A DNA stretch of 64,000 bases, taken from positions 32,302,001-32,366,000 of the forward strand of contig OZ076409.1 of assembly GCA_964187785.1 (NCBI GenBank), in the 5' to 3' direction. The notes beneath the pieces were generated by a model. The model saw only the letters and a program-made list of their open reading frames with translations, ran no database searches and had not been told where the DNA came from. Position 1 is the stretch's first letter. Each line of letters starts with the position of its first letter. The position numbers and the translations under genes were made by a program. The DNA comes from Amphiscolops sp. MND2022 (taxonomy: Eukaryota). Shown here piece by piece: positions 1 to 64,000 of this stretch.

Positions 1-935
1 CATTTCCGCCATGCGGGTGTCTGCCATGTTTTCTCTTTGCTTCATCAAGTCAATCAGAGAGGCGATGGATGCTTCCAACCGTCCTTGATTCTGGCGTCCT
101 TCGGCCTGTATTTCCAACAGGCCCCTTCGCATGTCATCCATATCCCTCATGATGACGTCAGCTCTCATTACATGTTCGGTGTTTTCTCTTGACAGTCGTG
201 AAATTACTTTTGAGAGTTGAGCCAGGCTGTTTCGGAAATCTTCTCTCACGGCTTGCGACTCTTTTATGATTTTCGTAACAGTTGAGTCCGGGGCCGTTTC
301 AGCGCTAGTTCTCGAGTTAGGCGTGTAGTTTTTTTTGCCAGTTCCTTTTGGAGCAAGATTTGAGTTTATTCATGGGGGTGTTCTAAAGACGTATCGCAAC
401 GGGTTGTCTTCCATTCGCGTTGATGGATTGTCGTTCGATTCAATAGGCACCGCTGATGGCTCTCCCTCTCGTGGGTAGCCGCTCAAAAAGGGATTTCTAG
501 TTCCGCTGTGCGGGGGGCCGCTACAGGAGTTGCATGGTTGCTACTTTGTGATGCCGTAGCTTCGGCTACACTTGTTTCGCGTTTTGGTTTTTTATTTGAG
601 TTTGGCCACTCCTCTAGACTGTAGTCAGTGACTTCGAGGGGTGGCCACGCATTATTTCGTGTGGTATTTTCGGTACCATCCACTGGATTGGTACTATCGG
701 GGGAAGCTTGCGACGAATCGAGCTGTTCGGCTGCATTTCTCATCTCCGTGTTTTGTTCTGCGTTGGGAATAAAGTCAGACATGAGTTCTGAAAATACATT
801 TGTAATGGTTGGTTCTTGGAGATTGTCAGCAAGAGTCTCCCATCGAGTAGTGTTTTCTATCATGCTACCAAATGGATTTGTAGCATGGAGGTTTTCGGGT
901 ACGTCCCAGTCCAATTTGGCCACGAGAAACGACAA
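1..935 (-). pseudogene. Gag N-terminal extension of the inverted copy (frameshifted by a ~47-bp deletion near 505)
   Basis: ORF 483-935 shares SDFIPNAEQNTEMR...ATPVAAPRT with ORF 6319-7341 and adds N-terminal residues missing from the main copy. Confidence 0.8.
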
Positions 936-3442
936 GTATTAAATGGGACCATTTCACTTGATTGGGACCGAGATTAACCAAAAGGCTTTTTACCAGCTTC
1001 GGTAATTGGGCTGGTGGAAATATACGTTCTAAGGTCAACTAAAATTTTCATCCCGGTCTCCGCTAAGTGGAGAGGATTAGGTTTACACTAAAACAAAATT
1101 TTTTTTGATTGATTGACTGTTTACGAGTTGCTGGCTAATCGGGTAGGCTGTGGAAGGGCCTATTGAGTTGAGGAGTGGTTGACTGGAATGAATAATGTTG
1201 GTCCAATTAGTTTTAGGGCTATGCGCTCATTCGACTAGTTGAACTTGTTTCTCACTAAGTTTTCTCGATTTATGGATTCAGGTACGGTAGGATGGATGGG
1301 ATTTGGGGGTGTGTATGGAAAAAAGACTCAATCGGAGGCGCAGAGGGTATTCTGTTTATGGAGGGGTTATTTTCAGGTCCGTATGGAGGTTGTTTGGGAC
1401 AGAAAGTGTGGAATTTTCCGTTCAATTTTCGTAAAATCAGTGAAATTGTCGTCGATTGGCACGTCTGGAAAGGGTGGAAAATGTTTCCAGGGCTCGTAGC
1501 GACGTGAAAATTTCACACCATATAGTACACTAGCTGAATCGTGGGAAGTTTAATGCCGACTGTACAGAAATTGACTCTATGGACGTTACGGTTATTTAAC
1601 AATGTTTATTGAAAATTTGATTATGTCGTAAAATTCGCAAAAAGTGGTCAAGTTCGCCTTCTAGGCGTCCCAGCCACCTAAAAATTTGCAGGCGAGCGTA
1701 ACTTGTGCCCACGTAACCGAACAAAACGGCGGCGAAGTGTCTGAATCAATATCCAGTGATCCGAAGTGACAAAACCTTGATATACCAGGGGTATCACTTT
1801 TTCGGGTAAAAACTCACAAAAATGCCAATTTCTCCGCTTTCGCTAGGAGCCGGCCACTCAAATTGCGCAAATCGTCGGGATCTAGTGACGTGCGTATTAA
1901 ACTGCAAGAATTTTAGTGCTGAGGTATCTGCAAGGTATTGCACTATGCTCAACTAAAATTTTATTTTTTCTACATTTTCGTACACTTTTTGAGCGAAACC
2001 GCGGCTATGATTTCTCAAGGACTAGCAGTTCTAGTGCAATGAAAATTACACCAGTAAGGTAACTTTTTGCGGTCCACACGATGGTGTAAAACGTTTTGAG
2101 CTGCTCCCACTGGGAGAGATTCCGACCTGCTCTTGGAACACTATACCAATATTCCGAAATTGTCACTAAAATCTCACGTTTTTGGCAATTTCTCGGCAAC
2201 CACTGGTTGGAATCGCTCGCGGTTTTCTGCACTTGCAACGTGAGGGTTTTTACTAACAAAAAATAAGCAAGCGAAACCTGGTAGGTTCCAAATTGGATTT
2301 CTCAAAAATTTTTTAAGTTGCACTTTTTACACTCTCGGAACAACACTGAAATAACGTGTTTTCGTCAAGAAATTTTTGTCTATCGGTTCTTGGATGTTCG
2401 AAATTGTTCCAATAGTATTGTAAGAAAGCGTGACAATTTATTTTATGGGGATGGGGTTCGTTCAATTATCATTTTTGATGTTATATCTCTCAGGTCTATG
2501 GGGTCCTCTACTCGGGTCTATGTGTATTGAAAGAAACAAGCAGTTAAAGTTTCAATTTCTATTGGGGAACCTTAGGAAACAACTTGGTAGTAGTGACTCG
2601 TACTACCAAGCTAGGGAGAAAGATTTTTGGGCGAATTCGGAAGCTTGGAAGTTAACGTCCAAAGCTTTGCCCTCGTCAAATTGGGTCAAATTAGCCAAAT
2701 TTGACGATTTTTTGACAAAAATCGCTGAATTTTTTGCTAGTTTGGAAAAATGGCCCGCAAAATTTTTTGTTCCTGACCCAGTGGGTCTATTGGAACGTTT
2801 TTCTAGTTTCCTCACTGGCCTTACTCTATTTGGCAGAATATTGGCTTTCAAAATTGGAAATTTCGGTCTTTGAGCTATAAATGGTGTTATTTTCAAGGTT
2901 TTCGAGCTCAAATTTTTTAACAACTGATCTGAATACCCTCTGGGTATTTTTGTCAGTTAGTTATTATGGGAATAGGCCTGGGAATATTCTTTTTGGGCCG
3001 TTAAAGTAAAAAATAGCCGATTTCACCCGTTTGACGTAGTATACAGCACTCACAGGGGCGTGGGAGGACCAGTCGTGTAGGACGTCACCACGTCATCACA
3101 GCTGGTGGGAACCTTCGGTGTCTGTCCTCTCTGTCCCCATACAGTGCAAATTAGCTGAAAATAAGCTAGAAAAACCTTTAAAACACGTTGCGGATAGGCC
3201 GGAATAGTTTTTTTATTAGGTTTTTGTAAGGTTAAAGGGGGTACACTGTTAGAAACTGTTAATGTCTCTCGATAGACATCAGAAATATGCGGAAAATGCA
3301 GGAACAATACTAGTACAAAGCCCAGACGGCTGGAAAAAGATTTAAAAAATAATCTAGGACCCTCCCCTGAGTTTTTTTTAGATCCGAACCTAACAGGGCC
3401 GGAAGGCAGAAGTTGCTCCTACTTGTACGCAAAATGAAAAAT

Positions 3443-3460
3443 ATCCCTCTGTGGTCGCCA
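3443..3460 (-). promoter_or_regulatory. Primer-binding site, tRNA-Arg-like (TGGCGACCACAGAGGGAT)
   Basis: Starts with TGG, lies 16 nt from the LTR end, and its complement ends ...GTGGTCGCCA as in metazoan tRNA-Arg(UCG) 3' ends (tRNA identity from recall). Confidence 0.7.
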
Positions 3461-3487
3461 TAAAAACTATTCCAGATGTAACGTCCG

Positions 3488-4579
3488 GCTGCGCTGGAAA
3501 TATTCTTAAATCTACACAGCAGAGAGAAGGAACGAGAAGACTCTGTTGGCGAAGACTATGCACGTGGAATCCAAATCTTCAAAAGTTTGTTTATGCAGTA
3601 TGGTCATCTAGAATTAGCCAACAACCTACCCGATTTCCCACAAGAAACCACCACCCACCAAAACAGCGCAACAAATGCGGCTGCCCCTGGCAGCTCACAG
3701 CAGACAACATCCAGTGGGTTACCCTCAGAAAGAACTGAAACCCAAATGGAGGAAGATCAGGAGAATCTACCCGTCGCCATAAAGCCCAACGATGAACCAA
3801 TGACTGACGATAATTTCACGTTATCCGACGGAGCAATCCCTGTCCGAGATGAACCCGACACGGGAATATCACAAATGGACGCCGCTGATATAGAGTCAGA
3901 GCTGAATAACTTGCTTACCATCGACGACTCCATGCAGTATCCTCCCTTAGTGACAGAATCGTCTACTAACCAGGAGTCAGCAATGACATCATCCGTTTCG
4001 AACTCACAACAGAGCCAGAATAATGAGTGAAAGAGCAGTAACCAATGCTGACCCGTCCACCAAAAGAAAACCAAACCCACTCTCAAACGAATACAACTTT
4101 ATCTTAATGGTTATAGACCATTTCATTTTAATTGGTGCTACGTACACTGAGTTCCTAAGCAATACTTGTTATGTGCTTAAAATTTTAGTTAAACTACACT
4201 ATGTGGGTGGGCCCTGAGCCAGTGCCCACCCTCTCCAATTTGGTAATTATCTACTACTACCAAGACCTGAATGTTGTTACTTGAGAAGTGCAAGGATACT
4301 TCCTAGAAAAGAGATTTTAACTTAAACCAGTGAAAACTGCATGAAACTTTTAAAATTGGCTGTCGTGATTCTAGTTTTGTCGAACAGTTTGAGTTATCGT
4401 AAAACTGACAAGTACTAAAACACCAGAAAGTGACGGGAAATTTGGAGGCTGACAGGAAACAAGTAAGAAAAAAGCCAAACCTTTCTTAGGTAATCAACAG
4501 ACTCTCAGCATTGCTGTTACCCTCTGGGTATGAGCATCCTCTCGTTTGCCGAGGATGACAAACTACGGCCCGGGGAGGT
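3488..4579 (+). mobile_element. 3' internal fragment of a second Gypsy copy (end of ORF3, 3' UTR, polypurine tract at 4572-4578)
   Basis: Direct repeat of 19547-20640. ORF 3587-4030 matches the ends of ORFs 19151-19798 and 19734-20084. Confidence 0.92.
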
Positions 4580-5298
4580 TGTAACGTCAGCCACTGGCAT
4601 CACAAAATTTCGATGAAAAATTCGAAATGTGCGATATCGAAATAGAAGAATCAAAATGGCCGACCTAGCAGGTACGAAAAGAATGAACAAAAAGAGAGAC
4701 CACGCGGAGAGCGAGCAAGAAACAGAGCACGTGTGAAAAAGTTGCACAAAAAGATGAAGAATTGCCAGAAGATGAAAAAACATCAGCAGAAAGATTATCG
4801 GAATGTTGTGCCATCTCCTTGGGAAATCAACAACATCTGCAGTCCACTGCCAGAGGCAAAATATGGATGGTGTACTGAAAACTGTAACGTAACTGAGGCC
4901 TATCCCCGTTTTTGTTTAATATTCCCCCTTTTTCCTCGAAATATTTGGATGATGAATGACCTTCTAGGTCTTTTTTAGATCTTATTCACCAAATACGATG
5001 TTTTCCAGCTAAATACTGTTTTGACCTCGGAAGTATGTAGGAACACGTAGGAACGTACTAGAAACCTTAGGATACGTTTTTACAGGCTTGTGGGGCGTGT
5101 CCGGACTTTGAGAGTGCCGGCGCGTCGCTTCGGAGCTCTAATTTGAGAAGCCTCCTTAGACGTCAGAAAAGTCCCCCTAGGAGACCATTTTGGGATCAAA
5201 AACTAGTGTCTAGGCATGTAGTAAGACAACAGTCTCCTGTTTAAGCATCCTAGGCATTGTCCCTCTTCCTAGATGTGCGTCGCTAGCCGGTCGTTACA
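4580..5298 (+). repeat. LTR (719 bp), shared between the upstream fragment and the main element
   Basis: TGTAACG...CGTTACA termini, preceded by a PPT and followed by a PBS; about 96% identical to 20641-21358 by hand count. Confidence 0.95.
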
Positions 5299-5314
5299 TC
5301 TGGAATAGTTTTTA

Positions 5315-5332
5315 TGGAGACCACAGAGGGAT
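5315..5332 (+). promoter_or_regulatory. Primer-binding site (TGGAGACCACAGAGGGAT), tRNA-Arg-like
   Basis: Same site as 3443-3460 with one substitution; 16 nt after the LTR. Confidence 0.7.
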
Positions 5333-6318
5333 ATTTTTCAATTTGCGTACAAGTAGGAGCAACTTCTGCCTTCCGGCCCTGTTAGGTCCGGATCTATGAA
5401 AAACTCAGGGAAGGATCCTAGATTATTTTTTAAATCTTTTTCCAGCCCTCTGGGCTTTGTACTAGTATTGTTCCTGCATTTTCCGCATATTTCTGAGATC
5501 TATCTAGAGAAATTAACAGTTTCTAACAGTGTACTCCCTTTAACCTTACCAAAACCTAACAAAAAAGCTATTCCGGCCTATCCGGAAGGTGTTTTAAAGG
5601 GTTTTCTAGCTTATTTTTAGCTAATTTTCAATGTATGGGGACAAAGAGGACGAACACCGAAGGTTCCCACCAGCTGTGATGACGTGGTGACGTCCTACAC
5701 GACTGCTCCTCCCACGCCCCTGTGATTGCTGTATACCACGTCAAACGGGTGAAATCGGCTATTTTCTTAATTTAACGGCCCAAAAAGAATATTCCCAGGC
5801 CTATTCCCATAATAACTAACTGAGAAAAATACCCAGAGGGTATTCAGATCAGTTGTTAAAAAATTTGAGCTCGAAAACCTTGAAAAGAACACCATTTATA
5901 GCTCAAATACCGAAATTTCCGATTTTGAAAGCCAATATTCTGCCAAATAGAGTAAGGCCAGTGGGAACACTAGAAAAACGTTCCAATAGACCCACTGGGT
6001 CAGGAACAAAAAATTTTGCGATGCCATTTTTCCAAAATAGCAAAAAAATCAGCGATTTTTGTTAAAAAATTGTCAAGTTTGGCCATTTTGACCCAATTTG
6101 ACGAAGGCAAAGCCTTGGACGTTAGCTTCCAAGCTTCCAAATCCGCCCAAAAATCTTTCTTCTAGCTTGGTAGTACGAGACACTACTACCAAGTTGTTTC
6201 CTAAGGTTCCCCAATAGAAATTGAAACTTTAACTACTTGTTTCTTTCAATACACATAGACCCGAGTAGAAGACCCCATAGACCTGAGAGATATAACATCA
6301 AAAATAATAATTGAACTC

Positions 6319-8830
6319 ATGTTTGACTTTATTCCCAACGCAGAACAAAACACGGAGATGAGAACCGCAGCCGAACAGCTCGACTTGTCGCAAGCTTCCC
6401 CCGATGGTACCAATCCAGTGGATGGTACCGAAAATACCATACGAAATAATGCGTGGCCACCCCTCAAAGTCACTGACTACAGTCTAGAGGAGTGGCCAAA
6501 CTCAAATCAAAAACCACCACGCGAAACAAGTGTAGCCGAAGATACGGCATCACAAAGTAGCAACCATGCAACTCCTGTAGCGGCCCCCCGCACCCCTTCC
6601 ATCAACAAGAACCCGCAGGTTTCTCTCGCATTAGGTACCAGCGGAACTAGAAATCCCTTTTTGAGCGACTACGCACGAGAGGGAGAGCCATCAGCGATGC
6701 CTATTGAATCGAACGACAATCCATCAACGCAAATGGAAGACAACCCGTTGCGATACGTCTTTAGAACACCCCCATCAATAAACTCAAATCTTGCTCCAAA
6801 AAGAACTGGCAAATCAAACTACAGGCCTAACTCGAGAACTAGCGCTGAAACGGCCCCGGACTCAACTGTTACGAAAATCACAAAAGAGTCGCAAGCCGTG
6901 AGAGAAGATTTCCGAAACAGCCTGGCTCAACTCTCAAAAGTACATTCACGACTGTCAAGAGAAAACACCGAACATGTAATGAGAGCTGACGTCATCATGA
7001 GGGATATGGATGACATGAGAAAGGGCCTGTTGGAAATACAGGCCGAAGGACGCGAGCATCAAGGAAGGTTGGAAGCATCCATGGCCTCTCTGAATGACTT
7101 GATGAAGCAAAGAGAAAACATGGCAGACACCCGCATGGCGGAAATGTCAGCCGTGATGAAAGAGCGAGATCGTCGTCAAGCTGACGAACGAATGAGAATG
7201 ATGTCAGAGTTCATGCAGCGCAGAGAAAATGACGCAAACACTCGAATGATAGACTTGATGACCACGATGAAAGACCTAACACTAGGAGTGAGAGCAATGA
7301 CGGCACAAACCGCAGCAGCCCAAACCAAAACCCTCCACTAGCGCGGCCCCACACCCAACGCAAGCTACCTACCGAAAAGTGGCACAGTCCAACATCGAAC
7401 AACCCAAACCCCTAAAATTGGTGCCGCCCGCAATCTACAAAAGAGATCAACCACGTACAAGCAAGATAGCAAGAGTGATCCGAGCAGAATCTTGCGATGT
7501 GGGTACGCACCCACTAACTAGCGTATCATTCGACCCCTTTGCTCGTGGTCCATCTACAACGGGAGATTACTATTCTCCTGCAAGCGGAATAACGACGAGA
7601 GAGTCAAACTACTACACCCCCAGAACCAAAACAAGTAGTGACCCTCCCAAACAGACGTACTTACACTTGGTCCCACGACCAGTGGCCACCAGTACGCAGT
7701 GAAAAATTACCGCTAAGCGAAATCTGGAACAAGACCAACAGGAGATGGAACAGCTTCCTGCAACGCCAAGCGCAACCCCAGACACCCCAAGAACGAGCCA
7801 ACGGCAAGCACTGGCTGAAGCCATTTCGACCGCGATGTCCAAGGGTCTGGAACCGCTGCTAGCGGCGAAAGAGTCGAAGAACAAACCGACGAAATATCGA
7901 GGAACCAAGGACGGCAACGCCGGCGGCTGGATGATGTTGATGAAGCGTCACTTGGAGAAGGCACATGCCAAAGCCAGTCCCCTCGACAGAGCCTGGACAA
8001 TCATTGAATATCTAGAAAACGAGGCCAGAGACTACATCACCAACAAATCCGAGGCAGAAAGAGACACCGACGAAAAAGTCTTTGCATTGCTAGCGCGGCG
8101 ATTTGGAACTGGGTCAAGTAAGATCCACATACAACAACAGTTCAGGACCCGCAACCAGAACAACGAGGAGTACTATATGCAATACCTCGATGCCCTCGAA
8201 GGTCTGCGTAGCCAAGGCTACCCCAACGAGGAAATGACTGTTCGCAGATACGAAATTATGCAAAAATTCATCGAAGGCGTTCGCAATTTCGAACTGAAAC
8301 GGAACCTAGCCCTCATGTACGCACAAGAAAAACACGTTGAAACACCACCGACAGTAGAAGCGCTTCGCTTCACAGTCCAGCAATACTTGCGCATGCGAGG
8401 TTCCAATCGTTCAGAAAATTATCAAATGGCTCAACCTCAACAACCACAACCCCCACCACCAAACCAACAACCAAAATTGCCCCCGGCAATTCCACCGCCA
8501 GTGCAACAACCTCAACAAGTGCCACCTCAACAGCAGGCACCCTTTAGACAACAACCCCAACGAGCATGCTTTATCTGTGGTGACCCATCACACTTTGTGA
8601 TCGACTGTCCACTGAAAGATCGCGCACGAAAACCAATGCAGCAACAACTGAATTCATGTCACACGAATCCATCCGGTGGATGGACTTGCCCATCGCAACC
8701 ACACGGGGTGAATAACGAAATGCACCCAGCATCTCTGCCAATCCAAGGAACCGTTGCCTTCTGCATCAATTGCGGATGCACTGAACATTCTGCATCAGAA
8801 TGTAGGGCCCCAGAACATCCCAGACAAGAA
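6319..8830 (+). pseudogene. gag: Gag: coiled-coil/low-complexity N-extension, capsid-like region, two CCHC zinc knuckles
   Basis: CFICGDPSHFVIDC and CINCGCTEHSASEC knuckles. ORFs 7379-7702 and 7745-9403 share a frame across one TGA; there is a frameshift near 7330. Confidence 0.88.
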
Positions 8831-8939
8831 CAACAAGTTAGGGAAGCATGGTATGCTCCGTATACCAACCAGTTAGATGGCGACCAACAAGATGATCAAG
8901 TAAAAGTAATCTCAGTTGCAGAGGCAGGAGGCCCGTCTC

Positions 8940-9330
8940 GCCCCATTATTGTTACTTGCGGCGAAAAACAAGTGCTTACCACATTAGAAGCACCCGCCCC
9001 TGATTGCACCGAGACACTCATCTCCATACACTTACTCCCCTCTGCCGAACAAAAATCGCGTCCCACATTAACGTTAGCGCAATTGAAAGAGGAACTGTGT
9101 AGAAAATCTAAATGCACAATCGCCGCTCGACCGTTACCGCACTTCACCCGCGACGACGAGACCAAGTTAGCGCCGATTCAAAAAGTGAAAACAATTTCTC
9201 CCGTCGCAGTAGCAATTAACGTAGATGGCGTAGATATTAAATTCGATGCCATTGTAGTCCTAGAAGGTTATTTCCCACAGGGACTATACCTGGGCCGCCA
9301 GGAGTTACGGTGTTACAACATTGGTATACA
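8940..9330 (+). pseudogene. Degenerate aspartic-protease-like domain lacking the catalytic Asp
   Basis: PIIVTCGEKQVLTTLEAPAPDCTETLIS ... VAVAINVDGVDIKFDAIVV ... LYLGRQEL follows the retropepsin pattern (ALLDTGA..S ... LLGRDFL) but has no DTG. Confidence 0.55.
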
Positions 9331-9399
9331 AGACACCCAGGGACACCCAGGGGGAAGCTCGCATCAACGAAAGAGCATCATTGAAGGTTGCCTTTGGCA

Positions 9400-9720
9400 A
9401 TGACCTGCAAGAACCCATTCCCTTATACGGTATGATCGACACGGGTTCAGGTGTCTCTATCCTCTCTATTGCCGCGTACCAAAAGATAGCATCCGCCCTT
9501 TCATTGAGTCTCCAGCCGTATGACATCCAGCTGTACGCAGCCAACGGCAAGACCATAACCACTGTCGGTATTGCTGAAGATGTGAACTTTCAATTGGGTG
9601 GCCACACACTGAAGACCAACTTCATAGTCATCACAGACCACTTAGGAGCTGAAGACTTCCTTCTAGGACGCAACTTTTTACGCACTTATAATGTCTTTGT
9701 GGACCTGACTGCAATGAGAG
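9400..9720 (+). pseudogene. Retropepsin aspartic protease
   Basis: MIDTGSGVSILS (D at 9438) and DFLLGRNFL. Confidence 0.92.
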
Positions 9721-10389
9721 TCATCATCCGAGATCCAAAATCTCCACGCCATTTTAAACCAGTCCTTGAGGTTAGTGACCATGAACCTTCTTTAGTAGTC
9801 TCTACCGAAATGGTTGTACTAGGACCTTTTGAACGTAAACTAGTTAGAGCACAAGTCATTACCCAGGACCCCAATGAATACCGTTTCCGCAATGTAATGA
9901 TACGCCCCAGTGGGGTGTACAACCGAAGTTCCTTTGTTTCAGAAGACACTTCAGTGGGAGAAGATGGCGCAGTGTACCTTGCCATAAGAAACAAAACAGC
10001 CTGTGAAAACTTACAGATTCCAAGTAAAACTGTCCTCGGCAAGGCAGAGCCAACCGTCTTTGTGTTCGAACCGGTCACAGTTGACCGAACAAATGGAACT
10101 TCCATGCCTCTTGTAGAACATGTTAATAATATTTGTACTTTTAATTTTAGTGATACAAGCAGTGAATTTAGTTCCTTCGCCCAAAAGTTTTTGTCATCCA
10201 CTGAGTTGTCAGAAGAGGAAGTGTCAGAAAATGAAAAACATGCACAAACCGATCCCTAACTGTTAAAATCAATACCAGGACCTGACCTATCCTCTGTCCT
10301 TTCTTTCTGGGGGGAGGGTGCAAGAGATCAGTTAGCAGAAGTTTTAAACCAGTACGACGACCTTTTTATGAAACATTAGGCCGACATAG

Positions 10390-11160
10390 GAAAATGTACG
10401 ATAGCAAAACATCGTATTGAGTTAGAACCGGAAGCTATCCCCCACAGGGAGGGCGCAAGACGAATGTCCCCCGACAAGGCTGCCAAAGCCAATCAAGAAG
10501 TAAGGAACCTCCTATCTTTAGGCTTATTTCAACCCTCCTACTCGCCATGGGCTAGTGGAATAGTATAGGTAAAGAAAAAGACAGGCGAACTCCGCTTCTG
10601 TTGCGACCTCCGACCACTAAATGACGTAACAGTAAAAAACGCCTTCCCCCTGCCCAGAAAAGACGAGAGTCTATCCAGGATTGGCAACGCAAAACTCTTT
10701 ACAAGCATCGATCTAGCGTGGGCCTTTTGGCAGATACCTCTGAAGAAACGCGACAGAAGGAAAACAGCATTTGCCTTCGAACTAGGTTTATTCGAATGGC
10801 GACGTATGCCCTTTGGGCTATGCAATGCATCCGCCACCTTCCAACGATCCATCACAAGAGCCTTACAAAAAATCCAACAAAGACATGGGAGTGTCGTCAT
10901 GGCCTACATCGACGACATAGAAATTGCAACCGAAACAATCGAAGACCACATCATGAGAATTAAAGAAGTATTCGAATGTCTCAGAGAGGCAGGCTTCAAA
11001 TGCGAGCGGAAAAATGCGACTTTATGCGCACGGAAACCAAATATCTAGGACGAATAGTGTCCGCTGGGGGAATACGGCCCGACCCAGAAGCAGTGACCAA
11101 AATCCAAGAGTGGTTACCTCCTAGGAACAAGGAAGAACTTCAAAGCTTCCTAGGATTTGC
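10390..11160 (+). pseudogene. Reverse transcriptase (Gypsy type)
   Basis: SPWASGIV, RFCCDLRPLN, PLPR, IDLAWAFWQIPL, MPFGLCNASATFQR and YIDD (10905-10916), with in-frame stops and frameshifts. Confidence 0.96.
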
Positions 11161-11299
11161 TAATTCCACGCCGCCAAGGTACAACCCATGCAAGAATTGT
11201 TGAAGAAAAATCAACACTTCTGTTGGGAGGAAAGACACCAAGAAGCCTTCGACTTGGTGAAACAAGCCTTATCCGACGCTACCACCCTAGCTGCACCGA

Positions 11300-11700
11300 A
11301 TGAGCAAGGACGGTTCGTGATAGACACAGATGCCAGTACAGTGGCAATCGCGGGTATTCTGCACCAAGAACAAGAATACAACGGCAAAACCATCCTGAGA
11401 TCGATCGTCTACGGTAGCAAATCACTGACCAAGACCCAATTAAACTACGGTGCCCCCAAATTGGAAATGTATGCAGTGTTTTACTTCGTAGAGAAATTCC
11501 ACTCATACCTAGCAGGTACAGAATTCACGCTTCGCGTAGATAATCAAGCCCTATCATGGCTTAAAACGTACTCCATGGACCAAGCCATGAGTGGTCGTTG
11601 AATCGCACGCCTAGACCAGTATCATTTCAAAACCATCCACAGACCGCGTACGCAACACCGAAACGTCGATGGACTTAGCAAGCGCACCAACGACTATATC
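11300..11700 (+). pseudogene. RNase H
   Basis: FVIDTDAS..AIAGILHQ, NYGAPKLEMYAV, RVDNQALSWL. Confidence 0.94.
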
Positions 11701-12379
11701 AATCGTGAACAAATCCTTGAAAAGCTACCAGAAGTAAGCGAAGGTTTCAATTTCATGTCACAGAAAGACTATGACGAACTTCCCACGTTCCCATACATCG
11801 ACAAGCGCGGTCACCTAATTCCAAATCATCCAGAACTTCCTCCGGAAGCCCGAGCCCGACTACCTCGACTGTACATTCTTCAGAAGAAGCAAAGGAACAA
11901 AAGTCCTGAAGAATCAACAGGAAGCACTCCTTGGTATCCTGAGATCCAGTGGGAAACCACACCGACTTTTGAGGAAGACGAACGACCGAACCGAATTTTG
12001 AGCATCACCACAAGAGTGCCCCCGGTACGAATAGACACAACCGAGCCAGACCCGACTCTAGGGGCACTTCCCGCCGAATGTCAGAAACAAGCTGATGTTC
12101 TAAGAACCATTGAAACGGAATTACACGAACACCACTTAACCAATTACGGTCTACGAGACCTACGCATGGCCCAAAGCAGAGACGTACACCTCTTGGCACT
12201 GAAGAAGCTCTTGAAGAACGAACCCCTAGAAGACTCAAGGTTCCCTGATGAAGTGCGTGACTTCGCCAAAAGGTACTATAACCAAAAGAAATCTACTCTT
12301 CTTAAATCCTGACGACATACTTTGCGTCAACTACGTCCCTCAACAACGTGCTTTGCACGTACGTCCGTGCATGATCGTC

Positions 12380-13430
12380 ATGCCACAACTCTTCCAACAC
12401 GAAATCCTGTACCGAGCGCACGATGAGTCAGGACATCAAGGCGTAGGAAAAGTGCTAGCAAGGATACAAGAACGACATACTTGGCCGGGAATCAAAAGAG
12501 ACGTAGTGAATCACATCAAACAATGTTTGACCTGCCAGCAAGCAAAACACCCAGCAGGAAATCCTTGCTACCCCCTGCAGGGCATAAACAGTAGCAACTT
12601 CAATGATCTGGTTCAATTTGAACACTTGAAACTCTGCAAAACTGATTCAGGCAACACCGGCCTCTTAGTAATAATAGATCACTTTACCAAATTCGCAGAA
12701 GCTGTCCCATGCGCCCACGACGAATATGACGCGCAAACCACAGCAAGAATCATCCTGAACAAATGGTTTGCCAGACATGGCACTCCTGCAAGAATGCAAT
12801 CCGACAACGCAACAAACTTTACAGCTGAATTAGCCCGAGAACTCATGAACGCTTCCCAAGTTACTAAAGTTACTTCAACACCGTCACACCCCAGAGGTAG
12901 TGGACTCGTAGAGCGACAGAACAGAACACTACTCACCTTACTTCGAGTCTACACGTCGCGCAGGATGCAGGACTGGGACGAACATATCGACGGAGTCCTT
13001 GGCGCATACAACTCTACTCGACACGCCACCACGGGATTTTCACCATACATGCTCCAACATGGCGCAGAAAAATCCATCCCATTATCGTTCATATACCCAT
13101 AATTCGCAGCACGAGGCTTTGACTCCAAAGAAGAATTTGTAGAACACTTATTGGCCAGACAACAAGAAATCCATGAATTAGTCCGACGAAACACACATCA
13201 AGCTCAGCTTCGACAAAAGCTAAAATTCGACCGCCACCTGAAATCAAAAGCGCACGCCGTCGGCGACGCTGTCTGGGTGTTCTGTCACATAATACCCAAA
13301 GGTAGCACTCGCAAGCTCATACGGGCGTGGCGCGGACCCCACAAAGTTACGGACGTACTACAAGACGGACTCCTCTATGTACTAGACACGGGTCAAAAAG
13401 TTCACTATGAGAGACTAAAGAAACACGTAA
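12380..13430 (+). pseudogene. Integrase (HHCC, DDE, GPY/F)
   Basis: HDESGH...CLTC zinc motif, IIDHFTK, QSDNATNF, GLVERQNRTL and WRGPHKV. The first catalytic D reads E (VQFEH). Confidence 0.95.
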
Positions 13431-13567
13431 CAGCCCACTGGGACTGGACTACTCACCAACCTTTCGGACCGGATCAAAACATAGCCATCATAGCTGATCC
13501 ATACGTGGAAGAAAGCAACGAAAAACTTGCCTCGGATATCTCCAGAGACTCCTTCCTACCAGAATAA

Positions 13568-15248
13568 CTCCCAGAAGCATCGTTCGAATTGGAACCCACA
13601 AGGCCGACTCCCCCTCGTATCATCCAAACGCGTACTCAAACTGCCCTAGAGCAAGGAATCCCACGCAGGAGATTCAGCCAATTCGGATACCCATCCAAAT
13701 CAGAATCAGAAGCGGAAGCAGCTGCACCGCCACCCATGAACTCTCCCTGCCAGGTAGTATTTCCCGAACTCGATGACTTGGAACCGTTATTCTCCAATCA
13801 GGAGGAAATACAACCACCAACACTCGTCGAAAGCTTGATACCATCCCCCTCTGGGACCTCAGCTCCACTGCTGTCTAACCCTTCGCTCACAAACACCTTG
13901 AGCAGTTTCCCTCTATTCTACCCACAAACAAGTGACCCCAATCAATCTGCTCCCCCAGCTCCAACGGCTGACCCACAAGAACTCGATGTCGACCTTGACA
14001 ACCAGATCGCAAATCAAAATCCACCACCTAGAACCTCCAACAGGAGAGGTCGACCAAGGCGTAGGCCTCCTAGTCGCCGGAACCAGCTACCCACATCTTC
14101 AAGCGGAACCACTACGTCCTCTAGAAGACCAATCACACGACTTAGAAGAGGCCCAAGGACTAGATTTTCCACTAGAGCCCCGCCCAGAATACATGACAGA
14201 GCAATGACTCTCCCGGAAATTCCTGAGAGCCAATCCCTACCCAACCGAACACACTGGATGATGCTTCCAGGCGAGCGCCACGCTATCAACTCCGAGCTAA
14301 CAGAGCGCCCAGATATAGATGCGGAACCTGTGGTTCCCGTAACTGTAGTTGCATCCAACTAGTTACTGCGGAACTCCCGAATATACAATTGACCCGGGGA
14401 GAAGCAATTCCGGCTCGCTAACTCACGCTAGCACGAGCGCACAACCACCCTCAACACGAAATCTTAACTGTACGAGCGGAACAACAGAAACACAAAACCC
14501 AACCAACCATCCGACATATAATTCTGACCATCAAGAAGACTTATGCCAGCACTGAATCTGGACTTGTACCACCTCTAGAAACCACGCTGAAAGAAATGCA
14601 CAAGTTCTCTCCTTCTAATTGTCCAACATATCGCTTCAAGGAATGGACAAGCCATGAAAAAGGTGGACTTGAATTCACATTGGCAGCAACCATTCCCCCT
14701 CTACCACCCTCATTCTGGTTCGGTGAACTAGATAACACATGCAGCAACCCCCTGATGATTCGCTGCATTACTGCAAACCAGCTATGGAACAAATACCACA
14801 TCGCTTCCCCTCCGGGTGACGTATATCAACCATCCGCAGGATGGTGGCTCCTGGTCACCTCCCTCGATGATTCCTCAATGGTCTCACCTACTACGTTGTT
14901 ACTATGCCTAGAGAACTTACGCACTCTCGTGGAGACAAACGACACCCTATGTTCTCATCTAGCCGACATATATCGCAGAAAATCATATTCTGCCGACAAA
15001 CGAAAATTTGCATACTCGACCGATTAACATACACTCCCCCCGACACGCCCATGTCCACCCTAGAAGCACTCTCCATCATGCACAGTTGGCCGTGCATGCA
15101 CATGGGCAACCGTCCTTTGCATCGCACTATATGGGAGGATCGCAGAGCGACTTTTGGACACTTGACATCGAAACCCTTAGATAATCATGAAGAGGACACT
15201 GGGAAATGGCTCATATCGCAACCAACAATTCGCCCAAACCATGTGCCA
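13568..15248 (+). pseudogene. Pro/Ser/Arg-rich tail and unknown domain continuing Pol after integrase
   Basis: ORF 13589-14362 is in frame with integrase across single stops and is followed by ORFs 14596-15027 and 14904-15470. Confidence 0.6.
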
Positions 15249-15699
15249 TGGATTACTTACTCTGATAGGGACATTCTACAAGCCTCCGGCACATTAGTGT
15301 TGTGTTGTCCCGCCGACCTACAACCCCAATCGGCAACTTTTCGATACATCGTTCGCGAATATGGACAGAAAGCCATATTCCGCTTAAAACCTTCAGTTGG
15401 CACTGCCATTTGCTTGAAACACTACCACATTGCACCTTGGAACAATCAAATCTTCCAGAGCCTCCAATAAACACCCACTCCTGCACGAAACTCTACACAC
15501 ATGCCTCACTCACCTCCAACACCAGCTTCATCAAAACGAAATCTCCCAAATCCACATACCCATCTATGACCCCGAACGATCGATCAACCTCATACCAACT
15601 TGGTACACCACGCTCCGAGATCACTTTTTTCGGGTCAAACCTGGAAATAATACTCCACGACAGAGTCTACGTTTCGATCGCATCATTTTCTTCTATTGA
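15249..15699 (+). pseudogene. Macrodomain, TARG1/OARD1 (Poa1p)-like, frameshifted near 15460
   Basis: ITYSDRDILQASGTLVLCCPADL...REYGQKAIFRLKPSVGTAICL...NQIF / RASNKHPLLHETLHTCLTHLQHQLHQNEISQIHIP parallels OARD1 (ITYVKGDLF..SLAHCISED...KKFGG...GEVAVL...IYYLITK..SHKPTYENLQKSL..M...LSMP), recalled from memory. Confidence 0.68.
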
Positions 15700-16069
15700 T
15701 ATCAATGCTAATTGAGTTATCTTGAACGCAGGCCAGCGGCCCGCCCTCCTTGTTTCTCCTGTCTACTTCCCCACTTACCCTTTTTATTCTCCCAATACGC
15801 GCGAGTTGATCCATAAACTTTTAATGACAGCGTTCTATACAACTGCAATCTTTCTTGACAGCCACTCCTTTCTTTTTTAACTTTCATACCTTTAAGTTCC
15901 TTTCTGAATTCCCTTAGCGTATTTCATACACCTTCTTTATGTTCATGTATAACTTGTTTTTCAGTTTTGTTCTGTTGCTTCGCCCTTGCGCAGCTACCCC
16001 AGATTGCACCATCACTCATTTTCTCCTATATTATCATATTCCTCATCCGTGCTATCGAACTCACCTGCC

Positions 16070-16687
16070 ATGGACCCCTCATCACGTAACCGCATGCCTG
16101 CACCCAGCAATCAGCAATCTCCCCAACAACGTGCTACTTCTTCCAGCACTCTTCCGTCGGTGGGCGAGGTTAATGGTCGAATGGACCAGCTAGCCTTAGT
16201 CCAACAAGCTTTGCAAGATGGGGCCACCCCCAGCATGATCGCTGGCTTTGCCATGATCGTTGCTCAAATGCAAGCGCAAGCAGCGCACCCAGAGGTCCTA
16301 TTGACCATTACTAGCAGTATCGGGCCGCTTGAGCGTTCCGCTACTTTCCGTGATGGCATTTGGCATGGTTATGATCATAATTTATTCGATCACTGCTCCC
16401 ACATGCTTTACGGAGAACCTAATAGGCCTCCAATGGATCAAGAACGGTCATTCAGAACCTCTCCCCCTACGATTCAACCTTTATTCCAAGCACCGCAGCC
16501 TACACCAATACAAACTGTGATTCAACTCCCCCCTTCCGAAACCACAACTTTCAGCTGCACCCTACCCTTGGTACCACCTCCAATCCTAACACCACCTATG
16601 CCTCTGGCATCTGTGGGCGTCCGCTCGCTTACACAATCCACTTCAAGCTTCATAATTCTTTCCATTTTTCAGGGGGGAGAGGTGTAA
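16070..16687 (+). CDS. Pro/Gln/Ser-rich ORF of unknown function (possibly the N-terminus of ORF3)
   Basis: Open frame 15986-16687 with ATG at 16070 (MDPSSR...). Confidence 0.4.
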   Translation: MDPSSRNRMPAPSNQQSPQQRATSSSTLPSVGEVNGRMDQLALVQQALQDGATPSMIAGFAMIVAQMQAQAAHPEVLLTITSSIGPLERSATFRDGIWHGYDHNLFDHCSHMLYGEPNRPPMDQERSFRTSPPTIQPLFQAPQPTPIQTVIQLPPSETTTFSCTLPLVPPPILTPPMPLASVGVRSLTQSTSSFIILSIFQGGEV

Positions 16688-16767
16688 GTGAGCCCTACTG
16701 AATCCAACCAAACAACAACGCAAGAGCAAGCCAAAGAACAGTCTCTTTTCAAAATTCCCATGAAGAA

Positions 16768-19700
16768 TTGACACCCTCCACATCTAACACCAAACCCTCC
16801 CGAAATGAACCCAGCAAGCTGATAGGCTTCCAAAAGGACCCTAAACTACAAGAGCGCCAAAGAGAAGAGCAGCGGGAAGAAAGAAAAAGCAACAACGCTC
16901 CCATAGACCTTCGCGATAAATTAAACGCAGCGAAAAGAGCTAGAGAACAAGACGAGCAAACTAGCTCAAGATCAAACAGGGGAGTACCAGCCCCATCCCC
17001 CAGCCAACCGGAAGCCAGAAGACAAAAAGTAGCCAGAGAGCTGCTCACTGCAACTGAAATAAAACAACTAGACATAGCGGCGAGAGACGCAGTGCGTCTC
17101 CAACGCGAAGTACCGAGTATACCCGATGAAGAAAATCCCCCAAAACAAAAGTTTGCGAGCGCTAACAGCAAAGGGGACTATAGAGAGGGCCAAAATTGGA
17201 GAAGTCTACACCAGGCCAGTCAAGCCACCGGTATTCACTAATGATGGAGGAGTCCCACCATGGTTCGAACGTCTCAGGAGGGGTTTGCGGAACAGTAACT
17301 CTACGTACCTCCAACCATCACAACCATTGACTGAGCAACTCACTCGTCAGAGACCTGGGAGATTTGGGGAGAATCACTTACAATCGAAGAACTACGCGAG
17401 GGACCCCATCACCCTGCTGCCAATGGGAAAATTTATTGCAAAAGACAAAAATCGCTCTCTTTGTTGACTCGACCATCAAATCTTCATACAACTCAAATAA
17501 TACTCTGGTGGATGTTAGATGATGAATATGCCCTGCACCACGCTCAGCGAGATGACGGAGGTGACCGACAAATTATTCACGCCAGCGGCGGCAGAAACCA
17601 TACCTCTTCCACCAATCCTAGTGTATTCAAATGTGATCGACCACCTCGCCCTGCGAGGATCATTGCGATATTTCGACATGCAAAGCACTCGATACACAGA
17701 AGGATTCATCACAGACGAAGTTGTGGCATACGTGGAAACGATGTCTAACATTGCCACAACGATGAAGAACAAGACGCCAAATACGGGAACCGTGTTTGTC
17801 TCACCCCCTGGGTATATGCATCTCCCAAAAGCATTGCAACAATTTTTGTATTTGGTGCTAAATCCAGCCTTCTTAGCAGAAGTATCTAAAGCTGTTCAAG
17901 GGTTTACAGGAAACCGAGGGAATTCGCAACTCTTGGTAGACGAGGCGACGGCATACGACTATGAGATGCAAATGTCGATCAGGTCTTTAGACGAGAATGG
18001 GATACGCAAGGTAAATGACCCCAATGAGAACGAGCGGAAGCACCTGGTGGATAACCTCTGGTACGAACGAAGAGACGAATCCACCCTCGATGATAAAACC
18101 CACGATCCGAAATTTCATAAAGAGCTGCTAGCCCTTTTCAAAGAAACAGAGATGATCAAGGCAGAGCGAACCAACACTACTGTATTCCCCATAGCAGCGA
18201 TAGCAATAGACGCTAAGCTCGAGATGGCATCACTCTCCTTGACGCTCCTAGTAGTGATGACACGAGACCTGGCAAAACAAAATGAAATAGAACCCGGGCA
18301 CACATATCAAACCTGGCACCAAGCCTTGCGTGAAACCCTAAATCAAGTCGCCCTGATTCCATTCCATTCCCTGTACTCTTGTACAACATTTCCCCATTCT
18401 GGCTCCCTAGTTTCGTCCAGGCCGAATTCAATCTCGACGACCAGCAAGTGCGCCTATACGTGGAACCGATGCAGAAAGCCACCATAAGTGAAATTTTGGC
18501 GTATCTAATGGCTTGATGCTTGTCGGCATGAACGCAGTCTATAAAGGACCCTCAGGTGTTCTCCAGAAACTAATCTTTGACAAAGGAAACTTGTCGTTTT
18601 TCAGTTACCTGGTGTATGCTCAGAATCAGAAAAGTTCGCTGCAAGCGATTTTATGCGCCTTGGGCCCAGCGGGTCCCCTACAACTGAAGAAACAACTAGA
18701 ACTCAATATCGAAGCTATCCTCACCTGGATCTACTCAACCTGGGTCAACGTTGCGGGTATATCGCATCCTCTGGATGAAAACCCTGCTATCAACAGAGAA
18801 CCCAATCAACTTCCTGGCTTCTTCTTTCCCTCACAAAATGCCACTCTCATGTTGGTGGAGACGGAAGACCTAATGCCTCTAATCTCTCCCATATTCTGGC
18901 CGATCTTCGGTGCAGTCATGGCACTCAGATATCCAACACAAGTCCTACGTATGGCGGCAAACTCCCCCACCTTGTCCATATTACACTTCGTAACGACAGA
19001 TGGACTCCAGCCGGATCCCACCTACCACAGAGTGGTAGCCAGCTTTACATCTCTGCGACCGCCCATGGCCTACACGACTATTAAAGACAAGAAGCAAGTT
19101 GAGCACAACTTACCTCCATCATAAAGGCACGTGCGCGATCCGCCCTCCCAATGCCAATGGAGTTCCATCCAATTGCATGGCTACATAACCCTCTGAACCT
19201 CAGTACTGGCGCGGAGGACTCCTTTACGGATTGGAATGCCGAAGTAATTTTGAGGGTTATAGCTACCACAGTTCGGAGACTGGGCGGCAGAAAGCGAGGA
19301 GAAGAACCCAGCGAATTACGATACCCTTATGTATGCGACACATCACGAATGTATAGTGACCGAACTAGTCCCCGCGCACACTCAGCTCGCATACTAGACA
19401 TGACAACATGCTGGTCAAAACCAGACATAGTGGATCTCGCAATACACCAGATGTCGTTGCGCATGAAAGCCAAGACGCCCTCGGTGGCCAAAGAACCGAA
19501 CAGAAAAGCTTTGCCAATCAGTACAATCGTCCCCAAAAATTCGCGCGCTGCGCTGGAAATATTCTTAAATCTACACAGCAGACAGAAGGAACGAGGAGAC
19601 TCTGTTGGCGAAGACTATGCTCGTGGAATCCAAATCTTCGAAAGTTTGTTTATGCAGTATGGTCATATAGAATTAGCCAACAACCTACCCGATTTCCCAC

Positions 19701-20084
19701 AGGAAACCACCACCCACCAAAACAGCGCAACAAATGCGGCTGCCCCTGGCAGCTCACAGCAGACAACATCCAAAGGTGTTACCCTCAGAAAGAGCTGAGA
19801 CTCAAATGGAGGAAGATCAGGAGAATCTACCCGTCGCCATAAAGCCCAACGATGAACCAATGACTGACGATAATTTCACGTTATCCGACGGAGCAACCCC
19901 TGTCCGAGATGAACCCGAGACGGGAATATCACAAATGGACGCTGATATAGAGTCAGAGCTGAATATTTTGCTCACCATTGACGACTCCATGCAGTATCCT
20001 CCCTTAGTGACGGAATCGTCTACTAACCAGGAGTCAGCAATAACATCATCCGTTTCGGACTCGCAACAGAGCCAGAATGTTTGA
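16768..20084 (+). pseudogene. Extra ORF3 in env position, fragmented, with an SGNH-hydrolase-like domain at ~17448-17880
   Basis: Six overlapping + strand ORFs tile the region. KIALFVDS / VRMMNMPCTT / PPILVYSNVIDHL / TVFVSPPGY map to SGNH blocks I-III and the following strand. Confidence 0.6.
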
Positions 20085-20632
20085 GTGAAAGAGCAGTAAC
20101 CAATGCTGACCCGTCCACCAAATGAAAGCCAAACTCACTCTCAAACGAATTCAACTTTATCTTAATGGTTATAGACCATTTCATTTTAGTTGGTGATACG
20201 TACACTGAGTTCCTAAGCAATACTTGTTATGTGCTTAAAATTTTAGTTAAACTACACTATGTGGGTGGGCCCTGAGCCAGTGCCCACCCTCTCCAATTTG
20301 GTAATTAACTACTACTACTACTAAGACCTGAATGTTGTTACTTGAGAAGTGCAAGGATACTTCCTAGAAAAGAGATTTTAACTTAAACCAGTGAAAACTG
20401 CAAGAAATTTTTAAAAATGCCTGTCGTGATTCTAGTTTTGTCGAACATTTTGAGTTATCGTAAAACTGACAAGTACTGATACACCAGAAAGTGACGGGAA
20501 ATTTGGAGGTTGACAGGAAACAAGTAAGAAAAAAGCGAAACCTTTCTTAGGTAATCAACAGACTCTCAGCATTGCTGTTACCCTCTGGGTATGAGCATCC
20601 TCTCGTTTGCCGAGGACAACAAACTACGGCCC

Positions 20633-20640
20633 GGGGAGGA
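20633..20640 (+). promoter_or_regulatory. Polypurine tract
   Basis: GGGGAGGA immediately before the 3' LTR. Confidence 0.8.
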
Positions 20641-21358
20641 TGTAACGTCAGCCACTGGCATGACAAAATTTCGATGAAAATTTCGAAATGTGCGATATCG
20701 AAATAGAAGAATCAAAATGGCCGTTCTAGCAGGTACGAAAAGAATGAACAAAAAGAGAGACCACCCGGAAAGCAAGCAAGAAACAGAGCACGTGTGAAAA
20801 AGTTGCAGAAAAAGATGAAGAATTGCCAGAAGATGAAGAAACATCAGCAGAAAGATTATCGGAGTGTTGTGCCATCTCCTTGGGAAATCGACAACATCTG
20901 CAGAGCATTGCCAGAGGCAAAATATGGATGATGGATTGAAAACTGTAACGTAACTGGGGCCTATCCCCGTTTTTCTTTAATATTCCCCCTTTTTCCTTGG
21001 AGTATTTGGATGATGTATGACCTTCTAGGTCTTTTAAGATCTTATTCACCAAATACGATGTTTTCCAGCTAAACACTGTTTTGACCTCGGAAGTATGTAG
21101 GAGCTCGTAGGAACGTACTAGAAACCTTAGGATACGTTTTTACAGGCTTGTGGGGCGTGTCCGGACTTTGAGAGTGCCGGCGCGTCGCTTCGGAGCTCTA
21201 ATTTGAGAAGCCTCCTTAGACGTCAGAAATGTCCCCCTAGGAGACCATTTTGGGATCAAAAACTAGTGTCTAGGCATGTAGTAAGACAACGGTCTCCTGT
21301 TTAAGCATCCTAGGCATTGTCCCTCTTCCTAGATGTGCGTCGCTAGCCGGTCGTTACA
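20641..21358 (+). repeat. 3' LTR (718 bp)
   Basis: TGTAACG...CGTTACA; homology with 4580-5298 ends here. Confidence 0.95.
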
Positions 21359-22826
21359 TCCATTCGCTAGCCAGTAAAATCGAAATTTGCCTTGACCCTC
21401 GAATTTTAAATATTTGGAAATTGTAGTGTAGTGACTGTCATGGCCTAACCAGTTTTTGGAATGTCATGTCAATTGATCCAAGAATGCATTATACGTTAAG
21501 TTGGACCCGAATAATTGTCCTGCTTAGGAAACTTGGGATTAACATTCTTTCTAAAACAATGTTCCTCCAAACTGATCGGGCACAGGTACTGCGAAGATTT
21601 TTATACAGCTCCTGGTATATTTAGTTTCAATCAAATGTTAATTTCACTCCGATAGTTTTTTCCGGGACTCTTGTATCCTGAGGAAGCATCTACGCATTGC
21701 AAACTTTGTGGATCTTTTCTGGGATGGGTGAAATTTTGAACGACCATATTTTGGTTTGTTATTTCACAAGAAGTGGTATTGTTGAAGGTTCACTCCCAGG
21801 GCTTGGAGAATTGACGATAAGTTTGATCCACTGTATGAGACGATTCCGCGGTGTCGTAACGTCAATATGCCTTTGTAATAGTGCAATTTTAGCATTTTTC
21901 AAAATCATCTGCCCGGGATCAAAACACCAACGAAAGATGAACTTATCATTCTTGGTTCACCGCTCGGCCCAAAATCGCAGGCAGACTTATTGGGAAAGAA
22001 AATTAATGAACTGGGAAAAGTTAATGGAATTGTTGAAAAACTGGAAGCTCATTATGGTTTTTCATGTTGGAAAATTGTTTCAGTCTACCAAAGTTCTACT
22101 TCTTGAGAACCAGTATATGTTTCGATTATCCAGCTCTCTTGGAAAAGTATGACAAAACCGTACCCGACGGGCTTTCCACAGTGTGTAACGTGAACTTCGA
22201 CGATATTTCGAGTACTCAGCTGGCTCTGCGCGCTGAAAGGGTGGTCTTGGAGTTTCATCCGCATGATTATTAGCACTTCCCACCTTTTTGGCCTCAGCTT
22301 TTGGTGCGGGACAGGAAAGTCCTCCCGATGGAACCTAGAAAAATTGGACCCAACTTGTCTCCGTCGAATTTGCCCAAGATTTGATTTCTAGAATGGATGA
22401 CAAACGTTCGAAAGTTTTTATTGCTCATCAAGGCAAATTCGGGTCTCAGTGGCTAAAAGTTGTTCCTTGCAAGAACCTAGGCCTAAAACTTGATGATCTG
22501 CAGCTTCGGATTACGATTGGTTTACGTCTCATATCCAACATCTGTTGTAAAAGAGTTGAACGGAACGGTTTACACGGTCTTTCTTGCACCAAGAGTGGTG
22601 GTCGCTTCTCACGTCATGCCACTCTCAATTCTCTCATAAAGCAGATGTTGGGATCTCTCGACTTGCCTTCAGTGCTCGAACCGCGTGGACTGTACCGAAC
22701 TGATGGCAAACGCTTGGACGGTGTTAGCATGATTCCTTGCGAAATAGGTAAACAGCTGATGTGGGATGTCACGGTTGAGGAAGCTCTTGCACCCAGCCGT
22801 CTGAATCAAGACTTTTTATGCAACCC

Positions 22827-25298
22827 ATTTCTGTTATTCGCAAAGCCAGCACCCAAGAGAAAATAAACAAAGCAGTAATAATCCATCACGTGCCTACTGA
22901 CAAGACTGAAACTCAGATTGAAACCGACCTAGCCTTCAACTTTAAAGTCAAGGCCTCCCGATTCGTGAAAAAAGACGGAACGGTCCTGGGAACCGTGAAA
23001 CTCATCTTTGAAACGAGTCAGGATCAGGAGAAAGTAACAACCGACGGGATATTTTTGGACAATATCTTCTACAGAGCACAACCGTTTGTTCAGCAGGGTA
23101 TAAAAACTGTTCGGTGTTTCAAGTGCCAAAAGTTTGGCCATATTAGTGCCAATTGCAAATCAGAGACATCATGTGGGTACTGCTCTGGACGTCATACTTT
23201 CAAGGAATGTCCTAACAAAGATGAAAACCCTCAATGTGCTAATTGCAAATCCAATCATAGTACAGATTCTCTTCAATGCACCATCTATTTAAAACAAGCC
23301 ATTGCAGTTTACAACTCCCGAGGCATGCCTCTACCCCTAGCTCTGAAGAAACAAATAGCCGATAACCATGACCAGTAGAAAGAAGATTAAATTAATGCAG
23401 CTAAATATCTGTGGAGTTAGTAACCACAGTAGACTTGCTCTGACACAATACTTTGATCAATGTTCACCCCAAATAGTAGCTCTGAACGAAACAAAACAAG
23501 ACTTGAAAATTGACTCGTTCAAGAACTTTCGAACGGAATCTGCCATTAGGCAAAACAAGTCAGAAGGAGTGGCTATACTCATTCACAATAGCTTGCAATA
23601 CACGCGAATATCCAGCAAAGTGACAGATTTTGATAACATATGGCTAATAACAGCAATTGGAGGATATAAAGTCCTCGTAATCACATGTTACATTCGCCCA
23701 GATGACTTCATGTATATAGAACAATTCACAAAAATGATGATGGACGCAGAAGAGTTTGTCGAAACACACCAATTAGACGGGATTATCTTCATGGGAGACC
23801 TAAACGCACGTCATGAGACCCGGGGAGACTCAGTCACAAACAGGAATGGCAGGTTACTGATAGAGCAACTTAGTGATGAATTCCTGATTTTAAACAATGG
23901 ACAACCTACGTACCTCTGTACAAACGGACACAGCGTTAAAGACCTGATAATTCTCTACGGGAATATAGCTGATGCTTCCTGGAACCTTTTTACCGATGCG
24001 GATGTTGAACTTTTTACGGGAGCACCAAATCGGGGACATATACCTGTTTTCGCAGAATAGACATATATCAATAAATCAAAACCAGCGATTAAAAGACCCT
24101 GGTTAGACAAAGCCGACTGGCAAAGCTGGACAGAATTCATACAGATCAAGATCAACTCGATAGAATGTAACACTGCCAGTGAACTCTGGAATGGATTGCA
24201 TGAAATGGGTCAAATGAAATAGGCCGAATAGAATTAGGTCGACCCTTTTGGTCGAATAACTTGGGTCGAATTGACTGAGGTCGAATTGGGTCGAATGGAC
24301 TTGGGTCGAAATCAATATGTTGTCTCCCTTGAACTTGGCATTTTTCAAGGTCGACCCAAGTCCATTCGACCCAATTCTGAAACGGTGAAGATTCGACCCA
24401 TGGCACAGGAGGCCGATTCGACCCATTTCCGTTCACCCCTCTGGAACGCGATGTTGGAAATTATTCAAGAATCTACCGAAAAGTTTATACCAACTAAATA
24501 TCCTAGACCTCACAGCAAACCATTTTGGAACGACGAATTAAAGAAAGCCAGTGAAGATCTACGGTTACTAAGGAAGCATTTTCGGTTAAACTCGAATTAT
24601 AGCAACGGTAATCGTTTGAAAATTGCGAAAGTCGAGTTTCAAAATTTATTATCTAAATATGCCTCAGAATGGTTGAAATGCCAACTTGAAGAATTGGGAC
24701 ATAAAAGAGGCAAAGAATTCTGGAAGCGTTTCAAGCATCTGTACAGTAATGGTTCTGACAACATTGGACCAGTCAGAAATTCTCAACGGCAGCTAATATG
24801 CGAAGAACACGGGATTGCGTCAGAATTCAAGAGAACGTTTTTTGAAGCGCACCATATGGGAAGTGAGTTATTTGATGAGGATCCTACTAGAAATTGCGAG
24901 AATTTCACCTCACCAGACGAGTTTACACTGCAAGCTCCTAATGCAAATTTCACAAATCGTGATTTGGATAAAGCTCTGCAAGAACTCCCCACATGCAACA
25001 ATTTCGTTCAACAACAGAGAATGATTGACAAGCGCCTCCGAGCATACTTTGCCGATAGCAGTCTTATCGATGAATAACAGGAAGGATTTCAGCCCAAACA
25101 CAGCACAACACGTTCGTTATATCGTATGCACCGTCTTTTAGAAGATGTCAAAAAGTCTAAACTTCCATCGGCCCTGTTTTAACATTGATTCCGCATTATC
25201 TGCGAGACAGAAATCCTAGACAGTTGAAAGTGACATAGGCTCTTAGCCTAGCCATCAATGACGGGACCTATTCCGACTAAAGGACTTAAATGTATATA
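22827..25298 (+). mobile_element. APE-type LINE (I-group-like), 5'-truncated in ORF1, most of RT deleted
   Basis: ORF1 end with three CCHC knuckles (CFKCQKFGHISANC...), APE motifs (QLNICG, LNETK, GDLNARH), QEGF...HSTT RT start, (TA)n tail, and 10-bp TSD TATGCAACCC at 22817-22826 and 25299-25308. Confidence 0.88.
24192..24438 (+). mobile_element. MITE with GGGTCGAA subterminal repeats (hAT-like 8-bp TSD)
   Basis: CTCTGGAA at 24184-24191 and 24439-24446; imperfect TIRs (GAAATGGGTC.AAT); GGTCGAA copies on the left and TTCGACCC copies on the right. Confidence 0.8.
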
Positions 25299-25651
25299 TA
25301 TGCAACCCGGGAACCACCGCCACCGAGGCTGAAGCGCGTGAAATTGAGAAGTATCGCGAATTAATAGACAATGGATACATTTTCAACCCGTGGCCTTGGA
25401 AGTACAGGGTTCTTTAGGCGAGAGCAGTGAAATTTTCATCACGCGTCTCTGTGAAATGCTCTGTGGTTCGTACGAGGATCAACGAGTTGGCAGCTTTTTG
25501 AAGCAACGGATTTTAATGGCTCTTCAGATCGGCAATGCGGCCTGTTTTCTAGGAACTGTGAGCTACAGAGATGCGTTCGAAGAAGTTTATTACATAGCTA
25601 TTTTTTTAAACCTCTATCATTGCATCTTTAACAGAAAATTCTACCGGTCGA

Positions 25652-25728
25652 CTGGGATAGTGGCTGGTATGAGTAGTTTGTTGGTTGTTTCTTTTTGCTA
25701 CTGGTCTGCTGGGATAGTGGCTGGTATG
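25652..25728. repeat. 20-bp direct repeat CTGGGATAGTGGCTGGTATG (2 copies, 57-bp period)
   Basis: Exact copies at 25652-25671 and 25709-25728. Confidence 0.8.
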
Positions 25729-28700
25729 GGGTTCCCTACTTTCGTTGCAGACCACGGGTGTGTGTCTTCTCCCTAACACGGTGACACACATGGCACTTGA
25801 TTCATGACGAAGGTTCATGATATCTGATACTGGAAAAAATATGCTTTTGTTCATCATTTTGGAATGATACATCATCTTAGTATTTGCGTTTCGCATCTGC
25901 CGTTGACGCTTTAAAAAGGTTTTGCGCGTTGCAGTGTAATGGGCGAATCATGGGCAACATATTTTCCCCCAAGATGAGCTCACAAATTGAATGACTTTTT
26001 TCAGATATATGTCAATTTATGAACAAATAAAACTGTTTCTGTCAGTATCTTTTGCAACATTTCAATTATGTGCTCTTTCAACCTGGTGGTAGAGGATTCG
26101 CCCGATCAGTTTTTTATCCTCCCGCCTACCGAATTGCATTTCTCTATGTTTAGGAGTGACAGTGAATTAGATTGAGAAAAAGACCGTGTGGTGAAATTTC
26201 ACTAGAACACCAACTATCACTACTTTACTGTGTCAGTGGCCATGCCAAGCGACACAATGTTATTTTTGCATGCCGGACAAAGACGCTTGCCTGTTACTAC
26301 AAGTTACTTCTACCATCACAGCTACTATAACCAATGCAATGAATTTTCAGTTGGAGGGACTGTATGAATACAGGAAAAGCGTGTTCAACTAATACTGAAT
26401 AGTGTGAAGACATGAACAGATAAATGTTACTGCTTTTTTCACGTCTCCGTCCTGAATAAAACATGGAATGCTTGCTTTATTAAAATCCGTCTGAAGTGCA
26501 AAGTAGTGTTTGCGTGGCTGCTTTTGCTGGTGGCCTGTGCAAGTGTGTCATTGTAAGCAACAAGAAGGCAACGACGTAGTGCACTTGCATTGGTGGTGGC
26601 CATCCTGTCCTGTACACGACAAGCAACCTCAACAGGACACGATCTCAACAGAACGGCATGAAAAACTAGGAGGCACAGGACTAATAGGTGGTCTCGTTGG
26701 TCTTCTCAGCTCAACTCTGCTGTCGTTCTTTCTGTTTCTGTTCATCTTTTTATATTCTACTGTTCCTGTATTATATTCTTCCTCATTGCTAGCTAGCATT
26801 TCTGTCTTACCTCCAACATCATAACAGTACACAACAAAAGTGAACCGTTCGAAGCTGCTGCTATTCTTTTCCCTGCTGCCGTGTTTTGTGCTCCTGTATT
26901 CCTTTCAGCGACGTCAACCAGCACATCTAACCGGCCGTGGTAAATTTTGGATACTGACTGTTGTACGAAGCACTGCCGCCGCCGAACCACAAACAGGCAT
27001 CCTCGCACGCCGTTGCCGCCACGCTGCTTTGAATAATTTTTGTTCCCTCCACAACTAGACAATATTATTGGAATGCAAGGAAAGCCGTAGTCGCAGTTAT
27101 AGCAGTTGTGGAAAATTTTGCCGCAAAATTTCTATTCGCTGTTGAGGTTAGTAAAATTGTTCATTTTCCAACGCAATACTAATTTTCTATTTGCTGATAT
27201 TTTAATGTTCCTCATTGATTTCCAGAGAACGGTTTAAATTTTCAAATCAGCGAATTTCGCAAAGTGGCATTTTGATCATTGGCTCTCAATATGACGATTC
27301 ATATCAAATAAGACATCTCATTCGAGAATATTCAGGCGTAGTTTGTTGCATTGCAATCATTATTCATTTGAATGTATTTAGGGTTAAGTTGGGCAACAGG
27401 CTATTTAGTGACTAAGTCATGAACTTAAGGAGGTCGTTGTTTGAACCCTTACTCCTTGCATAAATATTTGTTGATCGTCTGGAATGTCTAGAAGCTCAAT
27501 TTATTATCGTGATCTTTATTGAAACGGATTGTACTAGGCTTCAAACCTGAATGTTTTTCGTTATGCCACGTTTTTCTTGAAAAGATACCACGTCTGATGA
27601 TTTTTCATTAGTCATTCCATTTGTAAATAACTGTTGGGAATGATGATGAGCGAGGGACTGATGTAGATAGGATTCAAAATATACTGAAAGTAACTCAACT
27701 GACAAAACACGACATATCGCCCATGCGGATTTTTCTTAAACTGAAGAGTAGGAAACTTGAAAAGTCATCGTTCACAAACTGAATTTCTATTTAAGTTTCG
27801 ACATAGATCGCATGAGTTCAGGGAACCAATCAATCCAAGTATAGCCAGCACGAACTTGTTTTAGTTGACATTTTTGCTTGAATTCTCTATGCAACTTCTT
27901 AACTGACTCACCAGTTCTCATAATCGTCTCAAACATGTGATATAGTCGTGATTATCTACCCCGTATTTTCATATAGCCCCGCCTTTGTTTACCTTGACAT
28001 TTTTACCATAAAGAATTTCCCAAAAAGAATCGCGCCGTATCTAAATTGTATTTGCGCCGTATCTGAATTTGTAGAGCTTTAAAGGGACACTCTTGAAGTT
28101 TTTGGAAAGCTGCATACGAGCTCAAACTCTTTTGGCTGTGTCTTTCATGAATGTTTTATAAACAATTGGAAGGATTTTCCCAAATTTTATTTTAATCAGC
28201 TAAAGCTATGACAAGCCTATAGCATACCGAAACTTTTTTGACAATAAAATTTTGTGAAATGGAATGAACTGCTTGAACTTCACATGTGTCGACGGCTCAT
28301 TTTTTGAAAGAATCAATTACCAATCCGCCGTTTCTTCAAAGCATACTTGACAAAACTATATATGTATATGAGTAATAGGCGTGTCTTTGAATAGTTAAAA
28401 TAGGGTTTTATCGGCTGACATTTTTCGGCAACAAAAATATGAATACTTTCGAAATCACTCTAGGGCAGTCACCTTTTTAAAATACTGCAAGTAGTAAGGG
28501 AAGGGTGTTTAGACTCAATAAAGGATCACAAATTTCTAAGATAGAATTTTTAGACTCAATCATGGATCCCTAATCTTAAAACGTGCTATAAGACCAAAGT
28601 TCGAGAACATGAACTTTGCTTAACAAACCCTAACAGCTGTATAAATATGCACTGATACAGAAATTAAACTTTTTATTCGACAAAAATTTTAGAAAATGAA

Positions 28701-30839
28701 GTTAAACTAACCTTCTTTTCTTCGTGCTTGACCTCCAAATAACTGTAAACGGTAAGATAACCCTCGAGACAGCAAAGAAATTATAAACTCATTCTTTTGT
28801 TAGAAATTTTAACAAAAATTTTCTAACACAAGTAACCAATTTGAGAAACCATTTAGGGCATAACCGCACAGTCCGAACAACCAATGCATACTCAAAATTT
28901 CATGCACATTCCTAAACAAAATGCACGCTCGGACTGTGCGAATGGAAATTCGATTTGAGAAAAACCACAACTAAGGAAAAAAGGAATTGTATAACTTGGA
29001 AAGTTGATACGATTACTTTTCGTCACAGGAATCATTCTCTAGTTAGACTTCGCCATGACCAGTATATTCAGAGAAGTTTCTTCACACTTATATTATTTGG
29101 TGTATTTCTCTAAAGAAGAGACTTCAGGTCGGGAATTTCATGATCCACCGCCCTGCAAAATAATCAAAAATGCAAATGAAATACTTCAACCAGAACTACG
29201 GGAGAAGCCTCTCGCTTGGCGAAGAGCCAACTCAACAACACTTCTTGTAGATACAGTATCAGATGTCACAACACGGCCAACAAAAGTGAAGCAGAAGATG
29301 AGTGTTCAAACGTTCTCGGAGAACACTATCACGTTCTGTTCTACATCAAGTCGTTCGTGGGGCAGAGAAATTCATCAAAGACACCATAAGTAATCACATC
29401 CTGAATCCTCAAAAAGAAACAAATAAAAGTCAGTCTCGTCAAATGATGCATACCCTGAAAATTGTCTTAAAACTGAAGCACGACTTGGTGAAAACCGATT
29501 GTTCTTTCATGGGAAAGAATGCAATCAATTTTGAAAAGGAAACCAACAAATGATTTATGATAGTTTGGAAACATGGGAGCTTCAGCGCAGCTGTTACACC
29601 TAATTCGAAGAAAGTGAAGACAAAAAAACTTTCTTTCCTTAGCAAGCTATATTAGCCGAGCTCGAGAAGTCTCCAGCAGTTTTTTAAAGACAGTGTACTC
29701 GATTTTATTGAGCTTCTCATGAGAGGATTTGGAACTATCAAGGCGTCTCATCTCATTGTTTTGTCAGTAGACTTGGGATTTTGTGACGCACAATGCCATT
29801 GTTTTGAATGCCAGGACATTTCAACTGGTTTTTGTGGTGCCAGTTTGACCGCTAACGAACACAACGAATTTAATCAAAATATTTTCTCTTTTGTTGTTGA
29901 GAATGCACAATTTCTTAGATTGTCTAATTCTTTTATTGTGAATTTACGCTAAAGAGCAGTTGGTTTTAAAGAAACACATATGAAACAATAAGCAAGTTGG
30001 CTATCGTATGATGAAATTCCTTGATATTGAACAATTGGAAACTAACTTCCAGCTTACAAACTACTTGTTCCCTGAAAACAACGTAAAAATGCATTTTAGC
30101 TGTCTGTTGGTTTTTAAACAAAGAAGTCAACCTTCATGATATAACGATTTGGCACCTTTCGGTGGTCTCATAGACCAGGTGACAGCCTGATGGATACGTG
30201 GGTGAAAGATTTTATATTATTTCAGCTACATGCAATATTTCACGATGCTTTTGGCTTCATGAGGCGTAACTTCGGCGTAGGACCAGGCTATGTATATACT
30301 CTAAGTGAAAATCTTTGCAACAACATGTTTTTGGCCACTTTACGGGATTGGCGTTTAGGTTTTATCAACAACTGTTACACAGGCAAGAATATAACCGTTT
30401 GAAGTTTTAGTTACTTCTCTCGGAACCGCCACCAATGCCAGTTGCACAAAAATAAGCCCACATTTCAGTTAACGTTCCTTTATCACCCAACTCTAATTAA
30501 CGCGCTGTAATTTCATGAAAAGGTCCTCAAGTTGTCATAAAACAGGTTCTGGCACTCAATAGCACAAAAATGTCGAGCACCTGAATTTCGATGATCGTTT
30601 ACAGTTGCACAAATTAATTCAAATTTTGTATAACCTACGTGTGTTTAAGAACCACCCAACGATATGAACGACAATGCTAGCAAAACATCGAAAATATCCG
30701 ACGAATAAACTATACTTGCCTCTGTTGGGGACTGTGTTGATCATGTTAACCTCAACAACTTGATATTAGATCAAAATGATGAAGAAAGGCCGCCTTTCAA
30801 ACTAAATTGTGGATGTCGCACTGATGAAATTAACTGCAG

Positions 30840-30995
30840 CAGATCTTTTCTTATGATTCCAACTACCTATTTTCTAATATTCATGGTAATCATTTGCTCG
30901 TTTCTATATCGTATTGGCCGAGAACAGTTTGTATAAAACTGGAATTATAGCGGTTTTATCTACCTGCATTGGGTATTTGATTCCGAGGTCTGACA
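30840..30995 (+). pseudogene. Small hydrophobic Maverick-type protein upstream of the ATPase
   Basis: Decayed frame ending GIIAVLSTCIGYLIPRSDK*, resembling the SSC.GY.LP motif I recall from small Maverick ORFs. Confidence 0.4.
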
Positions 30996-30996
30996 A

Positions 30997-31548
30997 ATGA
31001 ACAAGCGTATTCGAACGAACTCCTACTGCTTCCTGTCAGTTGTCGGACCATGTGGAAGTGGGAAAACTCAGTTAGTCTCAAGTACGCTAGTTATCCTATA
31101 TAAAGTTTTCAGACCTTCTTCTGACAAAATTCCTTATTTGTATAACCATTTCCTACCGAACTTCGAAGAACTGCAATCGGAATGTGTTCACTGGGATGCA
31201 GTCGAAAAGTGTGGAGGGCAGAGCTCACGGACTCCTATGGTGGTTGATGACCCCTACCAACAGGCATTGCATGGAGACATCGAAATATCCATTTGAATTC
31301 TCTCACACAATCTCTTTCAACAATCGGAGCACTCGAAAACAGTAGAGCTAAACGTCACTCAAATGATTCTTTTCAAGAGCCCGCGAGATTTGGAGCAAAT
31401 AGCTGTACTGGGACGTCAAATGGGGGACAGACAATTGTTACTGGAAGCCCATGAAAGAGCAAATCATGAAGCCTTTGGTCATTTGCTGATCGATTTCGAT
31501 CCTCATACAGACCCTAAACTTGAATACGCTTCCAAATGCTCAAAATGA
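30997..31548 (+). pseudogene. Maverick/Polinton packaging ATPase (A32/FtsK-HerA family)
   Basis: Walker A GPCGSGKT (31045-31068), Walker B MVVDD, HNLFQQ, ILFKSPRD, GHLLIDF; one stop and a deletion. Confidence 0.9.
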
Positions 31549-31619
31549 GCCTTCGATTTTCTATCTAACTTCGAATAACACTTCGGAACAGTTGAACAAT
31601 GAGTCAACAAGAGCTTCAT

Positions 31620-31935
31620 ATCTATGATCAGCGAAATGACGGCAATTGTAAAACGACTGTATATTTCACATTGCTCTATTGACAAAATTTTTTTTGCGAT
31701 TGCTTTTTCAATATTCTGAGCGGTAATATTCAGATGATTGCACCAGCTTCAAGGAAACTAATTCGCAATAATAATAATAAGTTAAATCCGCACAGGAAAC
31801 TAATTGATCTTCTCAACTCCAAAAAAATTGCAATACTGCGAAAACGGCATTCTCTCATAACTACCAATGGTCTCCAGCTGTTTGGAATAATACAACCATC
31901 CGTTTCTAATCATTTGAAAAAGCGGCACGGTATTA
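31620..31935 (+). pseudogene. Small basic Maverick-type protein downstream of the ATPase
   Basis: ILSGNIQM...RKL...KKIAILRKRHSL...GLQLFGIIQPSVSNHL pattern and position after the ATPase. Confidence 0.5.
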
Positions 31936-32250
31936 AAATAAACACTAGGGCAAAGGACTTCATTCGAATCACGGCTGAAGGGTATTAAGCCTGATTGTCA
32001 CTTCGCAAATCAGATGGTAAACAATCGATTTTGTTAAAACCTCGTTTTCAAAAATCCCGTCAGCCAATCGATTGAGAGAAGTTTATCATGCCCAGTTTAC
32101 TGACATTAATTATTTTGTAAGATATTTCGGCTATTTAAAGTACTAAGTAGTTTTCCTGTTGGTAAGTGGTGCCACTGTTTGAGACCTGCATTTTTGTAAT
32201 TGTAAATCGAATTTACTAAGGGAGCCTCCTGATTTAATATATATATATTA

Positions 32251-32383
32251 CAACGTTATTCGGGACACGTTCGCCTCTGTTATGAAAGAGTTTGCTATGA
32301 TGTCGAAATAGAGCCGAAACTTCAGCCTTTGGGAGGTGAGTCCTTCGTCCATAAATCAACGACAACTGAAGATGAGGCGGACA
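32251..32383 (+). mobile_element. Short fragment of an RLE-type LINE
   Basis: NVIRDTFASVMKEF.YDVEIEPKLQPLGGESFVHKSTTTEDEA, the segment preceding the RLE nuclease. Confidence 0.6.
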
Positions 32384-33072
32384 TTGAATGCCAGTTTTAA
32401 GAGATTTGGGTGCGTAAACGTGAGAAATAGTTTAATTTACTGGCTGAATTAAAATAAAAGGCTGAATAAATTAATAGATGAGCTGAATCCTGACTGTATT
32501 GAGGTTTATCGGGCTGAATCGTGACTGAGCAATGAAAAGTACGATTCGGAATTTGAACGCGCTGAATTCCGTGATTTCACAGCGAAAACCAAATTTGACG
32601 AGAACCTGGCTAAAAACCCTGGACTAAAAATCCTTTCTGACATGGTCAAGGGAAACTTTTCTGATCGAGGAAACGTGTGGACTGCTGGTGATAGACATCT
32701 TCTTGATAGAGTTCCTATCCAAAACTGCTTTGTGGAACGTCTTTCAGCAGATACAAGGATATACTGTCATTCAGAAGGCAAAGTCTTACTGAGGACAATT
32801 TTGCAAAAAAGTTGTTTTGCCCTTGTAACTCTGATCTTTAGTAATTTCGCATATAAATTATTGCAAAATTCAATGTTTGAAAGCACATATTTTCTTACAT
32901 ATTCGACCTATTTTAGGCACATATTATATTACATTTTTTAAATTTTTAAGCACATTTTATTAACTCTATTACTTACCAAATAGAGCGGGAGCAAAGAATG
33001 ATTGTTTAATTTATGATTGGTCGCGAGACAAACTGCGTAATGGCCGAGTTTGTTTGCATGGCATTCTAGCAT

Positions 33073-34480
33073 GGTGATAGGGATATTAGCCGATCGATAT
33101 TTTAGCCGAATTGAAAGTGAAATTAGACGAAAATTGAGTTAGAGCAATACTGAAACAGAATACTCGCAAATTGAAATTAAACAAAAATTTATTATTCAAA
33201 CGGAACGACAAATAAGACATATATTAGTCCAATAACAGAAAACATTGATTAAATTGTTTTCAAAAGCGTCTATCAATCTCTGAGTTTTCAAATTGAAATC
33301 CCTGTATCTCCGTCGTTGCGGAGGTGGTGCTTCATCTTGCTCACTCTTTCTGAATTTTACTTTTTGGTTTCTTTCTTGAATTTTCAAAGCCGTCAAAACT
33401 CCCCACAGATTTCGGTTATTTTCTTTCAGTTGTCTTTTCCGATTCGAGTTCCATCCTTCACAAGTGTTTGTTGTTCTAGCAATACCATCTCTTCGGTAGA
33501 CGTTCCAAATTTGAATTGGAACGCCTCGGATCCATTGATTTTCGACGTATTTAAAAAAGTCTTGAGTTTTTGGGTATAACAAAACAATTCTTCGATTATC
33601 AAAATCAGTGCGTTAACTTGCGAAAAGTTGGGTAACCATAAGGTTCTGTTTTACCCCGAGAAATGCCCACGCCATAGGAATTTTATAATCTTGAATCAAA
33701 GCGTGAATACAAAAAATCGGTACGAAAGGATCCGGACAGGTCCTAAAGTTTCCATCACAAAACATGATTTTGCTCTTTGTCAATAATGATAAAGCATGGT
33801 CTGTACAAAAAATTACAACCCCGGCTTGAGAATCTTGATAAAGTAAAAAAAAATTTCCCGCGGAAAGTTTTTTCCCAGTCTCCTATTTTTACGTCTCGGA
33901 TAGCACTTGGAACTGGGGCAGTATTTTTGTTCGGAGTTTACTCATAGAAGGCCGTATAGTATTGTATATCGGAATATAATCCGAAGTTGAGCCTTGCAAT
34001 TTTTCATCATAAATATCTTTGAGCTTTTTAGTGGGATTAATTTCCACCGATTGCAAAACGTTTTCAGGAAATTGTGTTTCTTCAACTTTTTGACTGGGAG
34101 CATCATGGGAATGTTCGGGTTTCGGGGGGTTAATTACGAAAGTACAATTAGAATTCAATGCCATTCTAGTAGGACAATTTTTATTGGAACATTTGAAAGA
34201 TAATTTCAGGCTTCGTCTTGTACAAGAGGCTCTTACCTCGTTTATTGGAGATAAAACTGATGCTGGGCATTGAATGCCAGTTTTAAGATTTGGGTGCGTA
34301 AACGTGAGAAATAGTTTAATTTATTGGCTGAATTAAAATTAAACGCTGAATAAATTAATAGATGAGCTGAATCCTGACTGTACTGAGGTTCTGAGGTTTA
34401 TCGGGCTGAATCGTGACTGAGCAATGAAAAGTACGAGTCGGAATTTGAACGCGCTGATTTCCGTGATCTCACAGCAAAAA
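33073..34480 (-). mobile_element. MULE/Mutator transposon remnant, copy 1
   Basis: Decayed FLYWCH N-terminus plus FFKYVENQW...WNVY...RTTNTCEGWN C-terminal transposase motif. Confidence 0.8.
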
Positions 34481-35289
34481 CTGAACTAAATTTTGTAATA
34501 ATTGAATTTCATTGGCTTCGAAATCCGAATGTGATGTTTATTCACGAACAAAATCCGAGTCTAATCGGTATTTACAAATTTTGCAATTTTATTGGTCGAA
34601 CGAATAGTCTAATCGTCGTCCAATCAAATTGCAGTCCAGTCTGCTTTAAATTCTTTCGTTCTTAATATCGATCGGTCATACTCACGACCATTGAAAATTG
34701 TCAAAAATCACTCATTAACCCAACCGTTGTCTAACAAATTCAATGAATTGACCGTAACCATTCCTTCCTTATCGACATTATTCTTCAACTAGAAGGTAAT
34801 TTGTCATTATGGGATAGTGTGAAATTGCTTGAAAACTAAAAATCCTTTCTGACATGGTCAAGGGAAAATTTTCTGATCGAGGAAACCTGTGGACTGCTGG
34901 TGATAGAGATCTTCTTGATAGAGTTCCTATCCAAAACTGTTTTGTGGAACGGTCTTTCAGCAGATACAAGGTTATACTGTCATGCAGACGGCAAAGTCTT
35001 ACTGAGGACAATATTGCAAAAGTGTTGTTTTGCTCTTGTAACTCTGATCTTTAGTAATTTCGTATATAAATCATTGCAAAATTCAATGGTCGAAAGCACA
35101 TATTTTCTTACATAATCGACCTATTTTAGGCACTTATTATACATATTTTAAATTTTCAAGTACATATTATTATCAGCTCTATTACTCACCAAATAGAGCG
35201 GGAGCCAAGAATGATTAATTGTTTAATTTGTGATTGGTCGCGAGACAAACTGCGTAATAGCCGAGTTTGTTTGCATGGCATTCTAGCAT

Positions 35290-36230
35290 GGTGATAGGGA
35301 TATTAGCTGATCTATATTTTAGCTGAATTAAAAAGTGAAATTAGACGAAAATTGAACTAGAGCAATACTGAAACAGAATACTCGCAAATTGAAATTAAAC
35401 AAAATAAATTTATTTAAACGGAACGACAAATAAGACCATAGGAATTTTATAATCTTGAATCAAAGCGTGAATACAAAAAATGTGTAGGAAAGGATCCGGA
35501 CAGGTCTAATGTTTCCATCACAAAAGATGATTTTGCTCTTTGTCAATAACGATAAAGCATGGTCTGTACAAAAAATTACAACCCCTGCTTGAGAATCTTG
35601 ATAAAGTAAAAAATTTTCCCCGCGGAAAGTTTTTCCCCCGTCTCATATTTTCACGTCTCGGATAGCACTTGGAACGGGGGCAGTATTTTTGTTCGGAGTT
35701 CACTCATAGAAGGCCGTATAGTATTTTATATCGGAATATAATCCGAAGTTGAGCCTTGCAATTCTTCATCATGAATATCTGTGAGCTTTTTAGTAGGATT
35801 ATTTTCCACCGATTGCGAAACTTTTTCACGAAATTGTGTTTCGTCAATTTTTTGCCTGGGTACGTCATAGGAATGTTCGGGATTCGGGGGGTTAATTACG
35901 AAAGTACAATTAGAATTCAATGCCATTCTAGTGGGACAATTTTTATTGGAACATTTGAAATAGATAATTTCAGGCTTCGTCTTATTTCTTTTGTAAAGGA
36001 AGCCATTGTACAAGAGGCTCTTACCTCGTTTATTGGAGATAAAACTGATGCTGGGCATTGAATGCCAGTTTTAAGAAGATTTGGGTGCGTAAACGTGAGA
36101 AATAGTTTAATTTAATGGCTGAATTGAAATTAAAAGCTGAATAAATTAATAGGTGAGCTGAATCGTGACTGAGCAATGAAAAGTACGAGTCAGAATTTGA
36201 ACGCGCTGAATTCCGTGATTTCACAGCAAA
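35290..36230 (-). mobile_element. MULE remnant, copy 2 (internal ~450-bp deletion)
   Basis: ORF 35726-36058 LLYNGFLYKRNK...YFKCSNKNCPTRM (FLYWCH); same insertion point CTAGCAT|GGTGATAGGG as copy 1. Confidence 0.8.
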
Positions 36231-37253
36231 AACTGAACTAAATTTTGTAATTGAATTTCATTGGCTACTGAAATCCGAATGTGTTGGTTATTCACGAACA
36301 AAATTAGTCTGATCGGTAATTACGAATTTTGCATTTTTATTGGTCGAACGAATAGTTTTAATCGTCGTCCAATCAAATTGCAGTTCAGTCTGCTTTAAAT
36401 TCTTTTGTTCTTAATATCGATCGGTCATACTCACGACCATTGAAATTCGTCAAAAATTACTCATTAACCCAACCGTTGTCCAACAAATTCAATGAATTGA
36501 CCGTAACTATTCCTTCCTTATCGACATTATTCTTCAACTAGAAGTGAAATTGTCATAATGGGATAGTGTGAAATTGCTTGATATTGTCTGTGAAAAATTG
36601 TTAGATCCAGTCAGCAAAGCCAAATTTGACGAGAACCTGGCTAAAAACCCTGGACTAAAAATCCTTTCTGACATGGTCAAGGGAAACTTTTCTGATCGAG
36701 GAAACGTGTGGACTGCTGGTGATAGACATCTTCTTGATAGAGTTCCAATCCAAAACTGCTTTGTGGAACGTCTTTCAGCAGATACAAGGATATAGTGTCA
36801 TCCAGAAGGCAAAGTCTTACTGAGGACAATTTTGCAAAAAAGTTGTTTTGCCCTTGTAACTCTGATCTTTAGTAATTTCGCATATAAATTATTGCAAAAT
36901 TCAATGTTTGAAAGCACATATTTTCTTACATATTCGACTTATTTTAGGCACACATTATATTACATATTTTAAATTTTTAAGCACATTTTATTATCGGCTC
37001 TATTACTTACCAAATAGAGTGGGAGTAAAGAATGTTTATGATTGGTCGCGAGACAAACTGCGTAATAGCCGAATTTGTTTGCATGGCATTCTAGCATATC
37101 GGTCAAACAATTACGCCATGCTATACTCAATGTTGCCTAATAGCGCATGTGTGCTTTAGCGTAATTTTCTAGCTTTAAACTTTCAATTCTGTACGCGGGG
37201 CACAAAACATGTGCGTTATTCAGAATAACTTTTTCTGAAGGTTACATACACTA

Positions 37254-37927
37254 CAGTAGTGATCTTTCTAAAAGCAACAAAAGGCAAATCTCAAAAGCGA
37301 TTATCAATATCTCTAAAACAGCAGCGATTTTTGGAAAATGATAAAGGTGAAAGTTTCTTAGATTTTTATCTAGTTTACAAATATGTTTAGTTGAAGATTA
37401 TGCGATGAAAATTGTAGAAGTTACGATAGGCCATTTTTAGCCAAATTTAGGTCAAAATTGAGGTTTTTCTCACTTTTGGTCTACTTTTGCTCAAAATTTT
37501 GCAAAATAATATTTGAAATATTTTTCGTTCAATTGACCCCCCTGATTTAACTGAAGCCCCTGATATGTTTTGATTTAGAAATCATCTTAAAATCGTAGAA
37601 AAATACGGTGTAAAATTTAGACTTTTTTTCGAAAATACATGTATTAAGATATGATTTAGAAGTTTAACAACTTAAAACAAGCCCATACTAATGCAATTTA
37701 GAATATTTTCGAGAAAAAAATTTATTGTCAGATTCGAAATAATCGGGAGATTTTTTGTCGAAATTATTTTGAAATCAAAAAATCGTAAGTGAGTCAAAAA
37801 TCCGAAAAACTAAAGAATGATGTTTTGGAAATCGCTCTCGACCAATGAAATGAGCGCGTGAGACCTTGATCGGCCAATGAGATTTGCTTTCTTTCCGCGT
37901 GCTATGTTGCTTCTAGAATCACTACTG
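37254..37927. mobile_element. Non-autonomous Tc1/mariner-type element
   Basis: TA|CAGTAGTGAT...ATCACTACTG|TA; the TIRs extend imperfectly (TCTA.AAGCAACA). Confidence 0.72.
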
Positions 37928-38322
37928 TATTAACTCACTACTGAAGTTAAACTGTAATCATTAACTCCGAGCTGAATAGATAATATTGGTTTTTAGAAAG
38001 GGATTGATTGCGTAAAATGTTACCAGGAGTGGCATCAAGTGATGTAATAGCCAACTGTGTTCGATACAGATGATGGAGGAAGTCTGCTAGAGATGGAAGA
38101 ACCAAATCACCAAATTCACTACCAACATCTCATGCCACACAATTCTGCACCGCACAATCAACAAGTAACCACAGATCGTGCTTGTTTCTCATTACTCTTG
38201 AATACTTTTCATGATCACACTCTCACTTTGAGTTTTCTTTGGGGGCGGCCTTGATATGAATACTGTTAGTAAAAAATACTGTTTTTTTATCCCGACCTTT
38301 CAATGAAAATTTCAATTTTCTC

Positions 38323-40165
38323 AAAAACTGTCCATACTATTTTCAAAAAATTTTGCACAGTGGCTTTACACCCACAGTGCTCCTGCGTGCGCAATGGCGT
38401 CAAAATCGTATGACTGCGATGCGAAAAACGTAGCCAAAATTGACCAAAAACGCCCATTTTCGTACTTTTTTCAATTTTCTGAACTATCCATACGATTCGA
38501 ACGAAATTTTCTATTTCTTAAGTCATTCTACACCATATTAGAGTCCTATATGTGCAATGACATCAAAATTGTATGAGTGGGGGAATCCTCAAAAATTGTC
38601 CCCAGGGATGGGTAGGGCCCCTATCCCGAGATCGAGATGGAGCTAAATAACAACCTTATCCAAAACACGCACTTCTGAGTACGATCTCGAAAACTGTACG
38701 TATGATTCGAACAAAATTTTCTACAGTTGTTCTACACCATATTAGAGTCCTATACGTGCAATGGCATCAAAATCGTACGGCTGGGATGTGAGAAACATAG
38801 CAAAAATTAACCTAGGAATAGCCAAAGAAGTCATTTTTCGACTTTATTCGAATTTCTCAAAAACTGTCCATACGATTCGAACGAAATTTTTCTATTTCTA
38901 AAGTCATTCTACACTATATTAGAGTCCTATTTGTGGAATGGCATCAAAATCGTATGGCTGTGATGCGAGAAACATAGCCAAAATTAGCCCAAAAATGCTA
39001 AGAAAAGAGCCAAATTTTCGAAGAATGTCAAAATGGGAGTAAATTCTGCCCAAATTCGTGCCAATGAGACCATTTGGTTCTTTTGCTACTGTTTCAGCGT
39101 TCTAGCATTCCCCCGTTGAAAAATGACGAGACTTCAGATATTCGGAAAAAAACTTTTTCAACTCCAATTTTTTCCAACTTCAGGCCTCCCAAAGTTGAGA
39201 AACTTCCTTACAACTAGGATTAGAAAAGGATGCATGTGGAAAGTACTCGAATAGACGAGAAAAATGCGCTATAGTAGGTCTCTGTATCTTAACCTGACGT
39301 TGACTTATGAGTGTGAGCAGGATAAGGGGTTAAAATGCGAAAATTGAAAATGGAATTGTAAGTCTCATTAAAAACTCATCGGAAGACGTTCAATCAACTC
39401 CAAAGCTGTTCAATTGACGTTGTTTAGCGCACCAAAACCATGCAAAGTTTTTTCACCCATTTTGAAAAGTATAGAAAGCTGTATTAATTATCAGTTAACA
39501 AGAAATACCCAAGTACATTCTCATCACTACCGTCGGGGGAGACGAGAATGGACTCTTCAAAAGTCAAAAGATACTCTTTTCCCAAACTCTAAAACATCGA
39601 ATGTCATGCAGCCGACACGCAGGAAAACACAAAATTGTTTCCAGTACCTCCATGATTTTTTAATGTACCTTCTGTAAGAAACAGGTGCAGGAATTGCAGT
39701 GCTGCTAATAAGTGATCGTCCAGAACTGAGAACATATTCTAAAGCATGGAAAACGTTGAGACATTTGTCGTCATCAACCCATCCACTTGCTAACCCTGTG
39801 AGGACGTGCATCCGTCTTGGATCTGAGAAACAAAGCCAAAGTTAGCCCATAAATGGCCAAAAAAAGTCATTATTTGCAATCTTTTTTCGTTTTTCTCAAA
39901 AACTGTCCAAACGATTCGAACGAAATTTTTTCTACAGTCATTCTACACTATATTATGGTCCTTTGCGTGTAATTTCATCATATTCTATTGCTTGGATGTT
40001 AGAAACACAGCCAAAATGAACCCAAAAATGGCCAAAAAAACATTTTCGACTTTTTCGATTTCCGCAAAAACTGTCTATACTATTGGAACGAAATTTTCTG
40101 GTCATTTTACACCATATTATGGTCCTATATGTGCAGAGCGATCAAAATGGTATGACTGGGATTCG
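38323..40165. repeat. ~165-170-bp diverged tandem repeat: 4 units at 38323-39000 and 2 units at 39900-40165
   Basis: Recurring AAAACTGTCCATACGATTCGAACGAAATTTT...CATTCTACACCATATTAGAGTCCTAT...GGCATCAAAATCGTATG. Confidence 0.85.
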
Positions 40166-43100
40166 AGCGAGTCAGAAGGGAAAAGACCTAAGGAAACTCC
40201 TTTAGTTCTAAGCAAAACCTCCTAAGCAAAAGAATTCAGTTTACGAAAATATTGTTTTCAAAAACAAATGAGCTATATCCGAACTTTTGATGTTGTACCC
40301 GAACTGAAACATTGCACACAAGGAAGAAAGCGGGTCTGTTTTCAAATCTTTCCTGTTTCCAGTGTTCTTTCTTTCGATATTGAACTTTACTGAGAGGGTT
40401 TTGCGAATAGCTTACGTAAGAGAAGGAAGGTGAGCTAGATGCGCTCTTTTTTGCTTGGAGTTGAGTTGGTACGGCTGACACAGAGATTTGAACAGCTGTA
40501 CAATAAATGTGAAGTTCGAAAAAACTCAACTTCTCGCCCAGAAACCTGCATGAAGGTCGTGTTTTCTTCAGAATTTGTTGAATTCTAGTCAGTTGCCTAG
40601 GAAGCTAGATCTCAATGAAGAAGTCGCTTTGAATGACGAGATGAATGGCTAAAACATTTCGTCGGTGGAAAATTGAATCAAGCCCGAAGCATCCACGTGA
40701 ATACTTCATAAGGTGAACAACTTGTCTTTGATTGTGTTATCGGAAGAAAAGTAGTGTGAACCCAGTGGTTCGATCGCTCGATACATTTCAGACGAGTATG
40801 GTGTCTAGCTACAGGACTAATCTCTCAGGCCACTCCGCCTGCCTGATCCCAAGTTTTCGTCACAACGTTATCGCACTAATTTCTACACAATGAGCACACG
40901 GTTTTAACTAAAAAGGTCCCATTTTGTGGTATATAGTTCTGGTAGAAAGCGAAGATGTTTTGAAGAGTTTGGAAAGTGGTTGTAAGTTGCTTGTGATGTA
41001 GCGTTTTGGAGTACATGTTCAGAAAATTTTCTTTAAAAACTGTTGAAAGAATTGTTTCAACAATGTTGACCTTAACTGAAAAATGCATCGTTTTCAAAGT
41101 TTTGGGAAAACGAATTTTGCACCAGGATTTACAAAATTCATCTCACGGTTACAAACGAAAGTGCTAGCAAGGAAGACATCTGCTCGGCCACTCTGTTGAA
41201 CTATTCATCGACTCCTCATTTTAGCGGAATTCCACAACAGTATTCAGCCGTTGCGAGAAAAAATACTGCTAGTCTGTTTTCTCCTCTTTGTCAATCAAAA
41301 ATGCCAACAATAGCAGCAGCAACTCAACGTCTCAAAAGAATAGCCCAGCACTCCCAGCTTAACCAGAGTAATGGTACAGTGCAATTGCTGTATCAAGTCA
41401 GATGAATGTCGTATATAGCTGCAGGACAATTCAGACCACCGATCTTATTTGCTTTCAAGTTTTTCTTTTAAGCTTTCAAAACTTAATTTCTATTCAATGA
41501 GCGGAGACGCTACATCTTCCGATCTTTCTTTGTTCATTCTTCAAAACTCAGGAGCCCTGCGCTCATCCGGCAACCAGTCCGCGCTCATCGGCGTATGGCC
41601 TTCCATCTGCTCGTTTTGGAGTTGGTCGAAATGATTGTTTGGTTTCAGTAATTTGGCTGTTTCTGGGCTTAGTGGAATCAGTGGTGCAATCCTTCATTTG
41701 TTAACAACCTTACACCAACCAGAAAGGCTTGCTTGTGCATCATAAAAGACCAAGACAGAAGTCTTCACAGAGTTGAAAATATTTTAAAACTTTTTAAACC
41801 TTGAAAACGGTGTTGAAAGAAAACTTCATAGCACAAAAAAGAATGTTGCACATCACAAGTTGAACCTCCTCAGCCAATAATCAGTTAGTGCTTCTAAGCC
41901 CCTGAAATTGATCGCTGGAATCTTTTGAATTATGTATTTTGTTATGAGAAATACTTCAAAAGTAATTTCGATACTAATTGAGTGTTGATGATCGAGGTTG
42001 AAACGCTAAACTTTCATTTTTGATAGCAGGCTACGTTTTCGCTTGTGTGAAATATTTTAGTTCTACTACAACATCAAAAGTTCATGTTCACAGCTCTTCG
42101 GCTGAAATTATTGTAAGAATCTCATTGCACTTTCATGGCTCCTACGTCGATATTATTCCAAGTCAGAAACGTCAATTTTGATCTAGAGAAACCTGGTGTG
42201 GGTGCTTGCAATGTAAACAGCCTTTTCGACCAACGAATTAGTTCGACTGTTGAGCTTTAAGACTTTGAAAGTTTTCAACATGAGAGCCTAAAGCGTGCAC
42301 AGAAATCTTTTTAGAAAACTTGGGTTGTCAGCCATAAATTTTCACGAAACCGTTTCTAATTGAATCAGGTTTGATTTGATCAATTTCAAGAGCCGCTTGC
42401 TTCACTTCCGATAGATAACGCTGAAGTCTTCGGTTAATTTTGTGATTTTAATTATCAAGTAGATCAGAATCTTCAACATTCATTTTGTTTTGGAAAATAT
42501 TTGAGTTGTCAAGATGGTTTCAGTCGGTGTATATCTGATCTCGTTGAATCAACTCGCCCAGGTTTTTTTCAGTCCACGAGATTGTGGTTAGTTCACGAAA
42601 GGTATCTAGTGAAGTTCGAACGAAACAAAAGGTCGAAACTTGTTAAGATCGGAAAGCGAGACACATTCTTCCTGATATGATATATTCAGTTCCAATATAA
42701 CATCAAAAGTTTGAATAATAGCGCATTTGTTCTGTTGTAAACGTTATTCCCGTGAATTCATTCAAACCAAAACATCACGTGAAGGATTCCGAAACGGATT
42801 CAAATATTGAAAATGAAACTCAAAACATCTTGATCTGTTTTGTTGAAAAGGGTGACAAATGTGTGCCTCGAAAGTTTCCGAAATTTGATGACAGTTCAAT
42901 GAGATGAACATGACCGATTTTCTGTCAGAAATCACATTATCGCAAATTACTGATAAGCTAAGCGCTTGCTTCTGCAGCATAAAAAACCGAAAAGAGAAAT
43001 CTTCACTGAGTTGATACAAATACTTTCAAACATTCTAAATCTTGTGATGAAAATTGTGATGAAAGAAAACTCTATAGCACAGAAAATGAATAGTTTGCAC

Positions 43101-43302
43101 CTCGCCAGTTAAAAATCCACAATCAATAATTAGCTAAAACTCCTCAACCCCTGAAATAGTTCACTGGACTAATTTGCATTATGTATTTCCTAACTAGAAA
43201 TGTTTGAAATTCAACATGAATGTTGAACTTTTACGGGTACATGTGAAAGTTTATTTAGTTGATCATTAAGTGTTTGGATCGAGTTTGAAATGCTCAACTT
43301 CT

Positions 43303-45093
43303 TCATTGGTTTTGTTCTCCGAGTTTCCAGCACTTGCGGCACAGTGTGATAAATTCGTTTCCAATTGTTATTTCTTCTGGTTCCACTAATGTTCTATGCC
43401 TTGTGAAATAACTTTTCTCTTGCGAACACAGACCACAAACAGCTGTCAACATCTTAATTGATTCAACTTTGGGTTGGAGAATGAGAATTTCTTTGGAGCC
43501 CTCTTTGCGGTGAATCCCAATCAGTGCCGCGACGATGACAATTTTCCCTGCCATAGCCAATTTATTATTATTATTAAGAATTTACGCATAAGCGAAGGGA
43601 TTTCTCCTAATATGAGTTCAGAGATGGGGTTTCGAAGTCGACAAAAGTTACGAAGACAAATGAAAGTCCAGGTGCAGGTTGAATGGTCGGTGAAAAAGAT
43701 ATTGAAATAAATCCACGTGAGGTTCAGAATTCTTCCTTTTAGTCCTTCTGGTTTCCAGAAACACACTTTATTCCATATCAGATTTGCACGATGGCATGTA
43801 CGATACCAGTAATTGGACCGTTGCAGCTCGTATCTAATACTTGGTAAGATGAAGGGACCCTCGCGACTGGAAGGATTGATTTTTACGAAGTCGGAGATCT
43901 GACAATCAAATTTCCCGATTAGGATACTGGATGAGGTAAGTAGATCTTCAAGGACTTGAAAGTAAGTAATCGGGAGAACGTTCAAGTAGCATAAGGCCTG
44001 TGAATACGACTTCTGGGATAAAATCCATTTCAATAATTTCTTATTGAAGTTCTCTAACAATCTCAAGTCAGATTTTGACGGGTTCCAGCATTCGCTGGCA
44101 TAAAGAACAATAGGAAGAAATGTTGACTTGTAGAGATCCAGTCTTTTGAGCATTGACAGGGTTCTCGACGTGTTCCTCCGGCAAAACTGATAAAAACCAT
44201 GAGCTTTCTTGATTCTGTATTCGATATGGTTCGTCCATGATAACTTTGCGTTAGTGATGAGTCCGAGATCTTCAACGTAGTCCGGGGACTTCATTGCTTC
44301 CTCTCCGATGGTGAGATTAATTGGGCAGTTTCTAACGTTCAAGAAAAAAAAACATTTTTTTGCATTGAAGAAAAATTTATTGAAGGAACACCAACTTTCT
44401 AATCTTTTTAGGCAGTGCTCACGTGTGGTTCATTGTGAAGAAGTTTCAAGTCGTCTGCATAAGACAAACAGATACTGAAAAAGACCGAATCATGTAGGTC
44501 GTTCGCATAAATAAGAAACAACAAGGGGCCTACAATGGATCCTTGTGGAACCCCTGAAGTAACAGGTTCCAAAGCTGATACCGATCTGTTCACCTTGACG
44601 CTCTGCTTTCGTCCGTCCAAGTAATTTTCTAGAAGTCCAAGAAACGCAGAAGATACGCCCAACCGAGACACTTTCATGAGTAGGATCTCATGATCGATTT
44701 TATCGAAGGCTTTAGAGAAGTCAAGATAGCATAAACCAATTGGTCACATAATGCAACAATGTCATCAAAAAATTGTCCTTCGTCAATGCCTGAAACGAAT
44801 TCTGAGCAATCGTTCAGATAATAGGAATGAAAAAGCAATGTACCACAACTCACCTACGTCATATTGTGCAAGTGTATCATAAATTACATCCAGTGTCAAG
44901 GTCCCAATTGCTTCAAATGATTGCTCGTCGTAAGAAACAACATGCGTGGAGCTGTATCTCAAGTCACCTGCGAATTTGACGACGATGCAGGGTTTTTGGA
45001 GATGAATATATCGTTTAACCCGTCTGAGAAGCTCAGTCTTTTCCCGCTAAACATAGGCTCAATAATTGCTTCAATCGATCCGGATTTGTTCAT
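43303..45093 (-). pseudogene. TK1: Thymidine kinase (TK1/type II family) pseudogene with one intron, split by a LINE
   Basis: GSIEAIIEPMFSGK-TELLRRVKRY...YDV|[30 protein letters not shown]...LTAVCGLC...LCRKCW. GT-AG intron at 44790-44853; frameshift in the P-loop. Confidence 0.9.
43563..44735 (-). mobile_element. 5'-truncated CR1/L2-type LINE (RT 3' part)
   Basis: [32 protein letters not shown]...LSW..HI; (TAA)n tail; 6-bp TSD at 43557-43562 and 44736-44741. Confidence 0.92.
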
Positions 45094-46839
45094 TGTGCAT
45101 TTGTTCCGGGAATTCGTTTAACAGTGCTTATCGTCGAAAAGTGTACGTTAATAGAAACTGTTTCTATTGGAGTCAGGCTTGATTTTTTGAATTTCGAGAT
45201 ACGTTTGTTTCACTTTCAAAAGACAACGTAGAAATATTCAAATAATTCTGTGACAATATTGACTATTCAGATGATTAAAAACTTCAAATCTTGTTGAATC
45301 AATTCGCCCACGTTTCTTCACTCCACAAGATTGTGGTAAATTAGGGAAACGCAATCAGTATAGCTTAAACGGGAACACAACAAAAGATGGAATTCGACAA
45401 GTCCAGAAAGCAAGACATTCCTCCTGGAGTGTGAAATGTTTTAGTTTGGAATATCAGAAAAGTATGCATCTAGCTCACCTCTTATGTAAGCTATTCGCAA
45501 AACCCTTTCAGTGAAGTTCAATATCGAAAGAAAGAACACTGGAAACTGGAAAGATTTGAAAACAGACCCGCTTTCTTCCTTGTGTACAAGGTTTCAGTTT
45601 GGGTACAACATCAAAAGTTCGGATATAGCTCATTTGTTTTTGAAAACAATATTTTCGTGAACTGAATTCGAAAAATTTGAATTGGGACAAAACAAAAGCT
45701 CCATTCAGGTTGGATTTGAAAGAAGGCAACATTTTTGCTCGTGTTAGTTTTTTTAGTTCTAACATGACGTAATAGTTCAGATATAGCGCATTTGTTCTGC
45801 GGTGCACGATATTTCGGAAAACGCTCTTGCATTCTCGCTGAAGTTTAGAAAATTTCTCCATTTTAGACGTTTTTTCATTTTAAAACTTTCTGAGTTTTCA
45901 GATTTTGCTGTTCTTACCTCCTAGCTTAGATGCAATTCCTGCAGAAGTCTTTGTTACCTTATGGCAATGTTTACACTTTCATTGGACTACTGTATACATA
46001 CATCATTTTGATTCATTACAAAACTGTTGCAACGTATACCTCCATAATAATACTCTCCATAAATAATCCCTGATTAGCAAGTTACACTCAAGAAATAAAT
46101 AATAATGATGTTGATACCTCACGAAGGCTCACTCGGCTTTCTTAATCTCCTGAGAATCAAGTGTGAAATCAAAAAGACACTGTTGCTCCTATTCTCTAAT
46201 ATCTCTGACCATGGATGACTTTAATTTTGCGTTTATCAAAGTCTTTTCACATTTACTCGAGCATTAGTTCCATTTCAGTTGATGGGACTCTGTGAAAGTA
46301 TTCGTCCATTTTATTTACAACTGGAATTCTATCACATGTCATGGGTGTCAAGTTATCAGTGTTCGGTGATGGTACCAAAAATTGAAAACTTCGCAGTCTT
46401 TCGAAAGGATTCTGTGTGCCGTTGTTTTGCCAATCAGCGTAGAATTTTTCATACCTTTGTTCGACTTGAAGTTTTCCCCGATAAATTTTAAGTTCCGAAT
46501 CAGCAGACTTTGTTTATTTCTAGTTTCCAGTAAAAAAAAAAAAGGAAGTGCCAAATATCCCTGGTTTGCTCAATCACAACGCTATTCAAATTTTCGCTCC
46601 GAAAATATGCATGCTCTCTTACTTTCATATTTTGATTTTAGATAGAAATCGGTCCAAGTTTTATTCGTTTGATTTTCTCAGTTTGTTATCTCGTGAAATC
46701 GACTTTGTGTGTACTAAATGTCAACCACTTGTCAATGGCGAACCTATTTACTTCATTGTGTGATCGGTTGTCATATGGTTGTCGCTATCAGCTGATAATT
46801 CTAGCTTCAAACTTTCTACAGTAGCAAAAATTGAAAAGG

Positions 46840-46876
46840 ATTCAAAATCTACCTAAACCCCCCTTTACTCACTACT
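46840..46876 (-). repeat. Isolated Maverick-like terminus (right-facing)
   Basis: Reverse complement AGTAGTGAGTAAAGGGGGGTTTAGGTAGATTTTGAATCC resembles the 56005 terminus. Confidence 0.55.
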
Positions 46877-47492
46877 GCTAGCATTTTACATGGGGATTTC
46901 GTTCATTCTCTATTTTACCCATTAAGGGACTTAATAAGTATAATCGCCTTAATTAGCAGATTCTCTTGATAATAATTTTATCGGTTAAAATCGAAACTCG
47001 AGTAAAAATCGAAAACCGAAAACGTAATCCCCAATCTTTGCGAAAATTATCTATGTCCCACGTAATAAGATAGCTAATGAAATTAAATAATAGAAAACCC
47101 CTTTCCAAAACTATATAATACCAATTATCTTGATATAAAATAGTTGAATGTCTTCAGTAAATGAAGAAGTACCTGCCTAATAAACAAAAGTTCGAAATTA
47201 TGTTCCAAATGTTACAAAATTGTCCAAAATGATATCCCATATGCCAATTCATAGTAAATACAATCAATGAAAAATTAAATTAGGGAAGTTTCTTCATTAT
47301 TTGCAAACCTACATTTCAAGTGCCCAACAAAACTCTGGAATGTTTGTTCAATTTATTTTCAAATAACTTGGATGATAGCAAAAATCAGCTAGTTTTGTTT
47401 TGGTCCAATTCTTTTTTTTACAAAGGTTCAGTTTATTTCTTACACTATTGTACGTAATGATTAGATAAGATGGGGGTAATTTGAATGTTCAG

Positions 47493-48314
47493 ATGAATGT
47501 ACAAAACGACGTTGGAGCGATGGCCAATTTAGAAATAACCTCGAGTGAGGGCTACATGAACATAGGTCCGTTCATGGAATACAGTACCGTAGTTGCAGCT
47601 GGAGCACATGCCAACAACAGTGCAAGTCAGGGCAACATTGGTTTTTCTCAAAACATGAACATTTCTACCTCAGTGGCTGCTGTCACCGTGGTCACTGCAC
47701 CTGTCGGTGCTCAATCCTCTGTAGGGGCTGCTGCTGGGGCAGAAGTTGACATTCTACAAGCTGCTCTTCACTTGGCTGATATCTCAGAGGAAGAACTCAA
47801 GGCAGAAGAATTGCATACCTCCCTCTACCCCATGCAGGAATCTCACGACATGCTGCCTTTGGTTGTCAGTGAAAGTGGCGGCCGCGATGCTCAGATTGAG
47901 AAATCTTACTCATCTGAGGTCCAAAGTCACATGGTCATAGCAAGTTCAGGACATTGTAATGCACAAATGTACAACCAGCCGCCCAGTGGAACTCTGAATC
48001 AAAACTTAATGTCTGTAAATGTGAATGATAGCCAAGCGATGATGAGCCAGCAGAGACCGACTGTTGTTATGTCAGCCCAGATCCAGCCTTCTTTCCAGGC
48101 ACCTCAGCTTGCTCCGAGGAGTCAGCCCCCGACTACTGCCAAGTCTTCAAACTCGAGGAAACGCAAAGCTTCTTCGAACCAATCAAGTGCTTCGTCACCT
48201 AATGGTCTTTCAACCCCGCGGCCTCGGGGTAGGCCAAAAAGCCCTAAAGGTCAGCCTAAAAACACACCAAAGAAGAAGCCCCAGCCATTCATATCAACCT
48301 ATAATGGACAAAAA
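47493..48314 (+). CDS. AT-hook low-complexity host protein, exon A
   Basis: TTCAG|ATG start, donor AAA|GTTAGT (phase 0); AT-hook TPRPRGRPK. Confidence 0.8.
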
Positions 48315-48771
48315 GTTAGTAACTGCCTCTTTTTAGTCGGCGTTTTTCGTGTTTTTTTTTCGATATACCTGAAGCGACCAACAGTTTTACCAAGAGTTCT
48401 AGAAAATTTTAAGGTACTACAAAATTGTACCTGTAGGCCCGGGGAACTGAACCAAAAAGGTTTTTCATTTTGTCCCGCGTAACACAATACCAGGGGAGAC
48501 TAAAGGATCCCCACCTTTCAGTTTTTTCGGCATTGAGACTTTTTTTTTCAAAAAAAATTTCACCAAAGGGTCCCGACGTGCGACACAATTGATGAAAAAT
48601 CTCCAAGGTGTCCCCCTTGGCGCACCAATGCGGTCCAACTTTTGGGTTTTTCGGGTACTGTAGAAAAGAATAATTTGACACTTTGTCGGACTCCTTTTTG
48701 CTATTTTTGAGCCTTAGATATGGGCCGGTCCCGGCTTGTTTGATAGCGTACTATTCATTCACCATCATGTA

Positions 48772-49019
48772 ACTTTTTTCGCGGCTTTTACTTTTTTCCA
48801 AATATATATCAAAAAAGTCATAGAATAAAAAATTCTCTATATTATAAACAAATGCGGAAAAAATATTGTTGCGGAGCGAGGTAAGTATTTTCTTCAAGAA
48901 AATACTTACCTCGCTCCGCAACAATATTTTTTCCGCATTTGTTTATAATATAGAGAATTTTTTATTCTATGACTTTTTTGATATATAGTTTGCAAAAAAG
49001 TAAAAGCGGCGAAAAAAGT
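48772..49019. repeat. Palindrome with 92-bp perfect arms and a 1-nt spacer (centre 48895), imperfect out to ~123 bp
   Basis: 48803-48894 pairs exactly with 48896-48987. Confidence 0.95.
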
Positions 49020-49066
49020 GAAGCTTAAAAACTTTTTTTTTGATTAATACTACAAGTGTGTTTAAG

Positions 49067-49339
49067 GTAATGTATATTCCGGTGCCTTGCCCGCCCAACG
49101 GAGAAACCCCGGAAATGGGCTCAACGTCCGATGTTCTTCCACCTTCAGTTTTGTCTGCGGCCGCCCAATCTTTAGCACTGAATGGAACCAATTCTGCGAA
49201 AGGACCATCTGTCGTTGACTCAGCCACAGGACAAGCTAACTGCTGTCCCACTTCAATTTCTGATGGCTATATGTCTAAAAGCGTTACAAACACTCCGTCG
49301 CTGTTTCAAATGTCGCCTAGTGTAGAAATGAAGGCACTG
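49067..49339 (+). CDS. AT-hook host protein, exon B
   Basis: TTTAAG| acceptor, CTG|GTGAGT donor, phase 0/0, open frame. Confidence 0.8.
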
Positions 49340-49601
49340 GTGAGTGTCGCACTACCTTTCAAACATACAATTATAATTTTTACATAGTTTTCGAAAGTTG
49401 TTTTTGTACATTGTGAGAAATGAGGGGTCATTTCAATTGAAACACCGTCCGGATAGTTGCAATATTTAGTATTTTCATCAATTTTCCTACCCGGTTGCAG
49501 CAAAATTATGCATGCATTCATTCCTATTCAGAAATCTTGGATAATTTAATCTCGAATGTATCCGTTGATGAATTGCTGAAACATGGCATGAATGTTTTCA
49601 G

Positions 49602-50502
49602 GTATCTGCTACTTCCATCAGTAGTATTCTTCCAAATGGCGAGGGGTGCCCTATGAATACCAGTAATATGCAATTAAATTGCTTACCCAAACTAACCATT
49701 CAAACTCCTCAACAGCCGCCAATAAACAGTGCAATAAATGGACCATCCGACGTCACACGAAGTTCCGTCGCTGTTGCCTCACATATACATCAAGTGTCAG
49801 TGACGGGGGCTGCCAAAATTCAGCAGCACCCACAACTTATTCAGTTGACGCCATCCTCTCAGTCAGCGACCGCCTCGGGTCTTCCCGTGCATTCTCTAGT
49901 GGCTGCTCCCAATGTCACCAAGGTCCTTCCTGCTGTTGGTCAAGATGGAAGTGCACAAAAAATAGCAATTCCGTCTGTTTCGCATTCTGCGGACACAGCC
50001 CCTATCAAGGTCCAAATTGCGCCTGTAGTTCAACAAGCAGTGTCACACACGTTGCTACAACCAGTTACCGGAGTCTCTCTTGGGGGTTCTAGTTCAAGCG
50101 TTAACTCTACTCCACAGCATCTAACTTGTAACCTGACTGAAGTTAGCTCTGCCAACCGCGAAGCTCAGCCGCCACATCCTGTTTGCAACGGAATCAGAAT
50201 ACAGCCAAGTGTGAGTGTGTCGAATGCACCCATCCAACAAGCTGGCAGTCATCAGAATTCGAACAATGGCAATAAACAACAGCAGATGTTGACATTTCAC
50301 ATAGTGCAGAATCCAAAAACGGGAGCTATCGAGTTTATACCGGTTGGAAATTCAGCAGGCAAGGGTATGACTCAAATCCAAATTATACCAAAACCTATAG
50401 TTCCCAAATCAGATGATGTGTCCAAACCCCTAACTACAGGCGGTAAACTGGCACCGGTCAAAAGTAATGGAAAAGCTACTGAACCCAAGTCGAAAAGTGC
50501 AA
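49602..50502 (+). CDS. AT-hook host protein, exon C
   Basis: TTTTCAG| acceptor, A|GTTAGT donor, phase 0/1. Confidence 0.82.
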
Positions 50503-51130
50503 GTTAGTTGATTTTTTTGTATCTGAAATGTAAAATCCGGACAAAAAATTAAGATTTATTCTTTTTATGCCAGTCGTTCCAAAACTATTGCATTCTATAC
50601 TATTTGTCTTCACTTGTTAAAATATGAATAAATGTGACCAAAGCTTAAAACTTGCTGTTTTCTGGACATGTCGCAGCTCCAAAATTAATTAGTATAAGTG
50701 GGGCTCGAAACGATTGGGCGAACATTCAGTTCATTTTCCCGCCTATCGTTTTTAGTCGGCGCCTTTTGTGAAACAAAATATGCCCGACTCTTACAGTGAC
50801 TAGATTTTTTTCTCCAGACAACAGACATCACACTGAAAGGTCCACTTTTTGTAGAATTTCTCTAGGCCTTCCTCCCTTACTAGAAAGCAATCTCGGATGC
50901 GTCCATAGGGTACCGCCTTTGGTTACCATAGTTTTTGAAGCTTTTTTGCAGAAGGTTTGCTTTTACTGTTTTGTCGGCATTGTGAGACCTTTTTTCGGAA
51001 AGGGCGCCAAAGGGTACCCTCTTTGGTTATTGCACATGACGAAGTCAATGTGCATTGCAGTCCAGCTAAGTAAGTTTTTTTCCACTATAGTCAACTTCAT
51101 AATGGGCGCCTTTTAGAAAAAAGCCAAAAC

Positions 51131-51204
51131 CCCAGAGAGATTCGAACCTGCAGCCTCCCGATTGCACAACATAACATAAGTGTTGACCACTGTGCCATAG
51201 GGAC
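51131..51204 (-). other. Degenerate tRNA-like sequence (SINE head or tRNA pseudogene)
   Basis: A box TGGCACAGTGG and B box GGTTCGAATC; the stems pair poorly. Confidence 0.5.
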
Positions 51205-51966
51205 GTTATTGAACAAAGTTGAACTGTTGAATATATACGCATGCGATTAAAATAATATATATACGCATATTAAAATAATCGATGTCTTTGTCATGTGTTG
51301 CGAAGCACCGCTTCGCCTCTGTGTTTTAATTTTCTGCAACCAACTGGATAAAAATCCCTCTTAAGATTTTTCGGCGCTATGCGACTTATCGAAGACATTT
51401 TTTGAAAAAAATTGAAACCAAAACAGTTTTCCCCACTCAATTTTCGGTTTCTTGGTTTTCTGTCAGGGAAATTTGTTTTCCAAGATAAGGGTGACATCGT
51501 CGGTTATTTTTTGGTCCTGTGGGACTGATGAGAGATTTCTCAATACCCGTGGAAAAAAACCCATGGTTTTTTCGGCACTATGCAACTTTGAAAGAAAAAA
51601 GTTTTTTTCAACATATAGGTTTTTCTGTGTTCAGTTCAAAAGCTATTTTCGAGTCTTAGGGGAACCTCTTCGGGTATTTTTTGGTATGATAATCAAAAAG
51701 TTTCAATGGGTAGCCCCTGAATATTTGCGCCGTTCCCGGCTTGTTTTCCTTTATTGAATATACTTTTCGAGCCATGCTCCTCAGCGCCTATGTATTCATA
51801 AGTTGTTCATAGTTTGTTCTCGGGTTCCTGGATTTTTTTCGGACATAAGACAAGTTTTGTTCTCTGAGGGTAAAATTGAACTTGACTCAGTTCTTGGAAG
51901 CTTGCAGAGAGTCGTAGTCGCTGTGCGAGTTCTGATTATACTCAACGTTTTTCGCGTTCAACCCAC

Positions 51967-52049
51967 AATCGAACCCACAATCCATTTTAAAATAGGCTGA
52001 CTGAAAAATTTTCAGTCAGCCTATTTTAAAATGGATTGTGGGTTCGATT
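51967..52049. repeat. Palindrome with 41-bp perfect arms and a 1-nt spacer (centre 52008)
   Basis: AATCGAACCC...GACTGAAAA-A-TTTTCAGTC...GGGTTCGATT. Confidence 0.95.
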
Positions 52050-52655
52050 TTTTCTCGGGATCAAGTTTTGATTTTACCCTAAACTAATATTGTATATAGC
52101 GTAATGTGATTCGGATGTAATGTACTTATTTCAGATACTGTGCATTTTTCTTGTCTTTTCCACTTCTTGTCAAGCAGAAGGCCATGGTTTCAATTTGAAC
52201 AGTGATTTTCATCTTTTTAAGTGGAACTTATTACACCTATTATAACAGATTCAAAATGGTGACTTTTGGTCCCCAATGGTTTTCGAAATATTTTCAGTTG
52301 AAAATGTTTTGGCATTGTGAGATTCTTGAAAGCCGACTCCGTGGGGCACCGACTTTATACTTTCCTGTTGTCGGATGGTTTTCATGCGCTTAGCAATGAT
52401 TAAGCTCACCTACATCGGTGTATTGATCATTTTGCAATTTCAAGTGTGTTAGGCTTGCAACTCGTAAGCTTTGCGGTAGTGTAAACGAAGCAGTGCTTTG
52501 TCTCGGTATCGAAAAGTTGGTTTGCCACATCGGTTCGGTTTTTTAATACACTTTTGCAATTCGATTCTAAAGAGATTGCTCCTTAAGATTATGCATTACC
52601 ATGTTTAATACCCATGTATTATCACCAAAGCAAGTCAAAATTGTCATCGTTTTAG

Positions 52656-53109
52656 ACACAACCCCTAAGAAACAAGGCAACAACTCTTCTCAGGCGATCA
52701 GTGGTAAGGTTCAGGGCAGAAAGCGCGGTAGACCTCCTACGCGGACTAACTCAGAGATAGACGCGAAGCACAAAGAGGCGGTGGGCAGAGTTACAGCAGC
52801 CTTAAACTCCATAGGGGCCATCGTAAGTCCTGTGTCATCAACTCAAGTGAACACTATAAAGAAAATTACCCCGTTACCTGCTCAAGTAGTGAATGTGAAC
52901 AACATCAACGGGGCAAGTCTCCCAGTTTCCTGTGGGTCTGTCATGAGTAACAAACCTGCAATTATTCTCAATTTGGACCCCATGGCTAAAACAAACAATG
53001 GCGGGGTCGCGACTTTGAAGGTTGCGACTAATGTGGCAAGTGCAGGCATGACTTCTTTAGTTACTACTGTCCAGAAGGCTGATTCACATGCAGCTAAAAG
53101 CGCCGATCC
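52656..53109 (+). CDS. AT-hook host protein, exon D
   Basis: TTTTAG| acceptor, CC|GTAAGT donor, phase 1/2; AT-hook RKRGRPP. Confidence 0.82.
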
Positions 53110-53243
53110 GTAAGTATTTTCTCATTTCAAATGATATTCCATGACAAACTATTCTCATGCAAGAAAAAAGTGACATTAAGACCCGAAGGCAAATAGTCTT
53201 CCATATAGAAAAAACATCCGGAGTTCAAATATCCTAATATCTA

Positions 53244-53385
53244 TAGTAGCGTTCTAAAATATCGCAACCTCTCTGCTTAAAATGGCGAAATTCAAAATCA
53301 AATATCTCGTAAACTGTCTCGAATACGAAACTTTGTAAATTTGCAATTTTAAGCAATGGATTTGCGATATTTTAGAACGCTACTG
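53244..53385. mobile_element. 142-bp Tc1/mariner-type MITE
   Basis: TA|(T)AGTAGCGTTCTAAAATATCGCAA...TTGCGATATTTTAGAACGCTACTG|TA. Confidence 0.8.
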
Positions 53386-53517
53386 TAATAGATACTGACC
53401 GGTCTGTTGTAGATTGAAGCATAATACGCGTAAGGCCTTTCTAAAATTTTTATGCCATTAAAACAATCAAGTTAACACCAATCTATCGAACGGAGTGCTC
53501 GATAGCAATAGTTTTAG

Positions 53518-53629
53518 GCAAATGAAGGGCGCAGCACCTGGCACCAGTATTTCTCACCAGAAAAGTGGATCCAAGAACTCAAAAACTGACGACTTGACCT
53601 CCACTGGCTCCAAGTCAAAGAAGAGTAAC
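53518..53629 (+). CDS. AT-hook host protein, exon E
   Basis: TTTTAG| acceptor, AAC|GTGAGT donor, phase 2/0 (QMKGAAPG...KSKKSN). Confidence 0.72.
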
Positions 53630-54315
53630 GTGAGTTCTTCAGTGATTGACAATGAAACTTGAAAATTTTTCTTGTTAGTTTTGAGCATGACTTTCGAGGT
53701 GATCTTTAGATTTTGTTCCTCGTAATGTTTTTTCCATTAAACAAGAAGAATGGCCCAATTGATTATTTTCCGCGAATTTTGCTGCAGTTGTGAACCACGG
53801 GAGAACAATTGTATATTTTCTCGGAATTATTTCAGACAAATTTCAAAAGAGTTCACTCGATAAAATCAAATTCTACCCCACTTTTACGAAGTTTCTATAT
53901 TCGTGGTTTTGTGGTGTTGCATGTTCAAGTTGTTTGGGTATTTCGTAGTAGTGTATGACTTCAATGCATGCTGATTTGCAAAAAAGCCGTACGTACTAAC
54001 TTCACTAATTTGATAACAAATTTGTTGCTAATGTACGTTCCGGAGAAAGAGAATTTTAGTTTCAAAATATGCACAAAAACGCTTTCGTGATGCAATCTTG
54101 CGAACTCATTCTCTCTTCACCCATGATAATTCTATTGTTGGAACTCTTAAAGTTCAAGTATTCAACTACAAAAATTCAACTACAAATCATTAAAATTGTA
54201 GTTTTCCATATCTACATATCAGCATGTGTTGCGAAGCTCTGCTTTGCCTTACGTCGTCTATTAGTGTGAAAAGAGATTGCACTATCGTCGAGACTGATGC
54301 ATGTTATACAAACAG

Positions 54316-54879
54316 GACGCTCAACTGGTGAACCATCTTCTGCGAATGACTGCAAGTAACGTCGTCTCAGTTCCATTCACGCTTAGTGCTTCGTATATTC
54401 CCTCGTCCATTAAAAAGGAGTTTGATGAAAGTGAAGATGCCCAAATTCCCACTTTAAGGATTTATACGTCTTTGGAACAAGCTGCGCTGCAAAATGACCA
54501 CGTTTCTTCTAATCCAATCCAATTGCCTCCTACAATCGGCCGTATTTCTACAGACTCTAATTCCAATTCTCTGGTACCATCTCAGTATTTGACCTGGCCT
54601 CAAAAAAACAGTGCCAATGCTAACTATGGAATGTACCCCCCGGCTATAAATTTGAAGGTTGTTACTAGCGATTGCGCTGACAAGAAGCACCAGGCTACAA
54701 ATGTAGTGATGCCCCCCATATCGATGTGTAACAGTGCTGCTGCTTCTGGAGCGAGGAATACTTCCTCGCCAAAAAAGACAGCAGAAAGTAAATCTTTGAA
54801 AGCGAAGATTACCAAGAGACTGTCTGTAGATTCTCCTTCACGTGCAGCGCATGGGAAAGCGAATGTTAAAATCTTGCAT
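54316..54879 (+). CDS. AT-hook host protein, exon F
   Basis: AACAG| acceptor, CAT|GTGAGT donor, phase 0/0. The six exons total 3,126 nt (1,042 codons) with no stop. Confidence 0.78.
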
Positions 54880-55554
54880 GTGAGTAATAGTTGAGTTTGG
54901 AATGTTTGTGTTTGTTTGATTCTGCACTTTTGCCATCTGCATTTGTCTGTTGGCGTGATGTTCATATTGATTTGGAGAGCTCTCTCCGATGCATTCTGTC
55001 CATGCTGTTCATATTTTTAGTTTGCTTGAGATGTTAGAGATTACCAGCAACTATGTCGTAACAGATTACTATAATTGCCTCGTTTTGTAACAAAACACTT
55101 CCGATCGTCATTTTCTCGCTCGCGCTAATTAAAAATAGGGCTATTGCGACTTTTTTGAAACGCTTTTTATGGTGTTTAAAGAATGCTCAATTCAAGTAGC
55201 ATTGTCTCTAGAAACTACTTAGCTCGAAAGCTACAACTTTTTCCTTTGTTGTCTCGTTGCTTCCAGGACTATTTTTTCATGTTTGCGAAGGTACACTAAG
55301 TCGAAGATTCCCCTTTGGGTTTTTTCGGCACTTCGACTCATTCGAATTTATTTCATTTCACTAAAGATGGTCTTTAGACGAAACGAGCCGAAGTCTATTG
55401 CCATTCAATTTTCAGGGGCAATTTTCATTTTTTCTGTCAAGAAAAGTGACATTGACCAAATTTTTCAACTTTGAGCCCATATTTTTAGTGGGGATTTTTT
55501 TACATTTTTGCTTAGATATTCAGACTATTCTTGCAAGTTAATATCAGACCAGAC

Positions 55555-55979
55555 ATTGTAAAAAGTCCGGCCGAATACCCGACCTGAAATTTCCTGAAAT
55601 CCGGCCGGATACCGGACCGGACCTGTTGTCCGGTAGACCTCTACTAGTAGCTTGAATGATTTCGAAGATAACTAGCCGATTGATTAGAAACTGGTGTTCA
55701 GATAGGACCTATTAAGTTTTGTAACGGGAGAGGTCTATGTTGCAACATCCGTCAACAAATCATTTTCTCCTGGAAAGTACTCCAGAATCGTGTCGAATTC
55801 TTCTCGAAAAAAGACGTAGAATATAACATAGAATTATATATGGGCATCAAAAAATTGAATTTATGGCCGTGAATCAAAATTCATCAACTGGCGGTGGAAT
55901 AATAGTTTTCACCTGTCTGTGGTAAGTCTGCTTTAATCAGACCGACCGGTCGGAAATTTTTCTGTCCGGTGCCCCTCTA
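55555..55979. mobile_element. Possible hAT-MITE fragments (two ends, ...CCGGTAGACCTCTA and ...CCGGTGCCCCTCTA)
   Basis: CCGG-rich subterminal repeats ending in CCTCTA at 55643 and 55979; no TSD found. Confidence 0.3.
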
Positions 55980-56654
55980 GCTATTGCCATGATGGGTAAA
56001 TACGAGTAGTAAGGGAAGGGGGGTTTGGAGCCACTTTTGGATCCCTGATCTTAATACATGCAGTTCTCATCGAAGCTTAGATACTTCTGTAGAACCACTT
56101 TTGGATCCCTAATCTTAATACTTTGACAATTGAATGTTTGATGTTTTGACTGCTCAAACCTCCACAGACAGCTGTTCAAACATAAAATGTTTGTTTTATC
56201 AACTTTCAGCTTCATATATTCTGATAATATATTGAAATCGCGAATATTATTCAACTATCGAACTGAATCGATCCTTCTTTACATGAAAATGAACCAATTT
56301 GAATATCAATTAAATTGAATGGACTTCTGAAAATGTCAAAAAATTCCGACTAATTTCAAAAATATCCAATTTTTTTCACCTACCGAGAAAATACAGTGAA
56401 AATTGATGTGATAATTTTTCATGCGCTATGAAGTTCTGCGAATTTCAAAAATTGATGAATATCGATTTTTTATAAATGACGATTTTGCTGTTATGGACCA
56501 TTCTAAAACTTAACTTTATGGATTCCAATCAAATTCAATATTTGCTTGGTACAACAATATGAGCTTTTGAGAACATTGGGATTCACGAGAACTGAAATTT
56601 CAAATCATTGAAGATTTGTTATTGAATTTGTCTGGTTGAAAAAGTCTTTGTTGA

Positions 56655-59600
56655 ATGAGAGAAATGGTGATTTTTGAAAAAGGCCACATCGATGCCAAGA
56701 CTGTTCCAAACATTTCGCGTCCAAACAAACCTTGTATGAGCATATTCGAAAGCAACATCAAAAAGAACCAATTTTATCCCTCTCAAAGTTTCGATGTGGT
56801 CATTGTCCCACCGAATGTAGTTCCACGCGCAATATTCTTCGCCATTTGAAGAACCTACATAATTTGAAAGGAAATTTCAAATGGTTTTGTTGTACAAGTT
56901 TTTTGAAGAGCAAGAAGCATTCAATACTCATTCTCATGCAGTCACTGTGGGCCCCAGTATTACTAGAAGATCTGATTTTGACGAGAGTGCAAAGATAGGT
57001 GACATCAAAACAGCTCTCAACGCTACGTTCACAATCTATCGTTTGGAATTGAAGCCATCGGCTATAGAACCGTTCCATTAGCTGGTGTCCAACACAAATC
57101 AAATTCTGTGTTGTGTCAACGGAAAATTGCCAGAGAATGGGTCCACTAGAGTTGGTCTGACTATTCAGGTTCGGTTGTTGAAACCATTGGAGGGAGAAAC
57201 AGTAGTTGTCTACTTTAATACCCGTATGGAACGTCTGGATCATGAACTTGATGAAGATGATTTCAACAATTTCGTTGATCAGCTTATCTCTCAATTGAAT
57301 GTTTATTATTCTGGTGGTTCTGACTGGGTAGTGGAGACTCTACTCGCTGTAGAAGTCAAGGTTGCACCTCCTGTTCGAGAATCAGGCTCCTCTTTCATTC
57401 CAACGCCTCCTATATTAAGTGGACTCACAAGAAGTATTTTGAATGTCGAAAACAAAAAAATGTTTTCTGTATTCAGTATTGGCAGCATTGCATCCTCAGA
57501 AAAAAGACCGTGACCGACCTTCTGCTTATCTTAACTTGCTTGACAAAATGGAATACCGAATGCAAGACTTTCCTATGTGTCTCAGTAAAATACTCTTCTT
57601 TGAGAAAAGAAATAATGTTTCCATTACAGTGTCTCGCTTCGATCATGACAAGCTACACAATGTTTACCATTCTAAAACCCGAGCCAGTCTAAAAAAGATT
57701 AAGCTACTTTTGCTGATGGATGGAACTAAAAATCACTATTGTCTCATCAAAAACTTCTCGAACTTGATGCATAAGCTGAATCGGTCATCCTAAAAGTGCA
57801 CCAAAGGTCCAAAAAGCAGGTTTTGCGGAAATTGTTTTCAACCAGTTATCCGTGAAAGCTATGGAAAACACGTAGAGTTTTGTGAATACCACAAACCTCT
57901 GGAAATTCAAATGCCTAGTGAATCTCAGACAGTATCCTTCAGTAGTTGGCAAAAAACAATGGTGCCCGGTTGTTGTTTACACAGACTTGGAAAGCAATCG
58001 ATGTTCCCAGAACAAGTGATAGCTCTATCGCTTCTAATGCTACAGAGATTAAACGACAGTATTCAGCCAGTTTTGGAGCAGTTCTTTTCGACCAACAAAA
58101 GAGCGCTTTGGTGAAAAGTGCTTTCTACAGAGGACCAGAATGTATTGATCGTCTGATGGAAAGTTTAAGAGACTGGTTGCTTTGGAAGTACTCGCAAAAG
58201 CACCGTATCCTGAAGATTTCAAGAGTCGAGCGAGAACAATTGATGAGCGACCCAAATCGGATTGTTGTATTTGTGGCGTTTGTCGACAGTGTTCACAAAG
58301 TTATTCATCATTGGCATGTCACTGATCAAATTTTCGGTGTTGCGCACGCAGAATGCAACTGGAAAGCACGCTCAGTCTTATTCTTGCCGGTTTTTTTCCA
58401 TAACCTTGCTCGTTATGATGCCTATTATTAAAAACCTAAACCTTAAAAATTGAGCGATTGTGTGCTATTTCTAGAACGGATGAAGTGTACATCTCCTTCA
58501 GTGTTTCAATCCCAGTTGGTTTTTACAAAACAAAAAAGGGGCATATTGTCAAAGTTTTGAACACTTTGAGATTTTTGGACAGCTTTCAATTCAAGTCCCA
58601 GAGCTTAGATTCTCTAGCAAAAACGTTGAAGAAGGAGGATTTTGCTCTTCTCAAACACTACTTCACTAAAACCAGTCCCAACAATGACTGGACTCTTCTC
58701 TGCGAAAAAGGATTTTTCCCCTATAGATCTCTCGATTCATTTGCAAAATTCAATCAACCCCTGGGTAAATTGATGTCACTAAAGATCAGTACCAGAAAGC
58801 ATTGGATCTTTATAACTCATTCGAATGCCGCTCTCTGGGTGACTACCACGATATATATGGAAACTGATGTTTTAATATTGGCCGATGTGTTCCTTTTGTT
58901 CAGGCAGGTTTGCATGAAGGTTTATTCTCTTGATCCAGCACATTTTTTCTCAGCACTTAATTTAAGCTGGGAAGTAATGTTGATTACGACAAGGGTCACA
59001 CTGGGCCTTCTGACAGATATCGACATGTTGTTTTTCGAAAAAGGCATTCGAGGAGGAATAAATGGAATCGGTGAACTACGGCACTTTGTAGCCAACAACA
59101 AACATCTTGGTTCCTTTGATGTTAGTCAGCCTTCAGTGCATGGAGCCTTCTTCTATGTGACTTCTATCTACGCTGGCACCATGCAGCAAACACTTCCTTT
59201 AGATCCTTATTCGTGGAATGAGACTATTACGCTCGCTAAGGACCTCAATACTAGTGACGTTTCTCCATTTTGCTATTTTGTTGAAGTTGATTTGGATTAT
59301 CCTATTGAGCTACACGATTCTCACAATGATTTGCCACTTGCACCAGAGAAATTATCAAATCAGCAATCCTGGTTATCCCTTTGCAGAAAGCGTTGGAGTC
59401 AAAATTGCATCTGAGGCTCTGAAAGCTAATCGAGACGCTTTTTGACAAGCAAAATTATGTCTGCCACTATCGAAATTTAAAGTTTTACTTGAAGCATGGA
59501 CTCAAAGTCAAACAACTTCGCTCTGTTTAGCAATTCAGACAATGCAAATGCCTTGGTGATTACATAAAGAAAAACACAGTCATGAGAAAACAAGCTGCTA

Positions 59601-60436
59601 ACGACTTTGAGAAAAAATTTTTATAAATTAATGAGTAACGCTTGTTTTGGCAAGACTATGAAAAACCTTCGTAATCGGCGAGAGATAGTTTTTGCCAAAA
59701 GTATAAAAGTGTAAACGACAAAACAGTGTAAACGACAAAAAGCAAGCCGAAACCGATTTGCAAAAGCCAAACTTCAAGGGGTTTCAAATAGTTCACGATA
59801 CTTTAGTATCAATCACTCTCTCTCTCGACAAAATAGATTGGAGTAAACCAACTCCAGTTGGTGCCTCTATCCTTGACCTGTCCAAGCTTTGCCTCTATCG
59901 CTTTCATTTTGAAGAAATGAAACCCCGCTATGGTGATCGCTTGAAGGTTTGCTACAAGGATACGGATTCGTTACATTATCGAATAGAAACAAACGTTTTA
60001 TACAGTGAAATGCGTGGCTTTAAACACTTGCTGGTCTTATCTTACGATCCTGAGACACATTTTTGCATGACAAATCCAACATAAAGGTGCCATTGACAAT
60101 GACTGACGAACTGCAAGGGAAAATACTGACTGAGATTGTGTGCCTCCGATCCAAATTGTATAGTATACAGTTCGATGGTGGCGTGAAGCAAAGTGCAAAA
60201 GGTATCCAGAAGAGCGTGAAGACTCTACATCATGATCTTTTCAAATCATGTCTCTTTGATAAGCAGTCAGTGAGAAAATCACTGACCCAATTGCGTTCTA
60301 CCAATTATCAAAATGTTGTCATCCGAGTGAACAAAATAGCTGAGTTGTTTTGACGACAAGAGATCTACTAGAGGATGGATTGAGGTCTTTGGCTTTTGGA
60401 CATTTTTATCTTCGAAATTCCCCGGCACTTGGTTAG
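56655..60436 (+). pseudogene. Protein-primed DNA polymerase B with N-terminal C2H2 fingers and an Endonuclease VII-like insert
   Basis: GGSDW...SFIPTP...ILNVEN-KCFLYSVLAALHP; HHWHVT...VAHAECN; FHNLARYD; LRFLDSF; KLMSNACFGKTM; YKDTDS; many frameshifts. Confidence 0.94.
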
Positions 60437-61198
60437 TTTCGCTTCATTAGGTGAGCCAAGGCTTTGATGGCGAATATTCACAACTCAATTGTTTTCGTTT
60501 TTGACAGAAAGTGGCCATTCCTTCGAGTCTGAAAGCGAACAAAGTTCATCGTCGAATCCGAATGTCTTGAGCGACAATGACGAACGTGAAAGCGATTCTT
60601 GTTCATCTTTAATGTCCTCGAACCATGTGCGAGCAACCGGAACTCCTTTTCTGCAGTCCTTAGCTGAAGCCAATTGTCAATTCAGTAATACTTTATACTG
60701 CTTTGAAATAATGTTTGTGTGGCACATTATTAATTGTAAATGTTTCAGGTCCCCCGGATCCTGGTTTTCACCAGCAAGCACAAGCGGATAGTGAGGATAA
60801 TGAATCTTGTATGGATTGGGACAAGTACGAAGAGATTGTGGCTGCAGAAGAACAAAAGCAATCCAAACGTGCAAAATGTCCATTCATTGATGACGAGGAA
60901 ATCGAAACAAGTGACTATAGTGACTGTGAAGTTGTTATCTAGAAGAAGAAACGTGCTCAACGCCTAGTCTCGTATAGTGACAGCTCAAGTTCAGTATTTG
61001 ATTAGAAAATGGAACAGAAAAAACACTTGTTTTTAAAGATTTGTATTTAACTCTTGTACTACATACAATTTCAACAGCCCACATTTTTTTAGGAATAATG
61101 AAGAATATATTTGAAATTTTGCATTCAATGTGAATTGGAGAATCTAACCAAGTCAATTTCAGTTTTCGTTACTGCGAAACATTGAATAACTAGTTGTT

Positions 61199-61700
61199 TC
61201 AATGATTTGAGACGATCATCAAGCAGTCGGCCAAAATTGTAAGCCATATATAGGCAATATAATGCGCACAAGTTCGAGCTATGATTTTGGAGGGGATTTT
61301 TATCTGAAAATTTTCATCAACTGGACGTGTAATTTTTTGTAGACGCCGGTTGAAGTTTGTATAGTTGGATAAATTTTGTCCCAAGCAATCCCAAACACAA
61401 ACAATTGTGCCTTTCAGCCATTTTTTATTCGCACTTGCTTCTCGTTTTCCTTTCTTCGATTTGATCTTGCTCCTCGATTCAATTGTAATGAGACACATCA
61501 GGAGCCAATGCTGACCAATTTCTCCCGCTTTTGATGTATTAACTAATTGAGAGAAAAATGTTGAATGTGGAGATTTTTGCGATCGTAGGTAACACTCTTT
61601 CAAGTCCTTGTCTGAGAGAATTGTTTGCAGAAACGATGCCAAAGCATTTATTGGAAATTGTGGGACAACAATTTTGTGTGATGGGCATCAGAGTTTCATT
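61199..61700 (-). pseudogene. Adenain-like cysteine protease
   Basis: VNTS...GQHW, WDCLG, Q...TCAHY. Confidence 0.8.
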
Positions 61701-61736
61701 ATCCATTGATTAGTAGCCAGAGTTTTTCAGAATGTT

Positions 61737-63040
61737 TCAACTTGCATCAATTGTAATGTGACTGAACCGTTCACCAATCAAAAACAACTGAACTGCTTCG
61801 GTCAAAGCTGTGGCAAAAGTCAACTTTAGGGTTAGGCCAGCGCCAGTCAGTTCGGGAAACAATGTCAAGCTTCTACTCGCTTCTCTAGTGGAAGTTAGGT
61901 CAAACACCACAAAGAAGTCGTTGTCTTCGTATTCTGCCAGGGTAATTCCGTTGCCACTCCCCTCAAATCCCAAGGCTATTATGACATTGTAGTAGAGTCT
62001 GGAACTGTTGGTAGTGTGTTGGAGAACCGGCGATTTGTGAGCCATTTCCACGCTGCAATTCTACCCTTTGCAAGTTGAACTTTTCGTATCGAAAAGGAGT
62101 TGAGGCTAAGGTAGTGCCCCTAAAGTAGCGATTTCGAACCATGGATAGTGTCAATCGGCGAATTGGTTAGGTTCCAGAAATGTTTTCCTTGACAAAGCAA
62201 TTCTGACCGACCTGAATAATGAAGCTTTTGCTCAAATTTTCAATGTAAGGATAGACTGCTTTGCTTTTGGTCGAAGCCCGCTAACTTTAATAGCGTCCGA
62301 CAAAATTTTATTGACAAACAACGAAGCTTTCTCTATAACAACTATCGGAGGGTTCTGACCTAAAGTCTTTGCATCCACTGTGTTCAATGTTGTTAGAGTT
62401 CCCATTGCGCAGTGGTTTGCTGATCCATAAAATCGCAAGTGTAGCGTAACGCCAGGCAACAGTAGTCGTTCACATTCCAAACAGTCAATGTGCAATTGAC
62501 ACGAGCACTGGCCTTCTTTGACAAAACTTGCCACAATCTGTTTTAATCGCGGCGTTTTTGGTTTTGTCCCCACGGTAACGGTAGCCCTGACAGTGTGCAC
62601 GAGTGTCTTTGCTGGTGGTGTCGGTTGACAATTCAGTTCCCACAAAAGCCGAATGATGTTTGTTGTTGCTGCTCGGAATTGAATTTTCATTGAGAAAGTG
62701 TTCTACGTGAGAAAAAACAGTGTAGAGTATTGTTGGCAAAGATTATATTTTCTGAACCGTCAGCTGCATCTTTGGCATCCGGCTTGTAGAGTGTCACTTC
62801 GAGCGCAAGGCAAATCCTTATCAAGTCAATGCAATTTTTGCTGTCAGCCGTAACAATAAAGTCTAGTTGAGGTCCGCGACAGCCAACGTGTGGGGCAACC
62901 TCTTGATCAAACGAACCCTCATAGTTGCTGAGCACAGATGGTCGTTCGAAAAAATCCAATGCACTGTGAATCACTGGATTTGCAATCTCACTGCACTTGC
63001 CAGCAAACGTAATAGAGCTTGATGGCACTGGCGCCGCCAT
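61737..63040 (-). pseudogene. Major capsid protein (double jelly-roll), frameshifted
   Basis: SALDFFERP..., IDL, NNTLH.FFSHVE, and C-terminal FDLT...LTLKLTFATAL...ERFSHITID. Confidence 0.88.
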
Positions 63041-63129
63041 TGTAATGGTGGTAGTGGTGGTATTCCCGGTTTCAGAAAAGCAAATTAATCTGTAAAGTCA
63101 ACGCTAGACAAAATGTCGGACCGATTTCT

Positions 63130-63575
63130 TTTAGCAACGTTTTTGTTGGGAATGGTGCCGCCTTTTCTTTTTGCCACAAACTTTGTCGCTGTCACTGTAC
63201 GACATCCAGGACCGATCGCCCGGCCGCCCGCACGCCGCGTTTCACCGCCCGACCGATGGCGGGGCCGGCCGTCCAATGGTTGCTTTTGTAGTTTTGCTTG
63301 CAGATTTTTTCAAAGATTCTTGCAGTGCTTTGCGCGGCCTCGTCTTCCCCGCTACAGTTTTAAGAATTTCTGGTACGAAGGAGGCCATCAGGTTCCTACC
63401 AAACTCTTCTGCCACTGGTACAAAACACTTTTTGATCAGAGGCACAGCCACCCGGCCCATTCTCATGGCAAATGCACCCACACCGCCCGATCCGTACTGC
63501 CGTGCTTGTCCCCGAAACAAGTTTGCATTGGCGGAGGGTTTTTAATTGCATCTGGTTATCATAGTGTTGGTCCAT
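63130..63575 (-). pseudogene. Small basic conserved Maverick protein (core-protein-like)
   Basis: MDQHYDNQ.../FRGQARQYGSGGVGAFAMRMGRVAVPLIKK, located between the minor capsid and MCP. Confidence 0.65.
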
Positions 63576-63674
63576 TGTCCGTCCCGCATCCAAATTCAAC
63601 TGTTTTCTTGAAGAATGTAAGTGGAAAATGAATTGAAATTGATTTGACGCTTCAAGAAAATGAAATCTTTTTAT

Positions 63675-64000
63675 TCAATTACCACCCTGTTTGAATTGTA
63701 AAGTCAAGTTTGTCCGACCACGGCTGAAGAAGGGAATCAAGTCACCAGTTTGGCTTCTCAACGAAATTGTAATAGATTGAATGGAGCATTTGATGAGTCG
63801 ACGCCACTGTAGCTTTGTACAGTTTTGATGATTGCCTTTGACCGAAGAGGATAGTGGTATAGCGCGCAACAGTGCAGTCTGAGTGTCTCCCAAGATTTCG
63901 TTTTGAACCAAATCACAGTAGAGAAACATAGTGTGGCAGCCAGCAGTCAAATCAACGGGATACTTTCCTCTTCTGCTGGTGATATTATCACCATCGTTCA
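63675..64000 (-). pseudogene. Minor capsid (penton) C-terminus
   Basis: MFLYCDLV..EILGD...LLRAIP...ITISLRSQTGDLIPF..G.TNLTLQF. Confidence 0.85.

Follow-up and report, generated by a model that had tools for sequence, protein, structure and literature searches.

Retroelement precedents exist for a dUTPase, for a GDSL ORF3, for macrodomains and for giant size. The bdelloid elements Vesta, Juno and TelKA place a dUTPase between protease and reverse transcriptase (RT) and carry a non-env ORF3, which can be a GDSL/SGNH esterase; there the ORF is a compact enzyme with S-G-N-H intact, the paper contains the word "macro" 0 times, and its accessible part reports no duplicated protease (PMC5408684). 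The planarian Burro/GYPSM1 encodes one huge Gag-Pol with added domains, including a dUTPase-like segment between PR and RT, but exceeds 30 kb and has a 4,873-aa ORF1, MATH, BIR, BCL2 and ankyrin domains and an in-frame env, and neither a macrodomain nor SGNH is reported in the accessible text (PMC6431247). Ogre elements of plants are 16-25 kb Gypsy elements with additional unassigned ORFs, and owe their size to 1.9-6.5 kb LTRs (PMC6431247, in the portion available). From the accessible parts of the respective sources, chromoviruses bear a reader-type domain, the chromodomain, C-terminal to integrase (bioRxiv 10.1101/2021.11.30.470311), and fish endogenous retroviruses, which are Retroviridae, have captured macrodomains as additional ORFs (PMC4977317).

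The element described here, which lies in a 64,000-nucleotide stretch of DNA (the window), resembles each of these in part. It has the dUTPase-like segment and the non-env ORF of the bdelloid elements, but its SGNH-like piece takes up only ~200 of the ~1,400 aa of ORF2 and looks inactive. Like Burro it is a giant with one huge Gag-Pol, yet Pfam scans of four intact polyproteins found no MATH, BIR, BCL2, ankyrin or env domains. In contrast to Ogre, its LTRs are 0.72 kb against an internal region of 15.3-17 kb, and C-terminal to its integrase stands a macrodomain fold where chromoviruses have a chromodomain, fused to Gypsy Pol and not a separate ORF as in fish.

Positions 4580-21358 are a decayed copy of a Ty3/Gypsy LTR retrotransposon (Table 1). 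Both LTRs are direct, with TG...CA ends and 7-bp terminal inverted repeats, and they agree at 690 positions with 29 substitutions and 1 gap (96.0% identity); a polypurine tract precedes each of two LTRs. The Pfam order is aspartic protease, RT, RNase H, integrase. Sequence comparison places the RT nearest Ty3/Gypsy, and when an intact homologue was compared with the PDB, Ty3 Gag-Pol ranked first among 49 sequences (1.6e-101; next non-Ty3 entry 1e-46). An earlier note on this DNA, made from its letters, had called it a Gypsy LTR retrotransposon with a 3' LTR starting at 20641, and the LTR pair, domain order and Ty3 relationship all bear this out. The candidate primer-binding site may resemble the 3' end of a tRNA-Arg; an Rfam scan of positions 1-22000 and ARAGORN gave no matches. 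The same note's size of ~18.4 kb was right in making the element a giant but not as a physical length: the main copy spans 16,779 bp, and 18,454 bp is the sum with a 1,675-bp block of an adjacent inverted copy. This block, at 785-2459 and with 4-bp microhomology at its bounds, is missing from the main copy, whose Gag start was lost through deletion at ~6313. The last ~100 bp of the block are in frame with residues 45-73 of the intact Gag P0027 and so mark it, at least partly, as a deletion in the main copy; the other ~1.5 kb is seen only in the inverted copy.

Table 1. Features of the element and its neighbours (window coordinates)
Feature	Position	Strand	Basis or remark
Inverted second copy, 5' region (last ~14 bp of LTR, leader, Gag start)	1..3490	-	runs off the window's left end
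Tandem copy upstream, 3' end (end of ORF2, 3' UTR and polypurine tract)	3488..4579	+	96.1% to 19547-20640
Left LTR	4580..5298	+	719 bp; common to two tandem copies
Candidate primer-binding site	5315..5331	+	16 nt from LTR, unusually far
ORF1 Gag region	6292..8900	+	long low-complexity/coiled N-terminus, capsid-like part, zinc-knuckle-like Cys/His motif
Probable catalytically dead protease duplicate	8936..9340 (approximate)	+	HH comparison, no DTG motif
Aspartic protease with DTG motif	9414..9745	+	PF13975 6.6e-07
dUTPase-like fold, degenerate catalytic motifs	9780..10070 (approximate)	+	HH comparison
Reverse transcriptase and RNase H	10570..11600	+	PF00078 5e-29, PF17919 1e-26
Integrase (H2C2, core, C-terminal part)	12383..13430	+	PF17921, PF00665; 76% to P0027
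Pro/Ser/Arg-rich linker and terminal four-cysteine motif (~14314-14352)	13430..14360	+	in frame with integrase in relatives
Probable first, degenerate macrodomain (macro1)	14728..15030 (approximate)	+	predicted model
TARG1/DarG-class macrodomain (macro2), ORF1 C-terminus	15240..15694	+	Foldseek, VIA
Pyrimidine-rich spacer	15716..16069	+	354 bp; 243/354 C+T
ORF2	16070..20045	+	one protein, 1,277-1,429 aa in intact relatives
SGNH/GDSL-like alpha/beta domain within ORF2	17430..17950 (approximate)	+	model segment matches
Conserved, predicted mostly helical ORF2 region	18300..19750	+	conserved down to 26% identity; model pLDDT <50
Polypurine tract	20628..20640	+	directly before the right LTR
Right LTR	20641..21358	+	718 bp

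The integrase ends near 13430, as had been noted, and a further 7.2 kb (claimed as ~7 kb) precede the right LTR. That gap is indeed coding, but it belongs to two genes, the tail of ORF1 to ~15,694 and ORF2 at 16,070-20,045, rather than loose remnants. Relatives with the ORF1 tail were collected by a long-protein search seeded with the window's first macro-like region, a search whose reach excludes relatives without the tail. This region was matched by 57/314 candidates (proteins of 1,735-5,523 aa), which fall into two lineages ~48-51% identical and contain integrase in 57/57 cases, RT in 56/57 and the full last macrodomain in 53/57. The intact relatives encode Gag-Pol as one protein, at most 3,114 aa long, that continues past integrase to the position equivalent to ~15,694; those of 2,998-3,114 aa uphold the claim that Gag, Pol and the post-integrase tail formed one continuous ORF.

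Within ORF1, the capsid-like part of Gag matches PNMA below the cut-off. The segment after Gag weakly suggests a dead protease duplicate (HH P=0.003 across 39 aligned columns, the top result among 12 segments; 0/60 shuffles), with only its C-terminal half aligning, and the DTG motif is missing from it in the window and in 5/5 relatives examined. HH comparison supports homology in fold of 9780..10070 to trimeric dUTPase: the segment scores 28.8 over 89 columns against a null of 14.4+-2.4 (0/60 shuffles; best of 19 polyprotein windows; probability 37%, P 3.5e-4). The trimeric dUTPase consensus motifs are not kept in the aligned columns, and Pfam gave no dUTPase match in the window or intact relatives. 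The earlier note had listed both segments together with the macrodomain and the SGNH-like ORF; the dUTPase-like fold is supported and the protease duplicate weakly so, and both lie before the RT, outside the post-integrase cargo.

Beyond integrase, the linker's four Cys are invariant in 9/9 alignment rows, and a Pfam search of the intact polyproteins for a chromodomain found none. The macrodomain proposed by the earlier note is supported by structure comparison at the C-terminus of ORF1, where macro2 matches TARG1 in Foldseek (5.9e-09, TM 0.79) and VIA gives Z 16.1 and rmsd 4.6 with 144 aligned. A second macrodomain, missed previously, probably precedes it: the predicted model of macro1 has pLDDT 65-82 over most of the segment and Z~6 to macro-like aminopeptidase domains, the tandem matches PARP14 macro1+2, and in an HH comparison of macro1 with macro2 2/60 shuffles were as good. 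In the ESM Atlas the macro region's best score is 0.88, and one cluster with 15% Macro at 0.87 is a lead only.

Such a domain could be an active TARG1/DarG-like eraser that strips ADP-ribose from element cDNA, RNA or proteins, as counter-defence like that of viral macrodomains. Its nearest folds are TARG1 and DarG, numerous RNA-virus macrodomains match, and TARG1 undoes ADP-ribosylation at the ends of DNA and RNA (PMC11088682, in the part of that source available). However, identity to TARG1/DarG is just 14-18%, and macro models from Pfam, PHROGs and NCBIfam give no sequence match to the region, nor does a PDB sequence search with the macro piece. Compared by eye, the glycine-rich loops, phosphate-binding residues and catalytic Lys of TARG1 appear replaced in macro2 in 5/5 rows. 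An active eraser seems quite unlikely.

ORF2, in the window disrupted by several frame changes and stops, was matched by 23/4,475 candidates. Four of these, 1,277-1,429 aa long, stand for clusters of 51-342 members and tile 16,070-20,045 in collinear order; the family numbers 407 representatives at E<=1e-3, of which the best 150 reach down to 26% identity. About 200 aa of ORF2 are probably SGNH-like, judging from a poor model (pLDDT ~33) in which 13/17 long structural matches to the segment are GDSL/SGNH-type esterases (Z 4.5-5.4). Pfam, PDB and HH comparisons found no significant sequence-level match to SGNH in ORF2; against 8 bacterial SGNH proteins the HH result was 1/60 (local) and 10/60 (global), off the motif register. 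If the register of the SGNH blocks, set by eye, is right, Ser is retained in 20/23 rows and N/D is retained, and Arg replaces the block-V His in 29/32; the domain is probably inactive. The SGNH likeness once noted persists in weak form, though as a piece of ORF2 and not as a separate ORF. The helical region has no family or PDB match, PHROGs, NCBIfam and PADLOC scans of ORF2 gave no match, and an AlphaFold2 model of 802 aa (pLDDT 32.8) returned nothing from Foldseek at E<=0.001. The best ESM Atlas score for an ORF2 piece, 0.88, is to a hypothetical entry. Designed PPR repeats, a PDB match of ORF2 profiles, were discarded as an artefact of scores summed over repeats.

The place of ORF2 is that of env, and behind the spacer, a possible splice-acceptor region, it could substitute for env by carrying particles between cells, its esterase fold acting on membranes, an idea raised for GDSL ORFs in the available part of PMC6431247. 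A single hydrophobic segment conserved in 4/4 intact ORF2s (peak 1.95-2.22) is consistent with this. However, the hydrophobic peaks of these four proteins number 1-2 and are marginal, a furin motif is absent and there are 7-8 Cys; a signal-peptide-like start and a Cys-rich ectodomain were sought in them and found in none, Pfam gave no env match, and the esterase is likely inactive. An env substitute is improbable; by sequence, ORF2 lacks the signal peptide, furin site, TM anchor and env homology that mark an errantivirus-like, env-bearing Gypsy, and the description of the cargo as non-env holds.

That the cargo instead entered the window copy alone, as a nested insertion or as a passenger from host DNA, would fit the scarcity of proteins elsewhere that link ORF1 directly with ORF2 (1/185 ORF2-family proteins). 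However, 57 relatives read from Pol into the macro region in one frame, which largely refutes this for the ORF1 tail, and ORF2 adjoins the polypurine tract and LTR in two window copies. Cargo G+C equals that of Pol, no internal repeats flank the cargo, and intact members number in the hundreds. I regard an insertion as highly improbable, and the cargo, as the earlier note held, as part of the family. One relative, P0019, fuses RT (81% to the window RT) directly with ORF2. Pairs of window copies give pN/pS of 0.43 (9 synonymous/14 non-synonymous) and 1.9 (4/27), with no clear selection signal; both ORFs stay open in diverged relatives, which argues that they are under selection as parts of the element. 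Very probably, ORF1 is a ~3,100-aa Gag-(dead protease)-protease-dUTPase-like-RT-RNase H-integrase-linker-Cys motif-macro(-macro) protein and ORF2 a ~1,400-aa non-env protein in env position, both selected. The preferred reading is an autonomous two-gene Ty3/Gypsy family present in many copies, to which, with its mechanism included, I give a rough probability of 65%.

OARD1-like macrodomains are annotated in invertebrate Gypsy polyproteins; this and the very high copy number would suit a family whose architecture is already in Repbase, GyDB, Dfam or a genome supplement. I consider this unlikely because no match bears a family name and a literature search of main texts, papers on acoel genomes among them, yielded no description of the full domain combination. 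The combination, which the earlier note did not recognise, is undescribed in that literature, but its novelty is lower than was implied, given the dUTPase and GDSL ORF3 of bdelloids (PMC5408684) and the existence of larger Gypsy elements (PMC6431247), both from the accessible portions of those papers.

How the two-gene element works can be proposed only tentatively. It would be copied through the ordinary tRNA-primed LTR route, its captured enzyme folds having given up catalysis for a role in binding. The macrodomain pair, whether it remains joined to integrase or is cleaved off, may read ADP-ribosylated or nucleic-acid targets and so steer or shield the integration complex, by analogy with the chromovirus chromodomain in the same position. 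ORF2 would be translated from a separate RNA, spliced or internally started, as an intracellular accessory protein whose esterase-like fold might aid particle assembly or membrane-linked transport; such roles have been proposed for retroelement esterases (PMC5408684, available part). A stronger version, which I find doubtful, is a Gypsy lineage, as yet undescribed, that is old and has been very successful, and in which an integrase-fused tandem macrodomain reads host ADP-ribosylation in place of a chromodomain, and env is replaced by a new ~1,400-aa family (pseudo-esterase plus a ~500-aa domain of unassigned fold). If true, such a macro-reader lineage would be a first direct link of LTR retrotransposon integration or defence evasion with ADP-ribose signalling, and ORF2 a new class of retroelement protein.

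Few giant Gypsy elements of animals are on record, and this one extends their number with a different payload, in which four captured folds (protease duplicate, dUTPase, macrodomain, esterase-like) were apparently retained after loss of catalysis. ORF2 represents a large family of unannotated proteins, its members running into the hundreds. Since intact natural copies are plentiful, isolated domains are directly assayable, and whether integrase-linked macrodomains bind or remove ADP-ribose would bear on PARP signalling as a host defence or a targeting cue for LTR retrotransposons.

The tandem and inverted setting of the main copy did not figure in the earlier note. The left LTR belongs to a tandem, since a 96% copy of the internal 3' end, polypurine tract included, stands before it; being common to a rearranged tandem whose outer end lies outside the window, it would not be flanked by a target-site duplication. 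The inverted copy matches the main copy by blastn at 94% to 5285-6316 and 91% to 6313-7146. The sequence at 3488-4579, upstream of the left LTR, copies the final 1,092 bp before the right LTR and keeps one continuous frame where the main copy shifts frame.

The Gypsy-type LTR element of the table is real. Self-comparison of the window gives three related blocks, and between two LTRs that agree at 690 positions, with 29 substitutions and one gap, Pfam places protease, RT, RNase H and integrase in the order typical of Gypsy elements, with matches in four of 21 scanned element ORFs; the window ORFs after the integrase gave nothing above any Pfam cut-off. By PDB sequence comparison, Ty3 is the nearest solved relative. 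The inverted copy carries an extra 1,675 bp, edged by a 4-bp microhomology, that the main copy lacks at ~6313. Because the block's end aligns in frame with an intact Gag N-terminus (residues 45-143 of P0027, an intact ORF1 relative, against window 893-594), the main copy has lost the 1,675 bp, at least in part, by deletion; the other ~1.5 kb is read as leader, with the inverted copy its sole witness. The ~18.4 kb of the earlier note holds as a sum (18,454 bp), although the main copy itself spans 16,779 bp. The gap between LTR end and candidate primer-binding site is 16 nt in both copies, longer than the usual few bases.

Positions of the element, its parts and other features in the window
Feature	Position	Strand	Remark
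Gypsy-type element, main copy	4580-21358	+	
Left LTR	4580-5298		7-bp terminal inverted repeats
Right LTR	20641-21358		7-bp terminal inverted repeats
Inverted copy	1-3490	-	
Junction	~3477-3490		3-bp overlap
Gap, LTR end to candidate primer-binding site	5299-5314		
Span tiled by longest ORF1 relatives	6292-15,694	+	
RNase H-integrase interval	11600-12300		
ORF2	16,070-20,045	+	
ORF2 N-terminal domain	16070-16440		
ORF2 search query	17519-18484		
Decayed non-LTR retrotransposon	22779-25077		
Pieces around it	22339-22866, 25348-25776		
Imperfect tandem units	32379-37141		
Clustered diverged repeats	38310-40167		
ORF resembling non-LTR RT	43521-44429	-	
Long low-complexity ORFs	47469-54894	+	
Polinton/Maverick-like remnants	57946-62702		

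The earlier note had missed the tandem and inverted context of this element. The 1,092 bp 5' of the left LTR, including the tail of ORF2 (the gene in env position) and a polypurine tract (PPT), repeat the 1,094 bp 5' of the right LTR at 96% identity. Since a copy of the element's 3' end precedes it, the left LTR is the common middle LTR of a tandem, and a target-site duplication is therefore unreadable. At the junction, the minus-strand last ~14 bp of an LTR, with which the inverted copy begins, meets the plus-strand 3' internal region that precedes the left LTR. As the simplest reading, I infer a tandem LTR-A-LTR-B-LTR with most of copy A inverted, which predicts that the rest of A lies left of the window. 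The junction suggests an inversion inside the tandem dimer or an autointegration-like product, and the 4-5% divergence between copies argues against a plain assembly duplication.

Intact relatives confirm that Gag through the post-integrase tail formed one ORF. When proteins of 1,735-5,523 aa were searched with the window's first macro-like region, 57 of 314 candidates matched, a set of long, tail-bearing proteins that is blind to relatives without the tail; all 57 contain integrase and 56 contain RT. The longest, of 2,998-3,114 aa, tile ORF1, and against P0027 the window copy shows nine frame changes and seven in-frame stops. One lineage holds 54 relatives, whose Pol is about 75% identical to that in the window, and three form a second, about 48-51% identical to the main one; P0078, another intact relative, represents 1,094 sequences. 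Between RNase H and integrase lie ~230 aa, a further insert with zero Pfam matches whose integrase-proximal end is conserved in both lineages.

By predicted structure, ORF1 ends in a macrodomain, as had been proposed, and this last domain is complete in 53 of the 57 relatives. In an AlphaFold2 model of P0027's final 492 aa (pLDDT averaging 51, with two blocks mostly at 60-90), the C-terminal block matches TARG1 by Foldseek (5.9e-09, TM 0.79) and by VIA (Z 16.1, rmsd 4.6, 144 aligned; DarG, Z 15.2). The block before it is probably a second macrodomain, judging from the same model: it reaches Z about 6 with macro-like domains, and the pair aligns with PARP14 macro1+2 (Z 10.1, rmsd 12.6, 251 aligned); the profile match between the two blocks was not significant (2/60 shuffles). 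Upstream lies a motif of four cysteines, all kept in 9/9 rows. The proposed dUTPase-like segment also held up, though without catalytic motifs in the profile alignment: a profile built from eight dUTPases aligns with the protease-RT segment across 89 columns (score 28.8 against a null of 14.4+-2.4; 0/60 shuffles; best of 19 windows). A dead protease duplicate is a plausible, if tentative, reading of the pre-protease segment, which lacks DTG in 5/5 relatives examined and matches only the C-terminal half of the protease, a stretch of 39 columns (best among 12 segments, P 0.003; reached by 0/60 shuffles).

Past the end of ORF1, what had been described as coding remnants is a single ORF2. Its query matched 23 of 4,475 proteins of 565-2,000 aa; four of these (1,277-1,429 aa, representing 51-342 sequences each) are collinear over ORF2 at 39-68% identity; the many window ORFs here are fragments of a single gene. 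With a profile search the family grew to 407 representatives at E<=0.001, of which the best 150 reach down to 26% identity to P0009, an intact relative. A small conserved N-terminal domain is detectable in the distant family member P0232 (26%, E 3e-11). No Pfam, PHROG, NCBIfam, PADLOC or PDB sequence match assigned ORF2 to a family, and env hallmarks were not found in it. The first 180 residues of an 802-aa model of low overall confidence (pLDDT 32.8) form an alpha/beta unit; in its top 50 structure rows, 17 align at least 115 residues, and 13 of the 17 are GDSL/SGNH-type esterases, seven by title and six from families I take to be GDSL/SGNH. These rows, in line with the SGNH-like ORF of the earlier note, score Z 4.5-5.4, under the tool's noise guide of 8. 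A profile comparison with eight bacterial SGNH proteins gave no clear signal. In a register set by eye, conserved residues fall in SGNH-like order and Arg occupies the presumed catalytic His position in 29/32 rows. An SGNH-like segment is a likely reading of this model and, if correct, the segment has a good chance of being inactive, to judge from its residues. A further ~500 conserved residues follow the unit. Linking ORF2 to Pol, the two adjoin within the window, the second copy's ORF2 tail lies beside PPT and LTR, and one of 185 ORF2-family proteins (P0019) joins the same RT to ORF2.

Macro annotations exist in invertebrate Gypsy proteins. A search of openly accessible papers, with Repbase, GyDB and supplements outside its scope, turned up no Gypsy element whose Pol is fused to a macrodomain, nor one with such an ORF2, and the passages of PMC9911081 examined hold no element descriptions. 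Bdelloid LTR elements already pair dUTPase with a GDSL ORF3 (PMC5408684) and fish ERVs have macrodomain ORFs (PMC4977317); Burro is larger with different cargo, and Ogre is equally long but owes this to its LTRs, according to a review that reserves giant for elements with 20 kb of internal sequence (PMC6431247).

The element would replicate by the standard LTR route of Ty3/Gypsy elements, and its added parts may be captured enzyme folds retained as binding modules. Chromoviruses carry a targeting chromodomain at the position of this macrodomain (bioRxiv 10.1101/2021.11.30.470311), which is why I prefer, by analogy, a reader that would serve the integration complex. The main rival, an eraser that would counter the ADP-ribosylation of cDNA or RNA ends, would draw on TARG1 activities described in PMC11088682 and PMC4695847. 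ORF2 lies behind a 354-bp spacer whose 69% pyrimidine content is compatible with a subgenomic RNA, and its esterase-like part may, as proposed for retroelement esterases (PMC5408684), help particle assembly and membrane-linked transport.

Elsewhere in the window, the non-LTR retrotransposon comprises a zinc-knuckle ORF (PF00098), an AP endonuclease (PF14529) and then RT-proximal remnants, and the pieces around it look like another element. About 2.5 tandem units of ~1.8-2.2 kb are 88-95% alike, with no ORF family identified in them; the clustered repeats (~170-280 bp) are 70-82% alike. The minus-strand ORF resembles, by eye, a non-LTR RT in its C-terminal portion, and the several low-complexity ORFs look like host-gene exons, both with zero Pfam matches. 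The Polinton/Maverick-like remnants include a fragment resembling protein-primed DNA polymerase B (PF03175 at E 0.0036, short of the cut-off) with minus-strand ORFs nearby.
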